The position numbers were made by a program, and so were the translations under genes. 64,000 nt of DNA from an uncultured Candidatus Saccharibacteria bacterium. Lineage in GTDB: Bacteria > Patescibacteriota > Minisyncoccia > Phycocordibacterales > DATDWN01. Where the stretch lies: assembly GCA_964596875.1 (NCBI GenBank), contig CAZQVT010000002.1, positions 5,508 through 69,507 on the forward strand, read 5' to 3'. Below, one piece after another: positions 1 to 64,000 of this stretch. Positions within the stretch are counted from its first letter, which is position 1. Each line of letters starts with the position of its first letter. The notes beneath the pieces are model-generated. The model ran no database searches and was not told where the DNA came from. It worked only from the letters and a program-made list of their open reading frames with translations.

Positions 1-183
1 CAAACTCTACCAACTCTTTTAGATAAAACCTTATCACTTCGGCAAAGCTGACCGATGTAATCTTTTGAGTAGCCTGTTAGTGCTGATGCATCTTTAACAG
101 AAATGTATTTTTTATTTTCAAAAAATATATCCGAAACCATTGATGTAATTATATCCACTAAAAAAATATAATTCACCAAAATA

Positions 184-192
184 TGTGGATAA
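184..192 (-). promoter_or_regulatory. Perfect DnaA-box consensus (TTATCCACA on the minus strand; TGTGGATAA as written)
   Basis: Exact 9-mer match to the DnaA box consensus. It sits directly upstream of the iteron-like repeats. Confidence 0.5.
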
Positions 193-211
193 ATAAGGCT
201 TTCTCGTTTAA

Positions 212-285
212 CCGAGATTTTTTGGAATCCGAGATTTTGGAAAATTAGTTATCCGAGATTTTGGCAAAAAATGTTCCAGATTTTG
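212..285. repeat. Three to four direct repeats of (A/T)TCCGAGATTTTGG spaced about 17 to 24 bp apart (iteron-like)
   Basis: CCGAGATTTTTTGG at 212, TCCGAGATTTTGG at 228 and 252, and a degenerate CCAGATTTTG at about 275. This is seen directly in the sequence. Confidence 0.6.
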
Positions 286-534
286 TTCAGAACAAATTAG
301 GCATAAGTAAGAAAAATTTTATGAAAAATAATCATAAAAAAATGCCGCTGTGGTGGCCTAAAATGCCTCATATTTTACAACTCACTTGATTCCCGTAATA
401 TTCTATCCTAATCCAGATTAAACAGAGTTAGCGATATAATACAAAACCAAAGTTAGTTAAACATTATTAAAAATAGTTAGATATTACTATAGTTTTAGTA
501 TAGGATTATCAAGGTTTATAAATGTTTTAAATTA

Positions 535-915
535 TTATTTAATTGTTTTCAAATACTTTCTAATACTCTTTGGACTAACGCTTAGAGTCTCCTTGTTCTT
601 TGACTTAAGTATTATCGATATCTTTTCTGGTGACATTCCTTGTAGTGAATACTTTGTAATAAGTGCTTGAAGTTTAGTACTTCTGCCCACCTTATTTTGA
701 TTCGCTTTTTTAGTCTGCTGACGCTCTATGGCGTTTATATGTGCGTGGCTAGAACTGTATTTATCCTTACCTCCATTCCTGCTTATTTCTTCGCTTATGC
801 TTGATACACCTCTATCGAGTAGTGTTGCTATCTCAGTTACAGTTTTATTTGCCTTAAGCATCTTCTCGATCAGGAAACGCTCTTCTTTTTTAATATGTGA
901 TTTTTTATTTTTCAT
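535..915 (-). pseudogene. IS30-family transposase N-terminal HTH domain only. No DDE catalytic domain follows, so this is a truncated relic or a domesticated DNA-binding protein.
   Basis: Residues 10 to 80 (EERFLIEKMLKANKTVTEIATLLDRGVSSISEEISRN...) run parallel to the E. coli IS30 InsI HTH region (LSEREEIRAGLSAKMSIRAIATALNRSPSTISREVQRN). The ORF stops after 126 aa. No downstream ORF encodes a DDE domain. Confidence 0.5.
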
Positions 916-1429
916 GGATTCAGTAATAATACAACCTTCGTATTTAAAGGTAAAGGTTAATTTTAAAATATATGTTGATAATTCCCAATATATCGTTCAA
1001 AAGATACATGAAAGCCTAAGTTGTGGAGACAGATTATATGGGAATTAATCACGGTACTTGCTGCCCCTTTTATACCTCGTCAATCAATCAGTATTGGAAA
1101 TAAATCCTAACTGACTGCACTTACCCACTTCCTTCACAAATAGGCCAAATATAAGCAAATATACAGCATTACAGTCCATTATAATAAAACAAATCAATAG
1201 TTATATCTACACCATCACGTACCACAGATATAGTTATCGTAAAAGTAACTGATTGTGTGATGTTGTATTGGCCTGATCAGGACTAGGTGGGACATTATAT
1301 TGTTATCGAAGGCAAAGTGTACAAAAGCAATGTCCACACATTTCGCTAGAGAACATTGCTATTAATACATAAACCTAATAAAATATGTATATAAGTTTAT
1401 CAATGTTTATATCACTTTAAATTAACAAT

Positions 1430-1672
1430 ATGGCCAATCTTTACATAACAATCAAACAAGCATCAAAGATTCTTGGGGTATCTCCATTAACCCTACGCAA
1501 CTGGGACAACAACGGTAAACTGAAGGCTCACCGTCACCCCATGAACAACTACCGGGTTTACAAGATTGAAGACCTGGAAAAAGTGATCCATGAAATCGAG
1601 GTCAATGCAGGAATTCGAAAGAGTACAAAAAAAGAGGTTCATAAACTAATTGTTAAGCATTTAAGAGACTAA
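1430..1672 (+). CDS. MerR/excisionase-family HTH DNA-binding protein (AlpA/Xis-like), 80 aa
   Basis: IKQASKILGVSPLTLRNWDNNGKLKAHRHPMNNYRVYKIEDLEKV is the typical MerR-like excisionase HTH signature. Confidence 0.6.
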   Translation: MANLYITIKQASKILGVSPLTLRNWDNNGKLKAHRHPMNNYRVYKIEDLEKVIHEIEVNAGIRKSTKKEVHKLIVKHLRD

Positions 1673-1683
1673 AGTTCAAATAT

Positions 1684-1717
1684 AAAAAAATACCTCCGTC
1701 AAGAGGTATTTTTTTAT
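1684..1717. terminator. Bidirectional rho-independent terminator. The hairpin ATACCTCcgtcaaGAGGTAT is flanked by an A-run and a T-run.
   Basis: Seen in the sequence between the convergent HTH gene and gatB. Confidence 0.7.
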
Positions 1718-1738
1718 ATTTTTCAGATTGTGTATTTT

Positions 1739-3169
1739 TTATTTATTTAATATTTCTAGAATTATTTTTTTGAATACTTCTGGATTTACTGAACCTTTAC
1801 TTTCTTTCATCCCCTGCCCCACAAAAAACTGAAGTAGTGATTCTTTTCCAGATTTATATTCTGCAACTGAATCAGGATTTTCTGAAATAATTTTTTCTGC
1901 CATTCTTTTTATTTCTTCGATATCGTTTTTTTGTATCAATCCTTTTTCGTTTGCGATTACTTCTGCATCACCACCTGTTTCAAAAAGTATTTTCAAAATA
2001 TCTTTTGCTCCACGTGATGATAAGTCGCCTCGACCAATCATCTTGATTAGTTTTACAAAACTATCTATTTCGATCTTACCAACCACAAAGTCTTGTTTTA
2101 GAGTCTTTGAAAAACCTACAATATCTGAGGTTATATAGTTTGAGGCGGTTTGAACCAACTGCCCCTCCCCCAAAAGTCCGGCCACCTTTTCGAAAAAGTC
2201 ACTAGCCTCCCTATTACCAATATATACCTCGATGTCAGAATCTTTCACGCCAAAGTCTTTTGAAAGTCTCTGTCTTTTTAGTTCTGGTATTTCTGGTAAG
2301 TCTTTTGAAAGAGTGTCGCTAGAAAATTCTGGGATCTCACTTATTATAAGTTTTGGTAAATCTGGATCTGGGAAGTACCTATAGTCGTTTGCTGACTCTT
2401 TTAGTCTTTGTGAAAATGTTGAACCTTTGTTTTCATCCCATCCCCTAGTTTCCTGAACCACCTGTTTTCCATCTTCTAGTAAAGCGACCTGTCGTTTGAA
2501 TTCATAGTCAATTGCTTTTCCTGCTGCCTTAAAAGAGTTTATATTTTTTACTTCTACTTTTGTTCCAAATTTTTCTGTATCTGAAACTGAGATATTTACC
2601 TCGACTCGCATTTCGCCCTTTTCCATATTTGCATCTGATACATTTAAATACTGGAGTAGGAGTTGTAGTTCTTTAGCAAAATTCATAGCCTGTTCACTAC
2701 TGTGTATGACTGGCTCAGTCACAAGTTCAAGAAGTGGCACTCCGGCACGGTTATAATCAACCAAACTAACACCCGGTGTTTCGTGGGATGAGCGGGCTGT
2801 GTCTTCTTCTAGGTGTATTCTTGTTAACTCTACACCTGAAATAGATCCTCCTTGTACCAGAGGATATTTGTACTGACTTATCTGATAACCCTTTGGTATA
2901 TCTGGATAAAAGTAGTTTTTACGGTCAAACTCAGTGAAATCGGCCAGTTTACTGCCTATAGAGTGACCCACAAGAAGCACTTTTCTAACAGCCTCCTTGT
3001 TTATAGTAGGTAATGTTCCCGGGTGACCCATGCAAACAGGGCAAATATTAGTATTTGGAGCAACTTCTGTTTTATCAAATGAGCTGTTTTTACAGCCACA
3101 AAACATCTTGCTCTTGGTATTGAGTTCGGCGTGTATCTCTAGCCCAATTGTCATCTTGTACTTATTCAT
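1739..3169 (-). CDS. gatB: Asp-tRNA(Asn)/Glu-tRNA(Gln) amidotransferase subunit B
   Basis: The N-terminus MTIGLEIHAELNTKSKMFCGC and the overall GatB layout are recognised. Confidence 0.93.
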   Translation of the reverse strand: MNKYKMTIGLEIHAELNTKSKMFCGCKNSSFDKTEVAPNTNICPVCMGHPGTLPTINKEAVRKVLLVGHSIGSKLADFTEFDRKNYFYPDIPKGYQISQYKYPLVQGGSISGVELTRIHLEEDTARSSHETPGVSLVDYNRAGVPLLELVTEPVIHSSEQAMNFAKELQLLLQYLNVSDANMEKGEMRVEVNISVSDTEKFGTKVEVKNINSFKAAGKAIDYEFKRQVALLEDGKQVVQETRGWDENKGSTFSQRLKESANDYRYFPDPDLPKLIISEIPEFSSDTLSKDLPEIPELKRQRLSKDFGVKDSDIEVYIGNREASDFFEKVAGLLGEGQLVQTASNYITSDIVGFSKTLKQDFVVGKIEIDSFVKLIKMIGRGDLSSRGAKDILKILFETGGDAEVIANEKGLIQKNDIEEIKRMAEKIISENPDSVAEYKSGKESLLQFFVGQGMKESKGSVNPEVFKKIILEILNK

Positions 3170-3191
3170 AACCTTAATTTACACTAAAATA

Positions 3192-4157
3192 CTACATTTT
3201 CCTAAGCATTTTTACCAACTCATCACTTAAGTTTTTTACTGATTGGTCATCCAAAATAGACACGTCGAGAACATTTTTATTCTTCTTTTTTAAGGTTGCA
3301 ATTAGTTTCTTTAGATCCTTTGGGTCGATAGTATCTGTTTTTGTTACCAAAATAGTCTCGGGTTTATCTAACAGTTCCTTATCATACTTACCCAACTCTT
3401 CTCTTATAAGAGTATAGTCTTCCAAAGGTTTTGGATTTTCAGCAGAAATACAATGAAGCAATGCTTTTGTTCTTGAGATATGTTTTAGAAAATTATGACC
3501 TAGTCCCTTCCCTGCCGAAGCACCCTCAATAAGTCCTGGAATGTCTGCCAAAACAAAACCGTACAAGTCGCCTAGGTTTGGTGCAATAGTTGTAAACTGA
3601 TAACTTCCCACTTTTGCTCGAGCCTTTGTAAGAGAGTTTAGTAAGCTTGATTTACCTGCATTAGGCAAACCAACCATACCAAGGTCTACTACAAGTTTAA
3701 GTTCTATCTGAAAAACTCCACCTTGCCCAACCTTACCAAGGGTTCTCTGTTTTGGGTTTATATTTCTCGGACCCTTAAAGTGTGTGTTGCCGTAACCTCT
3801 GTTTCCGCCCCGCAAAAAGAATATGGGCTCCTTATCCAAAACCTCTACAAACTTTGATGTTTCTACATCTTTTACAATACTACCGATAGGAAGTTCAATT
3901 ATTAGGTCTTCGCCAGCCTTTCCATTCATACAGTTTTTGCCACCCGGACTACCGTCCTCAGCCTTAAAAGATTTAACGAACTTGTATTTTGAAAGATAAC
4001 CTATATCAGAAACACCCTTAAGGTAGACATCTCCACCTCTTCCTCCATCACCACCTCCCGGACCAGCATGATCTATACCCTTAACATGCATCCAAGAAAC
4101 GATACCGTCACCACCCTTTCCGGCGTGGATCTCTACAGTTAGTTCATCTATAAACAT
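3192..4157 (-). CDS. obg: GTPase Obg
   Basis: The Obg fold N-terminus (glycine-rich GGDGGRGGDV) is followed by the G domain GLPNAGKSSLLN...DIPGLIEGAS. Confidence 0.9.
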   Translation of the reverse strand: MFIDELTVEIHAGKGGDGIVSWMHVKGIDHAGPGGGDGGRGGDVYLKGVSDIGYLSKYKFVKSFKAEDGSPGGKNCMNGKAGEDLIIELPIGSIVKDVETSKFVEVLDKEPIFFLRGGNRGYGNTHFKGPRNINPKQRTLGKVGQGGVFQIELKLVVDLGMVGLPNAGKSSLLNSLTKARAKVGSYQFTTIAPNLGDLYGFVLADIPGLIEGASAGKGLGHNFLKHISRTKALLHCISAENPKPLEDYTLIREELGKYDKELLDKPETILVTKTDTIDPKDLKKLIATLKKKNKNVLDVSILDDQSVKNLSDELVKMLRKM

Positions 4158-4339
4158 ATGGGTACTCTATCAGAAAAACCCTCTCAAACCAAATGCATCT
4201 CAAAAAACACTTGCATAGATTTTTAGTATTTGATATACACTACCAGTTATCCACAAAAAGTTGTAAAAATATTGTTTCCAAAATAAACAATATTTGATAC
4301 AAATTATTTAATTATTATTGAAAATAACACATTTAAAAC

Positions 4340-4561
4340 ATGAGTGATGACGAAAAAGAATTAGAGGAAGGTGAAGGTGGTGTGATAAATCCTGATCTAC
4401 TTGAAGAAGGACTTGGAGACGAAGAAGTGGATCTTGAGGAAAGAGATGATGGTTTTGGTGATGATGATGGAGATGGAGATGTTTCACTTTCGAAAGCCGC
4501 TGACGACGAGGATGCAGAAGGAGCCGAGTCCGATAAATATGACGACATAGATCTATTATAA
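4340..4561 (+). CDS. Hypothetical highly acidic small protein (73 aa, about 45% D/E)
   Basis: The ORF is followed at once by a strong terminator. The antisense ORFs are low-complexity Ser- or His-rich. There is no SD, and the coding strand is uncertain. Confidence 0.3.
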   Translation: MSDDEKELEEGEGGVINPDLLEEGLGDEEVDLEERDDGFGDDDGDGDVSLSKAADDEDAEGAESDKYDDIDLL

Positions 4562-4568
4562 ACAAAAA

Positions 4569-4592
4569 ACCCGGAGTACTCCGGGTTTTTTG
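4569..4592. terminator. Bidirectional terminator. The hairpin ACCCGGAGTACTCCGGGT is followed by a T-run.
   Basis: Perfect palindromic stem between the acidic ORF and the tyrS 3' end. Confidence 0.7.
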
Positions 4593-4593
4593 T

Positions 4594-5817
4594 TTATAAA
4601 ACTTTTATTTTAATAAATCTCCTCTTGCCTATCTTGTAGACTCCATTTGAAACAACGGCATCTGCATTACTTACTTTTTCTCCACTCTCTATATTTGTGA
4701 CTGCTCCTTCAGAAATAAGTCTTCTGAATTCTGTTTTTGAGATTATGATTTGATTTATCATTAAGATATCACAAAGTGATGCACCTTCGGCAACACTTAC
4801 TTCTACAACATCTTCTGGCACTCCACCCTTTGCAAAAGTATTTTCAAAAGCATCCTCTGCCTTCTTTGCAGACTTTTCATCAAAACAAATTTTCACCAAC
4901 TCTCTAGCCAAAAACATTTTGTACTCCTTTGGATTTTTACCTGAGTCGAGAGATTCTTTTACTGACTCTATGTCACTTACTGGAACATCAGTTATGATTT
5001 CTAATCCCGGAACAATCATTTCATCTCCCCAACTCATAACCTTTCCGTACATTTCCTCAGCAGACTGGTCTAAGGAAACCATATTGTTTTCAGTCTTGCC
5101 CATCTTTTTACCACTTGGGTCTACCAAAAGTTTTGTAGCAAATACAAATTTTTCTTTATTTTTTAGCGTTTTTAAAAGGTCTCTCCCTGCCAACATATTC
5201 CAAGTCTGGTCATTACCGCCTATTTCCCCGTCTACCCCCATTGCAACAGAGTCATATCCCTGCATTAGTGGATACATAAACTCTGAAAGATTTATGGGCT
5301 TACCTTCCTCCATTCTTTTTGCAAACATTTCTCTTTCTAACATTTGTTGAACTGTAAAATTTGTAGAAAGTTCCAAAACATCAGCAAAAGACATTTTTCC
5401 AAGCCACTCTGAGTTAAATTTGAATTCCGCAGGATTACTTCCAGAGAAATCTATAAACCTCGATGCTTGTTTTTTGTAGTTTTTTAAGTTGTTTAAAACC
5501 TCCTGACGTGTAAGTTTTTTACGTGTTGCCGTCTTATCTGTAGGGTCTCCAATCATTGCGGTAAAATCCCCCATTAGAAGTATTATTTTGTGACCGAGTT
5601 TTTGAAACTTAGACAATTTAATAAGTGGTATCAAGTGCCCCAAATGCAGCGTTGGACCAGTCGGGTCAATACCAAGATAGATAGTTAATTTTTCCCCCTT
5701 TAACATTCTGGATTTTAAAAAATCCTTGTTAGGAAAGACGTTTTCAACGCCACGAGTAATCAAAGATTCTATCTCCTTTTCATCAGTTAAAACTTTAGAT
5801 TTTCTGAAATTAAACAT
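4594..5817 (-). CDS. tyrS: Tyrosyl-tRNA synthetase with a C-terminal S4-like domain
   Basis: HIGH motif (HLGHLIPL) and KMSKS motif (KMGKT). Confidence 0.95.
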   Translation of the reverse strand: MFNFRKSKVLTDEKEIESLITRGVENVFPNKDFLKSRMLKGEKLTIYLGIDPTGPTLHLGHLIPLIKLSKFQKLGHKIILLMGDFTAMIGDPTDKTATRKKLTRQEVLNNLKNYKKQASRFIDFSGSNPAEFKFNSEWLGKMSFADVLELSTNFTVQQMLEREMFAKRMEEGKPINLSEFMYPLMQGYDSVAMGVDGEIGGNDQTWNMLAGRDLLKTLKNKEKFVFATKLLVDPSGKKMGKTENNMVSLDQSAEEMYGKVMSWGDEMIVPGLEIITDVPVSDIESVKESLDSGKNPKEYKMFLARELVKICFDEKSAKKAEDAFENTFAKGGVPEDVVEVSVAEGASLCDILMINQIIISKTEFRRLISEGAVTNIESGEKVSNADAVVSNGVYKIGKRRFIKIKVL

Positions 5818-5854
5818 GTTAATACTTTACCACAAATGTGCTAAAATACGAGTT

Positions 5855-8017
5855 ATGTCTAAAAATCTAATTAAAAAGCACGGGTTAAGAAATGTGTTTA
5901 TATTTTTGCTTAGTTCAGGAATTATCCTGCTTGGCATGATGCTAATTTGGGTCTCTACCTTTAAAGTTCCTTCTCTGGACACTATAGAGGCCAGAAAAGT
6001 AAGTCAGTCCACAAAAATATATGACAGCACTGGAAAGGTTTTACTTTATGACGTATATCAAAAAGCAAAAAGGACTCTAGTTCCTTTTGATGAGATCTCA
6101 AATAACATAAAAGTCGCTACAGTTTCAATTGAAGATAAAGACTTTTACACACACAAAGGTTTCAAACCTACTTCTTTTTTAAGAGCGATAGTTGTTAATG
6201 CTGTTTCTGCGGGGTACTCTCAGGGTGGGTCAACGATAACTCAACAGGTTGTAAAAAATTCTCTGCTTACAGGAGACAAAAGTTTTTTTGGTGGACCAAC
6301 TAGAAAACTAAAAGAAATCGCTCTGTCACTTAAACTAGAAAAAATTCTTACTAAAAACGAGATCCTTTCTATGTATCTAAATGAAAATCCTTACGGAGGC
6401 ACTATATATGGTGTCGAAGAAGCAAGTCAGGCTTTCTTTGGAAAGTCTTCTAGGGATGTAACTTTGGCTGAAGCCGCATATCTTGCCGCAATCCCCCAAG
6501 CACCTTCAAGACTCTCTCCTTACGGCCCAAATAAAAATAAGTTAGACGAAAGAAAAAATCTAGTCCTTAGAGAAATGGTGGAAGATGGCAAACTAACAGA
6601 AGAACAATATCAAGAAGCATCTAAAGAAATTGTGGAATTTTTGCCAAAATCAACATCGGGAATAAAGGCTCCACATTTTGTAATGTTTGTTAAAGATTAT
6701 CTCGAACAAAAATACGGTAAAGATGTTCTTGAACAAGGCGGATTAAAGGTCACAACGACTCTAAACTACGAACTCCAGGCAAAAGCTGAAGAAATAGCAC
6801 TTAAATACGCGACAATAAACGAGAAAAATTTTAATGGTAAAAATGATGCCTTTGTAGCAATCGATCCGAAAACAGGTGGAATACTAACCATGGTTGGTTC
6901 AAGAGACTATTTCGACAAAACTATGGATGGAAACTTTAATGTGACCACTGCTCACAGACAACCAGGATCTACTTTTAAACCATTCGTTTATGCAGAAGCT
7001 TTTATAAAAGGTTACACACCTGACACGGTTTTGTTCGACCTAAAAACACAATTTTCTACAAAATGTCCGAAGGAAGACATGACTAGTGAAAACGGTTGCT
7101 ACTCGCCAAGTAACTACGATGATAAATTCAGAGGACCAATGACTCTGAGAGACGCCTTGGCTCAGTCTATAAACGTACCAGCAGTAAAAACTTTGTACCT
7201 TGCTGGCATCAAGGATTCCATAGATCTCGCAGAAAACATGGGAATTACAGGTCTTGGTGATGCGAACCAATATGGACTAACTCTAGTTCTTGGAGGTGGT
7301 GAAGTTTCTTTGCTTGAAATGACATCTGCTTATGGCGTATTTGCAACCGAAGGAGTAAGAAACCCTTATATAAGTATATTAAAAGTGGAAGACAACACCG
7401 GAAAAGTCTTGGAGGAATTTAAACCTAGACCAACTACAGTACTAGATGCAGAAGTGGCAAGAAAAATATCTGACATCTTGTCAGACAATGTGGCACGAAC
7501 TCCTCTTTATGGGCCAAATTCCGCTGTTTACTTTGGAGACAGACAGGTTGCAGTAAAAACCGGTACAACAAACGATTACAAAGACGCCTGGACTATTGGA
7601 TACACTCCAAACGTCGTAGTTGGTACTTGGGCTGGCAACAACGACAACACTCCTATGGAGAAAAAAGTGTCTGGTCTTATTGTTGCGCCTATGTGGCGAG
7701 CATTTATGGATGAAGTTTTAAAAACTGTACCTCCTGAAAACTTTAACAAGCCTCAGACTGAAGATTCTTACGACCTAAAACCTGTACTTCGAGGCAAATG
7801 GCAAGGAGGAATCTCTAGTGTGGTCACAAACGGAACCTCAGATATCCCTTACAACTCTGTTCAAGAGACGCTTTCTGGTGGAGTTCACTCTATTCTTTAC
7901 TGGCTAGATAAAAATAACCCTAGAGGAACCAGTGAGATAATCCCAGAAAGTGATCCTCAATTTGAAAGATGGGAGTACCCTATTAGACTATGGGCAACTG
8001 CCCAGGGGTTACAGTAG
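5855..8017 (+). CDS. Class A penicillin-binding protein (bifunctional transglycosylase/transpeptidase, PBP1A-type)
   Basis: N-terminal TM, then glycosyltransferase motifs (EDKDFYTHKGF, GGSTITQQ), then a transpeptidase domain (SxxK STFKPF, KTGTT). The start is placed at the ATG at 5855 to avoid the 90-nt antisense overlap with tyrS. Confidence 0.9.
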   Translation: MSKNLIKKHGLRNVFIFLLSSGIILLGMMLIWVSTFKVPSLDTIEARKVSQSTKIYDSTGKVLLYDVYQKAKRTLVPFDEISNNIKVATVSIEDKDFYTHKGFKPTSFLRAIVVNAVSAGYSQGGSTITQQVVKNSLLTGDKSFFGGPTRKLKEIALSLKLEKILTKNEILSMYLNENPYGGTIYGVEEASQAFFGKSSRDVTLAEAAYLAAIPQAPSRLSPYGPNKNKLDERKNLVLREMVEDGKLTEEQYQEASKEIVEFLPKSTSGIKAPHFVMFVKDYLEQKYGKDVLEQGGLKVTTTLNYELQAKAEEIALKYATINEKNFNGKNDAFVAIDPKTGGILTMVGSRDYFDKTMDGNFNVTTAHRQPGSTFKPFVYAEAFIKGYTPDTVLFDLKTQFSTKCPKEDMTSENGCYSPSNYDDKFRGPMTLRDALAQSINVPAVKTLYLAGIKDSIDLAENMGITGLGDANQYGLTLVLGGGEVSLLEMTSAYGVFATEGVRNPYISILKVEDNTGKVLEEFKPRPTTVLDAEVARKISDILSDNVARTPLYGPNSAVYFGDRQVAVKTGTTNDYKDAWTIGYTPNVVVGTWAGNNDNTPMEKKVSGLIVAPMWRAFMDEVLKTVPPENFNKPQTEDSYDLKPVLRGKWQGGISSVVTNGTSDIPYNSVQETLSGGVHSILYWLDKNNPRGTSEIIPESDPQFERWEYPIRLWATAQGLQ

Positions 8018-8296
8018 CTATCTAATGTCTACATTTTTAATAGCAGTCTCCTTCTCTATTTCATTTTTAATTTTCTCTTTAAAAATAAATATTTTATTTT
8101 TAGCTAGTGGAGAAATTTTTAACAATATTTGATTATTTCGCAACTCGAAATCCCCTACTTTTATACCAAGTCCTGTGTTTCTGTTTATTATTTCTACAAT
8201 AGTACTGTTTATTACTTCTCCTGAATTTAAGTTTTTTTTAATTTTTTCTAAGTATTTAGAGATATTTAACATAAATTTGTATTTAAAGACTTTCAA
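8018..8296 (-). CDS. Small protein, possibly DciA/DUF721-like
   Basis: 92 aa, located immediately downstream of dnaN. It has a weak DUF721-like pattern. The call rests on synteny. Confidence 0.35.
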   Translation of the reverse strand: MKVFKYKFMLNISKYLEKIKKNLNSGEVINSTIVEIINRNTGLGIKVGDFELRNNQILLKISPLAKNKIFIFKEKIKNEIEKETAIKNVDIR

Positions 8297-8307
8297 AAAA
8301 TTAGTTA

Positions 8308-8414
8308 AATTGCTTTAGATACTAGGTAATGAAGGGTTTTATGAGGGAGCCTTACATATAGTAAGGTGAGTGAAATAAAACTCTTCAGCAACAAAGTAGA
8401 TGAAGTAATTTTAC
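8308..8414. repeat. Type-C hairpin repeat, copy 1 (AAATTGCTTTAGATAC...GAGCCTTACatataGTAAGGTGAGTGA...CAACAAAGTAGATGAAGTAATTTTA)
   Basis: About 85% identical to 34125..34229. Both copies lie just 3' of a minus-strand gene (dnaN, rpsO). Confidence 0.8.
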
Positions 8415-8420
8415 TAATTT

Positions 8421-9521
8421 TTACTTGTTCATTGGCATAACCAGGTAAAGGAAGGACTTATCCGAAACACCCTGTATCACCATAGGCCTGTTTGTGTCTG
8501 AAAAAACCAAAGTAATACTGTCTGAATCTATAGACTGAAAACAGTCGGTTATGTATTTATAATTAAAACTAATATTCAAATCCTCCCCTTTTAAAACCGC
8601 GTCTATACTACTTGTATTTTCTCCAACATCTATATTTTTAGTTAAAATCTTAAACATTTTGTTTTTAGGAGAAATTTTAAAGGTAACCTGACTAAATTTG
8701 TCAGCAAAAATATTTGAGATTTTTAGAGAACTTACTAGGTCTTGTTTTAATACCGTAACTTCTGTTTTTATATCCTTAGGTATAATCTGTTTATAGTCAG
8801 GAAAAACACCGTCTATTACTCTAGAAGTTATATATACTTCACTGTATGAAAAAGCTATTTGATTTTCATCCAAATAAACAAAAATATCGTCCTTAGTGTC
8901 TTCTATAACTCTTATAATCTCCCCTATATTTTTAACTGGTATCAAAATCTGATTAAATTCCTTATGCTTTTTAACACCTATCCTTTTTTCACTTAGTCTA
9001 AATGAGTCAGTAGCAACAAAAACAACATCATCGTCTTCTGATAGTAATAAAACACTAGATAGTGTCGGTCTGATAGTTGAGTTTGAGGCACTATACATTA
9101 CAGACTTAAATCCTTTTATAAGATTTGGAGCGTTGAAAGTAAAAGGATTTTGGTTTGTTACTTTTGGTATGTTTGGGAAATCATCTATTGAGTATGATTT
9201 TATTATAGACTCAGAGTGATTTGTAGAGATTTTTAGGTTTCCTTCAACCTCTTCTAGGGTTACATTCTTATCATTTATTATGTTTGATATAAAACTGTAT
9301 AAAACACTTCCAGATACAGCGATTTTACCCGGCTTGTTTACCTTTACTGGTATACTTATCTCTATACCCAAATCAAGGTTAGTTGCTTTTATAGTAAGAG
9401 TGGAGCCTTGTGCCTCTAATAATACACAACTCAATATAGGTAGAGTTATATTTTTACCAGTTATTTTCTCTACCTTTCCAATAGCGTATGAAAGTTTGTC
9501 TTTAATGCATTCAATATTCAT
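8421..9521 (-). CDS. dnaN: DNA polymerase III beta sliding clamp
   Basis: 366 aa with a three-domain clamp layout, immediately downstream of dnaA. Confidence 0.93.
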   Translation of the reverse strand: MNIECIKDKLSYAIGKVEKITGKNITLPILSCVLLEAQGSTLTIKATNLDLGIEISIPVKVNKPGKIAVSGSVLYSFISNIINDKNVTLEEVEGNLKISTNHSESIIKSYSIDDFPNIPKVTNQNPFTFNAPNLIKGFKSVMYSASNSTIRPTLSSVLLLSEDDDVVFVATDSFRLSEKRIGVKKHKEFNQILIPVKNIGEIIRVIEDTKDDIFVYLDENQIAFSYSEVYITSRVIDGVFPDYKQIIPKDIKTEVTVLKQDLVSSLKISNIFADKFSQVTFKISPKNKMFKILTKNIDVGENTSSIDAVLKGEDLNISFNYKYITDCFQSIDSDSITLVFSDTNRPMVIQGVSDKSFLYLVMPMNK

Positions 9522-9732
9522 AGTATTAGTTTATTTATTTTATTTAAAGAATTCTAATTATATAGACTGTGTATAACTGGATAACTCGATAAAACTCTTA
9601 TTTATAGCCCTAATTCTAGAGAGGTTATGTGGATAACCTTGTTAAAACGATTGATAACTCTTTATTGGGGATATCTAATGAACAGTTTTTAATGATTTAC
9701 CAATAACTTATATACACACTATACACAATCTT
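9522..9732. promoter_or_regulatory. Candidate oriC / DnaA-box cluster in the dnaA-dnaN spacer
   Basis: TGTGGATAA (rc TTATCCACA) at 9628..9636, TGGATAACT at 9578, TTGATAACT at 9651, and TTATATACACA / CTATACACA near 9700. Confidence 0.55.
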
Positions 9733-11073
9733 TTACACAAAGATAGACCTAAGTTGGTTTATCTCTTGTACCAAAACCTCATCACTTTTTATGTCATTTT
9801 TTATCTTTTCACATGAGTGCATAACTGTGGTGTGGTCTCTACCACCTAGTTTTTCCCCTATTGCAGGGAAAGATATATTAAAATCCTCTCTCAGGATATA
9901 CATTATTATCTGTCTAGGTTTTATAATTTCTTTTTTTCTGGTTTTGTCGTAGATAAGTTGCTCTTCTATGTTGTAAAAGTCGGAAACAGTCTTAACTACT
10001 TCTTTAATAGATATTATTTTCTTTGGTCTGGTGTTGTTTTTAACGAAACTTTTTACTTCTGCAAGTGTTAATTCCCTTCCTTTTAACTGAGACTGGCATG
10101 TTATCGAGTTTATAGTTCCTTCTAATTCTCTAATGTTTCCATTTATAGAGTAAGCTAGGTATTCCACAACATCTTTTCCTAATGGATACTCACTAGCGTT
10201 TAGTTTCGCCTTAATAATAGCGATTCTGGACTCATTATCAGGGGTTGGAATGTCTACCGTCATACCAGCACTGAACCTAGACTTCAGACGGTCTTCTAAG
10301 TCTTGGATAAGTGCAGGGTGTTTATCTGAAGAAAAGATAATTTGTTTGTTGTTTTCGTACAAATGGTTAAAAAGATGGAAAAGTTCCTCTTGAGTTTTCA
10401 TTTTTCCAGAGAAAAACTGCACATCATCCATTATCAATACATCGTATTTTCTGTACTTCTCTTTAAAGAAGTTAGGTTTGTTTGATTGGATGGCGTTTAT
10501 AAGTTCTTGAGAGAATTTTTCCGAAGTAGTGTAAAAAACTTTTCTACCACCAGATGATTTTAGGTAGTTCCCCATCGCTTGTATAAGGTGAGTCTTGCCG
10601 TGGCCAGTTCCTCCGTAAATAAATAGTGGGTTATAAACTATTCCAGGTTTTTTTATGACTGCCTGACTAGCGGCATAAGCAAATTCATTGAATGGTCCTA
10701 CGACAAAAGTATCAAAAGTGTATCTAGGGTTTAGATTATCCTCTTTGTTTATAAAAGTATCAGCGATAGGAAGTTCTCTAGTAACTGGTTGAGGTTTTTC
10801 TGCAAATGCTTTTTCTCGCATCTCCTCTTTTGAAATAATGTAGTGTAGTGACTGGACGTTACTAGATAGGTTTCGAAGAGATTTTAGTATAGTGTTATGA
10901 AACTTACTTGAAAGCCAGTCTTGAACAAAGGTATTTGGCACTCCCAGATATACAGTTCCGTTTTCTTGCTTAACAATAAAAGTATCTTTGAACCAGGTGT
11001 TGAAGTTAGGTTTAGACAAAGTTAACTCCATCTCGATCAGAACACCATCCCAAAGTTTTTTATTGTCCATCAT
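9733..11073 (-). CDS. dnaA: Chromosomal replication initiator DnaA
   Basis: AAA+ Walker A GGTGHGKTHL, and a C-terminal DNA-binding domain with a HTTVMHSCEKI-like signature. Confidence 0.97.
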   Translation of the reverse strand: MMDNKKLWDGVLIEMELTLSKPNFNTWFKDTFIVKQENGTVYLGVPNTFVQDWLSSKFHNTILKSLRNLSSNVQSLHYIISKEEMREKAFAEKPQPVTRELPIADTFINKEDNLNPRYTFDTFVVGPFNEFAYAASQAVIKKPGIVYNPLFIYGGTGHGKTHLIQAMGNYLKSSGGRKVFYTTSEKFSQELINAIQSNKPNFFKEKYRKYDVLIMDDVQFFSGKMKTQEELFHLFNHLYENNKQIIFSSDKHPALIQDLEDRLKSRFSAGMTVDIPTPDNESRIAIIKAKLNASEYPLGKDVVEYLAYSINGNIRELEGTINSITCQSQLKGRELTLAEVKSFVKNNTRPKKIISIKEVVKTVSDFYNIEEQLIYDKTRKKEIIKPRQIIMYILREDFNISFPAIGEKLGGRDHTTVMHSCEKIKNDIKSDEVLVQEINQLRSIFV

Positions 11074-11184
11074 AGTCTAGTTATTATATAGAAAAGAAAA
11101 AAAGATGGCACTTGTTAAAAACACTCATTTATGTTAATAATGTGTGTACAAGGTGTTAATAACGATAAAACATAATTTTACAAC

Positions 11185-11322
11185 ATGTCTCAAACATATC
11201 AACCAAAAAAAAGAAAGAGAGCTAGAGCACACGGATTTCTAACAAGAAGTAAGACTGCTTATGGCAAAAAAACACTTCTAAGAAGAAGAAGAAAAGGACG
11301 GGCTAAACTTTCTACAGTATAG
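11185..11322 (+). CDS. rpmH: 50S ribosomal protein L34 (45 aa). It is absent from the ORF track because it is under 60 aa.
   Basis: Translated by hand as [45 protein letters not shown]. Canonical rpmH-rnpA-yidC order. Confidence 0.9.
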
Positions 11323-11352
11323 TACAGTCTCCCTATTCACTCCTATTTAAAT

Positions 11353-11700
11353 ATGTTGCCTAAAACAAGAAGAATAGAGAGAAAATACTTTAAACAAATA
11401 CTAACCCAGGGTAAAAGGTATAATTCCCAGTCTTTTAGCCTTTATTTGTCCAAAAATGACGAAGGTTCTACAGAAACACCTAGTAAGGTGGCTTTCTCAG
11501 TATCTAAAAAAGTAGTAAAAACTGCCGTAGGGAGAAACAAACTAAGAAGGAGGGGTTACTCAGCCATTTCTAAAAATATAAAGTCAATAAAACCAGGATT
11601 TCTTCTGTTTTTTGTGTATAAAAAGGACTACGAAAAGGATTATGTAAAAATTGAGTCCGAGATACAAACATTACTTTCACCTGCTCTTGTGATAATATAG
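11353..11700 (+). CDS. rnpA: RNase P protein component
   Basis: Basic 115-aa protein that follows rpmH. Confidence 0.88.
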   Translation: MLPKTRRIERKYFKQILTQGKRYNSQSFSLYLSKNDEGSTETPSKVAFSVSKKVVKTAVGRNKLRRRGYSAISKNIKSIKPGFLLFFVYKKDYEKDYVKIESEIQTLLSPALVII

Positions 11701-11704
11701 TCAA

Positions 11705-12421
11705 ATGACTTCAATATTTCACACACTTGTTTCTGAACCTTTATACAGCGGACTAGTTTTTCTTATAAATTCCCTACCCTTCTTTGATGTTGGTGTTGTA
11801 ATAATCATATTTACTATTATTACCAAGATAGTCTTGCTACCCCTTTCTATAAAGGCTTCAAAGTCTCAACTTGAGATGAAGAATGCCGAAAAAGACCTTG
11901 CTGTTATAAAACAAAAATATACAGATAAATCAGAACAGAGTTTGAAGGTGATGGAATATTACAAAGAAAAAGGCATAAATCCTTTTTCTGGAATACTTAT
12001 CCTACTTATTCAACTTCCTATACTTATCGGCCTGTATAGAGTGTTTTTGGGCCTACCAAAGATAAATCTAGACCTTCTATATAGTTTTGTGCCTGCACCA
12101 GAAACAATAAACATGATGTTTCTAGGTTTTGTTGATATGTCACAAAAAAGTTTGGTTTTGGCGCTTCTTGTTGGCGTTACAACATATATACAAACAAGCA
12201 TTGTGAGTTCAGGACAGACTACTGGTGGACAAGATAGTCAAAATGAAATTGCAAAAGCGATGGCTTTTCAAATGAAATACTTCCTTCCGGTATTTATTAC
12301 TGTAGTTATCTACAATATCTCTTCCGCCGTAGCCCTATATTTGTTTGTGAGTAACGTATTTTCTATTGCTCAAGAACTATATATCAAAAACAGATACCAT
12401 AAAAACATAGTGGTTGTTTAA
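11705..12421 (+). CDS. yidC: Membrane protein insertase YidC (short Oxa1-like form)
   Basis: 238 aa with 5 TM segments, following rnpA. Confidence 0.85.
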   Translation: MTSIFHTLVSEPLYSGLVFLINSLPFFDVGVVIIIFTIITKIVLLPLSIKASKSQLEMKNAEKDLAVIKQKYTDKSEQSLKVMEYYKEKGINPFSGILILLIQLPILIGLYRVFLGLPKINLDLLYSFVPAPETINMMFLGFVDMSQKSLVLALLVGVTTYIQTSIVSSGQTTGGQDSQNEIAKAMAFQMKYFLPVFITVVIYNISSAVALYLFVSNVFSIAQELYIKNRYHKNIVVV

Positions 12422-12435
12422 TGTTACCAGTTTAA

Positions 12436-13680
12436 CTATTTAGTCAGGTCCAAACTCCAAAGAGAGTTGTCTTTTTTGTTTACAAACAACAAGTATTGGT
12501 CATTTTCAGAAATGATTGGTTTTATAAGATCAATCTCCTCCCCTGATTCTTTGTTTAGGTCTAAAATTATATTCGAAGTTTTGTTTTCCAGGTCGTATTT
12601 CCAAACGTCGTCATTAAATGATATTTGTCCTTTGTACCAAGCAGTCAAGTTTCCAACTGCTATAAAGTCTTTTGGAACGGCACAGTATATAACTTTTGTA
12701 TTTTTGTTCGCCCACACACATTTTTCAGGAAACGTTGCTGGAGAGATGGTTTCGATAGACATATCTTTTAAGGCATAAGTTTTCATTAGGGCTGATCCGT
12801 CTTGGTCAAGGTATAAAACATCACTACCTGTAGGATTTACTAAAGTAGTAAGACCTTTTATATCCCCCATTATTTTCCTAACCCCCGCGTTTGTTGTATC
12901 AACAAAATATAAATACCCTGGAGTGTTTTCCTCTGATTTTGTGGTTAGGGCAACAATTTTTGCATTTACATACTGAGAAACCAGCTCTCTTATTGGAGAA
13001 TTCCATATTTGTTTTTTGTTTTTTCCATCAAAACTAGATACAAAACCATAAGAAGCGTTACTAACTTGTTCAAGATAAAATACGCTAGATCCAAAAGCGC
13101 TAACACTAGAAATATTCTGTTCCATTGCGGTTCCAGATATTGTGTTTTCTGTTGTGGTGCTAATATTTTTAAGTGTAAGTGTGTATGTGTCTACAGTGAT
13201 GTCATCATCTTTAAGATATTGAGCAACTAGAGAATCGTTTTTGTTTCCCCAGAAGGCTTCATAAACCATTGGTATGGTTGTGTTAGAGATTCTACCTTGT
13301 CTAGGTGAAAACAATTCAACTTCATAAATGTGACCAGTTGCTTTTTCTATATATCTAACAACAGAGCCAGCCTTTACGTCTAGGATTCCTGCTCCAGCGA
13401 CAGGCTCAGAAGTTATTTTTCTTAGTTTTTGAGTAAAGTCATTGTTGGTCTCTACTGGCACTTCTTCTGGAGTTTCTTCAGGAGTGTTTGTGTTATCTGT
13501 TACAGTGTCGCCTCCAAACGGAAAGAAGTTTCTGAAAATATTTGTACTTGTTGGGCTTCCGTCTGGATTTTTATTCAGCATGTAAAATGCAAACAATACA
13601 AGTAGTACCAAAACTAGGATTACAGATATTAATATGTAGATATTTTTTTTAGACATCTTTTTTAAAATTGTATATGCCAA
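12436..13680 (-). CDS. Membrane-anchored (N-terminal TM) extracytoplasmic beta-rich protein. It is the last gene of the T4SS-like operon.
   Basis: Single N-terminal TM, then a 370-aa Thr/Ser-rich domain. An alternative start at M9 (13656) would remove the 19-nt overlap with the upstream gene. Confidence 0.55.
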   Translation of the reverse strand: MAYTILKKMSKKNIYILISVILVLVLLVLFAFYMLNKNPDGSPTSTNIFRNFFPFGGDTVTDNTNTPEETPEEVPVETNNDFTQKLRKITSEPVAGAGILDVKAGSVVRYIEKATGHIYEVELFSPRQGRISNTTIPMVYEAFWGNKNDSLVAQYLKDDDITVDTYTLTLKNISTTTENTISGTAMEQNISSVSAFGSSVFYLEQVSNASYGFVSSFDGKNKKQIWNSPIRELVSQYVNAKIVALTTKSEENTPGYLYFVDTTNAGVRKIMGDIKGLTTLVNPTGSDVLYLDQDGSALMKTYALKDMSIETISPATFPEKCVWANKNTKVIYCAVPKDFIAVGNLTAWYKGQISFNDDVWKYDLENKTSNIILDLNKESGEEIDLIKPIISENDQYLLFVNKKDNSLWSLDLTK

Positions 13681-14666
13681 TGATTACCTGTTGCTCTACC
13701 GTTATCGCCTGTTTCTTCATAAGTAGCGACTCCACCGCCAGGTATGTTTACCTGAGTTGCTGGTATATACCCTGGAGTTCCTCTTACACCAGAGGCACCA
13801 TGAGGAGTTTTTGCTTGAGGATTTGTTTTTGCAAAATAAGTTCGAAGAGAAGCTGAGTCGGAAACATCAACATTCGCTATGTTTGGGCCATGTGTCGCAT
13901 GACCACCTTCTGCACCTCCTGTAACCTGTATGTAACAATCTTTTACTACACTACTGCAAGCCCCTTTCATGGATTTAAGTCTTGTTATGGCAAGTTGAGG
14001 TAGGCCAACTATGTTTGTGCATCCTCTTGTTCCACCTGTCGTACAAGGTCCCGCATTAACCTCCACACTGTCTGGAGAACTACTCAATTGGTTCAGTAGC
14101 ACGGTGTTTTGTTGTTGTTGTGCAGGAGTAAGGGTGTAGCCATTTAAAATTCGTGTGCCATTTGCATTTGTTGTGTAGGTATATCCAGAAGTTGGAGCTA
14201 CTACTCCACCATTCCCACTTCCCGTGTTAGGATTGACGGTAAATTGTTGTATGTCTAAAGTAAAATCCAGCATTTTAGGGTTTATGGTTTGCAGAATTAC
14301 ATAAGAACCAATAACAAGTAATAGTCCCCAAAGTGCATTTTCTATCGCTTCTCTCCCCGCAGACTTGCCACTAAGGGCATCTGAAGTTGCATACATGACA
14401 CCACCGTAAACTATGACCACAAAAGCAAGTGCGACAGCGATTCCTATTGTTAGTTCAAACGCTCTCGGTAAATACATAGAAAGATCTGTGCATTGTTCAG
14501 CCTTACCATTAACTGTACAATTGACTGTTGTTCTGGGTAGTGGTGCTAGAACCACATAGTCTGTAGTTAGGGGTTGTTGCTGAGCTTTTACATATCCAGA
14601 TGTTAAAAATAAACCCAGTGATAAAAACGATGCAAGAAATATTTTTTTAACAGTCGCGGTTTTCAT
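13662..14666 (-). CDS. VirB2/TrbC-topology protein (signal peptide plus two TM helices) with a 190-aa Gly/Thr-rich C-terminal domain ending in HWH
   Basis: Signal peptide, then TM1 ELTIGIAVALAFVVIVYGGVMYA, a short loop, and TM2 LWGLLLVIGSYVILQTI. The C-terminus is ...GNHWHIQF. Confidence 0.5.
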   Translation of the reverse strand: MKTATVKKIFLASFLSLGLFLTSGYVKAQQQPLTTDYVVLAPLPRTTVNCTVNGKAEQCTDLSMYLPRAFELTIGIAVALAFVVIVYGGVMYATSDALSGKSAGREAIENALWGLLLVIGSYVILQTINPKMLDFTLDIQQFTVNPNTGSGNGGVVAPTSGYTYTTNANGTRILNGYTLTPAQQQQNTVLLNQLSSSPDSVEVNAGPCTTGGTRGCTNIVGLPQLAITRLKSMKGACSSVVKDCYIQVTGGAEGGHATHGPNIANVDVSDSASLRTYFAKTNPQAKTPHGASGVRGTPGYIPATQVNIPGGGVATYEETGDNGRATGNHWHIQF

Positions 14667-14667
14667 T

Positions 14668-15678
14668 TTAATTATTTTGGTTATTAAATACTAAGTTAAA
14701 AATGTGCGAGTCAGACTGTAGTATTTTGTCGGTGCTTTCTACTGTAAGTGATATATTCGATGAGCCAACACTTCCTTCCCCAGGTCTAAAAGTTTGTGCC
14801 CACTGACTTTTCTCATTGTTTAGTGGTTTACCATTTATAGACCATGTATTTACCAAACTTTTATTTTTTAGTTCATCACCGTCAAAAAAGAAAGGCATTC
14901 CTATTACAGTTATCTCGTTTGTGTTATTTAACGCCAAACTACTACCTATTGCGTTTTGAAACTGTATTCCATAAGTTGGATCTTTTTTGTAAATGATAAT
15001 AGTCGGTTCTACTGGGTTTAGAACTATACTTCCAAAGGCTTGTCCATTGTCAGAGGTAACTTCTACACTTACTGTGACCGCTCTGGATATAAGTGAACCT
15101 TCGAAGGTAAAGGTATTTTTCCCATAACCTGATAATGTTTCAACTACTGAACTGTTTCTTTTCCATTTATATGTTAAATTTTTAGGGTTTATGTCTACTC
15201 CGTTTGCATTTTTAATATGAGGAAAAGCAATAACAGTTACTTTGTCCTGGTGAGCAAATAGTGACTTGCCCTTGTAAAAAGGTGGTACGAAACCGTGACT
15301 CTCCCACATAAGGTCTACGCTAGCTGGTTTTAGGTCTATATTTTTCTCAATAGTACCAGAGTCTGTGGTTTTTACTGTTATTCCAAGTGTGGTGATTTGG
15401 TCATCTCTTCCCATGGTAAAGTTGAACACCTTTTCACCTGTGCCACTTTTTATTGTTTTGCCATTTACTCTCCATGTAATACTCGCAACGTTTATATCGG
15501 TTGCATAACTAGTTAGGTAAACATAAACATTGTCCCCCGCTTTGGGGATCTCGGGCACCATTTGTATATTTACCACTTCACTTACTCCAAAATTTTGTGC
15601 GTGAACTTTTGTATAAAAACCAAAGATAGAAAAAACTAAAATAGTTATAAATGTTGGAATAAAAATAGAGCGTTTCAT
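14668..15678 (-). CDS. Secreted protein with three tandem beta-sandwich repeats of about 110 aa
   Basis: Signal peptide. Repeats are marked by ITWRVNGKTIKSGTGEKVFNFT, LTYKWKRNSSVVETLSGYGKNTFTFEG and WSINGKPLNNEKSQ. Confidence 0.55.
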   Translation of the reverse strand: MKRSIFIPTFITILVFSIFGFYTKVHAQNFGVSEVVNIQMVPEIPKAGDNVYVYLTSYATDINVASITWRVNGKTIKSGTGEKVFNFTMGRDDQITTLGITVKTTDSGTIEKNIDLKPASVDLMWESHGFVPPFYKGKSLFAHQDKVTVIAFPHIKNANGVDINPKNLTYKWKRNSSVVETLSGYGKNTFTFEGSLISRAVTVSVEVTSDNGQAFGSIVLNPVEPTIIIYKKDPTYGIQFQNAIGSSLALNNTNEITVIGMPFFFDGDELKNKSLVNTWSINGKPLNNEKSQWAQTFRPGEGSVGSSNISLTVESTDKILQSDSHIFNLVFNNQNN

Positions 15679-15731
15679 CTTTATAATTGTAGCATCAGCA
15701 TCAAAATATTTATATTACTTTATACACAATA

Positions 15732-16223
15732 TTATGCTGCTTTCCCTAAATCATTATTGCTTATTCTTGTACTAGTTTTGCTTGCCTTCTGAGCAAACTT
15801 CAATACTTTTCCACCCATGTTTACTGCTTTATTTGCCACAGGAGCGAGTTTTGTTGCGACATTTACAACTTTTACTGCTGTGTTAACAAGGTTTAGGATG
15901 GTGTCACTTTTATAAATGATGTAATAGTAAATACCATCAAGTGTCCATAAGGGTAGTTCAGATATACCAGGCCACATTTCTAGACCAAAAGTTCCCAGTA
16001 ATCCAAAAAGCCTTTTAGGATTCCCCATACTCTGTCCTCGCATTTGTAAGTATAGTGCTAAACTCATAGCCACCCATAAATCTATAAGAAAGTTTATAAC
16101 AATACTTATGCCGGCGAACCAAACAAATATCCATTCTATAAAAATTTGAATCGCATCAACAATAAATAGTGCGGCAATAACAAGTCCCCACTCCAAGTTG
16201 CTGATTTTAGGTTTATCTTCCAT
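15732..16223 (-). CDS. Small polytopic membrane protein of the T4SS-like operon
   Basis: 163 aa with 3 predicted TM segments and a basic C-terminus. Confidence 0.5.
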   Translation of the reverse strand: MEDKPKISNLEWGLVIAALFIVDAIQIFIEWIFVWFAGISIVINFLIDLWVAMSLALYLQMRGQSMGNPKRLFGLLGTFGLEMWPGISELPLWTLDGIYYYIIYKSDTILNLVNTAVKVVNVATKLAPVANKAVNMGGKVLKFAQKASKTSTRISNNDLGKAA

Positions 16224-16237
16224 TTCCTAATTATACA

Positions 16238-18049
16238 CTACTTACTGTTTTCTAATTCACTTCTAGCTTTTTTGATAGATAATATTTGAGATGGGTCAGA
16301 GGTAATAATCTGGTCCTCTGTGTATGAGGCGATTATTTTTATAGCTACATGCTTTAGGCCAGCAAAGAAGATACCCTCCCCCACATCTGACTCAAGTAGT
16401 AGATATTTCTCTTCATCTGTAAGGCTAAATGCTTGTTGCAGTTTATCTATCGCAGTTGGAGACTGTTTTAGAAGTATCTGTATAGAAGAGTTAGTAATAA
16501 TCGGTAGGCCGTACGGAGATTTTAGGAAGTCATCCACGTCTTGGGTGATTGTTGCAAGTCCCAGGTAGTATTTTCTGCCTCTTTTTGCAAGAGAAAGAAG
16601 GAATGAAGCGGTGTCTTCAGATTTCATCATCCACCACGCCTCATCGATAACTAGAAGTCGCTTTTTAAGTTTCTTTCGAATCATATTCCAGATATAGTGC
16701 ATGATGATATACATGGCGATAGGTTTTAACTCGTCCTCCATGTCTCGGAGTGAGAACACGATAAACCTTTTGTTTATATCCACGTTACTTGGTTTGTTTA
16801 TGAAGCCAGCCCAAGTTCCTCTAGTGTATTTTGTAAGTCTTTGTGCTAGAGAGTCCCCTCCTTCCATTCCAGAAAGCACAAGCTCAAAGTCTGAAAGTAG
16901 AGGTGGTTCAATGTTTTCAAAGTTTGAGTCAGCAGTGATGTCTTTAAGTGCATATGTTTCTGTTATGGCTCTATCGATAATAGCGTCTTCTTCTGGTGTA
17001 AGTCCTCCCATCATGATTCTAAAAAGCCCCACCAGGTTTATAATGTTTGAACGCAAAACACTTGCAAACGACTCGTCTTCTCCTGGAACGGGTAGTTCAA
17101 ATGGGTTTATGTGGTGCTCAGAGTTAAGAGAGATGTTGAAAAACCTACCCCCTACTGCTTCTGCTAGGTACTCGTATTCTTTTTCTGGGTCGAGCACAAT
17201 AACGTCTGTATCAAACATCAAAGTTCTCAATATTTCTATCTTTGTTGCGTATGACTTTCCGGAACCTGACTTTGCAAATGTTATAGAGTTGTAGTTTTCA
17301 AGTGAAAATCTATCAAAAAGCACCAGAGATGAATTGTGTCTGTTTATTCCATACAAAATTCCCTTGTCTGAAGTAAGGTCAAAAGAAACAAACGGGAAAA
17401 GAGAAGAAAGTGGGGATGAATTTAGTTTGCTATACACCTCTAGACCGTCTGTGGCAATAGGTATTGCCGCCTTAAAAGCTTGTTCTTGTTGGAATAGAGC
17501 AGGTTTTAGATAAACTAATTTTGCTTCTAGGATAGACTTTATTTCTGACTCCACCTTGTCTAGTTCTTCACTAGAGTCTGCATACATTGTTATATACAAA
17601 CCAACATCAAAAAGTCTCTCCTGAGCCTGTTGCAGGTTGTCCCGCAGACTTTCTAGGTCTTGGTATGCAGTGTCTAGCATTGGGTCACGAACAAGACCCT
17701 TCGCTTCCCTGGCGTTTATCTGACTTTGTACCTCGGCCACCTTCTTTTGGAAGTTTCTTAGAACGGCCGATGTTTCGATAGGTTTAACGAAAATAGATAC
17801 ATCAAATATTTTGTCCAGGTTAATGATTGGAGAAAACCAGTTATCTCCTAGGAAACGTGGGTAAGAGATAACAAAGAAGCTTCTCAAAACTTTTTCACCA
17901 AGGTTTATTTCCTTCGGCGCTACTTTTAGAGCACTAGGAGCGATAACATCTTTTAGTTCTAGACTACTTGAGTCGTATATTTCTTGAGGAAGTATTGTAG
18001 ATATTTCCTTTTCTTCTTTTTTTGGTTTTAGAAAATCAAATAGTGACAT
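16238..18049 (-). CDS. VirB4/ConE/TrbE-family conjugation-type ATPase, C-terminal ATPase part
   Basis: Walker A FAKSGSGKSY, Walker B LLVIDEAWWMM. At 603 aa it is shorter than the roughly 800 aa typical of this family. Confidence 0.85.
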   Translation of the reverse strand: MSLFDFLKPKKEEKEISTILPQEIYDSSSLELKDVIAPSALKVAPKEINLGEKVLRSFFVISYPRFLGDNWFSPIINLDKIFDVSIFVKPIETSAVLRNFQKKVAEVQSQINAREAKGLVRDPMLDTAYQDLESLRDNLQQAQERLFDVGLYITMYADSSEELDKVESEIKSILEAKLVYLKPALFQQEQAFKAAIPIATDGLEVYSKLNSSPLSSLFPFVSFDLTSDKGILYGINRHNSSLVLFDRFSLENYNSITFAKSGSGKSYATKIEILRTLMFDTDVIVLDPEKEYEYLAEAVGGRFFNISLNSEHHINPFELPVPGEDESFASVLRSNIINLVGLFRIMMGGLTPEEDAIIDRAITETYALKDITADSNFENIEPPLLSDFELVLSGMEGGDSLAQRLTKYTRGTWAGFINKPSNVDINKRFIVFSLRDMEDELKPIAMYIIMHYIWNMIRKKLKKRLLVIDEAWWMMKSEDTASFLLSLAKRGRKYYLGLATITQDVDDFLKSPYGLPIITNSSIQILLKQSPTAIDKLQQAFSLTDEEKYLLLESDVGEGIFFAGLKHVAIKIIASYTEDQIITSDPSQILSIKKARSELENSK

Positions 18050-18060
18050 AAAAGTTTATA

Positions 18061-18696
18061 TTACGAAGTTTTAATAGGTTTCTCTGTGTCCCCCGGATTA
18101 AATATTTTGTAAAACAACTCAACAATCTCTTCTGTTCCAAGTTTTACTACACGGATTCCACATCGAGACAGTCCCTGTTCTACTACTGAAACTCTTTGCT
18201 CTAGTTGTGTGCGGTTTTCCTCAAAACTAGTCTCTTTTCTCGCTAGTTCTTCTTCAGAGTTTGTTTTTTTAAAGAAACCAACCCCACCGCTTTTGATGTT
18301 TATAAGTGCGGGGTCGTAGGGAACAACAATAAAGAAACTTTTTGTCATTATGTTAGTAGACTCTGTGAATTTTTTTATAAACTCAATATATTCCCTAGTC
18401 TGGATTTTCATTAGATCATTCATCTGTTCCTTGTACCTGTCCTCTAGCAGGGCTATATACGGCCGTATGTCTAGTCTTCTGGACTGAATGGAAACTTGCA
18501 CTGTGAAGTCCAGAGAGTTTAGGAAATCTTGAAACTGCAAGATGATTGCTCTTCTTTCATCTTCTGACTTTAGACTAAAGTTAAGAGAAGAAGTCATAAT
18601 GAGGCTTCTAAGAGAACCATCTTTTAAAATAATAGTTCCTCCCCTGACCTCTTTTATTGGCACAAATTCTTGAGTTGCTTTTGAGTTTATTGCCAT
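18061..18696 (-). CDS. VirB4/ConE-family N-terminal domain encoded as a separate 211-aa ORF
   Basis: PIKEVRGGTIILKDGSLRSLIMTSSLNFSLKSEDERRAIILQFQDFLNSLDFTVQVSIQSRRLDIRPYI matches the N-terminal signature of Gram-positive VirB4-like ATPases (Tn916 Orf16 / ICEBs1 ConE type). The stop codon lies 11 nt before the ATG of the ATPase ORF, in a different frame. Confidence 0.6.
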   Translation of the reverse strand: MAINSKATQEFVPIKEVRGGTIILKDGSLRSLIMTSSLNFSLKSEDERRAIILQFQDFLNSLDFTVQVSIQSRRLDIRPYIALLEDRYKEQMNDLMKIQTREYIEFIKKFTESTNIMTKSFFIVVPYDPALINIKSGGVGFFKKTNSEEELARKETSFEENRTQLEQRVSVVEQGLSRCGIRVVKLGTEEIVELFYKIFNPGDTEKPIKTS

Positions 18697-18723
18697 AAAA
18701 ATATTATATCAGAAAAAAATAAA

Positions 18724-19161
18724 TTATTTTGTTGTTTGTCCATCTTTTCCTGTGAGTGGATTAAGATTTTCATTTATGTCCAAAGTCCAAGTCAAATCTT
18801 TTAGTTTACTGTCAGAAATTCTAGGCATGTAAACCTGTCTTGTTGGGTCCTTGTAAACTGTTTCAGTCTTAACTATTTTTTTGTCCTCTTTTTTCCATAT
18901 GTATAGGTTTTGTTTTGTGTAAAAAAGAAAGGCTGACTCCATAAAGTCTATAAATGGTTTGTTGTTTACTTTGTAGAACGCCAAAGCCACAGAAAGTGGT
19001 CCAACTACAGCAATGAGGAGTATTGATACATATATAGGTAGGTATTTGAAGATCACAAAACACATGCCTGCCCCACCAGCAAGGTATATGAATTGTTTTA
19101 CAGTCAAAGGTCCTATAACCTTATCCTCTACATCAATAAATTGTGGTACTTGGTATCGCAT
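18724..19161 (-). CDS. PrgI/TcpE/VirB3-like small membrane protein
   Basis: N-terminus RYQVPQFIDVEDKVIGPLTVKQFIYL followed by two TM segments. It lies immediately upstream of VirB4, as in Gram-positive T4SS. Confidence 0.6.
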   Translation of the reverse strand: MRYQVPQFIDVEDKVIGPLTVKQFIYLAGGAGMCFVIFKYLPIYVSILLIAVVGPLSVALAFYKVNNKPFIDFMESAFLFYTKQNLYIWKKEDKKIVKTETVYKDPTRQVYMPRISDSKLKDLTWTLDINENLNPLTGKDGQTTK

Positions 19162-19195
19162 AGCAAAATTATATTACAAATTTAAAAAACAAAAT

Positions 19196-20071
19196 TTATT
19201 CAAGCGGTTCTCTGTACGGATCTTTCTGGTATTTTGTTTCTATTGGTTTAATACTCGGAGTAACACTATTTAGTTTACTTCCCACTATAGGGTTGCTGCT
19301 AGGTGCTGGAGTTTTGTATATTTCTTCTGTCGCGTATCTAGGAACGCCAATGCCCATGTTTGTATTCTGCTTCTGGTTGTCCAGAGCATCATTTTGGAAG
19401 GCAGGTTTTATCATTTCCTTCGGAATATTTAGTGTGGTGCTACCAAAGCTCATTGGTTCGTTTTTTACAACTGGTGCCATTTCTTGAGGAGTATCTACCA
19501 CCTTTTTTGTAGCAGGCATAACTGTACCCCTTTCAAATACTCTGTTTTCTAGTTCGTAAACAATTTGGTCAGCTAGTATGTTTGAGATGTTCAGGAGGTT
19601 TACCAAATCTGTTCCTGTAATTTTCTCCCCCAGGTTTCTGTCTATTACACTCATGACTTCATTTTCTAGAACAGTTGCCTGACTAGTGCTTAGTCCGTAT
19701 TTATTTACTATATCCCCAACACGTTTCTTAGAAGTAACAGGATCGATTTTTGTCTCAGTTTTGTTTTTATTTATAAGTTCTAAAATTGGATTTAAAATCC
19801 TTTCACCAACCTCTAAAGATATTTTTTCTGCATCTTCATGACTTAGGTGTGCTTCAGTTTCAAGATTGCCTATGTATTTTTCAGATGAGACTATTCCAAA
19901 AACCAATAAAACTGTTTCGTAAATAAAAGAATCTTCATCTTGGATAGTCTTATTTTCTTCGATTATTTTTCTAATACTTTCAAGCCACGGCGTGCTTTTG
20001 ATCGCAAAAACCATATCTTTCGGCAAAATTTTTATTCTTTCACTTAAAATTTTTTTAATTTCTTGTTCCAT
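19196..20071 (-). CDS. Hypothetical soluble protein of the T4SS-like operon (291 aa)
   Basis: No TM segment and no recognisable motif. Tightly packed in the operon. Confidence 0.5.
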   Translation of the reverse strand: MEQEIKKILSERIKILPKDMVFAIKSTPWLESIRKIIEENKTIQDEDSFIYETVLLVFGIVSSEKYIGNLETEAHLSHEDAEKISLEVGERILNPILELINKNKTETKIDPVTSKKRVGDIVNKYGLSTSQATVLENEVMSVIDRNLGEKITGTDLVNLLNISNILADQIVYELENRVFERGTVMPATKKVVDTPQEMAPVVKNEPMSFGSTTLNIPKEMIKPAFQNDALDNQKQNTNMGIGVPRYATEEIYKTPAPSSNPIVGSKLNSVTPSIKPIETKYQKDPYREPLE

Positions 20072-20075
20072 GTTT

Positions 20076-21986
20076 TTATGGTGTTGGTGTGGCCTGTGCT
20101 GGTGCGGGCGCAGCTGGTGCTGGTGCTGCAGGTTCTTCTTCTTTTAATACTTCAGCTAGATCAGCCAGTATCTTGTCTTTTCCACCCTTCTTTGATTTTT
20201 TGCCCTCTCTCATTCTTCTTGCGGCTTCAGCATCTTCTGAAACTCCAGTATAAAGGTTTGGTGTGTACCATTGAGTCTGGCTGATATTGTGTATATATCT
20301 CTGGCGTCTTTCTGCGGTATTACGTTCCGCTCCTTGTATTAGTAATCTTTGATATCTCTCTCTTTCCCTTTCTGCCTCTCGAGCAACCATAGCAGTTGCA
20401 TCAGCTCTTGACCTTCCTGCTACAACATAAGCATTTACTCTTCCTTCATTTGAAACCTTGTCCCAGCCTCTTCTTTCCATTTCTGCTTCTACGTCTGCAC
20501 CAGTTACTGTGTCACCTAGATTATTTTCAGCAAATTTCATTCTGTCGTTTATTCGAGCCTCTCTTTCTGCTTGGTATCCACCTTTTCCACCAGCCTTGCC
20601 CATTCCAGTCATTTTCCCTATTGCTGTTGATCGTACATCAAAACTTGCTGAGCCGGTCTTGTTTCCTGCTGTTAATGCGAGACGAGCGAGCCTGCTGTCA
20701 GGAGCTCTTTCTCTTAGCCATTGACTGTTTGCAACAGATTGTCCGGCAAGGCCAACACTGTTTCTTAGGCCAAGTGCTCCGACATTCATGATCTTACCGC
20801 CAGCGTATGAAGTTAAGTTTTTTGTTGCTTGTCCCACAAATTTTGAACCTCTTGATGCTGAACTTTTTGAAACTGTAAGTGAGGCAATAATTAAACCAAT
20901 TAGAATAACAAAGTTAAAAATTAAACTTATTGAACTTTGTGAGTATGTGGCACTCAACTGACCGGCATCTCCGGATGCAAGTCGTCCGATTGCGTCTGGA
21001 TCTATTAAAAATCTAGAGGTACTCATGAGTTGTAGTACTACCCAAGTCATGATCATGTAGATTGGGCCAAATGTTAACTGTCCAGTAAGTGTTTCCCACC
21101 ACTCACCTGCCGCTTTTCCTAGGCCTGGTATAGCGGTACCCATATATGCCACAGGAGAAAGTATTAGCAAAATAATTAGTGTTACATATCTGATTATAAA
21201 AATAATTGAAATAGAAAAGAAAACAAAAGCCGTAACCATAAAAAGCACGGCACCTAGTATGGGCACCAGAAGCATATTTGCATCACCGCCAGTCCTAACA
21301 TTGGTAAAGTTTGCTTTTGACCAGAAAGATGATAGACCCAGATTTTTCATAAAAGGAATAGATATACCCGAAAGTGGTATTATAGTTTGTCCGCTCTGGT
21401 CTACGATGGGTTTTCCTTGGCCAGCACTTTGAATAATAGATTTATAAAATCCAAGGGTGACGATATTTGAAGCGTCTATGAGTATTTTTGTGAAAAATAA
21501 ACTAAAGTTTACTAAAAGTGCTGCCAGAATAAGTGTGGAGATAAATTTTTTTATTGACTCCTTACTTCCCACACCAATAATTAGTTCTATTCCCTTGTAG
21601 ACCAAGATAAATATAAAGGCTATGTTCATTAGGTCCTTTATCACCTTCCAGGTTATATTTATTCCCGTAAGGTCGTCCAGGTTAACTTTGAGGTCAATAA
21701 TGGTGTACCGAAGCACATAGTCTAAAAGTGTTCCTGATAGGTACAGAACCCATGAAGCAATTCTCAGAACAATGTTATAGAGTAGCCATGTGAATATGTC
21801 TGTAAGGGCATTGATCACACAAGTTCCCCATCCAGAAAGCCATCCACACTCAGTATCGTTTGATCTATCTATCTGGCCTACTGTAGGGTTTACTGTACCG
21901 CCAGTACCTTGTGCAGTTACAAATACAGGAGCAAATACTCCCAAAAGTATCGTTAGTATTAGTAAATGTGAAAGGATTTTTTTCAT
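20076..21986 (-). CDS. VirB6/TrbL-like polytopic membrane protein with a charged C-terminal extension (PAAPAPAAPAPA tail)
   Basis: Signal peptide, at least 6 TM segments, and a long Arg/Glu-rich C-terminal region. The start is taken at M13 (21986), which avoids the overlap that the 22022 start would create. Confidence 0.65.
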   Translation of the reverse strand: MKKILSHLLILTILLGVFAPVFVTAQGTGGTVNPTVGQIDRSNDTECGWLSGWGTCVINALTDIFTWLLYNIVLRIASWVLYLSGTLLDYVLRYTIIDLKVNLDDLTGINITWKVIKDLMNIAFIFILVYKGIELIIGVGSKESIKKFISTLILAALLVNFSLFFTKILIDASNIVTLGFYKSIIQSAGQGKPIVDQSGQTIIPLSGISIPFMKNLGLSSFWSKANFTNVRTGGDANMLLVPILGAVLFMVTAFVFFSISIIFIIRYVTLIILLILSPVAYMGTAIPGLGKAAGEWWETLTGQLTFGPIYMIMTWVVLQLMSTSRFLIDPDAIGRLASGDAGQLSATYSQSSISLIFNFVILIGLIIASLTVSKSSASRGSKFVGQATKNLTSYAGGKIMNVGALGLRNSVGLAGQSVANSQWLRERAPDSRLARLALTAGNKTGSASFDVRSTAIGKMTGMGKAGGKGGYQAEREARINDRMKFAENNLGDTVTGADVEAEMERRGWDKVSNEGRVNAYVVAGRSRADATAMVAREAERERERYQRLLIQGAERNTAERRQRYIHNISQTQWYTPNLYTGVSEDAEAARRMREGKKSKKGGKDKILADLAEVLKEEEPAAPAPAAPAPAQATPTP

Positions 21987-21993
21987 TTTTAAA

Positions 21994-23691
21994 TTACCTA
22001 AAGATTGCGCCAACTTGTCCATTTCCAGTTATGTTTCCTCTGCAAGTGTTGCTTGGGTTAAATACCGCACACGGACCTGTCCAGCCAACAAAGTTTCTAC
22101 CGATTGCTGGTGTCGCTGTTATGGATACTAAAGAGTCGACCGGATAAGGTTTGCTACATGTAGTTGTCGCTGGATTGGTTAGGTTTGAACACGTATCTAC
22201 TCCATCAGTTACAGAGCCTCCAGGAGAAACATCGATTGTAAGTGTGTATGTTGAGCCTGTTCCAGGTAGAGGTATTGGTGGGTTTGTTGCTGCACTTCCA
22301 GCTGGGTTTCTGTTACATGCGCATTCAACATTCCAAGTCCATCCACTACCTGCACCTGTGCCACCAACTGCACCTACCATAACGTCTACAACCATTCCAT
22401 TTCCAAAATCAAACTTATCCAGTCTTCTGTGAGGAATTACAAAAGCCCATGGGTATTGACCCTTTACTTCGCTTTCTGCAGAAGTCATGCCGGCATTTGT
22501 TAGAGGGTATTTGTTCAGTATTCCTAAAACAGTACCGCTATCTACTCTTGTACAGTCTACACTTGGGTTTGGAGTATACGCAGGACATGAACTTCCTCCA
22601 CTTCCCCCACTTCCAAGTGGCCACGGAGGTATTCCACCTATGTCAGCTGGAGTTGTCTCACAACTTACAGAACCTCCGGTTCCTCCAGTGTATGAGTCAA
22701 TTATTCCGTCACCGTCGGTATCAACACCCGTACCACTGTTTCCTCCATTTGAAGTACAAGTTAGTGTTGGTTGAGAAGCAGATGGTTGATAGTTTTGATA
22801 TGGTTGTGATTCTGCAGCAATCTGGTCAACAAGTGATGGTGAAGTGTTGTTTGCACCTGTTTTTTCACTTGCACCCATTAGACCACCTGCATTTCCAGCA
22901 ACCTGTTCAATAAGTTGAGAAACAAGCGCTGTAATAATCTCGTTAAACTCATCAGCAGAAACCAATTCTCCCCATTTTGTTCCCAGAGTATCTTTTATTT
23001 GGTCACTAATAACTCCACCAGGTGTAACAGTTTCTTCTTCTACAGAACAGATTGTCGCCTGTGATACTGGATCAACAAAGGTTTGTGCTCCTCTCGGGCA
23101 TCGTTTTAAACTCAAAAAACCTGCACCAAGGTCAATTTCTTTTTTCTTATTAGCTGCGTCACTGCCCACTATTATTGAAAGTTGATTTTTTGCTGCCAAA
23201 TAGGAGCCATAAGGGTTGTTTTCTGAATTTTGAGTAATTTCAAACCAACCCTGCCATCCTCCCTCTGTAAAATCCTGCGTAAACGCATCGTAGTTATTCT
23301 GTAGAATGCTTAAGGTACAAGAATAATTGTTATTGTCATCATTTATATAGTTTTTTGCTAGTGCAAGTCTAACTTCTGCCTTGAAAGGACTACAAAGTTT
23401 GTTTACTCCTGCTTGTGATAGAAACTGTGAGGCGATATTGTCCCCTGCATCTAGGAAAAATTTACCAGGGTCACTTATATAACCAGGATTTCCCTTAAAA
23501 CCGTTGTTTATCCAGTTTACGGTTTTTTGAGTAAGTTTTCTTGTAACTGTTTTGGCTGCGACATAGGCTATGGTATCCAAACCGTATTCCTTTAAAGCGT
23601 TTGAAATATCTACATATTGAGCATTAGTTTTTTCTGGGAAGGAAACAAGTAAAACTGAAAAGATTAAAAAGGATGCAAGTATTTTTTTCAT
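21994..23691 (-). CDS. Secreted 565-aa protein. It has a DTDGDGIID calcium-binding-like motif, Gly/Ser-rich linkers and a C-terminal beta-repeat domain (NFVGWTGPC).
   Basis: Signal peptide MKKILASFLIFSVLLVSFPEKTNA. The C-terminal GW-containing motif resembles Listeria-Bacteroides-type repeats. Confidence 0.55.
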   Translation of the reverse strand: MKKILASFLIFSVLLVSFPEKTNAQYVDISNALKEYGLDTIAYVAAKTVTRKLTQKTVNWINNGFKGNPGYISDPGKFFLDAGDNIASQFLSQAGVNKLCSPFKAEVRLALAKNYINDDNNNYSCTLSILQNNYDAFTQDFTEGGWQGWFEITQNSENNPYGSYLAAKNQLSIIVGSDAANKKKEIDLGAGFLSLKRCPRGAQTFVDPVSQATICSVEEETVTPGGVISDQIKDTLGTKWGELVSADEFNEIITALVSQLIEQVAGNAGGLMGASEKTGANNTSPSLVDQIAAESQPYQNYQPSASQPTLTCTSNGGNSGTGVDTDGDGIIDSYTGGTGGSVSCETTPADIGGIPPWPLGSGGSGGSSCPAYTPNPSVDCTRVDSGTVLGILNKYPLTNAGMTSAESEVKGQYPWAFVIPHRRLDKFDFGNGMVVDVMVGAVGGTGAGSGWTWNVECACNRNPAGSAATNPPIPLPGTGSTYTLTIDVSPGGSVTDGVDTCSNLTNPATTTCSKPYPVDSLVSITATPAIGRNFVGWTGPCAVFNPSNTCRGNITGNGQVGAIFR

Positions 23692-23775
23692 ATAGAAAAT
23701 AATTTATATATTACAAACAAATTATATCCTATTATGAAAAGTAAATCTCAATAATAAACTCAAATATGTTGAAAA

Positions 23776-24612
23776 CTAACGAAATTCGGTAACTGTTTTT
23801 TTGCTCAAGAATGCATTTAGGGTAGTAACTGCTTTTCCAAAGTTTTGCATGTTTGTAGTATAGTCCCCCACAACAGAGAAAACTTTTACCGGATCAGAAA
23901 CTGCAGAACGTATTGCCTCCAGGTTGCTTAGTATTTTTGATGAGGCGTTCAAAAGGTTTAGGTGCATGGGTATTGCGGCTTCAGGAACCTCCATTTCAAG
24001 TAGCGTTTTAATTGTGCTCTTGTTTATGACTATGAGAGGGTCTAGTTTTTTGAGTTCCTTTTCGTTATCAGACTGTAGGCCGTTTACTAGTATGGCCATA
24101 GGGTCAACTTTTACATCATAATATACAGAAATAAGCGCTTGGTTTATTTTTTGAGAGTAAGCATCGAAAGTTAACGGGTCATCTTTTTTAATGATTTTTA
24201 AGTTTTCTTTGATGTATACAACTGAATTTTGCTTGTAGTCAGGCAGTGAAAGTGTGTTGTCTACTATTTTTGAGGCCATTTGAGGAGTAAGTCCTTGTCC
24301 GTTTTTAGCTATTATTAGATACTGCGACAAAATATCTCGAGACATTTGGTCTGTTAGAGTGTTGTCCCCTTCTGAAATATTTACTGTTTTTGTCAGGTCG
24401 ATAACTTTTGAGTTTGCTTTGTTGCTGTCAGTTAGAATTTTTTTCCAGTCGTAGTCCGTGTTTTTTATAGCTATGGGATCTTCAGCAACCACCCCATCTT
24501 TTTTAGTGGGTGTTGTTTTTGAGAGACTTTTTTGTTTGTTATTTATAAACCAAACCGAAACAACCACACCAAAACATAGTATAAAAATAGTAAGAGTTTT
24601 GTTACTAGGCAT
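23776..24612 (-). CDS. N-terminally anchored extracytoplasmic protein (278 aa). It is the first gene of the operon and a possible VirB8-like component.
   Basis: Single N-terminal TM plus a 240-aa domain. The size and topology fit VirB8-like proteins, but there is no sequence motif. Confidence 0.45.
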   Translation of the reverse strand: MPSNKTLTIFILCFGVVVSVWFINNKQKSLSKTTPTKKDGVVAEDPIAIKNTDYDWKKILTDSNKANSKVIDLTKTVNISEGDNTLTDQMSRDILSQYLIIAKNGQGLTPQMASKIVDNTLSLPDYKQNSVVYIKENLKIIKKDDPLTFDAYSQKINQALISVYYDVKVDPMAILVNGLQSDNEKELKKLDPLIVINKSTIKTLLEMEVPEAAIPMHLNLLNASSKILSNLEAIRSAVSDPVKVFSVVGDYTTNMQNFGKAVTTLNAFLSKKTVTEFR

Positions 24613-24632
24613 CCATAAATAATATCACAACT

Positions 24633-26285
24633 TTAAACTAAGTTATAAACACCACTTGCCCATAATACAAAAAGATATGCGACTCCTATACCAAATAAAA
24701 AGAAAAATCTTAATATAAATATGTATTTCTCTGCGTAAGGTTTTCTAGTTATAAGTTTGTATCCTACTAAGGAACATGGTATGGCGAGTATATACAAAAG
24801 GTAAAAACTAAGGAAAAATGGCACAAGCAAAATACTAATCGAGAAAAGTGTTGCTACGATTTGTACTCCATATTTTGGAAACAGGTTTGGTATGGTTAGG
24901 ATTCCATTTCTTTTATCCCCCTCTACATCTTTTATATCTTTAAAGTTTATTGCCAAAGTTACCATTATAACTATCCCAATACTTAAAAATGTTGGAAAAC
25001 TTTGGACTTCTTTGTTTGTGGATACAAAAAAGTATCCTGCAAGTATGGTTGAAAGACAGGCAACTCCAATAAGAAATGAAGGAACCAAAGGCAGTCTGCG
25101 AAGTCTTAGAGGTGGTACTGAATACACATATGAACATGCTACATAAACCATAGCCATAAAAAATGGATAAAAACCTGCACACCAACTACCTAAAAGACCC
25201 ATTGCCAGCCACAGTTTTCCAATATCTCGCATTTCACTAACGGAAACAGAGTTTTTCACTAAAGGTCTGTCTGTATTTGAGATTTTGTCTATATCTAGGT
25301 CGTAAATATCATTTAAGTGAACTGCGTGCATCCAAAGTGCTGACCATGCAACAAAAAGACAAATCAAACCAAATACATCGATTAAAACTGGCATGTTCCC
25401 TACCTTGTTTATATATGCAAAGGCGATTCCACAAAAAAGTGATGCCGTGTAGAAGTTTATTCTTTCGGGTCGAGCGTTTTTAAAAATTGCCACAAATTTT
25501 TCTTTTTCTATTTTCCTAAACAAAGATAGTCCCAATAATATAGAAATGATAAACAAAATTTGAGACATGAGTTTGTCAAAACCAAGTTCAAAAAACCTTG
25601 TAGTCGATACTGACAAGAAACCTTCCCTCAAAGTGTTGTGAGAAATGGTAGAACGTAAGATATTTTTTTCAAAAAAGTTTAAAACTTGCACATTTTCTAC
25701 GATCATACTTTGTGGATTTGAAATCGTATACAAAATCCCTGGCAGAGTGGCCAAAATAAAAACAAATATATATATTAAAAACACCCCCATAAACGACTTG
25801 CTTACTTTTTTTGTTTCAAAAAAGATTAGATAAAATATCCCAAGAAATGACAGGGCAATTCCTAGACGTATCCCGAAAGTGGCACCGTAGTTTAGATTGT
25901 TTCCAAAAAATGTAAAAAAATCATAAATTAATCTATAACCATTGTCGAAAACATAACTCATCCTGTATCCGTTTCCCTTACTTAAAAGTAAATCCGCAAT
26001 AGGAGCAAGCCATATAAGTGGTAGTCCAAACAAGATAATTTTCGCTGAAGAAACATAGTCCTTGATATATTTCCCAAATATCAAAATAGTCCCTAAGGTT
26101 ACTGTTAGAAAGTACAAGGAGTAGTGCACAAGGGTGTATGGGTCTGACGGTATTATACCTGTGCTAGATGGACTAGATATTGATTCTAAAACAAACCTAA
26201 CAAAGAGTATTCCAACAAAACCTAAAATCCAACTGGATATATTTATTTCTTGATTCTTTATTATGGTCAATATTTTATTTACCAT
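24633..26285 (-). CDS. Fusion membrane protein: an N-terminal polytopic domain of about 270 aa plus a C-terminal UbiA-family prenyltransferase domain
   Basis: First Asp-rich motif LNDIYDLDIDKISNTDRPL (NDxxDxxxD) and second motif DIKDVEGDKRNG. 14 or more TM segments in total. Confidence 0.65.
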   Translation of the reverse strand: MVNKILTIIKNQEINISSWILGFVGILFVRFVLESISSPSSTGIIPSDPYTLVHYSLYFLTVTLGTILIFGKYIKDYVSSAKIILFGLPLIWLAPIADLLLSKGNGYRMSYVFDNGYRLIYDFFTFFGNNLNYGATFGIRLGIALSFLGIFYLIFFETKKVSKSFMGVFLIYIFVFILATLPGILYTISNPQSMIVENVQVLNFFEKNILRSTISHNTLREGFLSVSTTRFFELGFDKLMSQILFIISILLGLSLFRKIEKEKFVAIFKNARPERINFYTASLFCGIAFAYINKVGNMPVLIDVFGLICLFVAWSALWMHAVHLNDIYDLDIDKISNTDRPLVKNSVSVSEMRDIGKLWLAMGLLGSWCAGFYPFFMAMVYVACSYVYSVPPLRLRRLPLVPSFLIGVACLSTILAGYFFVSTNKEVQSFPTFLSIGIVIMVTLAINFKDIKDVEGDKRNGILTIPNLFPKYGVQIVATLFSISILLVPFFLSFYLLYILAIPCSLVGYKLITRKPYAEKYIFILRFFFLFGIGVAYLFVLWASGVYNLV

Positions 26286-27072
26286 TGTGTTTTGTTAGTT
26301 CATTTGAAATTTTTACCCATGTTTTAAGATCTAAATCTTCTGCTCTAACTTTCGGATCTAGATGTAATTTTTCAAAGACATTTTGCACATTTTCTTTTTC
26401 AAAATCGTTTGAAAGGTTTGGTAAGAGTTGCTTTCGTTTATGCGCAAAGCCCGAATGTAAAACTTTGAAATAATCTTCAATGTTTAGTCCGTGAAGTTTA
26501 ATGTCCGAAATATTTTCTATGTTTATTACTGCAGAGTCTACGTTCGGAGACGGTGTAAATGCCCCCCTACCTACAGTTCGGATTATTTTTGGCTCGCCAA
26601 AAACTTTCACTGAAAGTGAAAGAAGGCTTTCTTTTTTGTCTCGAGCTACGATTCTTTCTGCTACTTCTTTTTGAACAAGTAGTGTCATGGAAACGGGTTT
26701 ATTTTTAGCCTCTAAAAATTTGCGGATGATTTGTCCAGTGATGTAGTAAGGAATGTTGGCGATAACCTTGTAATTGTTTCCCAAAGGTAGTTTTTCAGTT
26801 TCGATTTCCAAAATATCAGATTCAATAAGCACTAATTTGTTTTCGTTTATTTCATTTATAAACTTTTCATGAAGGAGAGGAATGAGTCTGTGATCTTTTT
26901 CTACAACAATAACCTTCCCCGCTTTCTTTAGAAGATTTTCGGTCATTACTCCTTCACCCGGGCCAATCTCTAAAACAATATCTTTATCCAAAACTTTTCC
27001 CGCAGAAACAATATCACTGACTATTTGAGGTGATTTTAAAAAGTTTTGTCCTAGGGATTTCTTTTTAAGCAT
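26275..27072 (-). CDS. rsmA: 16S rRNA (adenine1518/1519-N6)-dimethyltransferase
   Basis: SLGQNFLKSPQIVSDIV...LEIGPGEGVMT SAM motif. Confidence 0.9.
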   Translation of the reverse strand: MLKKKSLGQNFLKSPQIVSDIVSAGKVLDKDIVLEIGPGEGVMTENLLKKAGKVIVVEKDHRLIPLLHEKFINEINENKLVLIESDILEIETEKLPLGNNYKVIANIPYYITGQIIRKFLEAKNKPVSMTLLVQKEVAERIVARDKKESLLSLSVKVFGEPKIIRTVGRGAFTPSPNVDSAVINIENISDIKLHGLNIEDYFKVLHSGFAHKRKQLLPNLSNDFEKENVQNVFEKLHLDPKVRAEDLDLKTWVKISNELTKHNGK

Positions 27073-27073
27073 T

Positions 27074-29014
27074 TTAAAAGTCTATACTAAATAATGGTTT
27101 TCTGGGAGCGTCTTCCTCTCCGTAGTGCTCTTTTTCTGTGTATGTGTCGGGGATATCTTCTAGGAATTCAGAGGGAGAGTTTATTTCCCTGTTTCCAAAT
27201 ATAGTACGGGTAACTGCCCAAGTCAAAAACAATTTTTTGCCTGCACGAGTAATAGCTACATAGAAAAGTCTCCTCTCCTCTTCGTTGTCTTCTCCAGATT
27301 TTCTTTCCCCCATTTTTCTATGAGGAAAAAGGTCGGCTTCTAGACCTGAAACAAAAACATATTGAAACTCCAACCCCTTAGATGAGTGAACTGTCATAAG
27401 TTTTACTCCAGTTTTTTTACCATCCAAAGAGTCTTGGTCCGAAGCCAAAGAACTGTCAGTTAAAAACTTTTCTATCCCCTCTTCTGGTGATAGTTCATCG
27501 TATAGCGACGCGAGTGAAACAAGTTCCATAATGTTCTCTAGCCTTTCCGTGTCTTCTTCTTGACCAGTGTTGTACATATCTTCCATGCCTGTGCTCTTGA
27601 TAACAAATTTTATAGAGTCACTTGTTTTTTGCGTCAAAAGCACTTCTTTTATTTTTATAAGCAAATTTTTAAAATCCCCTAATTTTTCTTTTGTTTTCTC
27701 TGGCAAATCTCCCTCTTTACCCTCCATTATCTTTTGAATAGTAGTTCTACCTATGCCTCTAGGCGGAATATTTATGATTCTAAGCAAATCTGTGGTTGAG
27801 TCGGTGTTTAGTGAGGCTTTTATGAAACTTATTACATCTTTTACTTCTTTCCTTTCAAAAAACTTTGTCCCAAGCATCTGGTAGTCTACTCCAAAAGCCA
27901 AAAATGCATCTTCCAAAACTCTGGATTGAAAGTTTGCTCTATACAAAACAGAAATTTCTTCTGGGTTTACACCGCTTTCTACCAGACTTTTTGCTTTCAT
28001 TGCTATAAACTGAGCCTCGTCTATCTCGCTTCTACCTTGGAAAATAGAGATTTTTTCGCCTTCGTGGTTTTCTGTATAGAGTTTTTTAGGTATTCTATAG
28101 TCATTTTTCTCTATGATGAGGTTTGCAACAGCCAAAATATTTTTTGTTGAACGATAATTTTGCTCTAGGAAGAAAGTTTGAGCCCTTGGATAGGTTTTTT
28201 CAAAATGAAGCATGTTTTTTATCTCTGCACCCCGCCAACTATATATGTTTTGGTCTGTATCCCCCACGACGCATATGTTTTGGTGTTTGTTCGCCAACAT
28301 CTCTACTATGTCGTTTTGTACCTTGTTTGTATCCTGGTACTCGTCTACATGTATATATTTAAACCTGTCCTGGTATTTTTCCAGTACGTCTGGGTATTTT
28401 TTCAATAACTTAAGAGTTTTGAGTAATAAATCATCAAAATCTAGAGCACTTTCCTTTTTTAGCATGTCTTCGTACTTTGCCCATACTTTTTTAGTAAGTT
28501 CCGAAGAAAAGTCATAAGAGCCTTTTTCGTTATATTCGTTTATATCTACCCCTCTACCTTTTTCAGCGGATATGATGTGCCGCACTTTATCCAAGTGGTC
28601 TTTTGGATCCAAACCAACCGAGATTACGGACTCTTTTATAGCTTTTTTGGAATCTGAGGTGTCAAAAATAGTAAAATGTCTAGGAAGTTTTAGAAGCTCA
28701 GAGTTCTCTTTTATTATTTGTACCCCAAGTGAGTGAAACGTGCTCATAAAAGGAGTGCCTCCCCTTGTGTGAATTAGTTCAGGACTATTTCTCATTAAAT
28801 CTATAATTCTTTCACGCATTTCCTTTGCTGCTTTGTTAGTAAAGGTAATGGCCAGTATGTTTTCTGGCCTCACACCTGTGTTTATAAGGTGGAGAATGCG
28901 GTGAGTAATCGTTTTTGTTTTACCAGCTCCTGCTCCTGCGACAATAAGTACCGGTCCGTCTGTGGCCAAAACTGCCTTTTTTTGTTCAGAATTAAGGGTT
29001 TTTAAGTAATCCAT
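27074..29014 (-). CDS. UvrD/PcrA-family ATP-dependent DNA helicase
   Basis: LNSEQKKAVLATDGPVLIVAGAGAGKTKT Walker A and a full set of SF1 motifs. Confidence 0.9.
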   Translation of the reverse strand: MDYLKTLNSEQKKAVLATDGPVLIVAGAGAGKTKTITHRILHLINTGVRPENILAITFTNKAAKEMRERIIDLMRNSPELIHTRGGTPFMSTFHSLGVQIIKENSELLKLPRHFTIFDTSDSKKAIKESVISVGLDPKDHLDKVRHIISAEKGRGVDINEYNEKGSYDFSSELTKKVWAKYEDMLKKESALDFDDLLLKTLKLLKKYPDVLEKYQDRFKYIHVDEYQDTNKVQNDIVEMLANKHQNICVVGDTDQNIYSWRGAEIKNMLHFEKTYPRAQTFFLEQNYRSTKNILAVANLIIEKNDYRIPKKLYTENHEGEKISIFQGRSEIDEAQFIAMKAKSLVESGVNPEEISVLYRANFQSRVLEDAFLAFGVDYQMLGTKFFERKEVKDVISFIKASLNTDSTTDLLRIINIPPRGIGRTTIQKIMEGKEGDLPEKTKEKLGDFKNLLIKIKEVLLTQKTSDSIKFVIKSTGMEDMYNTGQEEDTERLENIMELVSLASLYDELSPEEGIEKFLTDSSLASDQDSLDGKKTGVKLMTVHSSKGLEFQYVFVSGLEADLFPHRKMGERKSGEDNEEERRLFYVAITRAGKKLFLTWAVTRTIFGNREINSPSEFLEDIPDTYTEKEHYGEEDAPRKPLFSIDF

Positions 29015-29192
29015 TAGGGTTTGATTATAACATTTGTTAAAAGTTAGTATTTGTGACCTGTTTATAACTTCTATTGACCCCTATTTTCCAGTGTATATAA
29101 TGGTTAAGTACAGAAAAGTCTGTTAAAAATATGGCTCTGTTAAGCCATATTTTATACGGGAATCCAGAATTTGAATTAAATTTTCGCTTATT

Positions 29193-30293
29193 TTGAGGCA
29201 CTCACAAGATCCTCATTTTAGGTCAGGTCTTAAAATCACTAGCACTTGGTTTCGAAAGAGCCTAAGTCAGGTGGGATCTACCAAAAATGTGGTGAAAATA
29301 CTCACTTTTTTAACCGTTAACCCGGCTCTGCTTTTGTCTTTGGTTTTTCCAATACAGGCGTCGGCTTGCGGTATTTTTGATATAAAGTCTTGCTTTACAA
29401 GTAGTTCGAAAGTAGAGGCTGAAGAGGTGGTAACTTCAAATTCACAAAACATAGCACTTCTTCAAGCTCCCCTTTCACCGTTTTCAAAAGCATCATCTAC
29501 AGATGATGATGGTTCAATAATAGATGACACATACATTACCTCAGAAGTTCAAACCGCGGATGAAACAAGAACTATAGATAACGAACAGATTAGTGTATAT
29601 GTGGTACACAGCGGGGATACTCTACCTGCTATTGCAAAAATGTTTGGTGTTACTACAAACACTATCAGATGGGGTAACGACTTGAAGACTGACAAACTAA
29701 CTCCTGGTCAAACTTTGGTTATCTTGCCTATTTCGGGAGTTCAACATAAAGTTAAGTCAGGTGAAACTATTCAAGGTATTACAAAAATGCATAAAGGTGA
29801 CCTGGACGAAGTTTTGCAGTACAACAACCTAACTAAATCATCAAAACTGGCTATTGGAGATATTATTGTTATCCCAGACGGAGAAATGGTTGCCGTTTCT
29901 GCTGGTACAAAGAAAACTACAAGTTCAACAAACTATTCTGGACCTGCATACAGCGGATACTATATGAGACCAATCGTGGGTGGTATAAAGACTCAGGGTG
30001 TTCATGGTCACAACGGTGTAGATCTGGCTTCTAGTTACGGTGCAAACATTTTAGCATCTGCGTCTGGTGAAGTTATTATTGCAAGAACAGGTTGGAATGG
30101 TGGATACGGTACATATGTGGTAATAAAACATGCAAATGGTACTCAGACTCTGTATGGACACCTAAGCGCTCTGTCAGTTTCTCCTGGAGATAGTGTTTAT
30201 CAGGGTCAGATAATAGGAAAAATGGGAAGTACTGGAAAGAGTACGGGTACTCATTTACATTTCGAGATTCGAGGCGCCCGCAATCCATTTTAA
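29193..30293 (+). CDS. Secreted peptidoglycan hydrolase with two LysM domains and a C-terminal M23 peptidase
   Basis: LysM domains YVVHSGDTLPAIAKMFGVT and HKVKSGETIQGITKMH. M23 motifs HGHNGVDLAS (HxxxD) and GTHLHFEI (HxH). The true start may be the GTG near 29290. Confidence 0.85.
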   Translation: MRHSQDPHFRSGLKITSTWFRKSLSQVGSTKNVVKILTFLTVNPALLLSLVFPIQASACGIFDIKSCFTSSSKVEAEEVVTSNSQNIALLQAPLSPFSKASSTDDDGSIIDDTYITSEVQTADETRTIDNEQISVYVVHSGDTLPAIAKMFGVTTNTIRWGNDLKTDKLTPGQTLVILPISGVQHKVKSGETIQGITKMHKGDLDEVLQYNNLTKSSKLAIGDIIVIPDGEMVAVSAGTKKTTSSTNYSGPAYSGYYMRPIVGGIKTQGVHGHNGVDLASSYGANILASASGEVIIARTGWNGGYGTYVVIKHANGTQTLYGHLSALSVSPGDSVYQGQIIGKMGSTGKSTGTHLHFEIRGARNPF

Positions 30294-30422
30294 AACTTCC
30301 TAATTTGGCGAACTCCTCGTTCTCGTGTTTAAAAATGTTCGTCACCTTACGACTTGTAAGGCTCTTCTCATTTCTAAACTCTCAACATCGGATTTCATCC
30401 AAATTTCGAAAGTTTAATATTT
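30294..30422. repeat. Type-A hairpin repeat, copy 1
   Basis: AACTTCCTAATTTGGCGAACTCC...CTCGTCACCTTACgacttGTAAGGCTC...CTCTCAACATCGGATTTCATCCAAATTTCGAAAGTTTAAT. It starts immediately after the stop codon of the M23 gene. Confidence 0.8.
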
Positions 30423-31958
30423 CTTAGGCCTGTACTGTAGAGCTTCTAGGATGTGTCTTTCTTCGATCTCCTTACTTTCGTCTAAGTCTGCTATAGTTCT
30501 AGCAAGTTTTATGATACGGTGGTAAGAACGTGCGGATAGATCTAGTTTTTTGGCAGATTCGTTCAGAAGATTTTTGAGGTTCTCTGATATTTTTACAGTA
30601 TTTACCAAATCCTTTGAAGAAAGTTCGGCGTTTGTTTTTATTTTTAGGTCCTTGAATCTGTTTTCTTGTATTTGTCTTGCAGTTTCTACTCTCGGTTTTA
30701 TTTTTTCTGTACCTTCATGTTTGTCCCTTCCCTCAGTTAGTTTTTCGTACTCTACTTTTGAAACTTCCACCCACATGTCGATCCTGTCCATTATCGGTCC
30801 AGAAAGTTTTCGTTTGTATTTTTCTATTGCGATAGCAGAACAAACGCATTCCTTACCTTTTGTTCCCAGGTTACCGCATGGACAAGGGTTCATAGTGGCA
30901 ATTAGTATAAAATGTGCCGGATACCTAACACTTCCTTTTGCTCGAGATATTGTAACTACTCTGTCTTCTAGAGGTTGTCTCAAGCTTTCCAAAACTTTTT
31001 TATCAAACTCTGGAAACTCATCCATAAAAAGTACACCTTTGTGCGCCAAAGTCACTTCTCCAGGTTTTAAATTGCTTCCTCCACCAACAAGAGAAACATA
31101 CGATGCGGTATGATGCGGAGATCTAAACGGAGGTTCGCTGATAAGGTCGTCCAAAAGCATTCCGCCTATAGAATATATAGAAGTAACTTCTAGTTTTTCA
31201 TCAAAAGAAAGACTTGGAAGCAAATGTGAAAATGCTTTAGCAAGCATCGTTTTACCAGTGCCTGGTGGTCCGTACATTATTATGTTGTGCCCACCAGCGG
31301 CAGCAATCTCTAGTCCCCTTTTCGCTGACTCCTGACCCTTGATATCAGAAAAATCCACCTCTACTTCTTTTGTTATATTTTCTTTTTCCTTTCGAACATG
31401 AAGTTCGATTTTTTCAGAAGTAAAATTTTCATCAGGAATTACTTTAGTGTTTATGTGTTTTACAACTTCTAGCAAACTACCAGCGCCGTAAATTTCTAAG
31501 CCCTCTATGTTGCTTGCCTCATCTGCGTTTTCTTTTGGTAAAAATATTTCTTTGAAACCTTCCTTTTTTGCTTTTTGAACTATTGGGAGAACACCTTTTA
31601 CTGAACGAAGTTTTCCATCCAATGATAGTTCACCAATAAAAAGTCTGTTTTCTGTTTCTGCCTGTATTTCTTCACTAGCAATAAGGTATGCAAGTGCAAT
31701 AGGTAGGTCAAAAATAGGACCCTCCTTTTTTATGTCAGCAGGAGCGAGAGACACCACTATCTTTTGGTTTTTGTTTTTAGGAGACTTCCATCCAGAGTTT
31801 TTTATTGCAGAAGAAACTCTATCTTTTGCTTCATCTACCGACTTATCTCCCAGTCCTACTATAGAAAAAGAGTGGAGCCCTCGAGAGAGATCCACCTCCA
31901 ATTCTATTATTTGGGCTGAAAGTAGTGTTGCTTGAGCTGAAAAGATTTTAGCTACCAT
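30414..31958 (-). CDS. comM: YifB/ComM-family Mg-chelatase-like AAA+ ATPase
   Basis: N-terminal Lon-like domain plus AAA+ Walker A GPPGTGKTMLA. Confidence 0.88.
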   Translation of the reverse strand: MVAKIFSAQATLLSAQIIELEVDLSRGLHSFSIVGLGDKSVDEAKDRVSSAIKNSGWKSPKNKNQKIVVSLAPADIKKEGPIFDLPIALAYLIASEEIQAETENRLFIGELSLDGKLRSVKGVLPIVQKAKKEGFKEIFLPKENADEASNIEGLEIYGAGSLLEVVKHINTKVIPDENFTSEKIELHVRKEKENITKEVEVDFSDIKGQESAKRGLEIAAAGGHNIIMYGPPGTGKTMLAKAFSHLLPSLSFDEKLEVTSIYSIGGMLLDDLISEPPFRSPHHTASYVSLVGGGSNLKPGEVTLAHKGVLFMDEFPEFDKKVLESLRQPLEDRVVTISRAKGSVRYPAHFILIATMNPCPCGNLGTKGKECVCSAIAIEKYKRKLSGPIMDRIDMWVEVSKVEYEKLTEGRDKHEGTEKIKPRVETARQIQENRFKDLKIKTNAELSSKDLVNTVKISENLKNLLNESAKKLDLSARSYHRIIKLARTIADLDESKEIEERHILEALQYRPKKY

Positions 31959-32037
31959 AGCCGGTAGTCTATGCCTATTTATCCAAAAGACAACTTCCCA
32001 AACACCTAATTCTGTGATTTTTTGTTTTTTACACCTA

Positions 32038-32397
32038 TTAGTTCATGTGCTCAACGCAAGTTGTAGCAGATGGGTTGGCATTTAGTCTGTCCTCTTCGAT
32101 TTCCTTGCCACATACAGTACATTTACCGTAGTTCCCTTCTTCTATTCTACTTAGGGCATTATTTACATTTCTCAGTTGGATTTCAAGTTGAGATAGTTGG
32201 GCGTCTTTGTTTTCATACTCCTCTATGGCATCTGCAACATCTAGTTCGTCTGCCTCGTCTACTGTGTCTTCTTTGCGGATAGTTTCCCAATCCCCTTTTT
32301 CATCAGGATTTTTTCTTCCCAAAATCTCTAGCTGTCCTACTAGATTTTTTGCTTCAGATTCCAAAAGGCTTTTAAAGTGATTTATGTCTATTGTCAT
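32038..32397 (-). CDS. DksA/TraR-family C4 zinc-finger protein
   Basis: Coiled coil followed by CTVCGKEI...CVEHMN. Confidence 0.7.
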   Translation of the reverse strand: MTIDINHFKSLLESEAKNLVGQLEILGRKNPDEKGDWETIRKEDTVDEADELDVADAIEEYENKDAQLSQLEIQLRNVNNALSRIEEGNYGKCTVCGKEIEEDRLNANPSATTCVEHMN

Positions 32398-32437
32398 ATG
32401 GGCTTATTGTAGCAAACCTCACTTTGTATGCAATCGC

Positions 32438-33310
32438 CTATTTTACCTGCTTACTTATGATAAGTTTGCCCACTATCGCAGATAAAATGTTTTCATTTTT
32501 AGTAATAACTAGAGTCTTTTTGTCTATAAAACTATATAACAATACAGAGTTTCCAGAAGTATCTTTCAAAACCCGGATATCTCTATTTTTTATAGTTTCG
32601 TCAGTAAATAATTCTGAAGTTGTGCTTGCCTTGTCCGCATCAAATATTTCACCAAGGTCACTTACTATATTTTCCTCCCACTTAAGCATTCCTGGATACG
32701 AAAGAGTATAGTCATCTACAGAAAGAATAATAAAAGGTTCGTTTGTGTCATATGAATATATGCCCAGCATGTATTCCCCCTTGAAAGATCTTTGTAATGA
32801 TGGAGGCATTTGAGGAGAAATAGTCTCAAGGAGTTCAGTCACAGATATAACGGAGTCATTTTTTGTAGTATTTAGATATAGAACAGAATTTACTGGAAGG
32901 TTGTTTTTCTTTCCATCAATAATTTTTTCAATCAGGTTTTTTCTGTTCTGGTTTTCAAAATCAATTTTTCTCTCTTCTGTGAAAGCAATCATTGCTTTTG
33001 TTTGTTTTTCGACTACAACTTTCTCTGTAGACTTCATGTAGTACAGTGTTGCCACTGAAACCAAACCAAGCACTATAAAAGTCACGCCAAACAAAATAAA
33101 AGTTTTGTTTCTGGCGTTTGAACTGCCTATTATCTCTGCGGACTCTTTTGCTAATACAGGGTTTTCAAGTTTTCTTTCCTGTTCTTTTACTAAAATAGTC
33201 GTTGAAGAATAGTTATTTTTAGAAATTGCCTCTTGTACGTCCCCTTGAAATGTTCGGAGCGATTTTATTGGAGTTCTTTCTTCTTTCTTTTTATTTTCTT
33301 CAGGATTCAT
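32438..33310 (-). CDS. Hypothetical membrane-anchored protein (290 aa)
   Basis: Basic N-terminus, one TM segment (FILFGVTFIVLGLVSVATLYYM) and an extracytoplasmic domain. Confidence 0.5.
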   Translation of the reverse strand: MNPEENKKKEERTPIKSLRTFQGDVQEAISKNNYSSTTILVKEQERKLENPVLAKESAEIIGSSNARNKTFILFGVTFIVLGLVSVATLYYMKSTEKVVVEKQTKAMIAFTEERKIDFENQNRKNLIEKIIDGKKNNLPVNSVLYLNTTKNDSVISVTELLETISPQMPPSLQRSFKGEYMLGIYSYDTNEPFIILSVDDYTLSYPGMLKWEENIVSDLGEIFDADKASTTSELFTDETIKNRDIRVLKDTSGNSVLLYSFIDKKTLVITKNENILSAIVGKLIISKQVK

Positions 33311-33471
33311 CCCGTTTGAGATAGGAAACCTATGGTTTCCGTATTTAAATTATGTCTAGTAAATTTTATTATCACTTGTTTAAGTTTTAATATACTTTTT
33401 AAACATAAACCACGTAATCTCTTACGGGATTCATTTTGTATAATTGTAACAAAATCCTAACGAATTAAAAA

Positions 33472-34023
33472 CTATTTTTGTATGTTTCTGGGAACTCGTC
33501 TTCTTTTGTTTGAGTTGAAAACCATAAGATATTTTTCTGGAGTTTCGTCTAGATCGATGAACTCATCACAAGTTTCTATAAGTTTACTCGAAGAAGATTT
33601 ACCGAAGGACATAACTTCTACCTGACATCCTTCGTGAACCTGTAGGTATTCTACAAGAGGTACAAAATCTCCATCCCCTGTTACCAAAATAACCGCATCA
33701 AGTTTTGGTGCGAGTTTTATTGCATCAACAGCGAGCCCCACATCCCAGTCGGCCTTTTTACTCCCTCCCGCAAATATTTGTAGGTTTTTTGTTTTGGTTT
33801 CAATTCCCATTTTACCAAGGGCCTCGAAAAAGTTTTTCTCGTCCCCTGCTTCTGTGGTTATCACATATGCTACTGCACGAATAAGTTGCCTTCCAGCCAA
33901 ACCATCTTTCACTACTTCCCCAAAGTTTACTCTGGTGTTGTAAATGTTTTTTGCTGAATGATAAAGATTTTGTGTATCTATAAAAATACCAACTCTCTGG
34001 TCTTTGTGTTTTATTACTGACAT
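33472..34023 (-). CDS. NYN-domain (LabA-like, PIN-related) protein
   Basis: VGIFIDTQNLY...ILVTGDGDF is the NYN signature. Confidence 0.7.
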   Translation of the reverse strand: MSVIKHKDQRVGIFIDTQNLYHSAKNIYNTRVNFGEVVKDGLAGRQLIRAVAYVITTEAGDEKNFFEALGKMGIETKTKNLQIFAGGSKKADWDVGLAVDAIKLAPKLDAVILVTGDGDFVPLVEYLQVHEGCQVEVMSFGKSSSSKLIETCDEFIDLDETPEKYLMVFNSNKRRRVPRNIQK

Positions 34024-34124
34024 TTAAATATAAAAATTAACTAATAAAATAAAATATTAAAATAAAGTAAACCCATAAATAAGTATACACTATTAAAAAT
34101 AACAATACTTACAATAAGTAAATT

Positions 34125-34229
34125 AAATTGCTTTAGATACGAGGCGTATGAGTTTTTGAGAACGAGCCTTACATGTAGTAAGGTGAGTGAGCAAAAATGA
34201 AATACAACAAAGTAGATGAAGTAATTTTA
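34125..34229. repeat. Type-C hairpin repeat, copy 2
   Basis: About 85% identical to 8308..8414. Hairpin CCTTACatgtaGTAAGG. Lies directly 3' of rpsO. Confidence 0.8.
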
Positions 34230-34230
34230 T

Positions 34231-34497
34231 TTACTTCTTAAGACCAAGTTTCTTAGTAAGAGAGTTGTATCTCTTAGGATTTTTCTTCTCCAAATACTTC
34301 ATGTGAGTCTTTCTAGTAGCAACCATTTGTAGTAGACCACGTCTTGAATGGTTATCCTTAGCGTTTTTCTTAAGGTGGCTTGCCAACTCGTCAATTCTTT
34401 TACTCAAAATAGCGATCTGTACCTCTGGAGAACCAGTGTCAGTTGCATGAACTTGTACTTCTTTGACGATTTTTGTTTTCTTTGTCTTTGTAAGCAT
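34231..34497 (-). CDS. rpsO: 30S ribosomal protein S15
   Basis: 88 aa containing HSRRGLLQMV. Confidence 0.95.
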   Translation of the reverse strand: MLTKTKKTKIVKEVQVHATDTGSPEVQIAILSKRIDELASHLKKNAKDNHSRRGLLQMVATRKTHMKYLEKKNPKRYNSLTKKLGLKK

Positions 34498-34682
34498 TGT
34501 TCCAATAAGATATCACATAATATAGCCATTTGCAAGTCCTAAAACACCCCCTTTTCACTACCCCAATTTGTACCCTAAAAAATATTTTGCGACCACATTT
34601 AGTGTCGTAAAATATTTTTAGGTTATGCGACAAGTAATCTTGTTGTATAACCTATATTGTGCGACATGGTATAATCTTAAAT

Positions 34683-35630
34683 ATGGCTTCGCTAAAACAA
34701 CTTAAACAGCAATTTTTAGAATATATTGAAATAGAAAGAGGCAGATCTTTAAAAACTGTTGAAAATTATGATCACTACATAGGTCGTTTTCTGGAGTTTA
34801 CTAAGAATGACAACCCTGGGAATATAACTGACCAGTCTGTAAGGGAGTTTAGACTGTGGTTGAACAGACAAACTACAGGAGATAAGAGAAAACCAAACGA
34901 AACTTTGTCTAAAAAAACTCAGAATTATTACCTTATTGCCCTAAGGGCGTTCCTAAAATACCTTGCTCGTCAGGAAGTAAAGTCATTGCCTGCAGAAAGG
35001 ATAGAGTTGGCCAAAGTCGGCGAAAGGTCACTAGATCTAATAACTGAAACTGAACTTGGAAGACTTTTAGACTCACCACAAGGTAGCGACATAAAAGATT
35101 TGCGTGACAGAGCAATACTAGAACTGCTTTTTTCAACTGGTCTGCGTGTTTCTGAACTTTGTGCACTTACGGCAGATATAGATCTAAACTCTGATGAACT
35201 TTCTGTTAGAGGAAAAGGAGGTAAGGTTAGAGTGGTTTTTCTATCTGATACAGCAAAAAAGGCAGTTAGGGACTATTTAACAAAGCGAAAAGACTTCAAC
35301 GAGGCACTTTTTGTTCAGTCTGGTGTAGAAGTTAGAAAAAAGAAGGAAGATAAAGACAAAAAAAATAAAAATACTCTTGAAACCGGTGCATTAACGAAAA
35401 GATCCATAGAGAGAATAGTAAAGCAACATGCTATAAAGGCGGGTATCTCAAAAAAAGTTACTCCCCACACCATTCGTCACCTATTTGCTACAGGGCTTCT
35501 TTCAAACGGAGCAGATATTCGTTCTGTACAGGCTATGCTGGGTCACTCTAGTATTATCACTACACAGATTTATACACACGTTACTGACAAACATTTACGC
35601 GATACCCACAAAAAATTTCATAAAAGATAG
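34683..35630 (+). CDS. Tyrosine recombinase XerC/XerD family
   Basis: C-terminal HTIRHLFATGLLSNGADIRSVQAMLGHSSIITTQIYTHV with the RHRY catalytic tetrad. The start is at MASLKQ. An extended -10 (TGgTATAAT) lies at about 34668. Confidence 0.88.
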   Translation: MASLKQLKQQFLEYIEIERGRSLKTVENYDHYIGRFLEFTKNDNPGNITDQSVREFRLWLNRQTTGDKRKPNETLSKKTQNYYLIALRAFLKYLARQEVKSLPAERIELAKVGERSLDLITETELGRLLDSPQGSDIKDLRDRAILELLFSTGLRVSELCALTADIDLNSDELSVRGKGGKVRVVFLSDTAKKAVRDYLTKRKDFNEALFVQSGVEVRKKKEDKDKKNKNTLETGALTKRSIERIVKQHAIKAGISKKVTPHTIRHLFATGLLSNGADIRSVQAMLGHSSIITTQIYTHVTDKHLRDTHKKFHKR

Positions 35631-35780
35631 CAAAACTAACTCATCTGCGTTGTTGGACTTCGATAAAATATTTCTCACCTTATTTTAATAAGGCTCGAAT
35701 TATTTTACTCGTCCGCCTAGCATCTAAGTCAGTTTTGCTATCTTTTATTTGAAATTTTGGTTTTATGTTATATTTTATTT

Positions 35781-36575
35781 ATGAAAATTATCTCTTGGAA
35801 TGTAAATGGCATAAGAGCAGTGCACAAAAAAGGTTTACTTGTTCCCTTTCTGGCTGAATACAAACCAGATATGTTCTGTATTCAAGAAACAAAAGCACAA
35901 CAAGACCAAAGTGAAGTGGACTTGAAAGAATATGAGGAGTATTGGAATTCTGCAGTAAAAAAAGGCTACAGCGGTACTGCAATTTTTACAAAAGAGAAGC
36001 CTATTTGTGTAAGTTTAAATTTTCCAGAGAAAATCGCTAAAAAATACAAATTTTCTGATAAATACGGGGATACAAATACAGAAGGGAGAATAGTATGTGC
36101 TGAATACAAAAAGTTCTACCTTGTTACGGTCTATACTCCAAACGCTAAAGACGATTTAACTCGCGTCCCAATGAGACACAAGTCATGGGACCCTGCTTTT
36201 CTAGAGTACATGAAGGATTTGGAGAAAAATAAACCAGTAATATTTTGTGGAGACCTAAATGTTGCACATACAGCAGATGATCTGGCAAGACCAAAGGAAA
36301 ATGTGGGTAAAAAAGGTTTTACAGACGAGGAAAGAGAGGGTATTGAAAAATATATACAAGCAGGATTTGTAGATACACTTAGACTATTTAAAAAAGGAAA
36401 CGGTTTTTATACATGGTGGAGTCACTTTGGTGGAGCAAGAGCAAGAAACGTGGGTTGGAGAATAGATTATATTTTTATAAGTGAGAAAATTGTGAGTAAG
36501 GTAAAAAAAGCAGAAATACATCCTGACATTTTAGGTTCAGATCACTGCCCTGTTTCAATTGAAATAGATTTATAA
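35781..36575 (+). CDS. xth: Exodeoxyribonuclease III (AP endonuclease)
   Basis: MKIISWNVNGIRA...WDPAFLEY...SDHCPV. Confidence 0.9.
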   Translation: MKIISWNVNGIRAVHKKGLLVPFLAEYKPDMFCIQETKAQQDQSEVDLKEYEEYWNSAVKKGYSGTAIFTKEKPICVSLNFPEKIAKKYKFSDKYGDTNTEGRIVCAEYKKFYLVTVYTPNAKDDLTRVPMRHKSWDPAFLEYMKDLEKNKPVIFCGDLNVAHTADDLARPKENVGKKGFTDEEREGIEKYIQAGFVDTLRLFKKGNGFYTWWSHFGGARARNVGWRIDYIFISEKIVSKVKKAEIHPDILGSDHCPVSIEIDL

Positions 36576-36947
36576 AAATAGTTTTCCACAGTTTTGGTAG
36601 GTGTGTCCTTTACACATTTTTCTAAAAGACTTAAACTAATTAAGGAAACGCAATTAGAGTGTCCGATATGATAAACCCCGTACCGTGCACGACATTTGTA
36701 ATTTTGTTCTTTGTCGCGCGCCCATTTTGGGAGTCGGCCGACTCCCCTCTTAGAAGACCACTTGGTTTCCAATCAAGACGTAGGTGTAAACGAACCCTCA
36801 CTATCTACTTATTTTTTGGAGTTCAGTTACAACATCTAACTTCACGGATGCTGCGTGGGTCTTCTCCACAAACCGCTCAATGAATAGTGCCCGTAATTCC
36901 AACCTACGGACCCTGCTTATTGGGCGGTTTTTTAATTGTTCAAACCA

Positions 36948-37052
36948 TAGATTTTGCCAATCTCATCTTCTAAATTTTAAAAATGCTCGTCACCTTACTA
37001 AGTGTAAGGCTTCTCTCATTTTAAAAATTTATAAGCGACCTTGTCTAAAATC
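36948..37052. repeat. Type-B hairpin repeat, copy 1
   Basis: TTTTGCCAATCTCATCTTCTAAATTTTAAAAATGCTCGTCACCTTACtaagtGTAAGGCTTCTCTCATTTTAAAAATTT...AGCGACCTTGTCTAAAATC. It has an outer AT-rich stem and an inner hairpin. Confidence 0.75.
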
Positions 37053-37064
37053 TTCGGTTTGAAT

Positions 37065-38534
37065 TTATTTTACTTTGTGAGATGAGCGGATTTTCTTTAT
37101 TTCCTCTTCATCTGCTTCCTCCTTAGACATTTTTCCTGCCTCTCCTAGTTGTTTTAACTCATTTTCGGGAAGTTTTATTAGTTCAATAGCTTTATTTTCC
37201 AAATATTCCTCAGTATTTTTAGTTGGGTCCTCCAAAACTTCCTCTAAAAGTGTATGCAAAACAAAACCAATTTTTGGTCCTGGAGTAATTTTTGTAATTC
37301 CCATAATTTTTTTACCATCAATCTTAAGCATTGAGACAGAAATTGGGTCACGAAGTGCTTCTTCAATCATTGAATGATATTTTCGGAGACGGTATGGGTC
37401 TTCTTTGGGTCTACCAGCCCCTATACGGTCGCATATGCGTAGATTCATCAAATCCCAGATATTCTCCCGTCCAACATTTACGATCATTCTACGGACCGCT
37501 GAGAGGCTAATTTGCTCTGTGTCAGAAAAAAACATATGCCAGCGAATCATAGACACAACTTTTTCAATAATTTTCGTTGGATATTTTAATTTTTCAAGAA
37601 TTTTTTTAGTTTTTCTTGCTCCAAGCACTTCGTGACCAAAAAAAGTCCATTGTTTATTCTTTCCCCCACCCCTTCTTGTTTCCGGTTTTGAAATATCATG
37701 AAAAAGTGCTGAAAGCCTTATCTCTAGAGGGTATTCTTTATCAGCAGAGTGCTGTAGTGACCTAAGTAAATGCTCCCAAACGTCATAAGCGTGTATTCCT
37801 CCTTGCTCTACCCCAATAGTTTCTTCAAGTTCAGGAACAACATGTTTCAAAATCCCCAACTTTCTCATAGTAACTAAGCCATACATTGGTTTTTTTGACA
37901 TTACTATCTTTGAAAATTCATCTCTTATTCTCTCCTTGGATATTTTTTCGAGTAAATTAACGTTTTCTACTATCGCCTTCTCTGTTTCGGGGGCAATTTC
38001 AAAATCCAACTCAGTACTAAGTCGCACTGCTCTCATTATTCTCAAGCCATCCTCCCGAAATCTTAGTTCAGCCTCCCCCACTGTTCTGATCACCTTGTCT
38101 TTTATATCTTGTTCTCCGTTGTAAAGGTCAATAATCCTCTTTTCAGAGACATTATATGCTAGTGAGTTAACCGTTAAGTCCCTTCTTTTAAGATCATCCT
38201 CTATTTTTTGGCTAAAAATAACAGTATCTGGGTGACGATTATCAGAATACTCCCCTTCTAGTCTATATGGAGTCACTTCTACAACTCTTAATGACTCATT
38301 TTCTGTCTCAACCTTAACACCAACTGTTCCAAACGTGTTTTCATAGAATGATTCAGGGAAAATTTTAATAATTTCCTCTGGGGTGGCATTTGTAGTGATA
38401 TCCCAGTCCTTTGGTTCCCTACCTATAACCATGTCTCGTACACATCCACCAACCAAAAAAGCCTCAAAACCTGCATTTTCGAGGGATTGAGTTAATTCTA
38501 CTACTTCTTTTGGTATAGAGAATTCTTTATTCAT
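37065..38534 (-). CDS. cca: CCA-adding tRNA nucleotidyltransferase with an HD domain
   Basis: PolB-type NTase motif LVGGCVRDMVIGREPKDWDITT, plus an HD domain. Confidence 0.88.
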   Translation of the reverse strand: MNKEFSIPKEVVELTQSLENAGFEAFLVGGCVRDMVIGREPKDWDITTNATPEEIIKIFPESFYENTFGTVGVKVETENESLRVVEVTPYRLEGEYSDNRHPDTVIFSQKIEDDLKRRDLTVNSLAYNVSEKRIIDLYNGEQDIKDKVIRTVGEAELRFREDGLRIMRAVRLSTELDFEIAPETEKAIVENVNLLEKISKERIRDEFSKIVMSKKPMYGLVTMRKLGILKHVVPELEETIGVEQGGIHAYDVWEHLLRSLQHSADKEYPLEIRLSALFHDISKPETRRGGGKNKQWTFFGHEVLGARKTKKILEKLKYPTKIIEKVVSMIRWHMFFSDTEQISLSAVRRMIVNVGRENIWDLMNLRICDRIGAGRPKEDPYRLRKYHSMIEEALRDPISVSMLKIDGKKIMGITKITPGPKIGFVLHTLLEEVLEDPTKNTEEYLENKAIELIKLPENELKQLGEAGKMSKEEADEEEIKKIRSSHKVK

Positions 38535-38650
38535 TTATTTTGTGGTCAGGAGTCTTTTTCTGGTGAAAAAGCTCACGACCCTGACTCGCGCCGACGCGTT
38601 CCGTCTAGCACAAGTCTCTAAAAATTAATAATATTAATTTTTCTCGCTAG

Positions 38651-38722
38651 TGCTCCCGGCAGGAATCGAACCCACATCCACGGTTCCGAAGACCGGTACT
38701 CTATCCGTTGAGCTACGGGAGC
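38651..38722 (-). tRNA. tRNA-Arg (anticodon TCG). CCA is not encoded.
   Basis: Folded by hand: GCTCCCG/CGGGAGC acceptor stem, anticodon loop CTTCGGA, T-loop TTCGATT. Confidence 0.8.
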
Positions 38723-38914
38723 AATACTTAATGTTAACACGAACGTTCTACTTGTGGAATCTCCCTCGACTCATGGTTTTATCGTCAAAAACCATGGTCT
38801 GGGCACCGGCTCAGCTTCGTGCCTTGCTAGGCACTCATTGCTTCCGCCGTTCGATTCCCTATGCAAAAGCACGCTTTTGCATTACCCGCACAAATTTTGC
38901 GGAGCCAAATTCTG

Positions 38915-38985
38915 TGCGGGTACCGGGAATCGAACCCGAATCTCGTCCTTGGCAAGGACGTGTTCTACCATTAAACCATACCCGC
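38915..38985 (-). tRNA. tRNA-Gly (anticodon GCC)
   Basis: Folded by hand: GCGGGTA/TACCCGC acceptor stem, anticodon loop TTGCCAA, T-loop TTCGATT. Confidence 0.85.
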
Positions 38986-39337
38986 AATAATTTAATAATC
39001 TACATCATATAACAAAGTCATTAAAATTAAAAGAGCCTAGGTTATTAGACGTCTTATTCATAAAATGTGGATAACTATGGGGACATGTGAATTAAGGACA
39101 AGTCTTTAAAATAAGGCCATTTTGCGTATCATTTTGTCTGCATGGATTAAATATGGCTTAAAATAAGGATATTTTTAATTCGACATGGCCTATAAGTGTC
39201 TGTTTTTTATGCCTTTTAGTAAATGTTTCACGTGAAATGTAAGTTTTGTTATACATGAAACACCTCTTATCCTGACTATGGGAGGGTTGCACGTGTAACC
39301 TTATTTACTAAATATCAAAGAGGTGTATATTTTGTCT

Positions 39338-39760
39338 ATGTATAACAAGAACTTCACCAAAGAGCCGACAGATAAGCAGAAGATTGGACAGATAGGGGAA
39401 GACCTTGCTTCTGAGCATCTTAAGGATAGTGGGTTTCAGGTAGTGGATAGAAACTATTTGAAGAAGTGGGGAGAGATAGATATTGTCGCTAAAAAAGGCC
39501 ACGTTTTGCATTTTGTTGAGGTTAAAACCGTTACAGAATACAGTAATTCTGTTACACATGTAACAGAAACAGGGGAGTTTAGGCCTGAAGACAATATGCA
39601 CCCTTGGAAATTGCAGAGACTTGGTAGGGCAGTACAGTCATATTTGTTAGAAAAAAATGTTTTAGATGAAACAGAATGGCAGTTTGATTTAGTTACGGTG
39701 TATCTAGATAAGGATAAAAGACTCAATAAAATTGAGTTGCTAGCAGATATTGTCCTATAA
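39338..39760 (+). CDS. yraN: UPF0102/YraN-family endonuclease-like protein
   Basis: GEDLASEHLKDSGFQVVDRNYLKKWGEIDIVAKKGHVLHFVEVK. An AAAGAGG SD lies upstream. Confidence 0.75.
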   Translation: MYNKNFTKEPTDKQKIGQIGEDLASEHLKDSGFQVVDRNYLKKWGEIDIVAKKGHVLHFVEVKTVTEYSNSVTHVTETGEFRPEDNMHPWKLQRLGRAVQSYLLEKNVLDETEWQFDLVTVYLDKDKRLNKIELLADIVL

Positions 39761-39812
39761 GGGTAGGGGTTTGTTAAACCGTAACTTTGTGATAGAGTTT
39801 AGATTGTGTTTT

Positions 39813-39885
39813 CGGAGTGTAGTGTAACGGCTAACATTCCTGTTTTGGGAACAGGCGACTCCGGGTTCGAATCCCGGCACTCCGA
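39813..39885 (+). tRNA. tRNA-Pro (anticodon TGG)
   Basis: Folded by hand: CGGAGTG/CACTCCG acceptor stem, anticodon loop TTTGGGA, T-loop TTCGAAT. Confidence 0.85.
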
Positions 39886-39891
39886 CAATTT

Positions 39892-40311
39892 ATGGATGAA
39901 TATGTGAAAGAAGGCTTGTTTTATGTGGTTCAAAAAGCATTTATTAAAAATGGTAATGACATTTTGGTATTAAATGATCCGAAAGAAGGGCTAGATTATC
40001 CTGGTGGGAAAATTCAAAAAAATGAAGATAGTATAGTGGATGCCTTGAAAAGGGAGGTTTTAGAGGAAACTGGAATTAGTATAGACATAAAGAAACCATT
40101 TTTTACTGCAATAGATAAATACCCAGAAGACCATAAACACGCTGGAAAACTATTTTATATTGTGTTTTATGAATGTGAATTTGTTTCTGGGGAAGTAAGT
40201 TTGAGTTCGGAACACAACAATTTTTCTTGGGTAAACAAGGATAATTATAAAAAAGTTGATGATGGAACGTGGTATTTTGATGTATTAAAAAGCTATTTAT
40301 CTAATAAATAA
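39892..40311 (+). CDS. NUDIX hydrolase
   Basis: Nudix box GGKIQKNEDSIVDALKREVLEETGI. Confidence 0.85.
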   Translation: MDEYVKEGLFYVVQKAFIKNGNDILVLNDPKEGLDYPGGKIQKNEDSIVDALKREVLEETGISIDIKKPFFTAIDKYPEDHKHAGKLFYIVFYECEFVSGEVSLSSEHNNFSWVNKDNYKKVDDGTWYFDVLKSYLSNK

Positions 40312-40398
40312 CAATTATAAAAAATGATGCGCCGGTCCTCGTGCGAGGAACCAGCGCATGCCCCAGTAGGGGACTTCAGGTCGAATCGGTTGAACGGG

Positions 40399-40617
40399 TC
40401 ACTCGATGCTGTCGTTCGGGTCGGGGAGCTTGCCCCTGCCCCCACGACTCACCTTGCCGCCCTTCGAGCCAGCGATGCCCGCGGACTCGGAGTTCCACTC
40501 GTGGGCCGTGCCCTTTGCGTGGGCAGCCCTGCCACCCTTGCTTGCGATTTCTCGCTGACGCTCCGTGCTCATGGCAGCGAAGCCTCTTTTCTTCCCGTTC
40601 CGAACGTGATCCGTCAT
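40399..40617 (-). CDS. KGG-repeat general stress protein (YciG/GsiB-like). It is encoded on a 65% GC cassette of about 340 bp.
   Basis: RGFAAMSTERQREIASKGGRAAH...SESAGIAGSKGGKVS are KGG motifs. The cassette has its own GGAGGA SD and a GC-rich terminator followed by TTTTTT at 40324..40345. Confidence 0.65.
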   Translation of the reverse strand: MTDHVRNGKKRGFAAMSTERQREIASKGGRAAHAKGTAHEWNSESAGIAGSKGGKVSRGGRGKLPDPNDSIE

Positions 40618-40697
40618 GGGTCCTCCAGGGTTTTCTGGCCAAGTCAGACTATATCAGAATAATAGAAACAGTCTAGTTTTTGTGGTAGTGTTTTTGT

Positions 40698-41009
40698 ATG
40701 GTTTTTATAAAAAATAAAGAAAATTTTGTATGTGAAAAATGCGGCTTTGAGGTAGAAGGGGATGGTTTTACAAACCATTGTCCAGAGTGTTTGTGGTCAA
40801 AGCATGTAGATATTTCTCCTGGCGACAGACTAAATATCTGTGGGGGACTAATGGAACCAATACAAATACTGAAAAAGGGAAGAGAGTATTCTATTTTACA
40901 CAAATGTACAAAGTGTGGGTTTGAAAAACCTAATAAGGCAAGTATGAATGATAATTTCCAAATTATTGTCCAAGTTTCTGCATCTGGCCAATCTCATCGT
41001 CTAAAATAA
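40698..41009 (+). CDS. RNHCP-domain zinc-ribbon protein
   Basis: CEKCG...TNHCPECLWSKHVD...CTKCG. The last 8 codons and the stop codon lie inside the type-B repeat. Confidence 0.6.
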   Translation: MVFIKNKENFVCEKCGFEVEGDGFTNHCPECLWSKHVDISPGDRLNICGGLMEPIQILKKGREYSILHKCTKCGFEKPNKASMNDNFQIIVQVSASGQSHRLK

Positions 41010-41086
41010 TAAATAAAATTCTCAATGTACTAATTTGTACACCTCCAATTTTATTTATTATTTCATACGCGACCTTGTCTCAGATC
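40986..41086. repeat. Type-B hairpin repeat, copy 2
   Basis: GGCCAATCTCATCGTCTAAAATAA, then a perfect 18-bp AT-rich outer inverted repeat (AAAATAATAAATAAAATT / AATTTTATTTATTATTTT) enclosing TGTACtaatttGTACA, then ACGCGACCTTGTCTCAGAT. Confidence 0.8.
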
Positions 41087-41106
41087 CAGAAACTTTGTTA
41101 AAGGTT

Positions 41107-42222
41107 TTAGTTTGATCTTAGCAACTCTTCGGTAATAAGTTTTGTTAGTTCTGGTGCAGTTGAGGTGGCAAAACTTTCCGCAAAGTTTTTATGGTTTAAA
41201 TCAAGAAATTGTCTCAGATTTATCTTTAGATCTCTTTGAACTTCTCTGTTTATATGTGAAACAGTAATGGCGTTTAGACCTCTGCTACTAGTCGTGTCCC
41301 CGTCAGAGCTGGTAGATATTATTCCTATGAGTGAAGTGTTGGAGTCTACTACTAAGCCTCCCGAAGATCCTTTCTGGGAAACTATGGTTCCTCCTACAGA
41401 GACTATGTCTATGGTTCCATTTTTGAAAGTAAAAACATCTTGAATTTGCGTAATACTACTTGCAACATTTAGATTTTGAATAATAGAAAGTCCACCTAGA
41501 AAACCAGCAGGGTAGGAGACTAGTAGTACTGGCTCACCAACAGCAATGTACTCTCTGGTATTTGGTGTTATATAGGTGTAACCATTTTTATTTTGTTCCC
41601 CATCTATTTCACCTGTAATACGAAGAAAGGCGAAATCGCTTTCACCAGTGCCTTTCGGGTCTTGATCTTTTAATAAAGTTTTATTTGCTTTTACCCAGTC
41701 TGGGGAAATGTAAACAAGTTCTATATTATATTTTGGATAAGCCGGACTGCCTGTTCTACCAACACATTTTAGATAATCTTTTTCTCTAAAATTTCTAAGT
41801 AGCATGTACTGGCCAATATGTGCATTTGTAAGTATTAGTCCATCACCATTTACAACAACACCCGTTCCTGAAATAGGCGAAAGTTCATTATATTTTGTGG
41901 TGCAAAAAATATTTACTATAGTTTTTCTGGATTCAGTGTTTATCTTTTCGAAATCCGGAGGAATGTAGGATGTGGTTGTCGCAATAATTTCTTTTGTTTC
42001 TTGAGGTTTAGAATCTTTCTGTATTTTTTTAGGGGTTGAAGTTGCTTTCGGTACAACTTTTATTTTTTCTGTTCCTGTGCTTGCGGCAGTTGTTTTTTGA
42101 GTAGTTGTGGCTTTGGGGCTGTCTTTCGGCGCGATGTATATTTCGGGTTTGGACGAATGAAAAAAACTAGTTATAGCGATAAGTGGAGTAAAAACTATTG
42201 TAGCGATAGCTTTTAGTAGCAT
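41107..42222 (-). CDS. Membrane-anchored trypsin-like (S1/HtrA-type) serine protease without a PDZ domain
   Basis: Catalytic triad context TNAHI...DFAFLRI...GSSGG. N-terminal TM and a Thr/Lys-rich linker. Confidence 0.8.
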   Translation of the reverse strand: MLLKAIATIVFTPLIAITSFFHSSKPEIYIAPKDSPKATTTQKTTAASTGTEKIKVVPKATSTPKKIQKDSKPQETKEIIATTTSYIPPDFEKINTESRKTIVNIFCTTKYNELSPISGTGVVVNGDGLILTNAHIGQYMLLRNFREKDYLKCVGRTGSPAYPKYNIELVYISPDWVKANKTLLKDQDPKGTGESDFAFLRITGEIDGEQNKNGYTYITPNTREYIAVGEPVLLVSYPAGFLGGLSIIQNLNVASSITQIQDVFTFKNGTIDIVSVGGTIVSQKGSSGGLVVDSNTSLIGIISTSSDGDTTSSRGLNAITVSHINREVQRDLKINLRQFLDLNHKNFAESFATSTAPELTKLITEELLRSN

Positions 42223-42301
42223 GGCATAATTATACCACTTAGAAATAACTTAAAAATTGCGAGGTGTTCGTTTTTCTGTTACCATAGTCTTGTTAAGTAT
42301 T

Positions 42302-42372
42302 GCGGGATTAGTTTATCGGTAAAACAACAGTTTTCCAAACTGTGGAGAGCGGTTCGACTCCGCTATCCCGCA
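42302..42372 (+). tRNA. tRNA-Gly (anticodon TCC)
   Basis: Folded by hand: GCGGGAT/ATCCCGC acceptor stem, anticodon loop TTTCCAA, T-loop TTCGACT. Confidence 0.85.
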
Positions 42373-42539
42373 CACACGACGAAAATAACCTCCTAAACGG
42401 AGGTTTTTTCGTACGTGTGTGAACCGGAGCGCGACGGCGCGAGGTCGGGTCGGGAAAGTTTTTAACAAAAAACTATTCCTGACCAAGAGAAAGGCCATTG
42501 TGTCCAAGGAGTGAGACATCCGCTATTTAAATACAAAAA

Positions 42540-42560
42540 ACACCCCACCGGGTGTTTTTT
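42540..42560. terminator. Bidirectional terminator. The hairpin ACACCCcaccGGGTGT lies between an A-run and a T-run.
   Basis: Lies 3' of hup on the minus strand and 3' of the tRNA-Gly region on the plus strand. Confidence 0.7.
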
Positions 42561-42580
42561 GTTTTCCTCTAGAGAAAATC

Positions 42581-42853
42581 TTATTTCACTGCATCCTTCA
42601 GAGCCTTAGCCGCTCTAAACTTCGGAACTCTCATAGCTGGAACGGAGATAGTTTCTCCAGTTCTAGGGTTTCTAGCTTGTCTAGCTGCTCTAGTTTTAGT
42701 AGAGAAGATTCCTAGGCCTGCTATAGAGACCTCACCTCCTTTTTTAAGTGTGTTCACAACAGAGTCAATCATAAGATCTACGATTTCTTCTGCTTGGACT
42801 TTAGTACCACCTAACTTTTCATGTACTGCATCAACAATACCTGCTTTGTTCAT
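42581..42853 (-). CDS. hup: DNA-binding protein HU
   Basis: MNKAGIVDAVHEKL...GLGIFSTKTRAARQARNPRTGE. The start is taken at M12 of the ORF. Confidence 0.9.
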   Translation of the reverse strand: MNKAGIVDAVHEKLGGTKVQAEEIVDLMIDSVVNTLKKGGEVSIAGLGIFSTKTRAARQARNPRTGETISVPAMRVPKFRAAKALKDAVK

Positions 42854-42957
42854 ATTTGTGATGATTAAGCCACTAATAAAACTCACTATCTACTAACCTG
42901 TAGTATACAGTAAGCCTTTTTTAGGGCAATATCTTGACAAAGTTTGGTTTTATTGTT

Positions 42958-44487
42958 TTATCTTGCAAATTCTATAGTGCGGTTCTCTCTGATTACAGTA
43001 ACTTTTATCTCTCCAGGGTATTTCAACTCAGATTCTATTCTTGTTGCAATATCTCTTGCCATTTTTTTCGCTTCTAGGTCAGTAACTTCTGCTGGTGTTA
43101 CAAAAACCCTTATCTCTCTACCTGCTTGTAGGGCATATGATTTTTCGACTCCCTTAAATGAAGTTGCTACTGCTTCCAAATCTTTCAGTCTTTTTAGATA
43201 GTTTTCTACACTGTCTCTTCTTGCACCTGGTCTTCCTCCAGAAATAGCGTCCGCAGACTGAACTATCATAGACTCTATAGTTTCATAAGGGTATTCCTCA
43301 TGATGCGCCTGCATTGCTTTTATAATATTTTCATCAGTACCAAACTTTTGTAGTATTCTTCTTCCTATTTCTACGTGAGTACCTACTACTTCATGGTCTA
43401 GTGCCTTTCCTATGTCATGAACCAGTGCCCCTGCTTTGGCTACCTGTACATTTGCACCGATTTCTTCTGCTAGCATTCCAGCAATATGTGCCATTTCAAC
43501 AGAGTGAGCCAAAACATTTTGACCATAACTTGTTCTAAAGTGTAGTCTTCCCAAAATAGAAACAACTTTTGGATCAAGTCCCAAAACGCCTGTTTCGTAT
43601 ACCGCTTCCTCCCCTTTTTCACGAATAATTTTGTTTATCTCGTCTTCAGCTGCTTTTACCATGTCCTCAATCTTTGCAGGCTGGATTCTTCCGTCAGCAA
43701 TAAGTTTTTCTAGGGCTACTTTGGCAATCTGTCTCCTAACAGGGTCAAAAGAGGAGATAGTGATAGAGCCTGGTGTGTCGTCTACGATAACCTCAACACC
43801 CGTGCATCTTTCAAATGCTTTTATGTTTCTACCTTCTTTTCCAATGATTTTTCCTTTTAGTTCATCGCTCGGAATACTTACGTTTGTTGTAAGCATGTCG
43901 GATGTAACAGAGTTTGAAAGTCTCTGTATAGAAGTTGCAAGTATTGCTTTCGCTTTTTCCTCTATTTTTTCACCTCCAGTAGTTTCAAGTTTACGCATTC
44001 TAACAAGAATATCTTCCTCAGACTCCTTCTCTACTCTTTTTAGAATTTCCTCCCTTGCTTCCTCTGGAGTAAGTCTGGCGATTTTCTGAAGTTCCTCTTT
44101 TTTCTGTTGCTCTATTTTTTCGGCGTTCTCACGGATCTGCTTTATTTCCTGTATTTTTAGCTTTACTTCTTCAACTTCTTTATCCAAATCTCCTTGACGT
44201 TTCAAAAGCAACTCATCTTTTTTGATAAGGCGTTCTTCGTTTTTTCTAGCATCTTCCTCTTTTTGTTTTATTTCAGAGCGTGCTTCTGTTACGATTTCTT
44301 CTGCTTTTCTTTCTGCTTCCTCTATTATTCTTTGCTCTCTGTCTTTGGCAACCAGCATCATTTGCTGGATGTCTAGTTCCATTGAGCCTTTTTTACTTTT
44401 CGCTACTAGGATACGCAAATAGTACCCTATAACTAGGGATACTAGAGACGCTCCTCCTAGGAGCAAGCCTATTTTTTCTAATGTCAT
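42958..44487 (-). CDS. rny: Ribonuclease Y
   Basis: N-terminal TM, coiled coil, KH domain (GKIIGKEGRNIKAFE) and HD domain (HSVEMAHIAG...HDIGKA). Confidence 0.9.
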   Translation of the reverse strand: MTLEKIGLLLGGASLVSLVIGYYLRILVAKSKKGSMELDIQQMMLVAKDREQRIIEEAERKAEEIVTEARSEIKQKEEDARKNEERLIKKDELLLKRQGDLDKEVEEVKLKIQEIKQIRENAEKIEQQKKEELQKIARLTPEEAREEILKRVEKESEEDILVRMRKLETTGGEKIEEKAKAILATSIQRLSNSVTSDMLTTNVSIPSDELKGKIIGKEGRNIKAFERCTGVEVIVDDTPGSITISSFDPVRRQIAKVALEKLIADGRIQPAKIEDMVKAAEDEINKIIREKGEEAVYETGVLGLDPKVVSILGRLHFRTSYGQNVLAHSVEMAHIAGMLAEEIGANVQVAKAGALVHDIGKALDHEVVGTHVEIGRRILQKFGTDENIIKAMQAHHEEYPYETIESMIVQSADAISGGRPGARRDSVENYLKRLKDLEAVATSFKGVEKSYALQAGREIRVFVTPAEVTDLEAKKMARDIATRIESELKYPGEIKVTVIRENRTIEFAR

Positions 44488-44695
44488 TTTTTCGGAAACT
44501 TTCGCTTTCTACTTCTCGAGACTTTAAGGTAAAACTGTGGTTTTATATGGGAAATACTTTAAAATTTTCAATTTGATTACGGAATTTCGGTAAATTTCAG
44601 GACAAATCAAGAAAAGACAAAAACTAACGGTTTATTATTAATTAAATAATATCCGTACTATATAAGAAAGGGGGATACAAGTCAATTTTCAAGTT

Positions 44696-45268
44696 TTATA
44701 GAACTTTGTCTACGATTCCGTACTTCTTTGCTTCTTCAGCAGTCATGTAGAAGTCTCTGTCCATATCCTTTTCAACTTTAGCCATAGATTGGCCTGTATT
44801 TTTAGCAAACATTTTAGCCAAACTCTCCTTATTTCTAAGCATTTGTTTCGCAGTTATTTCAATATCTGACACCTTTCCTTCGAGACCTCCTCCCCATGGT
44901 TGGTGAATCATTACTTCAGCGTTAGGTAGTATGAATCTTTTTCCTTTAGTTCCGGCTGCCAAAATATGTGCGCCCATAGATGCTGCAAGTCCGACTGCAA
45001 CAGTAGATATGTCGTTTTTTATATGATTCATCGTGTCTACTATTGCAAGTCCTGCTGTAACACTGCCTCCTGGTGAGTTTATGTAAAAAGAAATGTCCTT
45101 CTTAGGGTCTTCTGATTGCAAAAATAGCATTTGAGCAATAATAAGGTTGGCTACATGGTCGTCTATTGGGCCATCTAGGAAAATAATATTATCGCGAAGT
45201 AGGCGAGAGAATATGTCGTATGCTCTTTCGCCGAACTGGGATTTTTCTATTACTGTTGGTATTAACAT
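44696..45268 (-). CDS. clpP: ATP-dependent Clp protease proteolytic subunit
   Basis: [23 protein letters not shown]...[14 protein letters not shown]. The start is taken at M21 (MLIPTVIE). Confidence 0.9.
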
Positions 45269-45333
45269 AAGGCTGAGTATACCAGAAAGTGCGTTTTTGT
45301 AAAATTGTGGTATAGTTTCATAAAACAAATTTT

Positions 45334-46035
45334 ATGAGAATCCATAGGTTTTATATAGCCACTCCAATAAAAGATAAGCGTTTTGATGTCACCGACCGAG
45401 ACATGATCCACCAGTGGAAAAGCGTTTTTCGTTACAATGTTGGGTCACAAGTGATTCTCTTTGATGGTTCTGGTGTTGACTACCTATGCATGATCACTTC
45501 ACTTAGAAGTATGGGCGCTACTTTGGAAGTAATAGAGAATAAAGAAATCAAAATGAAACGAAATAATGTGTATTTATGCATGGCTCTTATAAAAAAAGAT
45601 AACTTTGAACTAGTTTCACAAAAAGTTACAGAAATCGGTGTTACACACATTGTTCCCATACTTTGTGAGCACAGCGAAAAAAAGAATCTGAATATGGAGC
45701 GCCTTAACAAGATTGTTCTAGAAGCATCAGAACAGTCTGGAAGGGGAGATATCCCAACAGTTCATGAGGTTATGACTTTAGAAGAAGTTTTTCAGAAAGG
45801 AATATTGCCACAAGAAAAAATCGTCCTTCATCCAGAAGGTAAAACATTGAAGAAATACTTTGAAGGACTTAGCCAGGCTAAATCTTTTGCGGTATTTGTA
45901 GGACCAGAAGGTGGTTTTAGTCAGAACGAGTTAGATTTTTTCAAAAACTATAATGTTTCCCAGGTTACACTGGGTGAACAAATACTTCGAGCCGAAACAG
46001 CAGCTATCGCTATATCTAGTTTGCTTATTTTATAA
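45334..46035 (+). CDS. rsmE: 16S rRNA (uracil1498-N3)-methyltransferase
   Basis: MRIHRFY N-terminus and an FVGPEGGFS SPOUT motif. Confidence 0.85.
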   Translation: MRIHRFYIATPIKDKRFDVTDRDMIHQWKSVFRYNVGSQVILFDGSGVDYLCMITSLRSMGATLEVIENKEIKMKRNNVYLCMALIKKDNFELVSQKVTEIGVTHIVPILCEHSEKKNLNMERLNKIVLEASEQSGRGDIPTVHEVMTLEEVFQKGILPQEKIVLHPEGKTLKKYFEGLSQAKSFAVFVGPEGGFSQNELDFFKNYNVSQVTLGEQILRAETAAIAISSLLIL

Positions 46036-46044
46036 GGAGAGAGA

Positions 46045-47130
46045 TTATTTTTGCTCTTCCAAAAAATTAAACACTAATTCGTTAGTCAGAAAAGTCTCTA
46101 CATACATTCTTACTCGGAAACGGTCTGCTTCTTTAAAGTTTGCAAGAATGTTTTCCATCTCTCTTTTTATATCCTCCTCCTTTGCAGTGATATTTTCATC
46201 TTTAGCAATTGTATTTAGGATTACTTGTGATTTTGCTCGTTTTACTGAGGCATCTTTCCATTCTGCTCTCAGGTCGTCCTCTGTTTTTTTAATATGTTTT
46301 AGATAATCCTCGTATGCAATACCGCTTCGAGCGATATCATCTTTAAACTGAGCCAGCATTTTATCCGTTTCGCCTTCAACGACGATTTTCGGAAGGTCTA
46401 TAGTTGAGTCTTCGATTATTTTTTCTAGGATTGCAGTTCGTTTTTTATCTTTTTCCTTTACTTCTTTTTCTTTCGCAAGGTTTTCCTTTATCTTTGTTTT
46501 CATTTCTTCAAGACTCTCAAAGTTTCCAAGCATCTTTGCAAACTCATCGTTTACTTCGGGTAGGTCAGAGTCTTCTATTTTTCTATGATTGTGTTCCTTT
46601 CCTCCACCTGCTTCTGCATGAACTTTTTCATGAGCAATATTTTCTCTAATGTTTTGTATAACATCTTCTACATCTTTGTCAGTAACAGAAATATCCTCAG
46701 TTTTTTTAGAAAGAACACCCTTCGCTGCTTTTTTGTAGTCAGAAAGCAAAACCATCGGCATAAGAGAAGTTTTGATTTTAAACTCCATAGGACTTCCAAC
46801 GCCTATTTTTGTAATAGTTATTTCTGGTCTACCGATAGCATCTATATTGTGCTCTTCTAGAATGTTTGGGTATTCTTCGTTTAGTGCAATCTCCGCCGCT
46901 TCTTCTAGAAGTGTTCCTTCTCCTATCTTTTGTGCAACCAAAGAGTCTGGTGCTGTACCTTTTCTGAAACCAGGAAGTTCTACATTTTCCTTAAGCTTTT
47001 TAAGAGCCTTCTCTCTCATTAAACTCATTTTCTCAGCTGTAATAGAGCCGATAATTTCCAACTCTCGTTCAGGAAGAGGGGATAGTTTTATATCATTATA
47101 ATTTTTTTCATCTTTAGATTTTTTTGTCAT
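46045..47130 (-). CDS. tig: Trigger factor. It is short at 361 aa, and the PPIase domain is reduced or absent.
   Basis: N-terminal ribosome-binding signature PGFRKGTAP. Lies adjacent to clpP. Confidence 0.8.
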   Translation of the reverse strand: MTKKSKDEKNYNDIKLSPLPERELEIIGSITAEKMSLMREKALKKLKENVELPGFRKGTAPDSLVAQKIGEGTLLEEAAEIALNEEYPNILEEHNIDAIGRPEITITKIGVGSPMEFKIKTSLMPMVLLSDYKKAAKGVLSKKTEDISVTDKDVEDVIQNIRENIAHEKVHAEAGGGKEHNHRKIEDSDLPEVNDEFAKMLGNFESLEEMKTKIKENLAKEKEVKEKDKKRTAILEKIIEDSTIDLPKIVVEGETDKMLAQFKDDIARSGIAYEDYLKHIKKTEDDLRAEWKDASVKRAKSQVILNTIAKDENITAKEEDIKREMENILANFKEADRFRVRMYVETFLTNELVFNFLEEQK

Positions 47131-47305
47131 ATGAAAATGAGTCTATATTATTCGCCTTATTTTAGCAAATAATTTTTTAGAAAGCTTAAATTTGAGACAA
47201 GATTGCGGATAAAACAAAAACTGAACCCGGAGGTGTACATTTAGTACATTGAGGATTCAGTTTTTATTTTTAGCCGATAAGGTTGGCCAAATTTGAGCTT
47301 TTTAA

Positions 47306-47689
47306 CTATTCTAGTTCAGCAGTGGTATTTAGTTCTGCCCCCAAGTTGTCCAAGTTCGTTGCTTTCAAGTCTGCTTCTATAGAGTTTAGGTCATCTGAAC
47401 CTGTAACGCTCATTATAGCGTTTGCTTCCATGTTGTCGTCTACAACTGGAGAAGTTTCTTCTGTGTCATTTGAAACTAGACCTTCTTTCATTCTCGCCTC
47501 GTCTATTCTTTTACCCCAGAAGTATAGTCCACCAAGGATAATGATAGCGATTATTATTATTGTGCCTATAATAGATCCTATTGATGACTTGTTTTCATGT
47601 GGTTGCACTGGTGCACTGTTTACTGGCTGGTTATTTGTAGGCATATTTGTCATAGGAGGGATATTTTGTTGTGTATTTTGTGGTTCCAT
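47306..47689 (-). CDS. Small single-TM protein (127 aa), hypothetical
   Basis: N/P/Q-rich N-terminus, TM segment IIGTIIIIAIIILGGLYFWG, acidic C-terminus. The strand choice over the overlapping + ORF is uncertain. Confidence 0.4.
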   Translation of the reverse strand: MEPQNTQQNIPPMTNMPTNNQPVNSAPVQPHENKSSIGSIIGTIIIIAIIILGGLYFWGKRIDEARMKEGLVSNDTEETSPVVDDNMEANAIMSVTGSDDLNSIEADLKATNLDNLGAELNTTAELE

Positions 47690-47708
47690 ATTTTTAAATA
47701 TTATTTAA

Positions 47709-48464
47709 TTAATTTGTACCTGTTGTTGTTGCTGTAGGAGTAGTTGTTGCCTTACCGTTGTTTAATTGTGACATACCCTTTAGGCTTCCAAGCGCCTTTT
47801 CAAGCATTTTGTGAGCTTCTTTTAGATGTTTCTCTATACCTTTCTCTATGCCCTTCATTTTTTCTAGGTTTTCTTTTTTAACAGTATCAGTAGTAGTAGA
47901 TAGGTTTTGTGCGGTTGTACTTGCGGTAAGTTTTAGGTTTGCTAAGTCAGTTTTAGCACTTTCTATATGAGTTTTTGCTTCTGCTGTTAGTTTTTCTGCC
48001 TCCGTAGTGTTTCCACCTCCAGTTTTAACTTTTTCAATTCTAGTATTCAACTTTGACATTATTGACTCTTCTCTTTGTATCGTAGCCTCTATTCTTCTTA
48101 GCATTTTATCAAACTGTCGCTTTACTTCTTTCATTATTCTTTCTCTTCTATCCTCCATTCTTTCTTTCATTTTTTCTGTACCACTAGCGATTCTGTCCTT
48201 AATATCCTCTCTTTTTTCTTTTAGTCTTTCTGTTGTACTAGCTAGTTTGTCTTTTCTGGCCTCAGCAGTACTAGCCATTTTATTCTTTAGTTCCATCTCT
48301 CTTTTGTCATCCATCATGGCCTTTACAGGTCTTGGTGGTTTTACTCCAGATGTACTAGCATTTTGTGGGGGAGGTAATGTGCCTGTATCTTGTGCCAAAG
48401 CCACTGTTGCACCTCCTAGAGCAATAATAGTTATGAGTGAATTTAATATAAGTTTTTTCATCAT
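47709..48464 (-). CDS. Secreted Lys/Glu-rich coiled-coil protein
   Basis: Signal peptide MMKKLILNSLITIIALGGATVALAQ, then about 200 aa of charged heptad-like sequence. Confidence 0.55.
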   Translation of the reverse strand: MMKKLILNSLITIIALGGATVALAQDTGTLPPPQNASTSGVKPPRPVKAMMDDKREMELKNKMASTAEARKDKLASTTERLKEKREDIKDRIASGTEKMKERMEDRRERIMKEVKRQFDKMLRRIEATIQREESIMSKLNTRIEKVKTGGGNTTEAEKLTAEAKTHIESAKTDLANLKLTASTTAQNLSTTTDTVKKENLEKMKGIEKGIEKHLKEAHKMLEKALGSLKGMSQLNNGKATTTPTATTTGTN

Positions 48465-48547
48465 TTCAAAAATTACTTTTAATATTGTAATGAAATAATT
48501 ATACACCATAGATCTGGTTTTTGTTTTCAGTTGTTAACATCAAAAAA

Positions 48548-48570
48548 CCGCACATACTGTGCGGCTTTTT
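48548..48570 (-). terminator. Terminator of ppa. The hairpin CCGCACAgtatGTGCGG plus a T-run is read on the minus strand.
   Basis: Seen in the sequence. Confidence 0.7.
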
Positions 48571-48669
48571 GAGAAATATTATTTTCCTGAGTTTTTATCA
48601 CCGACGTAGAGCGAGAGAAATGAAAGCGTACTCACTTTCATTTCCGAGCCGAGGAGGGTGATATAAGGT

Positions 48670-49185
48670 TTAAGACCTTTTATAGTTTTCTCTAGCTCTT
48701 TCAAATGCTTCCATAGCCTTATCCTTTCCATCAATACCATTGATTTCTACAACTTTGTCTTGAAGATTCTTGTATGTTTTGTAGAAGTGCTCGATTTCCT
48801 TTAGAGTGTGTTTGTTTACATCTTTTAGGTCTTTAACATCATCCCATCTAGGGTCTTTTACTGGAACAGCGATGATTTTCGCATCAGACTCACCGTCATC
48901 TACCATGTTTACAACCGCTACGGGTCTAACTTTTACAAGTATTCCAGGGGCTAGGGGATTTGTTGTAAGAACTAGCACATCTAGTGGGTCGCCATCATCC
49001 CAAAGAGTTTGAGGAACGAAACCGTAGTCAAAAGGGTAGTCCTGAGTAGTGTACATCGCTCGATCTAGCATGATAAGACCAGTTTCTTTGTCTATCTCGT
49101 ATTTGTTTTTACTACCTTTGTTTATCTCAATAATAACATTCATTTTCTCAGCAGATCCGGCGTCGATTTCCTTTATTAGATTCAT
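48670..49185 (-). CDS. ppa: Inorganic pyrophosphatase
   Basis: DGDPLDVLVL motif. Confidence 0.95.
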   Translation of the reverse strand: MNLIKEIDAGSAEKMNVIIEINKGSKNKYEIDKETGLIMLDRAMYTTQDYPFDYGFVPQTLWDDGDPLDVLVLTTNPLAPGILVKVRPVAVVNMVDDGESDAKIIAVPVKDPRWDDVKDLKDVNKHTLKEIEHFYKTYKNLQDKVVEINGIDGKDKAMEAFERARENYKRS

Positions 49186-49228
49186 TTTATTAGTTTTTTA
49201 AATGATTAATAATTTTATTCTAGCACAA

Positions 49229-50377
49229 TTATTTTTCTTCAGATGTAGTTTCTGCCTCCGCACTATCTTTTTGTACAGACTGTATGTCTATTTTCCATCC
49301 AGTTAGCTTCGCGGCTAGGCGAACATTTTGTCCTCCTTTACCGATAGCTAGTGACTGTTGATCCTCTGAAACAGTAACAGTTGCTTGTTTTTCTGTTTCG
49401 TTTATTTTTACTTCTAGGATTTTTGCTGGAGATAGAGCATCCTCGATAAACTTTTTAGGGTCTTCATTCCACTCTATAATATCTATTTTCTCTCCTCCTA
49501 GTTCTGACATAACTGTTGAAACACGTACTCCTCGCTGACCAACCATAGAACCAACTGGGTCAATGTGTGAGTCTGCAGAAGAAACTGCGATTTTTGTTCG
49601 AGAACCAGCTTCTCTTGCTACAGATTTTACAACCACTGTGCCGTTTGCGATTTCTGGCGCCTCTGCTTCAAATAGTTTCTCTAGAAACTTTGGGTGACTT
49701 CTTGAAAGTCTTAGAAACACACCTTTTCCAGATTCTTCTACTCTATATAGGTATGCTCGTACTCTTTCTCCTTGTCCAAATCTTTCTCCTGGGATTTGTT
49801 CCTCGTATGGAAGTAGTCCTGTTGCTCGGCCCATGTCTATAAAGATATTGCCTCGCTCGATTCTTTGTACAGTTCCTGTAACTATTTCTCCTTCACGTGC
49901 ACCGAACTGACTAATAATAGAAACTTTTTCAGCCTCTCGTATTTTTTGCATGATAACTTGCTTTGCTGTTTGTGCAGCGATTCTAGAATAGTCGTCTTGT
50001 GACTCAAGAGGGAAGATCATTTCCTCTCCTAGAGCAACATTTTTCTTTATTCTTCGAGCATCATCTATCATTATATGATGTTCAGGGTTGTATAAGTCTA
50101 TTTGTGTAGAAGGGTCTGCTGTAGGGTCAAACTCTGGTAGATCGTCTTCGTCCATAACAACAGTAGTATCATCCACTACCTTTTTAACCTGGAACATTTC
50201 TGTTTTTCCAGAGTTCATATCGAACTTTGCCTTAACTATTTGTCCTTTCTTTCCGTACTCTTTTTTGTATGCAGTTGCTAGGGCAAGTTCAATAGCCTCA
50301 AGGATTTTTTCTCGAGGGATACCTCTTTCTTCTTCTAGTTGTGTTAGTACACTACTTACTACTTTTAAATCAATCAT
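49229..50377 (-). CDS. nusA: Transcription termination/antitermination factor NusA
   Basis: MIDLKVVSSVLTQLEEERGIPREKILEAIELAL, plus S1 and KH domains. The start is taken at M52 of the ORF. Confidence 0.9.
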   Translation of the reverse strand: MIDLKVVSSVLTQLEEERGIPREKILEAIELALATAYKKEYGKKGQIVKAKFDMNSGKTEMFQVKKVVDDTTVVMDEDDLPEFDPTADPSTQIDLYNPEHHIMIDDARRIKKNVALGEEMIFPLESQDDYSRIAAQTAKQVIMQKIREAEKVSIISQFGAREGEIVTGTVQRIERGNIFIDMGRATGLLPYEEQIPGERFGQGERVRAYLYRVEESGKGVFLRLSRSHPKFLEKLFEAEAPEIANGTVVVKSVAREAGSRTKIAVSSADSHIDPVGSMVGQRGVRVSTVMSELGGEKIDIIEWNEDPKKFIEDALSPAKILEVKINETEKQATVTVSEDQQSLAIGKGGQNVRLAAKLTGWKIDIQSVQKDSAEAETTSEEK

Positions 50378-50610
50378 TTTAATTTTAATTATTTTGGTAA
50401 AGCTGTTTAATTGTTTTTTTACCCCTGGTAAAAAAACGAGCCCGCCCGGGTGGGCGAACTTCAATATCAGTATAATACACCCTATATTATTTCTTGTCAA
50501 ATCCATAAATTCATCTGTTGTAAGAAACAAATCAATAAAATTTTACAAATTTGTGTAAATCTTTAAGCATTACAAAAAAATATCTGTTACAATATTAGTA
50601 ATAAATTTCT

Positions 50611-52365
50611 ATGCACATTGAAGAAAAACAATTAAAAGATTTTATTTTGGATTCCGGTCTTGTTTCAAAGACAGATATTGAGGCTGTAGAAAAAGAAACA
50701 AAAGAAAAAGGTGGCAACTTGGGTAAAGCTTTGGTAAATAAGGGCAAACTTACCGAGGATGACTTGCGTCGAATGCAGGCATACATACTAGGTATTCCTT
50801 TTGTTGATTTGAAAAAAGAAAAACTTCCTTTCGAGGTCCTTTCACTTATTCCAGAGCCAATCGCAAGAAACCACAACATTGTGGCTTTTAAAAAAACTGA
50901 CAACAGTCTTGAGGTGGCCATGTTAGATACAGAAGACCTTACTGCTATAGATTTCGTTAAAAAGAAAACCGGTCTAAAGATTTTGCCTCGACTTACAGAT
51001 GATGAGTCAATAAAAAGTGCAATACTTCAGTATCAAAAAAGTCTAAAGGCAGAGTTCGGCGACCTTATTGCGGAGGATGTAAGTAATATTAAAAGTATTC
51101 CTTCAAATGTAGATGGTGCAGAACTAAACGAGCAGGATCTAAAAAAGATGGCCGATGATATCCCGATGATCCGTATCGTAGATACTCTTTTGAAACATGC
51201 CATACTTCAAAACGCTTCAGATATTCATATAGAGCCACAAGAAGCAGAACTTTTGGTGAGATACCGTATAGACGGATTACTGCATGATGCCATGATTTTA
51301 CCTAGAAACATGGCCCCAAGTATCGCTGCACGTATAAAAGTTCTGTCTTCTCTAAAACTAGATGAAAAAAGACTTCCACAGGACGGAAGATTTAAAATCG
51401 ACTCTGATGGAGAAAAAGTTTCTTTCCGTGTTTCATCACTTCCTACATATTACGGAGAAAAGATCGTGATGCGTTTGCTTCGTGAAAATGTTTCCGGTTT
51501 TACACTAGAAGCGCTTGCATTTCACGGGGAAGGGTTGGATAGAATCCATAAGGCGGTAAAAAGTACAACAGGAATGATCCTAACTACAGGTCCTACTGGT
51601 TCTGGTAAAACAACTACACTATATACTGTGCTAGATATCCTAAATACTCCAGATGTAAACATCTCTACTATTGAAGACCCTATCGAATACCAGATGAAAA
51701 GAGTAAACCAAACCCAGGTTCGTCCCGAAATCGGTTTTACTTTTGCTTCAGGACTCCGAACACTGGTTCGTCAGGATCCGGATATTATCATGGTAGGAGA
51801 GATTCGAGACGGTGAGACGGCGTCTCTGGCTATTAACGCGTCCCTTACAGGTCATGTTGTGCTTTCAACACTTCACACAAACTCTGCGGCGGGTGCCGTG
51901 CCTAGACTTATAGATATGAAAGTTGAACCTTTTCTTATTGTTTCTACTATAAATATTATTATTGGTCAGCGACTTGTACGAAAACTTACCGACCAAAAAG
52001 AGAAATACTTTTTAACAAAAGCCGAGATAGACACTTTGGGTAAGTCTATAAATCTAGATAAAGTACTAAACGCTCTTAAAGACGAAAAAGTTATTGGCAA
52101 AAGCGACAAATGGGAAGACGTTCCGTTTTGGCGACCTAAAAAAGACGCAAATCCAGAAGACTGTTTTGCAGGAAGAAGTGGTATTCACGAAATTCTAAAA
52201 GTTTCTCCGGCGATAAAAGAAATTATTTTGAAATCTGGTACAACAGATGATATTCAAAAAGTTGCAGAGGCTGAAGGTATGCTAACTATGATGGAAGATG
52301 GAATTTTCCAAGCAGTACAGGGTTATACAACTATTGAGGAGGTGCTTCGAGTTATTTCTGAATAG
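50611..52365 (+). CDS. pilB: Type IV pilus assembly ATPase PilB (GspE family)
   Basis: Walker A GPTGSGKTTTLY, Asp box, His box, and an N-terminal GspII-like domain. Confidence 0.92.
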   Translation: MHIEEKQLKDFILDSGLVSKTDIEAVEKETKEKGGNLGKALVNKGKLTEDDLRRMQAYILGIPFVDLKKEKLPFEVLSLIPEPIARNHNIVAFKKTDNSLEVAMLDTEDLTAIDFVKKKTGLKILPRLTDDESIKSAILQYQKSLKAEFGDLIAEDVSNIKSIPSNVDGAELNEQDLKKMADDIPMIRIVDTLLKHAILQNASDIHIEPQEAELLVRYRIDGLLHDAMILPRNMAPSIAARIKVLSSLKLDEKRLPQDGRFKIDSDGEKVSFRVSSLPTYYGEKIVMRLLRENVSGFTLEALAFHGEGLDRIHKAVKSTTGMILTTGPTGSGKTTTLYTVLDILNTPDVNISTIEDPIEYQMKRVNQTQVRPEIGFTFASGLRTLVRQDPDIIMVGEIRDGETASLAINASLTGHVVLSTLHTNSAAGAVPRLIDMKVEPFLIVSTINIIIGQRLVRKLTDQKEKYFLTKAEIDTLGKSINLDKVLNALKDEKVIGKSDKWEDVPFWRPKKDANPEDCFAGRSGIHEILKVSPAIKEIILKSGTTDDIQKVAEAEGMLTMMEDGIFQAVQGYTTIEEVLRVISE

Positions 52366-52495
52366 TATAGAACTTCCAAAACTGGCGAATTTCTTGTTTC
52401 GTTTTTGAAAATTCTCGTCAGTGTACTAAATGTACACCTCCTCATATTTCCAAACTCTCAACGTCGGATTTCATCCAGTTTGTGAAAGTTTAATG
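52366..52495. repeat. Type-A hairpin repeat, copy 2
   Basis: AACTTCCAAAACTGGCGAATTTCTTGTTTCG...CTCGTCAGTGTACtaaatGTACACCTCCTCA...CTCTCAACGTCGGATTTCATCCAGTTTGTGAAAGTTTAATG. It starts right after the pilB stop codon. Confidence 0.8.
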
Positions 52496-52620
52496 TTGTC
52501 TTGAGATTATTTGACAAAGTATATAAATGATGTATTGTTTGGTGTAGAAAGCTCCAGATGAGGCGAAGAACGTCTCCTTTCTAGAGAAGAGCTCTAGGAT
52601 GATCGGAGTTGAGGCTTATC

Positions 52621-53106
52621 ATGGTTGAAAGAATCGATGGGAAAGTGTCTGCGGGTGTGTGTTTTGCCGCAGCATTACTGCTCTCCCTTCTTACCTTCTT
52701 GATGTCTGAGAAGACAAGCACTGCCTTTTGTGCGTCGGCAGTGGTGTTCGCTGTCATGGGGTGGATTTCAGTCGCGTGTCTTTGTGACGACATTCGCCTT
52801 CAATGGCAGCGTGGCGAGAATGCCTGCAAAGAGAGAGAGGACAGAATCAATCTCGTAGTGTCCACATTCCTCACACAAGAGGCCGTGGATGCAAAGTTAC
52901 AACAACTGGCTACAAAAGCAGAGAACATGTTTCGTGACCAGGCCCAGTACCACGAGGGCAAGGAACGAAACATCGACGACGTCACTGCTCTGCTGATTGC
53001 TCGAGCCGTGGCAAATGCAAAGAGTGAATTCTGGTCGGCACACGAGTTGGCCAAGAGTCTCGGCTTCAAGGTCCGTCCCAAGATCAGAAGCTACACCAAG
53101 AAGTAG
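52621..53106 (+). CDS. Hypothetical 2-TM membrane protein encoded on a GC-rich (about 52%) insert between pilB and pilC
   Basis: ORF of 161 aa ending in a GC-rich palindromic terminator. Confidence 0.45.
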   Translation: MVERIDGKVSAGVCFAAALLLSLLTFLMSEKTSTAFCASAVVFAVMGWISVACLCDDIRLQWQRGENACKEREDRINLVVSTFLTQEAVDAKLQQLATKAENMFRDQAQYHEGKERNIDDVTALLIARAVANAKSEFWSAHELAKSLGFKVRPKIRSYTKK

Positions 53107-53114
53107 CACCATCG

Positions 53115-53143
53115 CGCCCGCGGGTCACACAGACCCGCGGGCG
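53115..53143 (+). terminator. GC-rich perfect palindrome CGCCCGCGGGTcacacagACCCGCGGGCG
   Basis: Seen in the sequence directly after the stop codon of the 52621 ORF. Confidence 0.6.
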
Positions 53144-53428
53144 TTTCGCATATAAAAACGAGTCTTAATTTTTTAAAACATTGCACAGTCAATTAGAAAA
53201 CAACGACTGGAAGCGTCAGTCTGGAGAAACTGTTTGAGACACGTAACCGTGGCGAGTTTTTCGAGAAGACGAGCGAGAAGGAGGTTGTTTTCTTGATTGA
53301 CGAGCATAGTAAAAGTTCAACAGAACTTTATACGTGTTTTAAAAAATAAGATGAGTCTATTTTTATTCACAATATTTAAATACAAATAATTTTTGTTTTG
53401 ATACAATTATAGAAGCGAAAAAACTTTT

Positions 53429-54640
53429 ATGTTGTTTCATTACAAAATTTTAAATAAAGAGGGAAAGGTGGTGGAGGGGAATATGGAAGCAAAAGATAAA
53501 TTTGCTCTATATCATACTATTAAACAAGACGGTGCCACTGTAGTTTCTGCTGAAGAAGTAAAAGATAAAAAAGAATATAACATTCCTATACTTTCAGCGA
53601 TGTTTGAAGGTGTAAAAACTCGTGACAAAATCACTTTTGCAAAAAACTTGGCAAAAATGACAGAGGCTGGTCTACCAATAACACGTGCACTTTCTATTTT
53701 GGAAAGACAGGCAAAGGGCCAGTTCAAAAAAATACTAGTTGGTCTTCAGGATTCACTAAACAAAGGAGATACTCTAAGTGATGCGATGAAAGTGTATCCA
53801 AAAGTTTTTTCTACACTTTTTATATCTATGGTAAAAGCAGGTGAAGAGTCTGGAAACCTAGCACAATCTCTACAGAACGTTGGTATGCAAATGGAAAAGT
53901 CATATCTTCTCACTAAAAAAATCCGGGGAGCGATGATGTATCCTGCAGTTATTTTCTCACTCATGATAGTTATTGGAGTTTTGATGATGGTTTACATGGT
54001 GCCAACACTTACAGCAACATTTATTGGTCTTGGTATAAAACTTCCTCTGTCTACGCGTATTATTATTTGGATAAGTAACTTCCTAAAATCAAACTTTATA
54101 TACGTTATATTGGGAACTATTGGTTCAATATTTCTTTTCATTACAGGTTACAGAACACAAAAAGGCCAACGTATTGCGGACTATGTCTTCTTGCATCTGC
54201 CAGTAATAAAGGAGATTGTAAAACAAATAAACTCTGCTCGTACCGCCAGAACTTTATCCTCACTCATTTCTTCTGGAGTTGATATCGTTTTGGCGATAGG
54301 AATTACAAAAGAAGTTATACAAAACTCATATTATAAAACTGTATTGCAAGAAATACAGGAGGTGATTCAAAAAGGAGAGCCAATATCTGCTGTATTTACT
54401 GCAAATCCAAAACTTTATCCTCTTTTTGTGGGAGAAATGGTTTCTGTGGGTGAAGAGACGGGTAAAATCGGTGAAATGCTTATGGGTGTAGCGACATACT
54501 ATGAAGAAGAAGTGGATCAGAAGACAAAAGATATGTCTTCAATCATTGAGCCGATTCTGATGATATTTATTGGTGCAGCGGTGGGATTTTTCGCACTGAG
54601 TATGCTAGGTCCGACTTATTCACTCGCCGACGCACTGTAG
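53429..54640 (+). CDS. pilC: Type IV pilus inner-membrane platform protein PilC (GspF family)
   Basis: Two GspF repeats and 3 TM segments. Confidence 0.9.
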   Translation: MLFHYKILNKEGKVVEGNMEAKDKFALYHTIKQDGATVVSAEEVKDKKEYNIPILSAMFEGVKTRDKITFAKNLAKMTEAGLPITRALSILERQAKGQFKKILVGLQDSLNKGDTLSDAMKVYPKVFSTLFISMVKAGEESGNLAQSLQNVGMQMEKSYLLTKKIRGAMMYPAVIFSLMIVIGVLMMVYMVPTLTATFIGLGIKLPLSTRIIIWISNFLKSNFIYVILGTIGSIFLFITGYRTQKGQRIADYVFLHLPVIKEIVKQINSARTARTLSSLISSGVDIVLAIGITKEVIQNSYYKTVLQEIQEVIQKGEPISAVFTANPKLYPLFVGEMVSVGEETGKIGEMLMGVATYYEEEVDQKTKDMSSIIEPILMIFIGAAVGFFALSMLGPTYSLADAL

Positions 54641-54760
54641 AAATTCCAAATTTGGCGAATTCCTTGTTTCGGTTTTGAAAATTCTCGGCGATGTACTATT
54701 TGTACACCTTCTCGGATTTTCAAAACCTCAACTACGGACTTCACTCAAATTTTAAATTTC
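54641..54760. repeat. Type-A hairpin repeat, copy 3
   Basis: AAATTCCAAATTTGGCGAATTCCTTGTTTCGG...CTCGGCGATGTACtatttGTACACCTTCTC. It lies between the pilC stop codon and the pilin gene start. Confidence 0.8.
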
Positions 54761-54765
54761 TAAGA

Positions 54766-56577
54766 ATGCTAATGAAAATAAAAAATTTAAAACAAAATAC
54801 TAAAAAGGGTTTCTCGCTAGTCGAGTTACTTGTTGGTGTAACAGTTTTTACTGTTATCTGTGTGGTAGTATACGGTGCATATACAAGTATTTTTGATGTT
54901 GTGAAAACAAGTAGAGCAAAACTAGATGCCGTCGACCTTTCAAATGAACAGTTTGAAATCATCCGCAACTTACCATACGCAGATGTTGGTATATACGGAA
55001 GTATTCCTTCGGGACTTTTGACTCATTCGCAGACTCTTGTGCGTGGTCAAAATTCTTTTGATGTGACAACTACAGTGAGAAATGTTGATGATCCTTTTGA
55101 CGGAACACTTGGAGGTGCTCCAAACGATCTTTCACCGGCAGACTTTAAACTAGTAGAGTTAGAAATAAACTGTACACTTTGTAAAAACTTTGTTCCGATC
55201 GTATTTACCACAAGAGTTGCGCCAAAAAATCTTGAAACAGCAAGTACAAACGGAGCACTCTTCGTAAAAGTTTTTGATGCTAATGGAAATCCTGTTGCGG
55301 ATGCAAATGTTCATATTGTAAACAGTACAAACAACCCACCGATAACAATAGACGACGTAACAAATGCAAACGGTATGCTCCAGGTGGTAGATGCTCCACC
55401 AGGAGTAAACGCGTATGATATTACAGTAAGTAAAAGCGGTTACTCTACAGACAAGACATATGCACCGACAGGGGGAAATCCAAATCCAGTAAAGCCACTT
55501 GCTACTGTGGCGCTTCAGCAAGTTACTCAACTTTCTTTCACTATAGACAGAACGAGTACTTTTAATGTGAGTTCGGTAACTTCAAGCTGTACACCTGTTG
55601 GAAATATAGACTTCAATATTAAAGGAGCAAAACTTTTGGGAACAACTCCTGATGTTTTGAAATATGATCAGGACAAGTTTACAAACGGGGGAGGGTTACT
55701 ATCTATAAGTGGTCTAGAGTGGGATTCTTACACTTTAACTTTGGAAGACTCAGTTTACGATCTTGTTGGTTGGAACCCTATTTCTCCTATAAGTTTACTG
55801 CCGAACAGTACACAGGATATACAACTCGTAGTTGCAACAAAAAATCCTAGAACTCTAGTAGTCACTGTTTTGGATGGTTCAACCAACCTTCCACTTTCTG
55901 GTGTAGATGTAACAATTTCAAAATCTGGATTTACTTCAGTTACAAACTCAACTGGTCAGGGTTTTATAAATCAAACAGACTGGTCAGGAGGATCGGGACA
56001 AGCAACTAGTACAGACCCGTCACAGTATTTTACTTCAGATGGAAATATTGCAAACAACAACCCAGCAGGTGAACTTACACTCGCACAAGTTTTTGGGGAG
56101 TATGTGAGTAGCGGAGTTTTGACTTCATCAACATTTAATATTGGCTCACCTGCAAACTTTCAAAAAATTGGTTGGAACCCAACAAGTCAGCCTCCACAGT
56201 CCGGTTCTCCTACTGTAAGGTTTCAAATCGCTACAAACAACGATGGTGGTGCTTGGAACTATACTGGTCCAGACGGCACAGCGGGAACATTTTATACTGT
56301 AGGGGATCAAAATATTCATAGTTCAAACAACTCCAAACAATATTTGAGATATAAATTATTTCTAGATTCTGCTTCTACGGCTACATCTCCAAATATTTCT
56401 GATGTATCATTTACTTACACATCACAGTGTACTCCTCCGGGACAAGTATCTTTCTCCGGACTACCTGCTGGAACTTATGATGTTCATTTGGAAAAAACAG
56501 GTTACGTTGACCAGGATATATCTGTGAGTGTAAGTACTGACTGGCAGAACCAAAGTGTTATTTTGTTGCCAAACTAA
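54766..56577 (+). CDS. Giant type IV pilin-like protein (about 600 aa) with an N-terminal prepilin cleavage/methylation motif
   Basis: N-terminus MLMKIKNLKQNTKKGFSLVELLVGVTVF is a class III signal. It is followed by a large Thr/Asn/Gly-rich beta domain. Confidence 0.7.
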   Translation: MLMKIKNLKQNTKKGFSLVELLVGVTVFTVICVVVYGAYTSIFDVVKTSRAKLDAVDLSNEQFEIIRNLPYADVGIYGSIPSGLLTHSQTLVRGQNSFDVTTTVRNVDDPFDGTLGGAPNDLSPADFKLVELEINCTLCKNFVPIVFTTRVAPKNLETASTNGALFVKVFDANGNPVADANVHIVNSTNNPPITIDDVTNANGMLQVVDAPPGVNAYDITVSKSGYSTDKTYAPTGGNPNPVKPLATVALQQVTQLSFTIDRTSTFNVSSVTSSCTPVGNIDFNIKGAKLLGTTPDVLKYDQDKFTNGGGLLSISGLEWDSYTLTLEDSVYDLVGWNPISPISLLPNSTQDIQLVVATKNPRTLVVTVLDGSTNLPLSGVDVTISKSGFTSVTNSTGQGFINQTDWSGGSGQATSTDPSQYFTSDGNIANNNPAGELTLAQVFGEYVSSGVLTSSTFNIGSPANFQKIGWNPTSQPPQSGSPTVRFQIATNNDGGAWNYTGPDGTAGTFYTVGDQNIHSSNNSKQYLRYKLFLDSASTATSPNISDVSFTYTSQCTPPGQVSFSGLPAGTYDVHLEKTGYVDQDISVSVSTDWQNQSVILLPN

Positions 56578-56578
56578 A

Positions 56579-57196
56579 ATGAAAAATATAACTCAATTCA
56601 AAAGAGGCTTTTCACTAGCAGAAATACTTATAAGTGTCGCGATACTTTCTGTTATTGCATATACAGTATCTATTTTTCAGAGAGATGTATTTTCGCTAAA
56701 TACAAACCTGCAAAGTAGTCTTAATGCCCAGTTGGAAGCAAGACATCTTATAAAAACAATTATTTCTGAACTTAGAAAAACTAGCACATCTGCAACGGGA
56801 ACGTATCCTATAGAACTGGCGTCATCTACAGGTATAACTTTTTATTCTGATGTTGGTAACAATGGGACAATAGATAAAGTTCGGTACTACTTAAGTGGTA
56901 AAACTATTAAAAAAGGAGTGATCACTCCTACTGGAAACCCGCCAGTATACAACTCTGGAAGTGAAGTTACTACTACACTTTTAAACTATGTGGTGGCTAG
57001 TTCTACTAAACCGATATTTCAATACTACACTTCAAATTATTCAGGAACTACTTCACCATTAACTATCCCGCCAGACATATCCACAATAAGACTAGTGAAA
57101 ATAACTGTTATAATTGATACTGACCCGAACAGATCTCCAACCCCGATAGTTGCGACTTCGCAAGTGAACCTACGAAATCTTAAAGACAACCTTTAA
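56579..57196 (+). CDS. Type IV pilin / pseudopilin-like protein
   Basis: MKNITQFKRGFSLAEILISVAIL is a class III signal. Confidence 0.7.
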   Translation: MKNITQFKRGFSLAEILISVAILSVIAYTVSIFQRDVFSLNTNLQSSLNAQLEARHLIKTIISELRKTSTSATGTYPIELASSTGITFYSDVGNNGTIDKVRYYLSGKTIKKGVITPTGNPPVYNSGSEVTTTLLNYVVASSTKPIFQYYTSNYSGTTSPLTIPPDISTIRLVKITVIIDTDPNRSPTPIVATSQVNLRNLKDNL

Positions 57197-58653
57197 TGAA
57201 AAACAAAAAAATATCACAACGAGGCAGTTTGATGATACAGGCACTAGTTTTCGGTTCCATTTCTGTTGTTCTTATAGGTGCACTTATTAGTTGGGCTGCT
57301 GTAAACATTAAGTCCGGTAAACTTTCAATAAAAAGAGAACAAGCATTACAAATAGCAGAGGCGGGAATAGATTACTATAGATGGCATTTGGCACATGCTG
57401 CTACAGATTATCAGGATGGTACAGGTGTAGCGGGCCCATATGTGCACGACTTTTTCGATAAAGACGGAGTAAAAATCGGAGAATATTCTCTAGAGATTAC
57501 ACCACCACCTACAGGTTTTACTTTGGTAAAAATAAAATCAACAGGAAAACTTTTGTCAGACCCAACAGTAACTAGAACAATACAGACAGGTCTAGCGATA
57601 CCTTCACTTGCAAAATATGCTATTGCCTCAAACAGTGACATTCGTTTTGGAGAGGGAACAGAAGTTTTTGGTCCTATACATTCAAACGGTGGTATACGTT
57701 TTGATGGTCTAGCACACAACTTGGTTACAAGTTCAAGAACATCCTACGATGATCCTGACCACACAGGAGGTTCAGAATATGGTGTTCATACACACTTGAA
57801 CATTCCTCCAACTAGCACAAATGATACCTTTCGTGCTGCAGAGGCACCGAATGCTACTTTAGCAAACAGAGCCGACGTATTTATGGCGGGTAGACAGTTT
57901 CCAGTTCCGGCTATCGACTTTCTAGGATTTACAACTGACCTTGCGACTATAAAAACAAACGCTCAGGCAAGTGGAAGATATTTTGGAGCATCTGGTGCTT
58001 TGGGTTATAGAGTCTTATTTAAAACAGATGACACTTTTGATTTGTACAGAGTAAACAATATTACTGCAACACCAAACAACTGTAGTGAAACTACAACCGG
58101 TTGGGGAACATGGAGTATTAGAACAACAAACGGTTCTCAAACTTTTATAGCAAACTACGCTATACCTGCAAACGGACTTATCTTTGTGGAGGACAATGTT
58201 TGGGCAGAGGGGCAAATAAATAGTGCCAGAGTAACTTTGGCTGCAGGAAAGTTTCCAGACAATGCTGCAACTAGACCTAATATAATGATAAATAATAATC
58301 TTTTGTATACAAACTATGATGGTCAGGATGTTATTTCGCTTATTTCACAGGGAAATATAAACGCAGGGCTTTCGAGTGCAAGTACTATGCGTGTGGACGC
58401 TGCTTTGGTTGCACAAAATGGTCGCGTAGGTAGATATCACTATTCTTCAAACTGTGGAACTGGCTATCAGAGAACAAAAATTACACTATATGGAATGATC
58501 GCAAGTAACCAAAGATACGGTTTTGCCTATACAGACGATACTGGCTATGCAGAAAGAGACATTATATATGATGCAAACTTGTTGTATGGTCCGCCGCCTA
58601 GTTTCCCGCTGACCGGCGATCAGTATCAGATAGTCTTCTGGCAAGAACTGTAA
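57196..58653 (+). CDS. PilX-N-like pilus assembly / minor pilin-like protein
   Basis: QRGSLMIQALVFGSISVVLIGAL is a PilX_N-type hydrophobic N-terminus with Q at +5. It is followed by a 450-aa extracellular domain. Confidence 0.55.
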   Translation: MKNKKISQRGSLMIQALVFGSISVVLIGALISWAAVNIKSGKLSIKREQALQIAEAGIDYYRWHLAHAATDYQDGTGVAGPYVHDFFDKDGVKIGEYSLEITPPPTGFTLVKIKSTGKLLSDPTVTRTIQTGLAIPSLAKYAIASNSDIRFGEGTEVFGPIHSNGGIRFDGLAHNLVTSSRTSYDDPDHTGGSEYGVHTHLNIPPTSTNDTFRAAEAPNATLANRADVFMAGRQFPVPAIDFLGFTTDLATIKTNAQASGRYFGASGALGYRVLFKTDDTFDLYRVNNITATPNNCSETTTGWGTWSIRTTNGSQTFIANYAIPANGLIFVEDNVWAEGQINSARVTLAAGKFPDNAATRPNIMINNNLLYTNYDGQDVISLISQGNINAGLSSASTMRVDAALVAQNGRVGRYHYSSNCGTGYQRTKITLYGMIASNQRYGFAYTDDTGYAERDIIYDANLLYGPPPSFPLTGDQYQIVFWQEL

Positions 58654-58763
58654 AACTTCCAAATTTGGCCAATCTCATCGTCTAAAATAAAACCCGGCTC
58701 GTCAATGTACCGTAAGTACACCTCCGATCCGGTTTTTATTTTATACGCGATCTTGTCTCAAAT
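58654..58763. repeat. Type-B hairpin repeat, copy 3
   Basis: AACTTCCAAATTTGGCCAATCTCATCGTCTAAAATAAAACCCGGCTCGTCAATGTACcgtaaGTACACCTCCGATCCGGTTTTTATTTTATACGCGATCTTGTCTCAAAT. Confidence 0.8.
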
Positions 58764-58836
58764 TATAAAAGTTCTACCACATCGGCGTATATTGGATTTT
58801 CGTATACAAAACAATAATTTGGTACAATATTGCCAT

Positions 58837-59595
58837 ATGAAAAAACAGAAAAAACTGATTGTGGGGAACTGGAAGATGAATCCGGTTGAAGTAGAAGATG
58901 CCAAAGACATTGTAAGTGCAGTCAAAAGAAGCGCGGCGAAATTAAAGAAAGCCCAAGTGGTTGTTTGTCCTCCATTTGTATACACATCATTATTTACAAA
59001 ATCTAAGGGCACAAACTTTTTCCTTGGTGCACAAAATGCAAACTCTGAAACTTCTGGTTCATATACTGGTGAAGTAAGTTTCTCAATGCTGTATCAGCTT
59101 GGTGTGCGTTTTGTTATCGTTGGACACTCTGAGAGGCGAAAGATGGGGGAAACAGACGAAGTTGTAAACAACAAAGTAAAATCTGTTGTAAACGGAGGTA
59201 TGACAGCGATTGTTTGTATTGGAGAGTCTAATAGAGATCATAACGGAGATTATCTTGAGTTAATCAGAAAACAAATTCACATTGCTTTAACTGATGTTCC
59301 TAAAAAACTCTTACCTCAAGTAGTTATTGCGTATGAACCTGTCTGGGCTATTGGAGCAACGAGTGCTATGTCGCCAAGAGATTTACATGAAATGTATATT
59401 TATATTAAAAAAGTTTTAAACGATATGTTTAGTATCGCAAGTGATGATGTGAGGATCCTTTATGGTGGTTCAGTAGACAGTGTAAATGCAGAAGAACTTA
59501 TGAAAGAGGGAAATGTTTCAGGATTTTTGATTGGAAGGCAGAGTCTGGCACCAAAAGATTTTATAGAAATTATGAAACTAGTAGACCAAAACTAA
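58837..59595 (+). CDS. tpiA: Triosephosphate isomerase
   Basis: LIVGNWKMN...VGHSERR...AYEPVWAIG. The start is taken at M45 of the ORF. Confidence 0.9.
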   Translation: MKKQKKLIVGNWKMNPVEVEDAKDIVSAVKRSAAKLKKAQVVVCPPFVYTSLFTKSKGTNFFLGAQNANSETSGSYTGEVSFSMLYQLGVRFVIVGHSERRKMGETDEVVNNKVKSVVNGGMTAIVCIGESNRDHNGDYLELIRKQIHIALTDVPKKLLPQVVIAYEPVWAIGATSAMSPRDLHEMYIYIKKVLNDMFSIASDDVRILYGGSVDSVNAEELMKEGNVSGFLIGRQSLAPKDFIEIMKLVDQN

Positions 59596-59596
59596 A

Positions 59597-60730
59597 ATGA
59601 AATATCTAAATGACTTAGCAGAAGGGGATTTGAAAGGTAAATACGTGTTACTAAGACTTGATCTAAACGTGCCTATTATAAATGGTGAGGTAAATGACAC
59701 TTTTAGACTAGATAGAGTTATAGATACAGTAGATTTATTGCGAGAGAAAGGCGCGAGAACTATTATTATTTCTCATATAGAAAGTGGCGACAAAACATTA
59801 GTCCCTGTTTGGCATTATCTAAACGGCTTTTTTCCTCTAGAGTTTTCTCCTACATACTTTACTGCTGAATCTATAGAAAAAGTTTCAAAACTAGAAGACA
59901 GAGGGGTGATACTTTTCGAAAACCTTCGAGTAAACCCGGGCGAGAAAGAAAACGATGAAGAGTTTGCAAAAAAACTTTCACAAATGGCGGAGATTTATGT
60001 AAATGATGCTTTCGCAGTTTCACACAGAAAACACGCTTCTATTGTCGGTGTGCCAAAGTTTCTACCATCTTATGCAGGACTTCTTATGCGACAGGAGGTA
60101 GAACACTTGGGAAAAGCCTTTAACCCAGAGCGACCATTTATTTTTATACTTGGCGGAGCAAAGTTTGAAACAAAAATGCCACTCATCACAAAGTTTATCG
60201 GAAAGGCAGATAAAATTTTCCTTGCAGGTGCACTCGCAAACAATATTTTCAAAGAAAGAGGTTTGGAACTTGGGACATCACTTGTTTCAGAAGTTACTGC
60301 GGACTTGCGAGGTATATCTAACAGTGAAAAAGTCGTAACACCAACGGATGTTACTGTAACAAACGGAAACAAAGAAGTAATAAACAGAAGAGATTGTGAA
60401 CTGTTGAAAGACGAGTGCATTGTAGATGTTGGTCAGGAGACTATTCATCAGTTACAAAATTTAGTTAAGGGAAGTAGAACTATTTTGTGGAATGGTCCTT
60501 TGGGAAACTATGAGTTAGGTTTTCAAGATAAGACAGAAGTGCTAGCAAAAATGGTGGCAGATCTTACAAAAAATGAAGGCGTTACTTCTATAGTTGGTGG
60601 GGGAGATACTATTGCTTCGATAAACAAACTTGGCTTAAACGATGATTTCACTTTTATTTCTACTGGAGGCGGTGCGATGTTGGACTACCTGGTGAACGAA
60701 ACCCTCCCCGGTCTGGACGCACTTAAATAA
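59597..60730 (+). CDS. pgk: Phosphoglycerate kinase
   Basis: VLLRLDLNVP N-terminus and a full-length PGK. Confidence 0.95.
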   Translation: MKYLNDLAEGDLKGKYVLLRLDLNVPIINGEVNDTFRLDRVIDTVDLLREKGARTIIISHIESGDKTLVPVWHYLNGFFPLEFSPTYFTAESIEKVSKLEDRGVILFENLRVNPGEKENDEEFAKKLSQMAEIYVNDAFAVSHRKHASIVGVPKFLPSYAGLLMRQEVEHLGKAFNPERPFIFILGGAKFETKMPLITKFIGKADKIFLAGALANNIFKERGLELGTSLVSEVTADLRGISNSEKVVTPTDVTVTNGNKEVINRRDCELLKDECIVDVGQETIHQLQNLVKGSRTILWNGPLGNYELGFQDKTEVLAKMVADLTKNEGVTSIVGGGDTIASINKLGLNDDFTFISTGGGAMLDYLVNETLPGLDALK

Positions 60731-60743
60731 TTCACTAGAAAAA

Positions 60744-60771
60744 CCGCACACTTGGAGGAGTGTGCGGTTTT
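60744..60771. terminator. pgk terminator hairpin CCGCACACTtggaggAGTGTGCGG plus TTTT. It is also the left direct repeat flanking the GC-rich cassette.
   Basis: The identical 28-mer occurs again at 61501..61528. Confidence 0.75.
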
Positions 60772-60927
60772 ACTATGCTTGACTTTAATGCATATATTGT
60801 GGCATAATTTAGGAGTAGAAGTTCTTTTATTAAGATTAGTGTAGTCATAGCCAAAAGAGGTTTAAGTACAGACACTTTTTGGCTATGACTACATCGTGTG
60901 GTCCGCTAGCACAACCATGGAGGTTGT

Positions 60928-61467
60928 ATGAAGATCAGTGATGTCTCGAAACTCAGGGGACCGCTCGGAGAACTCATGAACCAGCTTCTCGGCCAGAACG
61001 GTGAGGAGCGACTTGCAGAACTCAACCTCTGGCTCAAGCGAGTCGGTGTTGGGATTCTCCTCACCATCGACCGAACTCTGACTGCCGAACAGGCAGTGGA
61101 GAAGACCGGTCGAGTCTGGTGGCACAAGAACCAGGTGGAGCTCGACAACGCTCCAATCTCTGGATCGTTTCAAGTCTCGCTGGAGATCTTCGAGCTCGAC
61201 TACGAGCCGACGCTGGTGGAACTCGACAGAGAGTACGCCTCTCGGGGTCTCAAGCCTGATCTCTCGGCTCTCTCACAGTACATATGCGAGAAGCCGGAAG
61301 CAGCAGACGACAGACCCATCGCTTGCCAGTGGGGTTTCAAGCCCGAAGGTACTGCAGCGTGCGCCGTCTTTAACCGGGGCACCTCGGAGCGCGGTGTGTT
61401 CGTGGACCGCTTCGGCACTCGCTGGGGTCGTCTGTATCGTTTCGCCGGCGTTCGTGAAGTCAAGTAA
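60928..61467 (+). CDS. Hypothetical 179-aa protein on a 58% GC cassette
   Basis: A GGAGGT SD lies 7 nt upstream. The codon usage is unlike the AT-rich neighbours. No recognisable domain. Confidence 0.5.
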   Translation: MKISDVSKLRGPLGELMNQLLGQNGEERLAELNLWLKRVGVGILLTIDRTLTAEQAVEKTGRVWWHKNQVELDNAPISGSFQVSLEIFELDYEPTLVELDREYASRGLKPDLSALSQYICEKPEAADDRPIACQWGFKPEGTAACAVFNRGTSERGVFVDRFGTRWGRLYRFAGVREVK

Positions 61468-61500
61468 CACAAGCCCTCAACTATGAGGCAAAATATATGA

Positions 61501-61528
61501 CCGCACACTTGGAGGAGTGTGCGGTTTT
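61501..61528. terminator. Second copy of the CCGCACACTTGGAGGAGTGTGCGGTTTT hairpin. It terminates both the cassette gene (+) and the HIT gene (-).
   Basis: Direct repeat of 60744..60771. Confidence 0.75.
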
Positions 61529-61532
61529 TCGT

Positions 61533-61874
61533 TTATATTTCGTTCAAGTCCTTGTTTTCTGTTGTTTGAAGCTTAAGCGGTATTAGGTGAACATGAACAT
61601 GTGGAACATCTGTGCCAACGATTCCTAATCTAACATAGTCAGCGTCGTAATCATTTTTAAGTTGTAATCCAAGTTTTTTTGCCACCTTAAATAATTCAGT
61701 ATATGTTTCGTCCGGTACATCCAGAAACCATCTATGATGATCTTTGGTTATAAGGAGTGTGTGACCGGGTGCTTTCGGGTGGATATCGAGGAAAGCTATA
61801 GTTTTATCATCCTCATAAGTTTTTTTAGCTGGTATTTCTCCACTTACTATTTTGCAAAATATACAGTCATTCAT
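61533..61874 (-). CDS. HIT-family (histidine triad) hydrolase
   Basis: MNDCIFCKI...HVHVHLIP. Confidence 0.85.
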   Translation of the reverse strand: MNDCIFCKIVSGEIPAKKTYEDDKTIAFLDIHPKAPGHTLLITKDHHRWFLDVPDETYTELFKVAKKLGLQLKNDYDADYVRLGIVGTDVPHVHVHLIPLKLQTTENKDLNEI

Positions 61875-62108
61875 AAACTTTATATTACCACAAAAACCTC
61901 GTTGAACTCATGACTTTTGTGGAACATCGCGGAACCCGTGAAGAGGTGAGTGAGAAAGTCTGGGAGACTTTCGCAAGACCTTGAGCACAAAGTGGCGAAA
62001 GGTGTACAGTTCCTGTAAGGAACGAAGAAATTTGCCAGCAGGCGAATATTCTGTTTCCAGAAAAGTTATGAGGAAAAAGAGGTTGTTTATGTGTGCTAAA
62101 CTATTGGG

Positions 62109-63845
62109 ATGACTAAATACGCTGTACGAAAGCTTATTCCGAAAAAGGCAGACAAAAATCTAGAGGGCTACTCTCCACTTGTGAAATCCCTACTTCACAC
62201 TAGAGGGATAGAAGACTCAGATACAGCAGAGAAGTTTCTAAACCCAAAGTATGAAGACTTGCACGACCCCTTTTTGCTTAAAAATATAGACAAGGCAGTA
62301 GAGAGAATATTGTCGGCGATAAAGACGGATGAAAAGATTGGGATTTTCTCTGACTATGATGCAGATGGTATTCCTGGTGCAGTAGCACTACACGACTTTT
62401 TCAAAAAGATTGGTTTTGATAATTTTATAAACTATATTCCACTTCGAAACGAGGAGGGCTTTGGTCTAAACGACACAGCGATAGAAAATCTTAGAGACCA
62501 GGGAGTAAAACTTGTTATCACGATAGACTGCGGTATTACAGATGTTTCCCAGGTAGAACTTGCAAATAAGTTTGGTATGGATGTGATTATCACCGACCAC
62601 CACTTGCCACATGCAGAAGTTCCAAAAGCATTTGCAATAATAAACCCAAAACAAGAAGGGTGTGAGTATCCAGACAAAATGCTTTGTGGTAGTGGAGTGA
62701 TTTTCAAACTGATCCAAGCACTTATAAAACGTGGAAATGAAACTGGAGTTTTTGAGCTGAAGGATGGTCAGGAAAAGTGGTTTCTAGATATGGTGGGACT
62801 AGCGACACTATCGGATATGGTGCCACTTACAAATGAAAACAGAATTATCTCGTACTACGGAATGAAAGTTTTACAAAGAAGTCCTCGTCCAGGGCTTCAG
62901 AAACTACTTGCACTACTTAAGATAAACCAAAACAAACTTACCGAAGACGATATTGGCTTTATGATAACTCCTCGCATAAACGCAGCGTCTCGTATGGGGG
63001 TGCCACTCGATGCCTTTAAACTACTTTCTACAAAAGACGAGGTGGAGGCTGGGGTTTTGGCAAAACATTTGGATGAAAAAAACAGTGAGAGAAAAGGTGT
63101 GGTGGGAAGTATGATACGAGAGATAAAAAAGAAAATAGAGGACAGGGGGGAGGGTGTTAGAAACGTTTTGGTTTTCGGAAATCCAGAATGGAAACCGTCA
63201 CTATTAGGCCTTGTTGCAAATAGTTTTTCAGATGAACACGCGAGACCATCATTTTTCTGGGGAAGAAACGGCGAAACAGAAAGTGACGGTGGAGTAATAA
63301 AGGGCTCATGTCGAAGTGGTAGCAATATAAATATCGTAAAACTAATGGAGAAAACTAAAGAGTCTTTTGTAGACTATGGAGGGCACCAAGGTGCTGGTGG
63401 GTTCTCAGTCCTTCCGGAAAAAATACACACCTTGGAGGAGGATCTAAACAATGCCTTTCTAGAGCTAGAAAAAACAGGAGAACTATTGGATGAGGAAGAG
63501 GTTTGGGTAGATAAGGTTTTGAGTTTGGATGATGTGAGTTGGAATACTTGGAGAGACTTGGAAAAGTTTGCACCTTTTGGACTAGATAATCCTAAACCAC
63601 TTTTTCTTTTTGAAAATGTAGAGATAGTAAACTCTAAACTTTTTGGTAAAGAAAAAAACCATCTTGAGTTAACTTTTAGAAAAAATGACGGTAAAGAAGT
63701 AAAAGCTATAGCATTTTTTGAAAACGGAGATGGTTACAACGGCAAAGCAAAAACAGGGGAGAAGATAAACCTAGTGGGTCACATAGAAAAGTCCGACTTT
63801 AGAAATTTCCCAGAATTGAGACTGCGAATAGTCGATGTTTACTAA
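62109..63845 (+). CDS. recJ: Single-stranded-DNA-specific exonuclease RecJ
   Basis: DHH motifs (DYDADGI, ITDHH), a DHHA1 GGGH motif and a C-terminal OB fold. Confidence 0.9.
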   Translation: MTKYAVRKLIPKKADKNLEGYSPLVKSLLHTRGIEDSDTAEKFLNPKYEDLHDPFLLKNIDKAVERILSAIKTDEKIGIFSDYDADGIPGAVALHDFFKKIGFDNFINYIPLRNEEGFGLNDTAIENLRDQGVKLVITIDCGITDVSQVELANKFGMDVIITDHHLPHAEVPKAFAIINPKQEGCEYPDKMLCGSGVIFKLIQALIKRGNETGVFELKDGQEKWFLDMVGLATLSDMVPLTNENRIISYYGMKVLQRSPRPGLQKLLALLKINQNKLTEDDIGFMITPRINAASRMGVPLDAFKLLSTKDEVEAGVLAKHLDEKNSERKGVVGSMIREIKKKIEDRGEGVRNVLVFGNPEWKPSLLGLVANSFSDEHARPSFFWGRNGETESDGGVIKGSCRSGSNINIVKLMEKTKESFVDYGGHQGAGGFSVLPEKIHTLEEDLNNAFLELEKTGELLDEEEVWVDKVLSLDDVSWNTWRDLEKFAPFGLDNPKPLFLFENVEIVNSKLFGKEKNHLELTFRKNDGKEVKAIAFFENGDGYNGKAKTGEKINLVGHIEKSDFRNFPELRLRIVDVY

Positions 63846-63894
63846 TTTGACAAGTATTTAAAAAAGTTTTAATTTATCGGTAAGGGGAGTGACA

Positions 63895-64000
63895 TGGCAT
63901 TGTTTCGTTACGCCGTACTTCTGGTGGTCAAGGCAATATTGATCACCTTGGTCTTTCGAGTCCTGGTGGTGGTACTCGGGTATTCGGAGCAGTTCCCGTC
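63895..64000 (+). CDS. Partial ORF (runs off the window) for a hydrophobic protein. It is GC-rich with a GGGGAG SD.
   Basis: MALFRYAVLLVVKAILITLVFRVLVVVLGYSEQFP... The local GC is about 52%. Confidence 0.3.

Follow-up and report, generated by a model that had tools for sequence, protein, structure and literature searches.

Stop-codon-associated palindromic repeats in a Parcubacteria/Paceibacteria genome: a probable family of ERIC-like miniature elements

Ten copies of a palindromic repeat were found in the window, the whole 64-kb stretch of DNA that was analysed, and they are probably a non-autonomous, ERIC-like MITE in a Parcubacteria/Paceibacteria (CPR) genome. The assignment to this group, with Zambryskibacteria nearby, is based on PilB homologues. 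The copies are small, non-coding and dispersed, they carry terminal inverted repeats and they show insertion polymorphism, as is characteristic of MITEs. An earlier note on this DNA had considered a lineage-specific MITE/REP-like element. Small non-coding palindromes, terminal inverted repeats, TA ends and strain polymorphism agree with this description, but its restriction to one lineage has to be given up because long rods with this apex are found in many phyla.

Each copy spans 123-129 bp, and the window holds about one per 6 kb (Table 1). For their detection, a covariance model (R1) was built from the six type A/B window copies and four orthologues from relatives. The eight copies listed in the earlier note are all present at their places. 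A covariance-model search, as proposed there, was carried out with R1, which scores its own six A/B members at 102-131 bits and also recovers the two listed type C copies, which lie outside the model, on the predicted strand (35.5 and 31.8 bits). Two further copies were added to the list by R1, at 47174-47307(-) with 81 bits and at 35617-35751(+) with 49.6 bits. A second, cross-phylum covariance model built without ERIC (R2) returned the same ten copies in the window and no others. Repeat finding in the window also groups the copies together, and the 5' box AACTTCCAAATTTGGCSAAT has 4 matches with at most 3 mismatches in the window, compared to 0.01 expected. Further copies are present in every related locus searched. 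Pairwise identity among the window copies is 46-81%, the best pair reaching 81%, which gives no indication that the family expanded recently in this genome. The copies occupy about 2% of the 64-kb window and about 19% of its intergenic DNA. Coding sequence accounts for about 89.5% of the window, and all of its genes end with TAA or TAG only.

Table 1. Copies of the repeat in the window with their model scores and neighbouring genes. Gene names marked putative were read by eye from the translation.
Copy	Type	Position	Strand	Evidence	Gene context
1	C	8296..8423	-	R1 35.5 bits, R2 71.5 bits, fold	Rod begins within the TAA stop of dnaN (8421-9521, -; Pfam)
2	A (locus of the earlier note)	30291..30418	+	R1 125.4 bits	5' end holds the TAA stop of an M23/LysM peptidase gene (29193-30293, +; Pfam); 3' end holds the stop of a convergent Mg-chelatase-like gene (30414-31958, -; Pfam)
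3	C	34112..34236	-	R1 31.8 bits, R2 76.7 bits	Directly 3' of the stop of an 88-aa ORF (34231-34497, -; putative ribosomal protein S15, rpsO); upstream of an NYN-domain gene
4	C-like, new	35620..35748	+	R1 49.6 bits, R2 63.3 bits, fold; near-perfect terminal inverted repeats of about 18 bp	A 323-aa ORF (34659-35630; putative XerC/D-type recombinase) ends within the 5' arm, which holds its final 3 codons and its TAG stop
5	B	36940..37062	+	R1 108.6 bits	365-nt structured non-coding stretch upstream, no co-oriented gene; adjoins the stop of a convergent ORF (37065-38534, -; putative CCA-adding enzyme)
6	B	40972..41095	+	R1 102.1 bits; 17-bp perfect AT-rich inner stem	Supplies the final ~9 codons and the stop of an RNHCP gene (40698-41009; Pfam); end of a convergent trypsin-like gene 12 nt past the rod
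7	B, new	47177..47305	-	R1 81 bits, R2 67.2 bits	Follows a 127-aa gene that ends with TAG (47306-47689, -); the trigger-factor start lies 44 nt downstream
8	A	52368..52493	+	R1 129.3 bits	2 nt past the TAG stop of pilB (50611-52365)
9	A	54638..54762	+	R1 130.7 bits	Begins with the TAG stop of pilC (53429-54640)
10	B	58650..58777	+	R1 124.4 bits	Begins at the TAA that ends a 485-aa gene (57196-58653); the promoter-like TGGTACAAT box of tpiA lies downstream

The copies stand in a fixed register to stop codons. In nine of the ten window copies, the stop of a co-oriented upstream gene lies in or abuts the 5' terminal repeat, these genes being dnaN, the M23 peptidase gene, the 88-aa ORF, the 323-aa ORF, the RNHCP gene, the 127-aa ORF, pilB, pilC and the 485-aa ORF. 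The earlier note placed the copy listed at 36948 after a plus-strand gene as well, but this copy has no co-oriented gene upstream and adjoins only the stop of the convergent minus-strand gene 37065-38534. When the window and the related loci are combined, 47 distinct copies are available, and in 41 of them a same-strand ORF of at least 60 codons ends at match offset 0-8 (mode 6), with TAA in 23, TAG in 17 and TGA in 1 case. Due to this fixed register, the stop codon is effectively part of the 5' repeat (TAG/TAA-AACTT ... AAGTT-YTA). The orientation is biased as well, with the C-rich strand being the sense strand of the abutting upstream ORF in 41/47 copies. In three window copies, contact with the stop of a convergent gene is seen as well, and at 30291-30418 both convergent genes terminate within the two terminal repeats. 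Downstream, the copies occupy the slot between the stop codon and the -10-like box of the next gene. TAG is the stop codon of 4/9 element-bearing window genes compared to 9/47, where the numbers are small.

At some of these sites the element reaches into the coding sequence. The RNHCP protein ends with ...VQVSASGQSHRLK in the window and with ...VQVSSNPKRK in a relative without the element. This contrast confirms that the repeat supplies the C-terminus, as had been claimed for the copy at 40986, and the tail of ORF 34659-35630 is likewise derived from the element.

Several simple readings were considered and rejected. The replication strand does not account for the orientation since both orientations occur to the left of the GC-skew minimum at about 50 kb; the orientation of the copies follows the gene and not the presumed replichore. 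A reading of CACCTCC/GGAGGTG as an SD/anti-SD pair was discarded because only 2/43 window genes have an SD-like upstream motif. Rod-shaped palindromes that follow stops in a fixed orientation also recall integron attC sites, and one copy overlaps the 3' end of the putative XerC/D-like ORF. That the repeats are attC or Xer-type sites, or resemble each other by chance as ordinary terminator hairpins do, is nevertheless extremely improbable. End-to-end alignment of the copies gives 60-130 bits, and full-length alignments effectively refute chance; the possibility that copies share nothing beyond the hairpin, against which the earlier note had measured its own claim, does not apply here. The flanks are syntenic housekeeping genes (dnaN, pilB, pilC, tpiA), no GTTRRRY/RYYYAAC core sites are visible, no integron-integrase was found among the Pfam-scanned window ORFs, and ten sites in 64 kb are incompatible with a single dif-type site.

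Evidence for mobility was obtained from relatives, whose pilB loci at 85-100% PilB identity were searched with R1 and R2. The site between pilB and pilC is filled in L127, L129 and L131, with a gap of about 220 bp, as well as in L138 and in the window, where gaps of 672 bp and 1063 bp, respectively, both contain the element. The same site is empty in L003, L006 and L137 (3-bp gap) and in L128 and L130 (66-bp gap). Downstream of pilC, the site is occupied in most relatives and empty only in L128, L137 and L138. The sites at pgk, rny, tig and the 127-aa gene are occupied in some genomes and empty in others, and at the last of these L003 and L006 carry only the 5' box together with a canonical terminator. 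L128 to L131 encode an identical PilB protein yet differ at two sites, and other sites vary among relatives whose PilB identity is 85-96%. Copies of differing subtypes (72% identity) are found upstream of tpiA in strains that share the same PilB, and one of these copies is 87% identical to the pilB copy of the window. Since presence, absence and subtype differ at the same sites in genomes with identical PilB, the elements are mobile, and the differing subtypes at the tpiA site indicate that copies are not only gained and lost but also replaced. The earlier note had asked whether copies are polymorphic between strains or fixed; they are present in some and absent from other strains with an identical PilB protein. 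The occupation of some sites throughout the 94-100% PilB range could also reflect retention at the level of the host.

Empty and filled sites can be compared at two junctions, written here with slashes at the boundaries. At the first, the empty site reads gaaTA/ATTTTGTTAAC and the filled site gaaTA/G...TTTT/TA/ATTTGTGTTAAC. At the second, the empty site reads TA/GAAC and the filled site TA/GAATTTCC...GAAAATTC/TA/GAAGAAC. In these comparisons TA is found at both ends of the element, and the junctions are consistent with a possible TA target-site duplication. However, the TA also belongs to the inverted repeat and to the stop codon. Between pilB and pilC, the inserted segment runs about 28 nt past the 3' inverted repeat.

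Each copy folds as one imperfect hairpin about 115-125 nt long, and the z-scores against shuffled sequences range from -3.1 to -7.6. Because every copy folds from end to end, the element is a full palindrome and not an inner hairpin with an optional outer stem. The hairpin described in the earlier note is real, but the whole element of 123-129 bp forms one rod with terminal inverted repeats. Between these repeats, the rod has a middle stem that is AT-rich and variable, and its apex is a conserved hairpin. In types A and B the terminal inverted repeats read TAR-AACTTCCAAATTTGG ... CCAAATTnnGAAAGTTY-TA, with TAGAAATTCC...AAATTTCTA at 54638-54762 as an example. The apical stems have 5-7 bp and a 5-nt loop, and a CGTC/CCTC tag lies 5' of the hairpin on the C-rich strand. 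TGTAC/GTACA is the dominant stem, with CCTTAC/GTAAGG, CGTAC/GTACG and CCTTAT/ATAAGG as further variants. Two details had been described differently: the heptamer CTCGTCA, thought to precede the hairpin in all copies, is exact in only 3/8 listed copies (52366, 58654, 36948), the others carrying TTCGTCA, CTCGGCG, TTCTCA or CACTCA instead, and the "perfect 18-bp stem" at 40986 has 17 bp.

The proposed compensatory nature of the stem substitutions is borne out by an alignment of 43 distinct copies. Here, 93.3% of the cells pair, compared to 74.7% in shuffled alignments, and with slid partners the share is 31-49%. Double changes occur in 22/25 pairs, and the covariation score is 0.515 versus 0.172.

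The two strands of the rod are not equivalent. The complement of the upstream mRNA folds better in 47/47 copies, by 14 kcal/mol on average (Wilcoxon p = 2e-9), and across these 47 copies G·U pairs number 204 on the better-folding strand versus 48 on the other. On the G-rich strand, the consensus structure has 121 G·U cells versus 18 A·C cells, the latter being those that would be G·U on the sense strand. The pair that closes the apical stem is G·U in 40/43 copies and in both stem types. The sense strand is C-rich and G-poor, the G-rich strand containing 1285 G versus 801 C. A pairing optimum on the non-mRNA strand is not predicted by a pure DNA transposon model.

Better pairing on the complement of the mRNA argues against a simple sense-strand terminator or stabiliser. 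This bears on the second possibility raised in the earlier note, a structured RNA of the 3'UTR acting as terminator or stabiliser, of which the slot between stop codon and next promoter stands, while the missing U-tract and the better pairing on the strand complementary to the upstream mRNA speak against it. In its more general form, this explanation assumes a host-selected, cis-acting sense RNA of the 3'UTR or intercistronic region, functioning as a terminator, a candidate Rho-loading site or a stabiliser or destabiliser, with mobility being secondary or historical. It would account for the exact placement of the copies between the stop and the -10-like box of the next gene, for their nearly invariant orientation to the upstream gene, for the compensatory change that keeps the pairing and for the occupation of two sites across the 94-100% PilB range. 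The C-rich sense strand is also in line with it, as is the slot after the 127-aa gene in L003 and L006, which holds the 5' box and a canonical terminator. Nevertheless, we consider it unlikely. No copy has a U-tract, a terminator scan of 46000-61500 flags none of them, and canonical terminators of unrelated sequence are used elsewhere, for example at 60739-60771. For the same reasons a generic intrinsic terminator was rejected, and the repeat is not simply the generic terminator consensus of this organism, the finding that the earlier note had named as contrary to its claim. Furthermore, the sense strand pairs worse in all 47 copies, presence and absence vary with an identical PilB, distant relatives lack the "conserved" sites, and the same head is found on an ordinary intergenic MITE of another phylum that lies mostly off stop codons.

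The strand asymmetry could alternatively mean that the G-rich strand is the functional one, either as an antisense sRNA against the 3' end of the upstream gene or as an ssDNA hairpin for a strand-specific (REP/RAYT- or IS200/IS605-like) enzyme. The greater stability of this strand in 47/47 copies, its excess of G·U cells (121 versus 18) and the G·U closing the apical stem, kept in 40/43 copies across stem types, are what such a function would lead one to expect. There are also precedents: the Rfam family V_AS5 (RF02818) matches the G-rich strand of the E. coli ERIC with 46 bits, and AS5, from which this family was derived, is a northern-positive 133-nt RNA of V. cholerae antisense to VC1225 (PMC2665243). 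For the hairpin version, CGTC-tagged REPs with CCTC variants, 4-5-nt loops and stop-adjacent positions are described (PMC3733652). However, no conserved promoter for the G-rich strand is found, several copies belong to tight runs of same-strand genes in which the next start follows after 15-45 nt, and no RAYT/Y1 transposase was found among the Pfam-scanned window ORFs. The apical stems have 5-7 bp compared to 8-9 bp in the CGTC REPs (PMC3733652), long terminal inverted repeats with TA ends better suit DDE-type MITEs, and the orientation tracks the gene and not the replichore. A function of the G-rich strand is therefore rather improbable as the main explanation.

For the preferred explanation as an ERIC-like MITE, a possible course of events can be outlined. 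A DDE transposase of the IS630/Tc1-like kind, which duplicates TA and would be encoded elsewhere, may move the copies in trans. An insertion into the TA of a stop codon would be tolerated since the first base of the element, G or A, rebuilds TAG or TAA, and in a compact genome with about 10% intergenic DNA and only TAA and TAG as stops, few other TA sites would be harmless. Copies at such sites would then be co-transcribed with the upstream gene. The orientation bias may reflect a filter acting at the RNA level, as reported for ERIC in Yersinia. With the G-rich strand as sense, a far more stable rod would form straight after the stop, whereas the C-rich strand would give a weaker rod whose base could be opened by the terminating ribosome. 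Such a ribosome-opened rod could modulate the decay or the termination of the upstream transcript. The Pfam scan of window ORFs detected neither a transposase nor a RAYT gene, and the retrieved loci yielded no full-length parent element when they were searched for long elements with the ends of a Bdellovibrionota MITE.

That MITE was found through the apex of the repeat, here called the head, which is not confined to CPR bacteria. Scanning the pattern TCANTGTACNNNNNGTACACCTYC in one genome per species gave at least 117 loci. Many of these are in CPR genomes, but long rods tipped by the apex were also found in at least 12 other phyla. The groups with rods include, among the matches listed, Treponema (Spirochaetota), Clostridia, Bacillota, Eubacterium, Acidobacteriota (64% G+C), Aminicenantes, Rokubacteria, Methylomirabilia, Burkholderiales, Legionellaceae, Desulfuromonadales and Planctomycetota. 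At least 40 pairs enclose the apex in about 27 of the 40 matches examined, usually above every flank shuffle, and an alignment centred on the apex places the arm motifs at a fixed register across phyla. Several of the rods from other phyla follow the stops of the housekeeping genes gyrB, ftsW and fusA in the same orientation, and the Treponema rod lies in frame within an Eco57I/MmeI-type gene. A Bdellovibrionota MAG contains about 40 near-identical copies of a 183-bp MITE with the same head and with ends that differ from those in the window, (C/T)TAGGGCG...CGCCCTA(G/A). These copies are mostly not at stop codons, which suggests that filtering after insertion, and not targeting by the head, accounts for the residence at stops. 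An inherent preference of the head for stop codons is not supported, since the young Bdellovibrionota copies lie mostly elsewhere. Carriage by phages was rejected, with 4 pattern matches in the viral collection, 2 of them weak rods.

These observations allow a broader proposal, which is tentative and which we regard as doubtful in its full extent. The repeats of the window, ERIC and the rods of at least a dozen phyla would be one ancient, horizontally spread superfamily whose conserved head on the G-rich strand serves as an RNA or ssDNA module bound by a conserved factor. Its members may include CPR groups, Bdellovibrionota, Spirochaetota, Clostridia, Acidobacteriota, Rokubacteria, Planctomycetota and Burkholderiales. 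The conserved part may then be the head and not the transposase-binding ends. On the G-rich strand, this head may be described as GAG-[G·U-closed 5-7-bp stem]-UGA with the register-fixed arm motifs AGG(C/A) and RAC(A/G)A(A/C)G. If this is true, recognition of the head by a factor would explain both the spread of the family and the orientation-specific residence at stop codons.

A mobile palindrome with turnover between near-identical strains indicates that selfish or co-opted repeats thrive even in the tiny, dense genomes of CPR/Patescibacteria. Its copies can be used as strain-level markers for these uncultured organisms. The stop register in a stretch of genome with only TAA and TAG stops provides a simple model of how TA-targeting elements colonise compact genomes without gene damage. 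For genome annotation, it is relevant that gene callers make ORFs too long or too short at the elements, as in the tails of RNHCP and of ORF 34659-35630, and give false N-termini at 54691 and 58705. Should ERIC and the rods of other phyla indeed be linked to the window repeats, ERIC would be one branch of a pan-bacterial family that has a conserved structured head, and not an enterobacterial curiosity. This would reopen the questions of what mobilises ERIC and what the ERIC RNA does, now with comparative data across phyla.

Comparison with known families was carried out at several levels. With Rfam 15 in gathering mode, only four tRNAs pass in the whole window, and nothing relevant was found at E<=5 for three copies or at E<=1 for eight rods from other phyla. 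A literature search returned nothing relevant on MITEs in CPR, on this apex sequence or on ERIC-like elements across phyla. REP/BIME elements and the CGTC-tagged REPs resemble the window repeats in lying at most 20 bp from gene 3' ends, with termini that can supply the stop (PMC3733652). The CGTC-tagged REPs are also found in the gaps between same-direction and between convergent genes and share the CGTC/CCTC tag and a 4-5-nt loop (PMC3733652). However, REPs measure 20-40 bp, have 8-9-bp stems and often form dimers (PMC3733652), whereas the comparable hairpin in the window is the tip of a 125-bp rod that has terminal repeats of its own. The Y1_Tnp domain expected for REPs was not detected among the Pfam-scanned window ORFs. 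Likened by description, Rickettsia palindromic elements (RPE) are also palindromes of a reduced genome that can enter coding sequences, but they are mostly internal in-frame insertions, compared to positions at or after stops in the window.

Correia/NEMIS, RUP, Nezha and further TA-flanked bacterial MITEs are, like the repeats of the window, small and non-coding and have terminal inverted repeats (PMC2229807, PMC3184786, PMC10969869). They also share transcripts with long hairpins, co-transcription and strain polymorphism (PMC2229807, PMC3184786, PMC10969869). In contrast to the window family, they show no sequence similarity to it, are lineage-restricted and are without the stop register. Several families of the Correia/NEMIS/RUP/Nezha type have an identified parent IS, and none was found for the window family.

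Among known families, ERIC (enterobacterial repetitive intergenic consensus, also called IRU or RU-1) comes closest to the window repeats. ERIC is a MITE of about 127 bp with terminal inverted repeats and TA termini that is co-transcribed with its neighbours (PMC2229807, PMC3184786, PMC10969869). In Yersinia, its effect on the upstream mRNA through RNase E depends on orientation and is sensitive to ribosomes (PMC2229807, PMC3184786, PMC10969869). Our comparison with E. coli is based on one copy, at ybhI, which was retrieved with the ERIC core. This copy begins 5 nt past the ybhI stop with the C-rich strand as sense, and it folds at -40.0 kcal/mol compared to -56.8 kcal/mol for its complement, with a G·U-closed apical stem. 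De Gregorio 2005 is said to describe one shared orientation for the stop-proximal ERICs of Yersinia.

ERIC differs from the window repeats in its hosts, which are Enterobacteriaceae and Vibrionaceae as opposed to CPR bacteria, and in its density of about 9 copies per E. coli genome compared to about one per 6 kb in the window. The remaining 44-bp ERIC core (CCCCAG/CTGGGG) is absent from the window copies, in which the TGTAC/GTACA apex dominates. At the level of model scores, R1 gives the E. coli ERIC 9.1 bits, while R2 ranks it top in a 50-kb E. coli stretch (100 kb search space) with 13.5 bits and an E-value of about 1. V_AS5, which models the Vibrio copy, scores the E. coli ERIC at 46 bits and has no match in the window or in the rods of other phyla. 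Homology to ERIC as judged from these scores, which lie below significance (9.1-13.5 bits, E about 1), is inconclusive. In form, the two agree in several respects: the length is about 127 bp compared to 123-129 bp, each is an imperfect palindrome over its entire length that has terminal inverted repeats and TA termini, both lie at or overlap stops in one preferred orientation, and in both the complement folds better by about 15 kcal/mol. In addition, ERIC and the CCTTAC type of the window share the 17-nt apex GTCA-[C]CTTAC-loop-GTAAG[G]-CTC, and the arm motifs AAGGCG and AACGCAG are found in both at the same distance from the apex.

The pilB-proximal repeat, which follows the TAG stop codon of pilB, is separated from pilC by about 0.9 kb (window 52494-53428); in some relatives, a spacer of just 3 bp is found at this place. 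This interval contains a 165-aa ORF without a Pfam match and a GC-rich inverted repeat (see table). The corresponding gap in the related locus L138 measures 672 bp and is unlike that of the window. The repeat may be a marker of a hotspot for further insertions. Elsewhere in the window, 365 nt on the plus strand (36580-36945) contain no credible ORF and end in GGGCGGTTTTTT. The structure of this stretch exceeds that of shuffled sequences (z -3.8), and no Rfam match was found for it at E<=1. A non-coding RNA that has escaped annotation is a possible identity.

Downstream of the 127-aa gene in two related pilB-region loci (L003:5739-5834 and L006:6343-6435), the repeat is reduced to its 5' box (AAAATTCCAAATTTAG / AACTTCCAAATTTGGCTGAT), which is followed by a canonical hairpin and a T-run. 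This remnant looks like a decayed copy of the repeat, with an ordinary terminator either taking its place or fused to it. The site downstream of rny is occupied by a repeat of the window type in L003, L127 and L138, and in L006 by a different inverted-repeat sequence of about 120 bp (ATACGAATGG...CCATTCGTA; L006:1545-1745), possibly representing a second palindromic family.

The cumulative GC skew of the window reaches its minimum at approximately 50-52 kb, where gene orientation also flips (about 50.5 kb) from the minus strand (nusA) to the plus strand (pilB). About 40 kb from this minimum, at 8.4-11.1 kb, the minus strand carries dnaN and an adjoining ORF (9733-11073), presumably dnaA. The replication origin may not be situated beside dnaA. 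A run of minus-strand genes (12436-24612), most of which lack a Pfam match, forms a cluster of type IV secretion-like or conjugation-like character and includes the ATPase and the PrgI-family protein listed in the table.

The 56 inferred genes of the window end with TAA (43) or TAG (13) and never with TGA. Since TGA was counted as a stop during ORF calling, in-frame TGA is likewise absent from these genes. Among the element-associated stops in related loci, one of 41 is TGA. This lineage may hardly use UGA; could this be due to a loss of RF2? Within the 25 nt upstream of the start codons, a Shine-Dalgarno-like motif was present in just two of 43 genes, and many of the 43 have a -10-like box (TGnTAtAAT/TACAAT) at most about 25 nt from the start codon. 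Together, these two features suggest leaderless or very-short-leader mRNAs, with each gene having its own promoter.

Features located in the window and in E. coli
Feature	Locus	Position	Strand	Remark
TraG/VirB4-like P-loop ATPase	window	16238-18049	-	in run 12436-24612
PrgI-family protein	window	18724-19161	-	in run 12436-24612
165-aa ORF	window	52609-53106		visibly G+C-richer
Inverted repeat cgcccgcggg...cccgcgggcg	window	~53113-53142		follows 165-aa ORF
E. coli ERIC element	L126	359-482		ybhI-ybhJ spacer

The E. coli ERIC element gives a match of 46 bits, below the gathering score, to V_AS5 ('Vibrio RNA AS5', antisense) of Rfam, and from this match the family appears to model an ERIC-type repeat.

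The apical module of the window's repeats recurs in other bacteria. In the Bdellovibrionota MAG ABC2.93 (JAWKNZ01; loci L009-L125), it is shared by a 183-bp MITE that has the ends (C/T)TAGGGCGTGTTGACG...CGTCAACACGCCCTA(G/A) and is present in about 40 nearly identical copies; no parent IS of this MITE was found within the loci examined. Another apex-bearing rod adjoins a 23S rRNA gene in Nomurabacteria (L040:1-2887). Group I introns have been reported from CPR rRNA genes, and the two group I intron matches in this gene (E 1.3e-5 and 0.17) are both below the gathering score. In Treponema (L057:6755-6877 and L065:1066-1188), a rod of 123 nt bearing the same apex is embedded in frame in a restriction-modification gene of the Eco57I/MmeI type (666 aa). 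It separates the N-terminal domain from the methylase domain and resembles the coding insertions of the Rickettsia palindromic element (RPE).

Follow-up and report, generated by a model that had tools for sequence, protein, structure and literature searches.

The window analysed here, a 64,000-nucleotide stretch of Patescibacteria DNA, carries a small GC-rich island, which we read (at a probability of about 0.72) as a conserved stress gene of the hydrophilin type, acquired long ago, inherited since then and slowly ameliorating. The original prediction had taken it for a recent horizontal acquisition, possibly from the actinobacterial host of an epibiont, or else for a chimeric contig. On our reading, the supposed artefact or fresh host transfer becomes a conserved accessory gene of a clade of ultra-small Paceibacteria: a borrowed stress gene, equipped with a promoter, a ribosome-binding site and a terminator of its own, that would have been retained through divergence that saturates synonymous sites. 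The donor would have been a soil bacterium of high GC, and the gene would have reached an ancestor of this small clade well before today's lineages diverged. We infer both the type of donor and the time of entry. Vertical descent would have followed, interrupted by a degree of homologous recombination between relatives and by losses now and then, with purifying selection acting on the protein, the Shine–Dalgarno (SD) site, the promoter and the terminator stem.

The composition of the island is striking at first glance. Its 315 bp are 64.4% GC, and the window as a whole is 37.3%, so that the prediction of a low-GC genome stood, its figure of about 35% less exactly. (The slightly longer span first proposed for the cassette, 40324-40660, comes to 62.0%.) Of all 300-bp windows (mean 0.373, sd 0.048), the GC-richest lies in the island; it starts at 40331 and reaches 0.65, 5.8 sd over the mean. 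The edges are sharp, as had been claimed: in 20-bp steps GC goes from 0.10 (40301-40320) to 0.55-0.75 inside and back to 0.30 at 40641. The island is a single complete transcription unit on the minus strand, comprising promoter, ribosome-binding site, a 72-residue reading frame, and a hairpin followed by six U. With its flanks it is laid out as follows.

40326..40640, no strand assigned: GC-rich island, co-extensive with the predicted transcript (roughly start site through terminator stem)
40648..40675, minus strand: KGG promoter-like site from a consensus scan, with -35 TAGACT (40675-40670), a 16-nt spacer and a TG-extended -10 TATAGT (40653-40648)
40618..40641, minus strand: KGG 5' UTR of about 24 nt, 62% GC, with SD GGAGGA at 40621-40626, 3 bases upstream of the ATG
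40399..40617, minus strand: KGG coding sequence, 72 aa, hydrophilic, Gly-rich and basic, its two KGG motifs at residues 27-29 and 52-54
40319..40398, minus strand: KGG 3' UTR and intrinsic terminator, with a small hairpin (40360-40372), the main hairpin (40327-40359), then CA and U6 (40319-40324)
40698..41009, plus strand: RNHCP-domain gene of the host (Pfam PF12647, E 6.8e-28), divergent from KGG across a shared 80-bp intergenic region
39892..40311, plus strand: NUDIX hydrolase gene of the host (Pfam PF00293), convergent with KGG
39813..39886, plus strand: tRNA-Pro(TGG), found by ARAGORN and Rfam
40324-40662 (112 aa) and 40341-40676 (111 aa), plus strand: two further reading frames over the island, from the ORF list

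By codon position the KGG reading frame is 0.58, 0.58 and 0.78 GC (third-position GC, GC3, is 0.24-0.38 in six host genes), and both UTRs are about 65% GC. In synonymous and non-coding positions, where protein constraint does not reach, the cassette is therefore foreign in composition, as a horizontally acquired gene should be.

The promoter-like site resembles a sigma-70 promoter with an extended -10 and lies in AT-rich DNA immediately outside the island, placing the predicted transcription start at about 40641; it overlaps the predicted promoter of the divergent RNHCP gene. Across five orthologous loci the promoter block, GACTGTTTCTATT.TTCTG.TATAGT, is near-invariant and the adjacent 5' UTR highly variable, which suggests that the KGG gene uses this promoter. 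The SD site that had been noted on the cassette is where it was said to be, and a GGAGG-like SD is retained in most orthologues (weaker, AAAGGAA, in L171) despite the variability of the remaining UTR. Host genes do mostly lack one: a GGAG/GAGG core precedes 2 of 57 host reading frames, against a background of 6%. A gene that depends on an SD has survived in a genome otherwise lacking SDs and largely leaderless, and the ribosome is presumably still able to use SD pairing. Small stem-loops, different in sequence from one orthologue to the next, lie in each 5' UTR and resembled covariation. None folds better than shuffles (z -1.0 to +0.2), and we dropped them.

At the other end, folding bore out the GC-rich terminator followed by TTTTTT. 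The main hairpin has 14 pairs and one bulge, and the 101-nt fold comes to -31.8 kcal/mol (z -3.0). Pairing is conserved across five orthologues, with 92% of hairpin cells paired and two compensatory changes from T-A to C-G pairs, so that the element has the GC-rich hairpin, the U run and the conserved pairing of an intrinsic terminator; the L085 copy lacks the U run. A consensus terminator scanner made no call in the island, and it was explicit folding that revealed the hairpin. The scanner probably missed it because the U run starts right at the limit of its tail window.

What does the gene encode? The original prediction was a KGG-repeat protein of the YciG/GsiB type, and Pfam agrees: the KGG family PF10685 matches residues 12-33 over its full 22-position profile with 40.3 bits (cut-off 20.4; E 3.8e-10). 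Pfam scores the first repeat only; the motifs sit in the contexts SKGGRAAH (27-29) and SKGGKVS (52-54). The protein has 7852 homologues, at identities of up to 80-84%, and all those listed have PF10685. In a 59-sequence alignment it keeps 27 of 27 invariant columns. Searches of NCBIfam and of the PDB returned, respectively, no match and no relative. An AF2 model built on the 59 sequences has helices at 18-34 and 43-57 without tertiary packing (pLDDT 69, pTM 0.34). The protein is 16.7% Gly, with a GRAVY of -1.09 and a pI of 10.4, and so falls within the composition range of hydrophilins, which Garay-Arroyo and co-workers are said to have set in 2000 at Gly > 6% and a hydrophilicity index > 1. 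Its orthologues (Gly 14.7-17.1%, GRAVY -0.85 to -1.23) resemble it, some falling slightly under the second of these thresholds. It is a small, hydrophilic, Gly/Ala/Arg/Lys-rich member of the YciG/YmdF/GsiB family and, by analogy, would be a stress-induced and mostly unstructured protectant of the hydrophilin type against starvation, desiccation, osmotic or acid stress. Such a role is suggested wholly by homology to characterised members.

Those members are worth a closer look. Like Bacillus subtilis GsiB, a SigB general stress protein, and the plant group 1 LEA (Em) hydrophilins, the window protein is built on repeats, strongly hydrophilic and rich in Gly, and is predicted to lack structure over most of its length; unlike GsiB, with its many tandem 20-mer repeats, it has just two KGG motifs. 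The window protein may be linked to the LEA proteins. It shares PF10685, the 'stress-induced bacterial acidophilic repeat', with Escherichia coli YciG and YmdF, Pseudomonas aeruginosa PA2146 and PA2190, and Salmonella SEN1538, all of them likewise small (about 55-90 aa) and hydrophilic, with one or two KGG motifs within ...REIASKGG.A.H.... It differs from this group in belonging to a sub-family with a C-terminal ...VSRGGRGKLP tail. YciG, YmdF, PA2146 and SEN1538 are RpoS-dependent, with roles in stress and biofilms (PMC9262955; see also PMC7161692), whereas the Paceibacterium that carries the window gene is ultra-small, AT-rich and SD-less and is not known to have an RpoS regulon.

The weight of our argument falls on the orthologues. 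That the host belongs to the Patescibacteria, as proposed, is supported by its RNase Y, whose relatives are Paceibacteria MAGs at up to 90% identity. A GC-rich KGG unit occupies the same locus in five other lineages (L085, L165-167, L168, L171-172 and L180), with a shared gene order of TRYP, RNHCP and divergent KGG and a KGG GC content of 0.59-0.67. The RNHCP gene is the conserved left-hand anchor at every one of these loci, and promoter block, SD and terminator can all be aligned across them. The other flank is variable: the NUDIX gene is missing in L085 and L171, and a GNAT gene takes its place in L165 and L168. The cassette had been described as lying downstream of tRNA-Pro. The tRNA is indeed there; in the window the NUDIX gene intervenes. 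In L085 and L171, the tRNA-Pro follows directly beyond the KGG terminator in the opposite orientation (an inverted match of 98.7% identity in L085; by sequence reading only in L171). Other GC-rich minigenes sit in the same slot elsewhere: L001 has a gene for a 45-aa membrane peptide there, L009 a reading frame of 77 aa. The other GC-rich reading frames that we searched gave nothing significant in Pfam or PHROGs, and tRNAs were all that Rfam detected, both in the window and in seven related loci with GC islands.

Among the lineages the KGG protein is 71-87% identical, much like its neighbours TRYP (68-90%) and RNHCP (71-93%); RNase Y is at 93-98%. Fourfold sites differ at 52-84% in KGG and at 50-63% in host genes (saturation lies at 0.67), and this near-saturation of both precludes relative dating by synonymous divergence. 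Terminator and C-terminus come in two types, one common to L168 and L171 and the other to the window, L085 and L165, a grouping that fits the host tree. Between L085 and L180, the segment from RNHCP to KGG is 86-88% identical and TRYP 74%; by these identities, the KGG gene tree is not strictly vertical. Nor does every relative have the gene at this locus. It is absent there in L169/170 and L181, where GNAT abuts RNHCP, in L001 and L002, and in a further 78 species (some 10 kb to either side covered in these 80 loci). Patchiness of this kind among close relatives is what a horizontally acquired gene is expected to show, and foreign composition, an unusual SD and patchy distribution together make a horizontal origin plausible.

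If the gene is old, why is it still so rich in GC? Two sources would contribute. One is amino-acid composition, which gives the 0.58 at first and second codon positions. The other would be a remnant of the donor's composition that synonymous and UTR sites still preserve: GC3 is 0.61-0.78 across lineages, against about 0.22-0.3 in the host. Lineage by lineage, KGG GC3 runs 0.61, 0.64, 0.69, 0.69 and 0.78, and the window copy would be the least ameliorated. Third-position singletons comprise seven changes from GC to AT and one from AT to GC, an excess which indicates that amelioration is still in progress.

There is a second way of looking at this, which we think improbable, if the best of the alternatives: that selection has held up the GC of the whole transcript, for example as a stable, structured, RNase-resistant mRNA for a stress or dormancy protein, and that amelioration has been resisted. 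The island's edges match the predicted transcript, the promoter being AT-rich and high GC setting in at about +1 and lasting through the terminator stem, and the 5' and 3' UTR spacers, too diverged to align, are still 44-62% GC in each lineage. A simple F81 model based on host fourfold divergence puts KGG fourfold GC at no more than about 0.45-0.55 had the gene entered at 0.85-1.0 at the deepest split. It is observed at 0.72 (window), 0.61, 0.63, 0.58 and 0.47, so that four of the five lineages have ameliorated less than inertia alone would predict. The bound is a rough one, given a recombinant locus and constraint on the host's own fourfold sites. Folding of whole KGG transcripts is also stronger than that of dinucleotide-shuffled sequences (z -2.3 to -6.3; coding sequence only, mean about -1.6). 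The gsiB mRNA of B. subtilis is unusually stable, its stability depends on a strong ribosome-binding site, and gsiB, like the window gene, has a strong SD. Against this, the terminator supplies most of the folding signal and the 5' stem-loops do no better than shuffles, the spread of GC3 among lineages resembles decay, and the 7:1 ratio of singletons is that of AT-biased mutation acting on a sequence of 70% GC3, with no sign of equilibrium.

A gene of ancient Patescibacteria descent could owe its GC-richness merely to Gly, Ala and Arg codons; composition alone does yield the values at the first two codon positions, and relatively GC-rich KGG genes occur on other low-GC contigs (L081/82, L125, L140). 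Amino-acid content cannot explain a GC3 of 0.78 or such UTRs, the gene is missing at the locus from 80 related species and two close sister lineages, and its SD is foreign to host practice. We consider native descent very unlikely.

Less likely still is the recent transfer first proposed. It has in its favour the strong compositional contrast, a foreign-looking SD and terminator, and the absence of KGG from L001 and L002, the RefSeq-style species representatives nearest by RNase Y. A recent arrival should be confined to one lineage or nearly identical to its donor, and this gene is neither. Its orthologues at the same locus in five lineages, which have no more than about 72-90% of their TRYP residues in common and whose fourfold sites are near saturation, are the kind of outcome that the original prediction itself had named as telling against it. 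Comparison of protein and DNA with homologues, the check proposed there, produced no near-identical donor, with proteins at 80-84% identity and non-syntenic DNA at 70-73% at best.

Nor does the same comparison support an actinobacterial donor. KGG proteins had been called typical of high-GC Gram-positives; the family is broader, with matches in Deinococcus, Acinetobacter, Nostoc and Methylomagnum. Beyond the clade, the nearest homologues lie mostly on soil contigs of 60-70% GC, and none of them points to Actinobacteria. The window's own sub-family is found mainly on soil-metagenome contigs and is abundant on those of 60-70% GC; with 70 residues to build on, its tree did not resolve. Among high-GC homologues on long contigs the nearest is L083 (67.5% GC), next to a BamA with Acidobacteria, Luteitalea and Vicinamibacterales as its named relatives; the context is diderm and Acidobacteriota-like, which argues against an actinobacterial donor. 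Outside the shared locus, the nearest relatives are the pair L081/L082 (84% identity), on a 39% GC contig whose proteins found no match among the loci compared.

A mobile vector was considered and is unsupported: tblastn of plasmids and phages with the KGG protein gave distant, partial matches only (60-75% over about half the protein), and a scan of viral contigs nothing above 68%. Like tRNA-linked islands and integron cassettes, the unit is a small foreign gene near a tRNA gene. Unlike them, it has its own promoter and terminator, and neither an adjoining integrase nor att/attC-like repeats, the search for direct and inverted repeats around the island returning AT-rich chance matches only. 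The nearest tyrosine recombinase, 5 kb away, is Xer-like and syntenic in KGG-less relatives too. The unit fits neither class, and no mark of mobility is left.

A mis-join that placed a GC-rich organism's fragment inside a Paceibacteria contig is scarcely credible. The jump in composition speaks for it and nothing else does: host sequence flanks the 315-bp insert on both sides, and the arrangement and its junctions are repeated in different samples and pipelines (L085, L165-167, L168, L171-172, L180), in independent assemblies from NCBI, ENA, JGI and Logan. Same-locus orthologues, homologous promoter and terminator, and a KGG identity like that of the flanks refute chimera and recent acquisition alike. 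By itself, an abrupt GC island in the MAG of a Patescibacterium attests neither to a chimera nor to recency. We give equally little credence to a structured non-coding RNA or a longer plus-strand gene, for although GC-rich islands of AT-rich genomes are often RNA genes and the plus-strand frames exceed the KGG frame in length, Rfam has no family there at gathering threshold, variation among six orthologues follows the minus-strand codon period (29, 29 and 54 variable columns of 65 at positions 1, 2 and 3), the minus-strand frame matches Pfam KGG (the only one of the three searched against Pfam), and the antisense open stretches range inconstantly from 62 to 122 aa.

If anciently acquired and still ameliorating, the KGG unit would have some company. 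Detectable transfers into Patescibacteria are reported to be mostly non-recent (3.9-34.5% divergence) and to involve mostly other Patescibacteria (PMC12455944). The window gene is likewise old and exchanged among relatives; it differs in being a single 315-bp gene with donor-like composition, an SD and autonomy from promoter to terminator, and would escape donor–recipient detection methods. AT-rich, SD-less Paceibacteria may take such small, self-contained, GC-rich, SD-bearing minigenes from neighbours and retain them over long spans of time, and these may gather in a small number of slots prone to recombination, tRNA-Pro/RNHCP among them. Their GC-rich transcripts may be favoured, for example as long-lived dormancy mRNAs, amelioration then being slowed and not merely incomplete. 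We think these two readings improbable; the GC excess over the amelioration bound and the recurring minigenes in the slot are small leads, not findings. Such genes are also easily overlooked. The KGG gene of L168 is intact though uncalled, and gene callers missed KGG genes (65-72 aa) in at least two assemblies, so that small genes of this kind are under-counted.

The KGG gene of the window looks foreign and was probably imported long ago. The situation is a known one, an anciently transferred gene that is partly ameliorated, and the gene adds a further member to a known family. As the original prediction had it, the gene sits in a cassette with an abrupt jump in GC. GC is 64.4% at 40326-40640 (62.0% over the 40324-40660 first proposed) against an average of 37.3% for the 64-kb window, which bears out a low-GC genome though not the 35% suggested for it. 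Across all 300-bp windows (mean GC 0.373, sd 0.048), the maximum of 0.65 starts at 40331, 5.8 sd above the mean. At the 40321 edge, 20-bp GC climbs from 0.10 to 0.55-0.75; at the other, 40641, it falls to 0.30. GC at codon positions 1, 2 and 3 of the ORF is 0.58, 0.58 and 0.78 (GC3 of six host genes is 0.24-0.38), and the untranslated regions are GC-rich as well (5' 65%, 3' 64%), so the excess does not come solely from Gly, Ala and Arg codons.

KGG transcription unit and its neighbours
40399-40617, minus strand: KGG coding sequence, 72 aa, Pfam PF10685 match
40621-40626: Shine-Dalgarno (SD) GGAGGA, three bases ahead of the KGG ATG, from the sequence
40675-40648: promoter-like extended -10 site (TAGACT, 16 nt, TG-n-TATAGT), in AT-rich DNA just outside the island
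40327-40359: terminator hairpin of 14 pairs, then CA and six U (40319-40324), from RNA folding
39892-40311: NUDIX gene, between tRNA-Pro(TGG) and the island
39813-39886: tRNA-Pro(TGG)

The product, MTDHVRNGKKRGFAAMSTERQREIASKGGRAAHAKGTAHEWNSESAGIAGSKGGKVSRGGRGKLPDPNDSIE, matches PF10685 with 40.3 bits (cut-off 20.4; E 3.8e-10), and the KGG-repeat protein had thus been read correctly, as had its own GGAGGA and the GC-rich terminator with its U run. The cassette does lie downstream of tRNA-Pro(TGG), but with the NUDIX gene intervening. A simple terminator scanner made no call here; explicit folding showed the hairpin (-31.8 kcal/mol for the 101-nt fold, z -3.0). Since the promoter-like site falls just beyond the island, the GC-rich tract coincides with the predicted transcript. 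In an alignment of five such units from related lineages, the promoter block, GACTGTTTCTATT.TTCTG.TATAGT, is nearly invariant. The 5' UTR is very variable, yet each has a purine-rich SD-like motif (the weakest, AAAGGAA, at locus L171). The terminator hairpins are homologous, with 92% of cells paired and two pairs showing compensatory T-A to C-G changes.

The ORF is intact, and its product has the conserved residue at each of the 27 invariant columns in an alignment of 59 family sequences. Among orthologues, 29, 29 and 54 of 65 codon columns vary at positions 1, 2 and 3, a pattern that confirms both purifying selection and the reading frame on the minus strand. The protein is basic (pI 10.4), glycine-rich (16.7%) and hydrophilic (GRAVY -1.09), and has no relative in the PDB. 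In the AlphaFold2 model (pLDDT 69, pTM 0.34), each KGG motif is covered by a separate helix (18-34 and 43-57), and there is no compact fold. The family members that have been characterised, YciG, YmdF, PA2146 and SEN1538, are associated with stress and biofilm and depend on RpoS (PMC9262955; PMC7161692). By analogy, the most likely role would be that of a small hydrophilin-type protectant under starvation, drying or similar stress.

The host itself is of the Paceibacteria/Parcubacteria type. Scanning the window's RNase Y (42958-44487) against one genome per species gave 80 loci, all Patescibacteria of this type (the best 90% identical), labelled Taylorbacteria, Zambryskibacteria, Paceibacterota or Minisyncoccia; many third-party records among the RNase Y loci carry a generic 'Saccharibacteria' label. 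The gene neighbourhood reads CCA-adding enzyme, UPF0102, tRNA-Pro, NUDIX, KGG, RNHCP, trypsin-like protease (TRYP), HU and RNase Y. That host genes mostly lack an SD held up: a GGAG/GAGG core precedes only 2 of the 57 window ORFs that are 100 aa or longer (background 6%). In several, a TATAAT-like box lies a few nucleotides ahead of the ATG, such as ggTATAATtatgccATG (42223-42247) before the TRYP start at 42222, and a -10 box so placed suggests widespread leaderless mRNAs. The KGG SD is probably used, since its motif is kept within a variable 5' UTR in most lineages, which is notable in a genome otherwise without SDs. The protectant would be made from an autonomous, SD-dependent transcript.

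How old is the unit? No KGG homologue lies in the syntenic block of any of the 80 species loci, which at first seemed to favour recent gain, until a metagenome scan with KGG overturned it. The best protein match (80% identity), locus L085 on a 37% GC contig, has the window's gene order: TRYP, RNHCP, a divergent KGG (67% GC), tRNA-Pro and UPF0102. Contigs that carry the nearest relatives of TRYP, retrieved by a search with that protein, added L165, L166, L167, L168 (GCA_013565735.1), L171, L172 and L180 (GCA_013565675.1), all with KGG; L169, L170 and L181 are without it and have a GNAT gene directly against RNHCP. Each of the six KGG copies is GC-rich (GC 0.59-0.67, GC3 0.61-0.78), in a locus whose own GC lies within 36-41%. 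Between lineages, KGG proteins are 71-87% identical, within the range of the flanking genes (TRYP 68-90%, RNHCP 71-93%, RNase Y 93-98%). Judged by RNase Y and TRYP identity, the lineages appear to form two groups, (L168,(window,(L165,L085))) and (L171,L169), with L001 and L002 outside both. The terminator/C-terminus variant that L168 has in common with L171 is compatible with an ancestral state, and the one found in the window, L085 and L165 with a derived state. The unit therefore predates the split of these groups and was lost in L169 and L181.

Descent of the locus is not purely vertical. L085 and L180 share 86% DNA identity in RNHCP and 88% in KGG, with 74% in TRYP; L165 and L168 share 91% in RNHCP and 76% in TRYP. 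Such mosaic identity indicates homologous recombination at the RNHCP-KGG segment among related, co-occurring lineages. The tRNA-side flank (window 39813-40311; L085:1935-2127; L171:7725-7924) is rearranged: tRNA-Pro is inverted in L085 (98.7% identical) and, by reading, in L171, and NUDIX is missing from both; in L165, L168 and L169 that position is taken by a GNAT gene. A short motif, ATTGTTATTTATT, beside the terminator is held in common across the breakpoint. Small GC-rich genes in such MAGs are under-annotated. The intact KGG of L168 (7509-7706) is uncalled in the public annotation, which has a 350-bp 'empty' gap instead, and the window's exact product is absent from the gene index.

We conclude that amelioration of the KGG gene is under way and incomplete. 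Between lineages, fourfold sites are nearly saturated: they differ by 50-63% in host genes (ceiling 0.669, from a host fourfold GC of 0.217) and by 52-84% in KGG. It could be argued that selection slows the loss of GC, for a rough F81-type bound, which lets the gene enter at fourfold GC 0.85-1.0 right at the deepest split, caps present-day values at about 0.45-0.55, and four of five lineages exceed it (0.72 in the window, then 0.61, 0.63, 0.58 and 0.47). Folding is also stronger in whole transcripts than in dinucleotide shuffles (z -2.3 to -6.3), though much of that signal is the terminator (coding sequence only, z -0.1 to -2.9). We consider such selection unlikely. Third-position singletons, in which one of six orthologues deviates, run 7 GC-to-AT to 1 AT-to-GC, the ratio expected from AT-biased mutation on a sequence of ~70% GC3; GC3 across lineages resembles a decay series (0.61, 0.64, 0.69, 0.69, 0.78); and the small 5' stem-loops fold no better than shuffles. 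These three results speak against active maintenance.

Horizontal acquisition, as originally predicted, thus stands in its probable import of a foreign-looking gene; its proposed recency, chimerism and actinobacterial donor do not. Recent import is rejected because the GC-rich unit, at the same locus in L085, L165-167, L168, L171-172 and L180, is older than the split of the two groups. A chimeric contig is ruled out by junctions common to independent NCBI, ENA, JGI and Logan assemblies.

Nothing points to an actinobacterium. The sub-family to which the window's KGG belongs has the tail ...VSRGGRGKLP and is plentiful on metagenome contigs of 60-70% GC, mostly from soil. Its nearest high-GC homologue on a long contig (L083, 67.5% GC) lies two genes upstream of an Omp85/POTRA BamA whose named relatives are Acidobacteria, Luteitalea and Vicinamibacterales. 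The organism with L083 is a diderm and no actinobacterium. DNA identity to non-syntenic homologues is at best 70-73%, too low to name a donor. Other low-GC contigs, too, have copies that are relatively rich in GC and bring an SD and a terminator of their own (L081/82, 84% identical to the window's; L125; L140). Plasmid, phage and viral-contig searches gave no close KGG relatives, and no att-like repeats flank the island. A tyrosine recombinase 5 kb away (34659-35630, plus strand; Phage_integrase with a SAM-like N domain) is syntenic in L168 and in KGG-less L169; a housekeeping recombinase of Xer type is therefore more probable than an integrase of the island.

Two leads are worth keeping: the GC excess over the neutral bound, and the different GC-rich minigenes that other Paceibacteria species hold in the same RNHCP-tRNA-Pro/UPF0102 slot, which seems to be a hot spot for small genes of foreign origin. 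L001:15779-15993 (ORF 15790-15927), directly after the NUDIX stop, encodes a membrane-like peptide of 45 aa and has an SD and a hairpin terminator of its own; L009:15159-15666 has a 77-aa ORF (15331-15564; 61% GC). Neither product has a Pfam match. A second case of a GC-rich minigene common to AT-rich relatives lies just upstream of RNase Y in three species: small Cys-containing ORFs (GC 0.54-0.68; L004:9503-9682, L014:9411-9683, L036:9303-9686), without Pfam matches, of which those of L004 and L014 look homologous by eye (MTK..C..CGQF ... AFARAG). In the window, the second strongest composition outlier is a 179-aa ORF (60928-61467, plus strand; GC 0.58, GC3 0.67) with no Pfam or PHROG match; by eye it shares a C-terminal ...RGLKP...FAGVR(E/K) with a 210-aa ORF of 60% GC (L045:3010-3642, minus strand). 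The third is a 165-aa ORF (52609-53106, plus strand; GC 0.51, GC3 0.60), whose sole match is a sub-threshold one to Rhomboid (17.3 bits, cut-off 22.6).

Follow-up and report, generated by a model that had tools for sequence, protein, structure and literature searches.

A GC-rich single-gene transcription unit between pilB and pilC of a Candidatus Saccharibacteria bacterium, probably an exchanged accessory gene in an integration hotspot

Introduction

Patescibacteria are ultra-small, mostly uncultured symbionts that are believed to attach to their hosts and to take up DNA by means of type IV pili. Competence via pili and ComEC has been proposed for this group, and its gene exchange takes place mostly within Patescibacteria (PMC12455944). 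In the stretch of 64,000 nt analyzed here (hereafter the window), pilB and pilC are separated by a spacer of 1,063 nt, which carries a GC-rich gene for a small membrane protein. Is this gene an ancestral part of the pilus operon, an artefact, or an acquired unit, and if acquired, by which route? An initial annotation had proposed a foreign-looking single-gene cassette, possibly a pilus-associated accessory gene acquired by horizontal gene transfer and possibly with an adjoining repeat as its landing site, and this proposal was followed up by computational analysis.

Results

Organization of the pilB-pilC spacer

The spacer contains, in order, a type-A repeat of about 125 nt, an ORF of 161 aa, a GC palindrome of 12+12 nt, and a hairpin element of 180 nt. 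The features of the spacer and its flanks are listed below.

50611-52365, + strand: pilB, type IV pilus assembly ATPase, left flank (Pfam T2SSE, 1.9e-116; MshEN, 8.6e-15)
52364-52493, + strand: type-A palindromic repeat (family D1/D2), a long imperfect hairpin directly 3′ of the pilB stop codon
52511-52538, + strand: sigma-70-type promoter (TTGACA, 16 nt, TATTGT; 10 of 12 matches in a consensus scan)
52542-52624, + strand: structured 5′-UTR (leader) of about 80 nt, with a three-way junction as minimum-free-energy fold
52550-52555 with 52605-52610, + strand: leader helix P1
52560-52576, + strand: leader hairpin P2 (GAGGCG-AAGAA-CGTCTC)
52581-52597, + strand: leader hairpin P3 (CTAGAG-AAGAG-CTCTAG)
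52611-52614, + strand: Shine-Dalgarno sequence GAGG, within the leader
52621-53106, + strand: membrane-protein gene, 161 aa from ATG or 165 aa from an upstream TTG
53115-53143, + strand: GC-rich perfect palindrome (I2), arms of 12 nt at 53115-53126 and 53132-53143, loop of 5 nt; terminator hairpin of the cassette
53166-53349, no strand assigned: type-B long hairpin element with 13-nt perfect terminal inverted repeats (I1, I4), between the cassette and the putative pilC promoter
53363-53408, + strand: conserved region upstream of pilC with an extended -10-like TGATACAAT at 53399-53407; right edge of the variable slot
53429-54640, + strand: pilC, type IV pilus platform protein, right flank (Pfam T2SSF, 2.2e-55, two domain copies)

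The initial description was borne out: the ORF for a 161-aa protein lies where it had been placed and has two hydrophobic stretches, a type-A copy lies on its left, and the terminal palindrome is slightly better than first claimed. The GC-rich gene was likewise found in the segment described as approximately 650 bp long, but the full spacer is longer, and its GC-rich stretch extends to about 53300 because the type-B hairpin element comes after the gene. The neighboring genes, several of them named by eye, are ppa, nusA, pilB, pilC, pseudopilins, tpiA, and pgk. Region 53363-53408 was 96% identical to positions 1080-1125 of the metagenomic relative L087, and 'TTTTGATACAATTA' likewise occurred upstream of pilC in L006, L007, L089, L090, and L100; we infer that this region is probably pilC's own promoter.

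Support for the assembly

An independent Logan assembly of run SRR12712864 matched window positions 48012-53104 at 100% identity, its contig ending 10 nt before the palindrome. Because the left junction was reproduced in this independent assembly, it is not a binning artefact. The right junction is supported by one assembly and by comparative evidence, an exact look-up of the window PilC, as a test of this junction in another assembly, having found no entry for it. The pilB-cassette-pilC layout was also found, with diverged sequence, in six other metagenomes. We regard a chimera of assembly or binning, or a spurious ORF within foreign DNA, as scarcely credible. The abrupt GC change, the independent contig that stops just short of the palindrome, and the occurrence of the exact protein in only two assemblies would fit such a reading, but against it stand the identical left junction in a second assembly, the recurrence of the layout in six other samples, and the family conservation, confident structure model, and purifying selection described below.

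The ORF encodes a member of an unnamed membrane-protein family

An exhaustive HMMER search retrieved 45 homologues of similar size and architecture, the best being 58% identical, and a word-indexed search with the single protein as query returned the query alone. AlphaFold modeled the protein with a pLDDT of 91.5, placing a helical bundle after a membrane hairpin of two helices, and both hydrophobic stretches (approximately residues 9-28 and 35-55; Kyte-Doolittle 19-residue mean, cut-off 1.6) were helical in the model. Comparison of the ORF with that of L087 gave a dN/dS of about 0.33. The homologues, the confident model, and this signature of purifying selection indicate that the ORF is a real gene, and the caveat that it may be non-conserved noise can be dismissed.

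In alignment A2, the family was defined by a length of 130-200 aa, two N-terminal hydrophobic helices, and conserved motifs (QW..G; STFLTQE.VD..L..LA; AK..FW.AH.LA..LGF.V..K..DY). These motifs were recognizable in the window protein with substitutions (e.g., RSY versus the consensus-final DY), and the family profile scored it at 166.6 bits. No significant match to the protein was found in Pfam, PHROG, or PADLOC, the best PHROG match, to a family of unknown function, having E = 0.049 only and no PADLOC anti-phage defense family appearing at E up to 0.1; protein cluster look-ups gave neither names nor accessions; and neither sequence nor fold similarity linked it to known type IV pilus components (PilM/N/O, pilins, PilZ-type regulators). 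The ORF belongs to a rare, unnamed protein family, so far found only on Patescibacteria-like contigs, and this family is new.

The gene deviates in composition from its surroundings, with a GC content of 0.514 (z = 3.5; 486-nt segments of the window average 0.373 with an sd of 0.041) and a GC3 of 0.59 versus 0.29 for pilB and pilC, the latter value being also the median of 57 long ORFs of the window. Across the family, GC was 0.44-0.61 regardless of host GC, lying below that of the host in L102 and L093, and GC3 was 0.37-0.79, with 0.37-0.59 among the cassettes at the pilB-pilC site.

Promoter, leader RNA, and terminator

Conservation among family members spanned the -35 box to the terminator. 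Each of the 16 distinct cassettes read has TTGACA (TTGACG in L095) and a -10-like hexamer at a fixed distance from the leader that follows them. The -35 hexamer marks the left edge of inter-cassette conservation, the sequence further upstream showing none. In the window cassette, both the -10 box (TATTGT) and the U-tract were weaker than in its relatives. Homologous hairpins with compensatory changes and clear T-tracts were located 3′ of the ORF in L087, L088, L089, L090, L099, and L100, whereas the window palindrome was missed by a terminator scan because only TTTCGCAT comes after it. Taken as a whole, promoter, 5′-UTR, ORF, and hairpin are predicted to form a complete, self-contained transcription unit.

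The leader was present in all eight family members that had been found via protein search and read as DNA. Covariance model R1 scored 85.2 bits at 52542-52624, and its matches in 1.5 Mb were family leaders only. Hairpins P2 and P3 carry AAGAR loops. Alignment A6 comprised 16 leaders, nine of them retrieved by a pattern in which P3's core and the greater part of P2 were fixed. In this alignment, P3 covaried at its three outer pairs, with 5-7 double changes each, P2 was invariant, and P1 was paired in only 70% of cells. Metagenome matches to the pattern numbered 11; two of them, L097 and L101, arose by chance in coding sequence of GC-rich organisms. The leader differed from that of L087 at 7 of 82 nt (counted by eye) versus 57% at synonymous sites of the ORF; its fold was not thermodynamically exceptional (z = -1.15). 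Rfam 15 at gathering thresholds detected only tRNAs in the window, and a permissive Rfam scan of 52360-53430 gave two chance-level matches with E above 5 and none for the leader, palindrome, or repeats. The leader is a candidate RNA motif absent from Rfam. Sequestration of the Shine-Dalgarno sequence by the leader was not clearly supported, as P1 pairs the upstream GGAG and leaves the likely GAGG site free in the predicted fold, and an 8-codon upstream ORF (MRRRTSPF) was judged incidental, being present in only 8 of 15 leaders by eye.

The pilB-pilC gap is a site of variable cargo

The view that pilB and pilC are normally adjacent held when their spacing was measured: among 74 related genomes with both genes, the gap was ≤141 nt in 62, 150-400 nt in 7, and >1 kb in 5. 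PilB identity across 80 Patescibacteria genomes was 65-91%. L002 is the nearest species representative, with a PilB identity of 91%, and its gap measures 156 nt; no gene lies in this gap or in those of L003 and L005. Family homologues with elevated GC were found in the same gap of the metagenomic relatives L083, L087, L089, L090, L099, and L100, the last of which (PilB 95% identical) carries two tandem cassettes. Other GC-rich cassettes occupied the gap in L006 and L007, with two in L007, and unrelated cargo consisted of hicAB in L053, a DUF559-like ORF in L047, and NUDIX and others in L004. Within the closest clade, which belongs to Paceibacteria, the gap is either empty or filled with family members that are 30-59% identical or with unrelated cargo, and by our reading of alignment A2 the family members in the gap fall into at least three divergent groups. 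This variety of contents indicates that the gap is a hotspot for accessory genes, the cargo of which is exchanged horizontally.

Of the 16 distinct members read, seven share the pilB-pilC gap, all from one clade, and approximately half of the members examined lie away from pilus genes, beside groES/EL, dus and dnaX, or malic enzyme. A search within 10 kb of pilB found the family in none of the 80 species representatives; its presence there is patchy and confined to metagenomic relatives. Since six relatives carry homologues in the same spacer, the ORF is not a one-off recent import into the window genome. The initial annotation had regarded the same gene at similar GC in relatives' spacers as evidence against a foreign cassette; this objection applies in part, because homologues are present, but as divergent alleles of a recurring family.

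Cassette similarity does not follow that of the flanking genes

Genomes with PilB 93-95% identical to that of the window encode cassette proteins only 35-37% identical to the window's; for instance, L090 shares 93% PilB identity and 35% cassette-protein identity. PilC of L100 and L087 is 91% identical and their cassette proteins 30%, while the corresponding values for the window and L087 are 79% and 59%. Similarity of the cassette protein therefore does not follow that of the flanking genes. With a foreign GC3 between normally adjacent flanks, an L002 gap without the gene, and these incongruent identities, the earlier description of a foreign-looking single-gene cassette stands, and horizontal exchange is the best reading of its origin. 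Synonymous sites between the compared genomes are near saturation (pS 0.57-0.8), so 'recent' acquisition is meant only in a relative sense. In the pair of the window and L087, pS was 0.57 for the cassette and 0.62 for pilC, and these two copies may have been vertically inherited. It is also conceivable that a single old insertion was followed by very fast divergence and local recombination, all in one clade. The high GC3, maintained despite saturated synonymous divergence, could be selected and not a relic of transfer.

Repeats and hairpin elements occur independently of the cassette

The type-A repeat occurs in seven copies in the window (nhmmer) and folds at -28.2 kcal/mol (z = -3.4). It is also located 3′ of pilB in L003 and L005, whose gaps hold no gene, whereas the L090 cassette abuts the pilB stop codon without the repeat, and family members outside the clade likewise lack it. 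Five of the seven window copies have no adjoining GC-rich gene; the copy at 40976 lies approximately 340 nt from the KGG island, with another gene in between. Because repeat and cassette occur independently, the repeat was ruled out as a required landing site, and the suggestion that it served as one is not upheld. The copy after pilB is resident backbone outside the cassette. The type-B element folds at -59.7 kcal/mol. Related copies occupy the corresponding position in L006 and L083 and another position in L009, and the element is an insert separate from the cassette.

No direct repeats flanking the cassette were found, and by eye no recombinase-like ORF was seen from about 4 kb upstream to 10 kb downstream, part of these ORFs being scanned against Pfam. 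Blastn of the segment gave no match in 50,697 phage records or in a plasmid collection, and 2.9 million IMG/VR contigs contained neither a match to the leader pattern nor a relative of the protein by its motif.

Discussion

The data favor the reading that the locus is an autonomous accessory transcription unit in an integration hotspot, and neither an ancestral part of the pilus operon nor an artefact; we consider this probable. Cassettes would pass between Patescibacteria, likely by DNA uptake and subsequent homologous recombination anchored in the strongly conserved pilB and pilC flanks, an exchange that would need no recombinase, target duplication, or repeat. The spread of GC3 at the site would reflect differing times since arrival from a GC-richer pool. 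We infer this route, as neither mobility machinery nor a target-site duplication nor a precise empty-site boundary was found for the window cassette.

An unlikely alternative, though one with several points in its favor, is vertical inheritance: the protein would be a rapidly evolving accessory subunit or a regulator of the type IV pilus whose gene has occupied the gap since the origin of the clade, was often lost, and keeps its GC by selection. Homologues in the same gap of six other clade genomes would be expected from it, as would the similar synonymous divergence of cassette and pilC between the window and L087; a membrane-anchored cytoplasmic bundle, as predicted here, is well placed to touch PilB or PilC; and the distant member in L085 (PilB only 39%) lies beside a gene with a phosphoribosyltransferase domain, read as ComF-like, and a pilM/pilO/pilB cluster. 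Vertical descent is made less likely, however, by the combination of 91% PilC with 30% cassette-protein identity, by the absence of the family near pilB in all 80 species representatives, by the location of about half of the examined members far from pilus genes, by unrelated selfish cargo in the same gap, and by the lack of similarity to any known pilus component.

The pilus is a common phage receptor, and Tip and Aqs1 are phage inhibitors of type IV pilus assembly. A moron of phage origin retained in the chromosome, such as a superinfection-exclusion protein obstructing the pilus as phage PilB inhibitors do, would have the anatomy seen here, namely its own promoter and terminator, odd composition, and a position between genes that are adjacent in relatives, and a small membrane protein between pilus motor genes fits this origin. 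Inhibition of type IV pilus assembly by phage proteins has been described (PMC11461919). Nevertheless, we regard a moron as improbable: no phage gene is found among the neighbors, which run from ppa and nusA through the pilus genes to tpiA and pgk, the phage and IMG/VR collections gave no match, and the single PHROG hit had E = 0.049. Repeat-dependent or site-specific movement, in which the type-A palindrome or the hairpins serve as recombination sites in the manner of attC or IS200/IS605 subterminal hairpins, is very improbable. The cassette does adjoin a type-A copy in the window, L083, L087, and L099, conserved hairpins lie near both ends of the unit, and a second GC-rich cassette in the window, at 60772-61528, lies between the copies of a perfect 29-nt direct repeat of the pgk terminator hairpin, as after hairpin integration. 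But the repeat occurs in gene-free gaps and is absent from L090 and all members outside the clade, the cassette between pilB and pilC has no direct repeats around it, and no integrase or transposase was found among the neighboring genes read; moreover, the transcript includes the hairpins, with a promoter upstream of them that belongs to the conserved unit, and their G-U pairs and sense-strand stem covariation fit RNA.

The unit resembles several known systems in part. Morons, reportedly described by Hendrix and colleagues, are additional transcription units of lambdoid and other phages; like the window unit, each consists of one gene that has a sigma-70 promoter and a hairpin terminator of its own, lies between genes adjacent in relatives, and deviates in composition. 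The window unit, in contrast, lies in a bacterial chromosome without phage genes around, lacks relatives in phage collections, and has a conserved structured leader that moves together with its gene. Comparative genomics also knows hotspots of chromosomal integration, which are located between conserved core genes and filled through homologous recombination. Here, too, two highly conserved genes bound a fixed site with differing cargo, including a toxin-antitoxin pair and orphan genes; the difference is that the site lies inside a pilus gene cluster and its cargo is repeatedly one small transcription unit, recombination in the flanks being a likely route. In Pseudomonas aeruginosa, tfpO and tfpW to tfpZ are pilin-linked accessory genes beside pilA, which are tied to pilin alleles and act on pilin. 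Like the cassettes, they are variable, exchanged small genes in a type IV pilus locus, several of them for membrane proteins and with alternative alleles at one position, but the window neighbors are motor and platform genes, half of the family lies outside pilus loci, and the tfp products share neither sequence nor fold similarity with the window protein. Integron cassettes are also single-gene units that stand in tandem at one site (two each in L100 and L007) and end in a palindrome, whether imperfect or perfect. They are typically promoterless, whereas window-type units have their own promoters; no attC-type core was apparent in the window cassette, and it has no integrase nearby and no flanking repeats. 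As in cis-regulatory 5′-UTR RNAs, the leader lies beside the ribosome-binding site, is conserved far above synonymous sites, and shows stem covariation and invariant loops, but it has no Rfam 15 match, and covariation lends little or no support to two of its three helices.

By the positive-inside rule, both termini of the protein are predicted to be cytoplasmic, and therefore the helical bundle would be cytoplasmic as well. Tentatively, the protein may act by protein-protein contact at the inner membrane face, possibly on the PilB/PilC motor; this is the weakest step of the proposal, and the evidence for a pilus-related function is suggestive only. The leader would control expression of the gene at the RNA level, through binding of a protein or ligand beside the ribosome-binding site. 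A bolder idea, and rather a long shot, is that the leader represents a novel cis-regulatory RNA, be it a small riboswitch or a site bound by a dimeric RNA-binding protein. It would gate membrane-anchored cytoplasmic proteins that adjust or block the PilB/PilC motor, and Patescibacteria would swap their divergent alleles at the pilB-pilC junction to vary pilus behavior. If so, host attachment, DNA uptake, or evasion of pilus-dependent phages would vary with the allele, and the locus would be a pilus-linked counterpart of variable surface-structure islands.

The locus is a tidy case of gene exchange, ordinary in kind and not a new type of system. What it offers is a base-pair view of reduced genomes that still acquire and exchange genes, with complete small transcription units entering a fixed slot between two very conserved genes, together with two new objects: a confidently modeled membrane-protein family and a leader RNA that is conserved far better than the protein and absent from Rfam. 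Should the protein act on the pilus motor, it would provide a handle on pilus regulation in a little-known group; if it has no such role, the site would still be of use for tracing gene flow and as a natural 'safe harbour' into which genes can be inserted.

Organization of the pilB-pilC locus

The host of the window is a member of the Patescibacteria of the Paceibacteria/Parcubacteria type, and its top PilB matches (65-91% identity) are Patescibacteria MAGs, except one record labelled Nitrospira. The latter (L011, JBEBJM010000061.1; L-numbers denote genome loci of relatives) is a 3.7-kb contig in a Nitrospira MAG that encodes a PilB 86% identical to that of the window, and is probably a binning contaminant. 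The locus is laid out as follows.

Features of the pilB-pilC locus (window coordinates, strand)
50611-52365, +, pilB (Pfam T2SSE and MshEN)
52364-52493, +, copy of the type-A repeat, a ~125-nt imperfect palindrome (repeat family, nhmmer, folding)
52511-52538, +, promoter-like site TTGACA-16-TATTGT (consensus match)
between promoter-like site and ORF, +, leader of ~80 nt (conserved structure)
52621-53106, +, ORF of 161 aa (ORF call)
53115-53143, +, perfect GC palindrome, 12+12 nt (inverted-repeat search)
53166-53349, unstranded, separate 180-nt hairpin element, type-B (inverted repeats; -59.7 kcal/mol)
53363-53408, +, conserved pilC upstream region (conservation in relatives)
53429-54640, +, pilC (Pfam T2SSF)

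The GC-rich ORF, palindrome and repeat that the initial annotation had placed between pilB and pilC are all present as described. Its GC-rich segment of ~650 bp exists, but pilB and pilC are separated by 1,063 nt in all, and the second hairpin element makes up part of the GC-rich stretch. The ORF has a GC of 0.514 in a window of ~37% GC (z = 3.5 relative to 486-nt segments of that window), and its GC3 is 0.59 versus 0.29 for pilB, pilC and pgk.

Window 48012-53104 was matched without mismatch by a Logan assembly of run SRR12712864, whose contig stops 10 nt short of the palindrome; the right junction of the cassette is supported by one assembly. The arrangement pilB-cassette-pilC was seen again, in diverged sequence, in six further samples, and a chimera is very unlikely.

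The 161-aa protein belongs to an unnamed conserved family

A word-indexed search with the 161-aa protein returned only the query itself. Exhaustive HMMER searching of 1.84 billion representatives detected 45 homologues (E up to 1e-3) of 92-199 aa, the best being 58% identical. In the family alignment A2, they have in common a pair of hydrophobic helices at the N-terminus and a set of three conserved motifs, QW..G, STFLTQE.VD..L..LA and AK..FW.AH.LA..LGF.V..K..DY. AlphaFold, run with the family alignment, modelled helices at residues 8-28, 32-83, 86-112 and 120-146 with a mean pLDDT of 91.5; the first two form a predicted membrane hairpin, the second helix extending beyond the membrane, and the two spans agree with hydropathy. 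Positive charges suggest that both termini are cytoplasmic. The dN/dS against the closest homologue (L087) was 0.33. The homologues, the confident model, its agreement with hydropathy and the dN/dS indicate that the ORF is a genuine gene whose family is unnamed, and not the non-conserved noise that had been considered initially.

The cassette is a unit with a conserved leader

Comparison of 16 distinct cassettes shows similarity from the -35 box (TTGACA; TTGACG in L095) to the terminator hairpin, with no conservation upstream of that box. The cassette, which belongs to a conserved family, is an autonomous unit of promoter, leader, gene and hairpin. Its leader contains an invariant hairpin, P2 (GAGGCG-AAGAA-CGTCTC), a second hairpin, P3 (NNNGAG-AAGAR-CTCN'N'N'), and, in the majority of members, P1, an enclosing helix (AGCUCC paired with GGAGUU) that ends beside the Shine-Dalgarno GAGG.

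The leader was present in all eight family members that the protein search had found and whose DNA was read, and a pattern derived from it, in which most of P2 and the P3 core were held fixed, retrieved nine more cassettes in metagenomes plus two chance matches. A covariance model scored 54-85 bits on cassette leaders, whereas no other site in 1.5 Mb from related genomes exceeded 15 bits. The outer three pairs of P3 each showed 5-7 double compensatory changes, and the structure pairs in 88% of cells versus 25-53% with the partners slid. Between the window and L087, 7 of 82 leader positions differ (counted by eye) against 57% of ORF synonymous sites. The occurrence in all eight members, the cassettes retrieved by pattern, the model's specificity, the compensatory changes and this difference in divergence are evidence that the leader is functional. 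P2 does not vary and is therefore silent on covariation, pairing in P1 reaches 70% of cells, and the fold energy is unremarkable (z = -1.15). G-U pairs occur on the sense strand, which argues that the element is RNA and not a DNA operator; no family in Rfam 15 matched. A possible 8-codon upstream ORF (MRRRTSPF, window 52557-52583) lies inside the leader and occurs in 8 of 15 leaders, probably as a by-product of the conserved hairpin sequence.

The pilB-pilC gap is an accessory-gene hotspot

As the initial annotation had assumed, pilB and pilC are normally adjacent: the gap is at most 141 nt in 62 of the 74 species representatives having both genes, 150-400 nt in seven and >1 kb in five. The family was absent within 10 kb of pilB from all 80 species-representative loci. 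The initial annotation had named the same gene at similar GC in relatives' spacers as a sign against its reading. In the closest clade (PilB 83-95% identical to the window's), homologues occupy the gap in six (L083, L087, L089, L090, L099 and L100) and are absent from L002, L003 and L005, where the geneless gap holds only a whole or partial type-A repeat and the pilC promoter. GC-rich single-gene units of other kinds, each equipped with a promoter, occur in L006 (one), L007 (two) and L100 (first unit), and ordinary low-GC genes, among them a NUDIX hydrolase, in L004. More distant relatives carry, from translations read by eye, a hicB/hicA-like toxin-antitoxin pair (L053 2606-3121) or a DUF559-like ORF with a methyltransferase fragment (L047 11848-12501). 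Because its contents differ in this way, the gap is a general accessory-gene hotspot.

The L100 gap (PilB 95% identical) holds two cassettes in tandem, at 1240-2000 and 2020-2660 of the reverse complement of the stored locus. The first is GC-rich and encodes a ~185-aa multi-span membrane protein of a different family; the second belongs to the family of the 161-aa protein. In their arrangement, the transcription units resemble an array.

Non-vertical history of the cassette gene

Identities of the cassette protein are not in step with those of the flanks.

Percent identity at the locus
Window versus L090: PilB 93, PilC 80, cassette protein 35
Window versus L100: PilB 95, PilC 78, cassette protein 37
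Window versus L087: PilC 79, cassette protein 59
L100 versus L087: PilC 91, cassette protein 30

On our reading of A2, at least three divergent family groups share one slot among genomes that are close relatives. In pilB and pilC, synonymous divergence between the compared clade genomes approaches saturation (pS 0.62-0.79). Between the window and L087, the cassette pS (0.57) does not exceed that of pilC (0.62), so the cassette is not more diverged, and these two may descend from one shared insertion.

At the pilB-pilC site, GC3 is 0.37 in L090, 0.39 in L100 and 0.54-0.59 in L087, L083 and the window; it reaches 0.76-0.79 in family members of GC-richer hosts, and in two hosts the gene's GC lies below that of its surroundings. 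We infer that the family has its own composition, and that members arrived at different times and then drifted towards the host. Alternatively, its high GC may be maintained by selection. No relatives of the cassette were found in phage records, plasmid records or IMG/VR. The cassette sits in a hotspot with variable content, and its cargo history is non-vertical.

The type-A repeat is resident

Type-A copies in the window (seven)
30288-30412
36942-37057
40976-41092
47186-47304 (-)
52364-52488
54634-54757
58647-58771

The type-A palindrome is more stable than 200 of 200 shuffles (z = -3.4). From ORF and repeat coordinates, it starts at or just after a stop codon in the three copies checked (pilB, pilC and the gene ending at 58653). 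The idea that the repeat served as landing site was rejected: the repeat is kept after pilB in relatives with a geneless gap, and the cassette occurs without it in L090, whose -35 box directly follows the pilB stop codon, and in family members outside the clade. Most type-A copies of the window have no cassette alongside, and no direct repeats flanking the cassette were found. The initial interpretation is partly supported: the single-gene cassette of foreign composition stands on GC3, horizontal exchange is favoured by the incongruent identities, and the landing site falls; the repeat is resident backbone. The copy after pilB persists down to 67% PilB identity (L057), which points to a function, for example as a 3'-end hairpin, more than to a purely selfish nature; Rfam gave no match.

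The type-B element has 13-nt perfect terminal inverted repeats and appears to be another type of long-hairpin repeat, with relatives in L006 and L083 (also between cassette and pilC) and in L009 (elsewhere). A long-hairpin 5'-UTR element at 61881-62108, upstream of a recJ-like gene at 62109, is weakly similar (nhmmer E 1e-3 to 1e-5) to several relatives, including L090 4095-4209 immediately upstream of pilC, and may be a further repeated leader element.

Other GC-rich islands

The window has three GC-rich single-gene islands. The second (60772-61528, after pgk) has its own TTGACT-17-ATAAT promoter, a long 5'-UTR hairpin and a 179-aa ORF (60928-61467; GC 0.58, GC3 0.68). On either side of this island, at 60743 and 61500, lie perfect 29-nt direct repeats of the pgk terminator hairpin. 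Its protein has 33 unnamed Patescibacteria homologues, many alike in a ~40-aa module only, and the L006 and L007 pilB-pilC cassettes have the same type of promoter and leader. The third (40320-40640, GC ~0.62) encodes on the minus strand (40399-40617) a 72-aa KGG-repeat stress protein (Pfam KGG, 3.8e-10), with its own ribosome-binding site and hairpin, between a NUDIX gene and a small zinc-ribbon-like ORF.

Possible mechanism and significance

Cassettes would be exchanged among Patescibacteria via DNA uptake and integrated by homologous recombination within the conserved flanking genes pilB and pilC; for the phylum, both gene exchange of this kind and competence have been proposed (PMC12455944). 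The leader would exert RNA-level control of the gene, whose product, modelled as a membrane-anchored cytoplasmic helical bundle, may act through protein contacts. A link of this protein to the pilus motor, as a modulator, we consider rather doubtful: seven family members lie in the pilB-pilC gap, but the hotspot accounts for them, and although one distant member adjoins a pilM/pilO/pilB cluster and a phosphoribosyltransferase-domain gene (ComF-like in our reading), about half of the members examined adjoin unrelated genes.

Like a phage moron, the cassette has its own promoter and terminator, deviant composition and a position between genes adjacent in relatives, but it is not within a phage genome. 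Unlike integron cassettes, it has a promoter, and no integrase nearby, attC site or flanking repeats were found for it; it resembles the variable pilin-linked accessory genes of Pseudomonas in general layout only. Its site is best filed as an accessory-gene hotspot between core genes. An accessory gene in a hotspot is a known kind of thing; new are the family of the 161-aa protein, the leader RNA that travels with it, and the use of the pilB-pilC junction as a hotspot.
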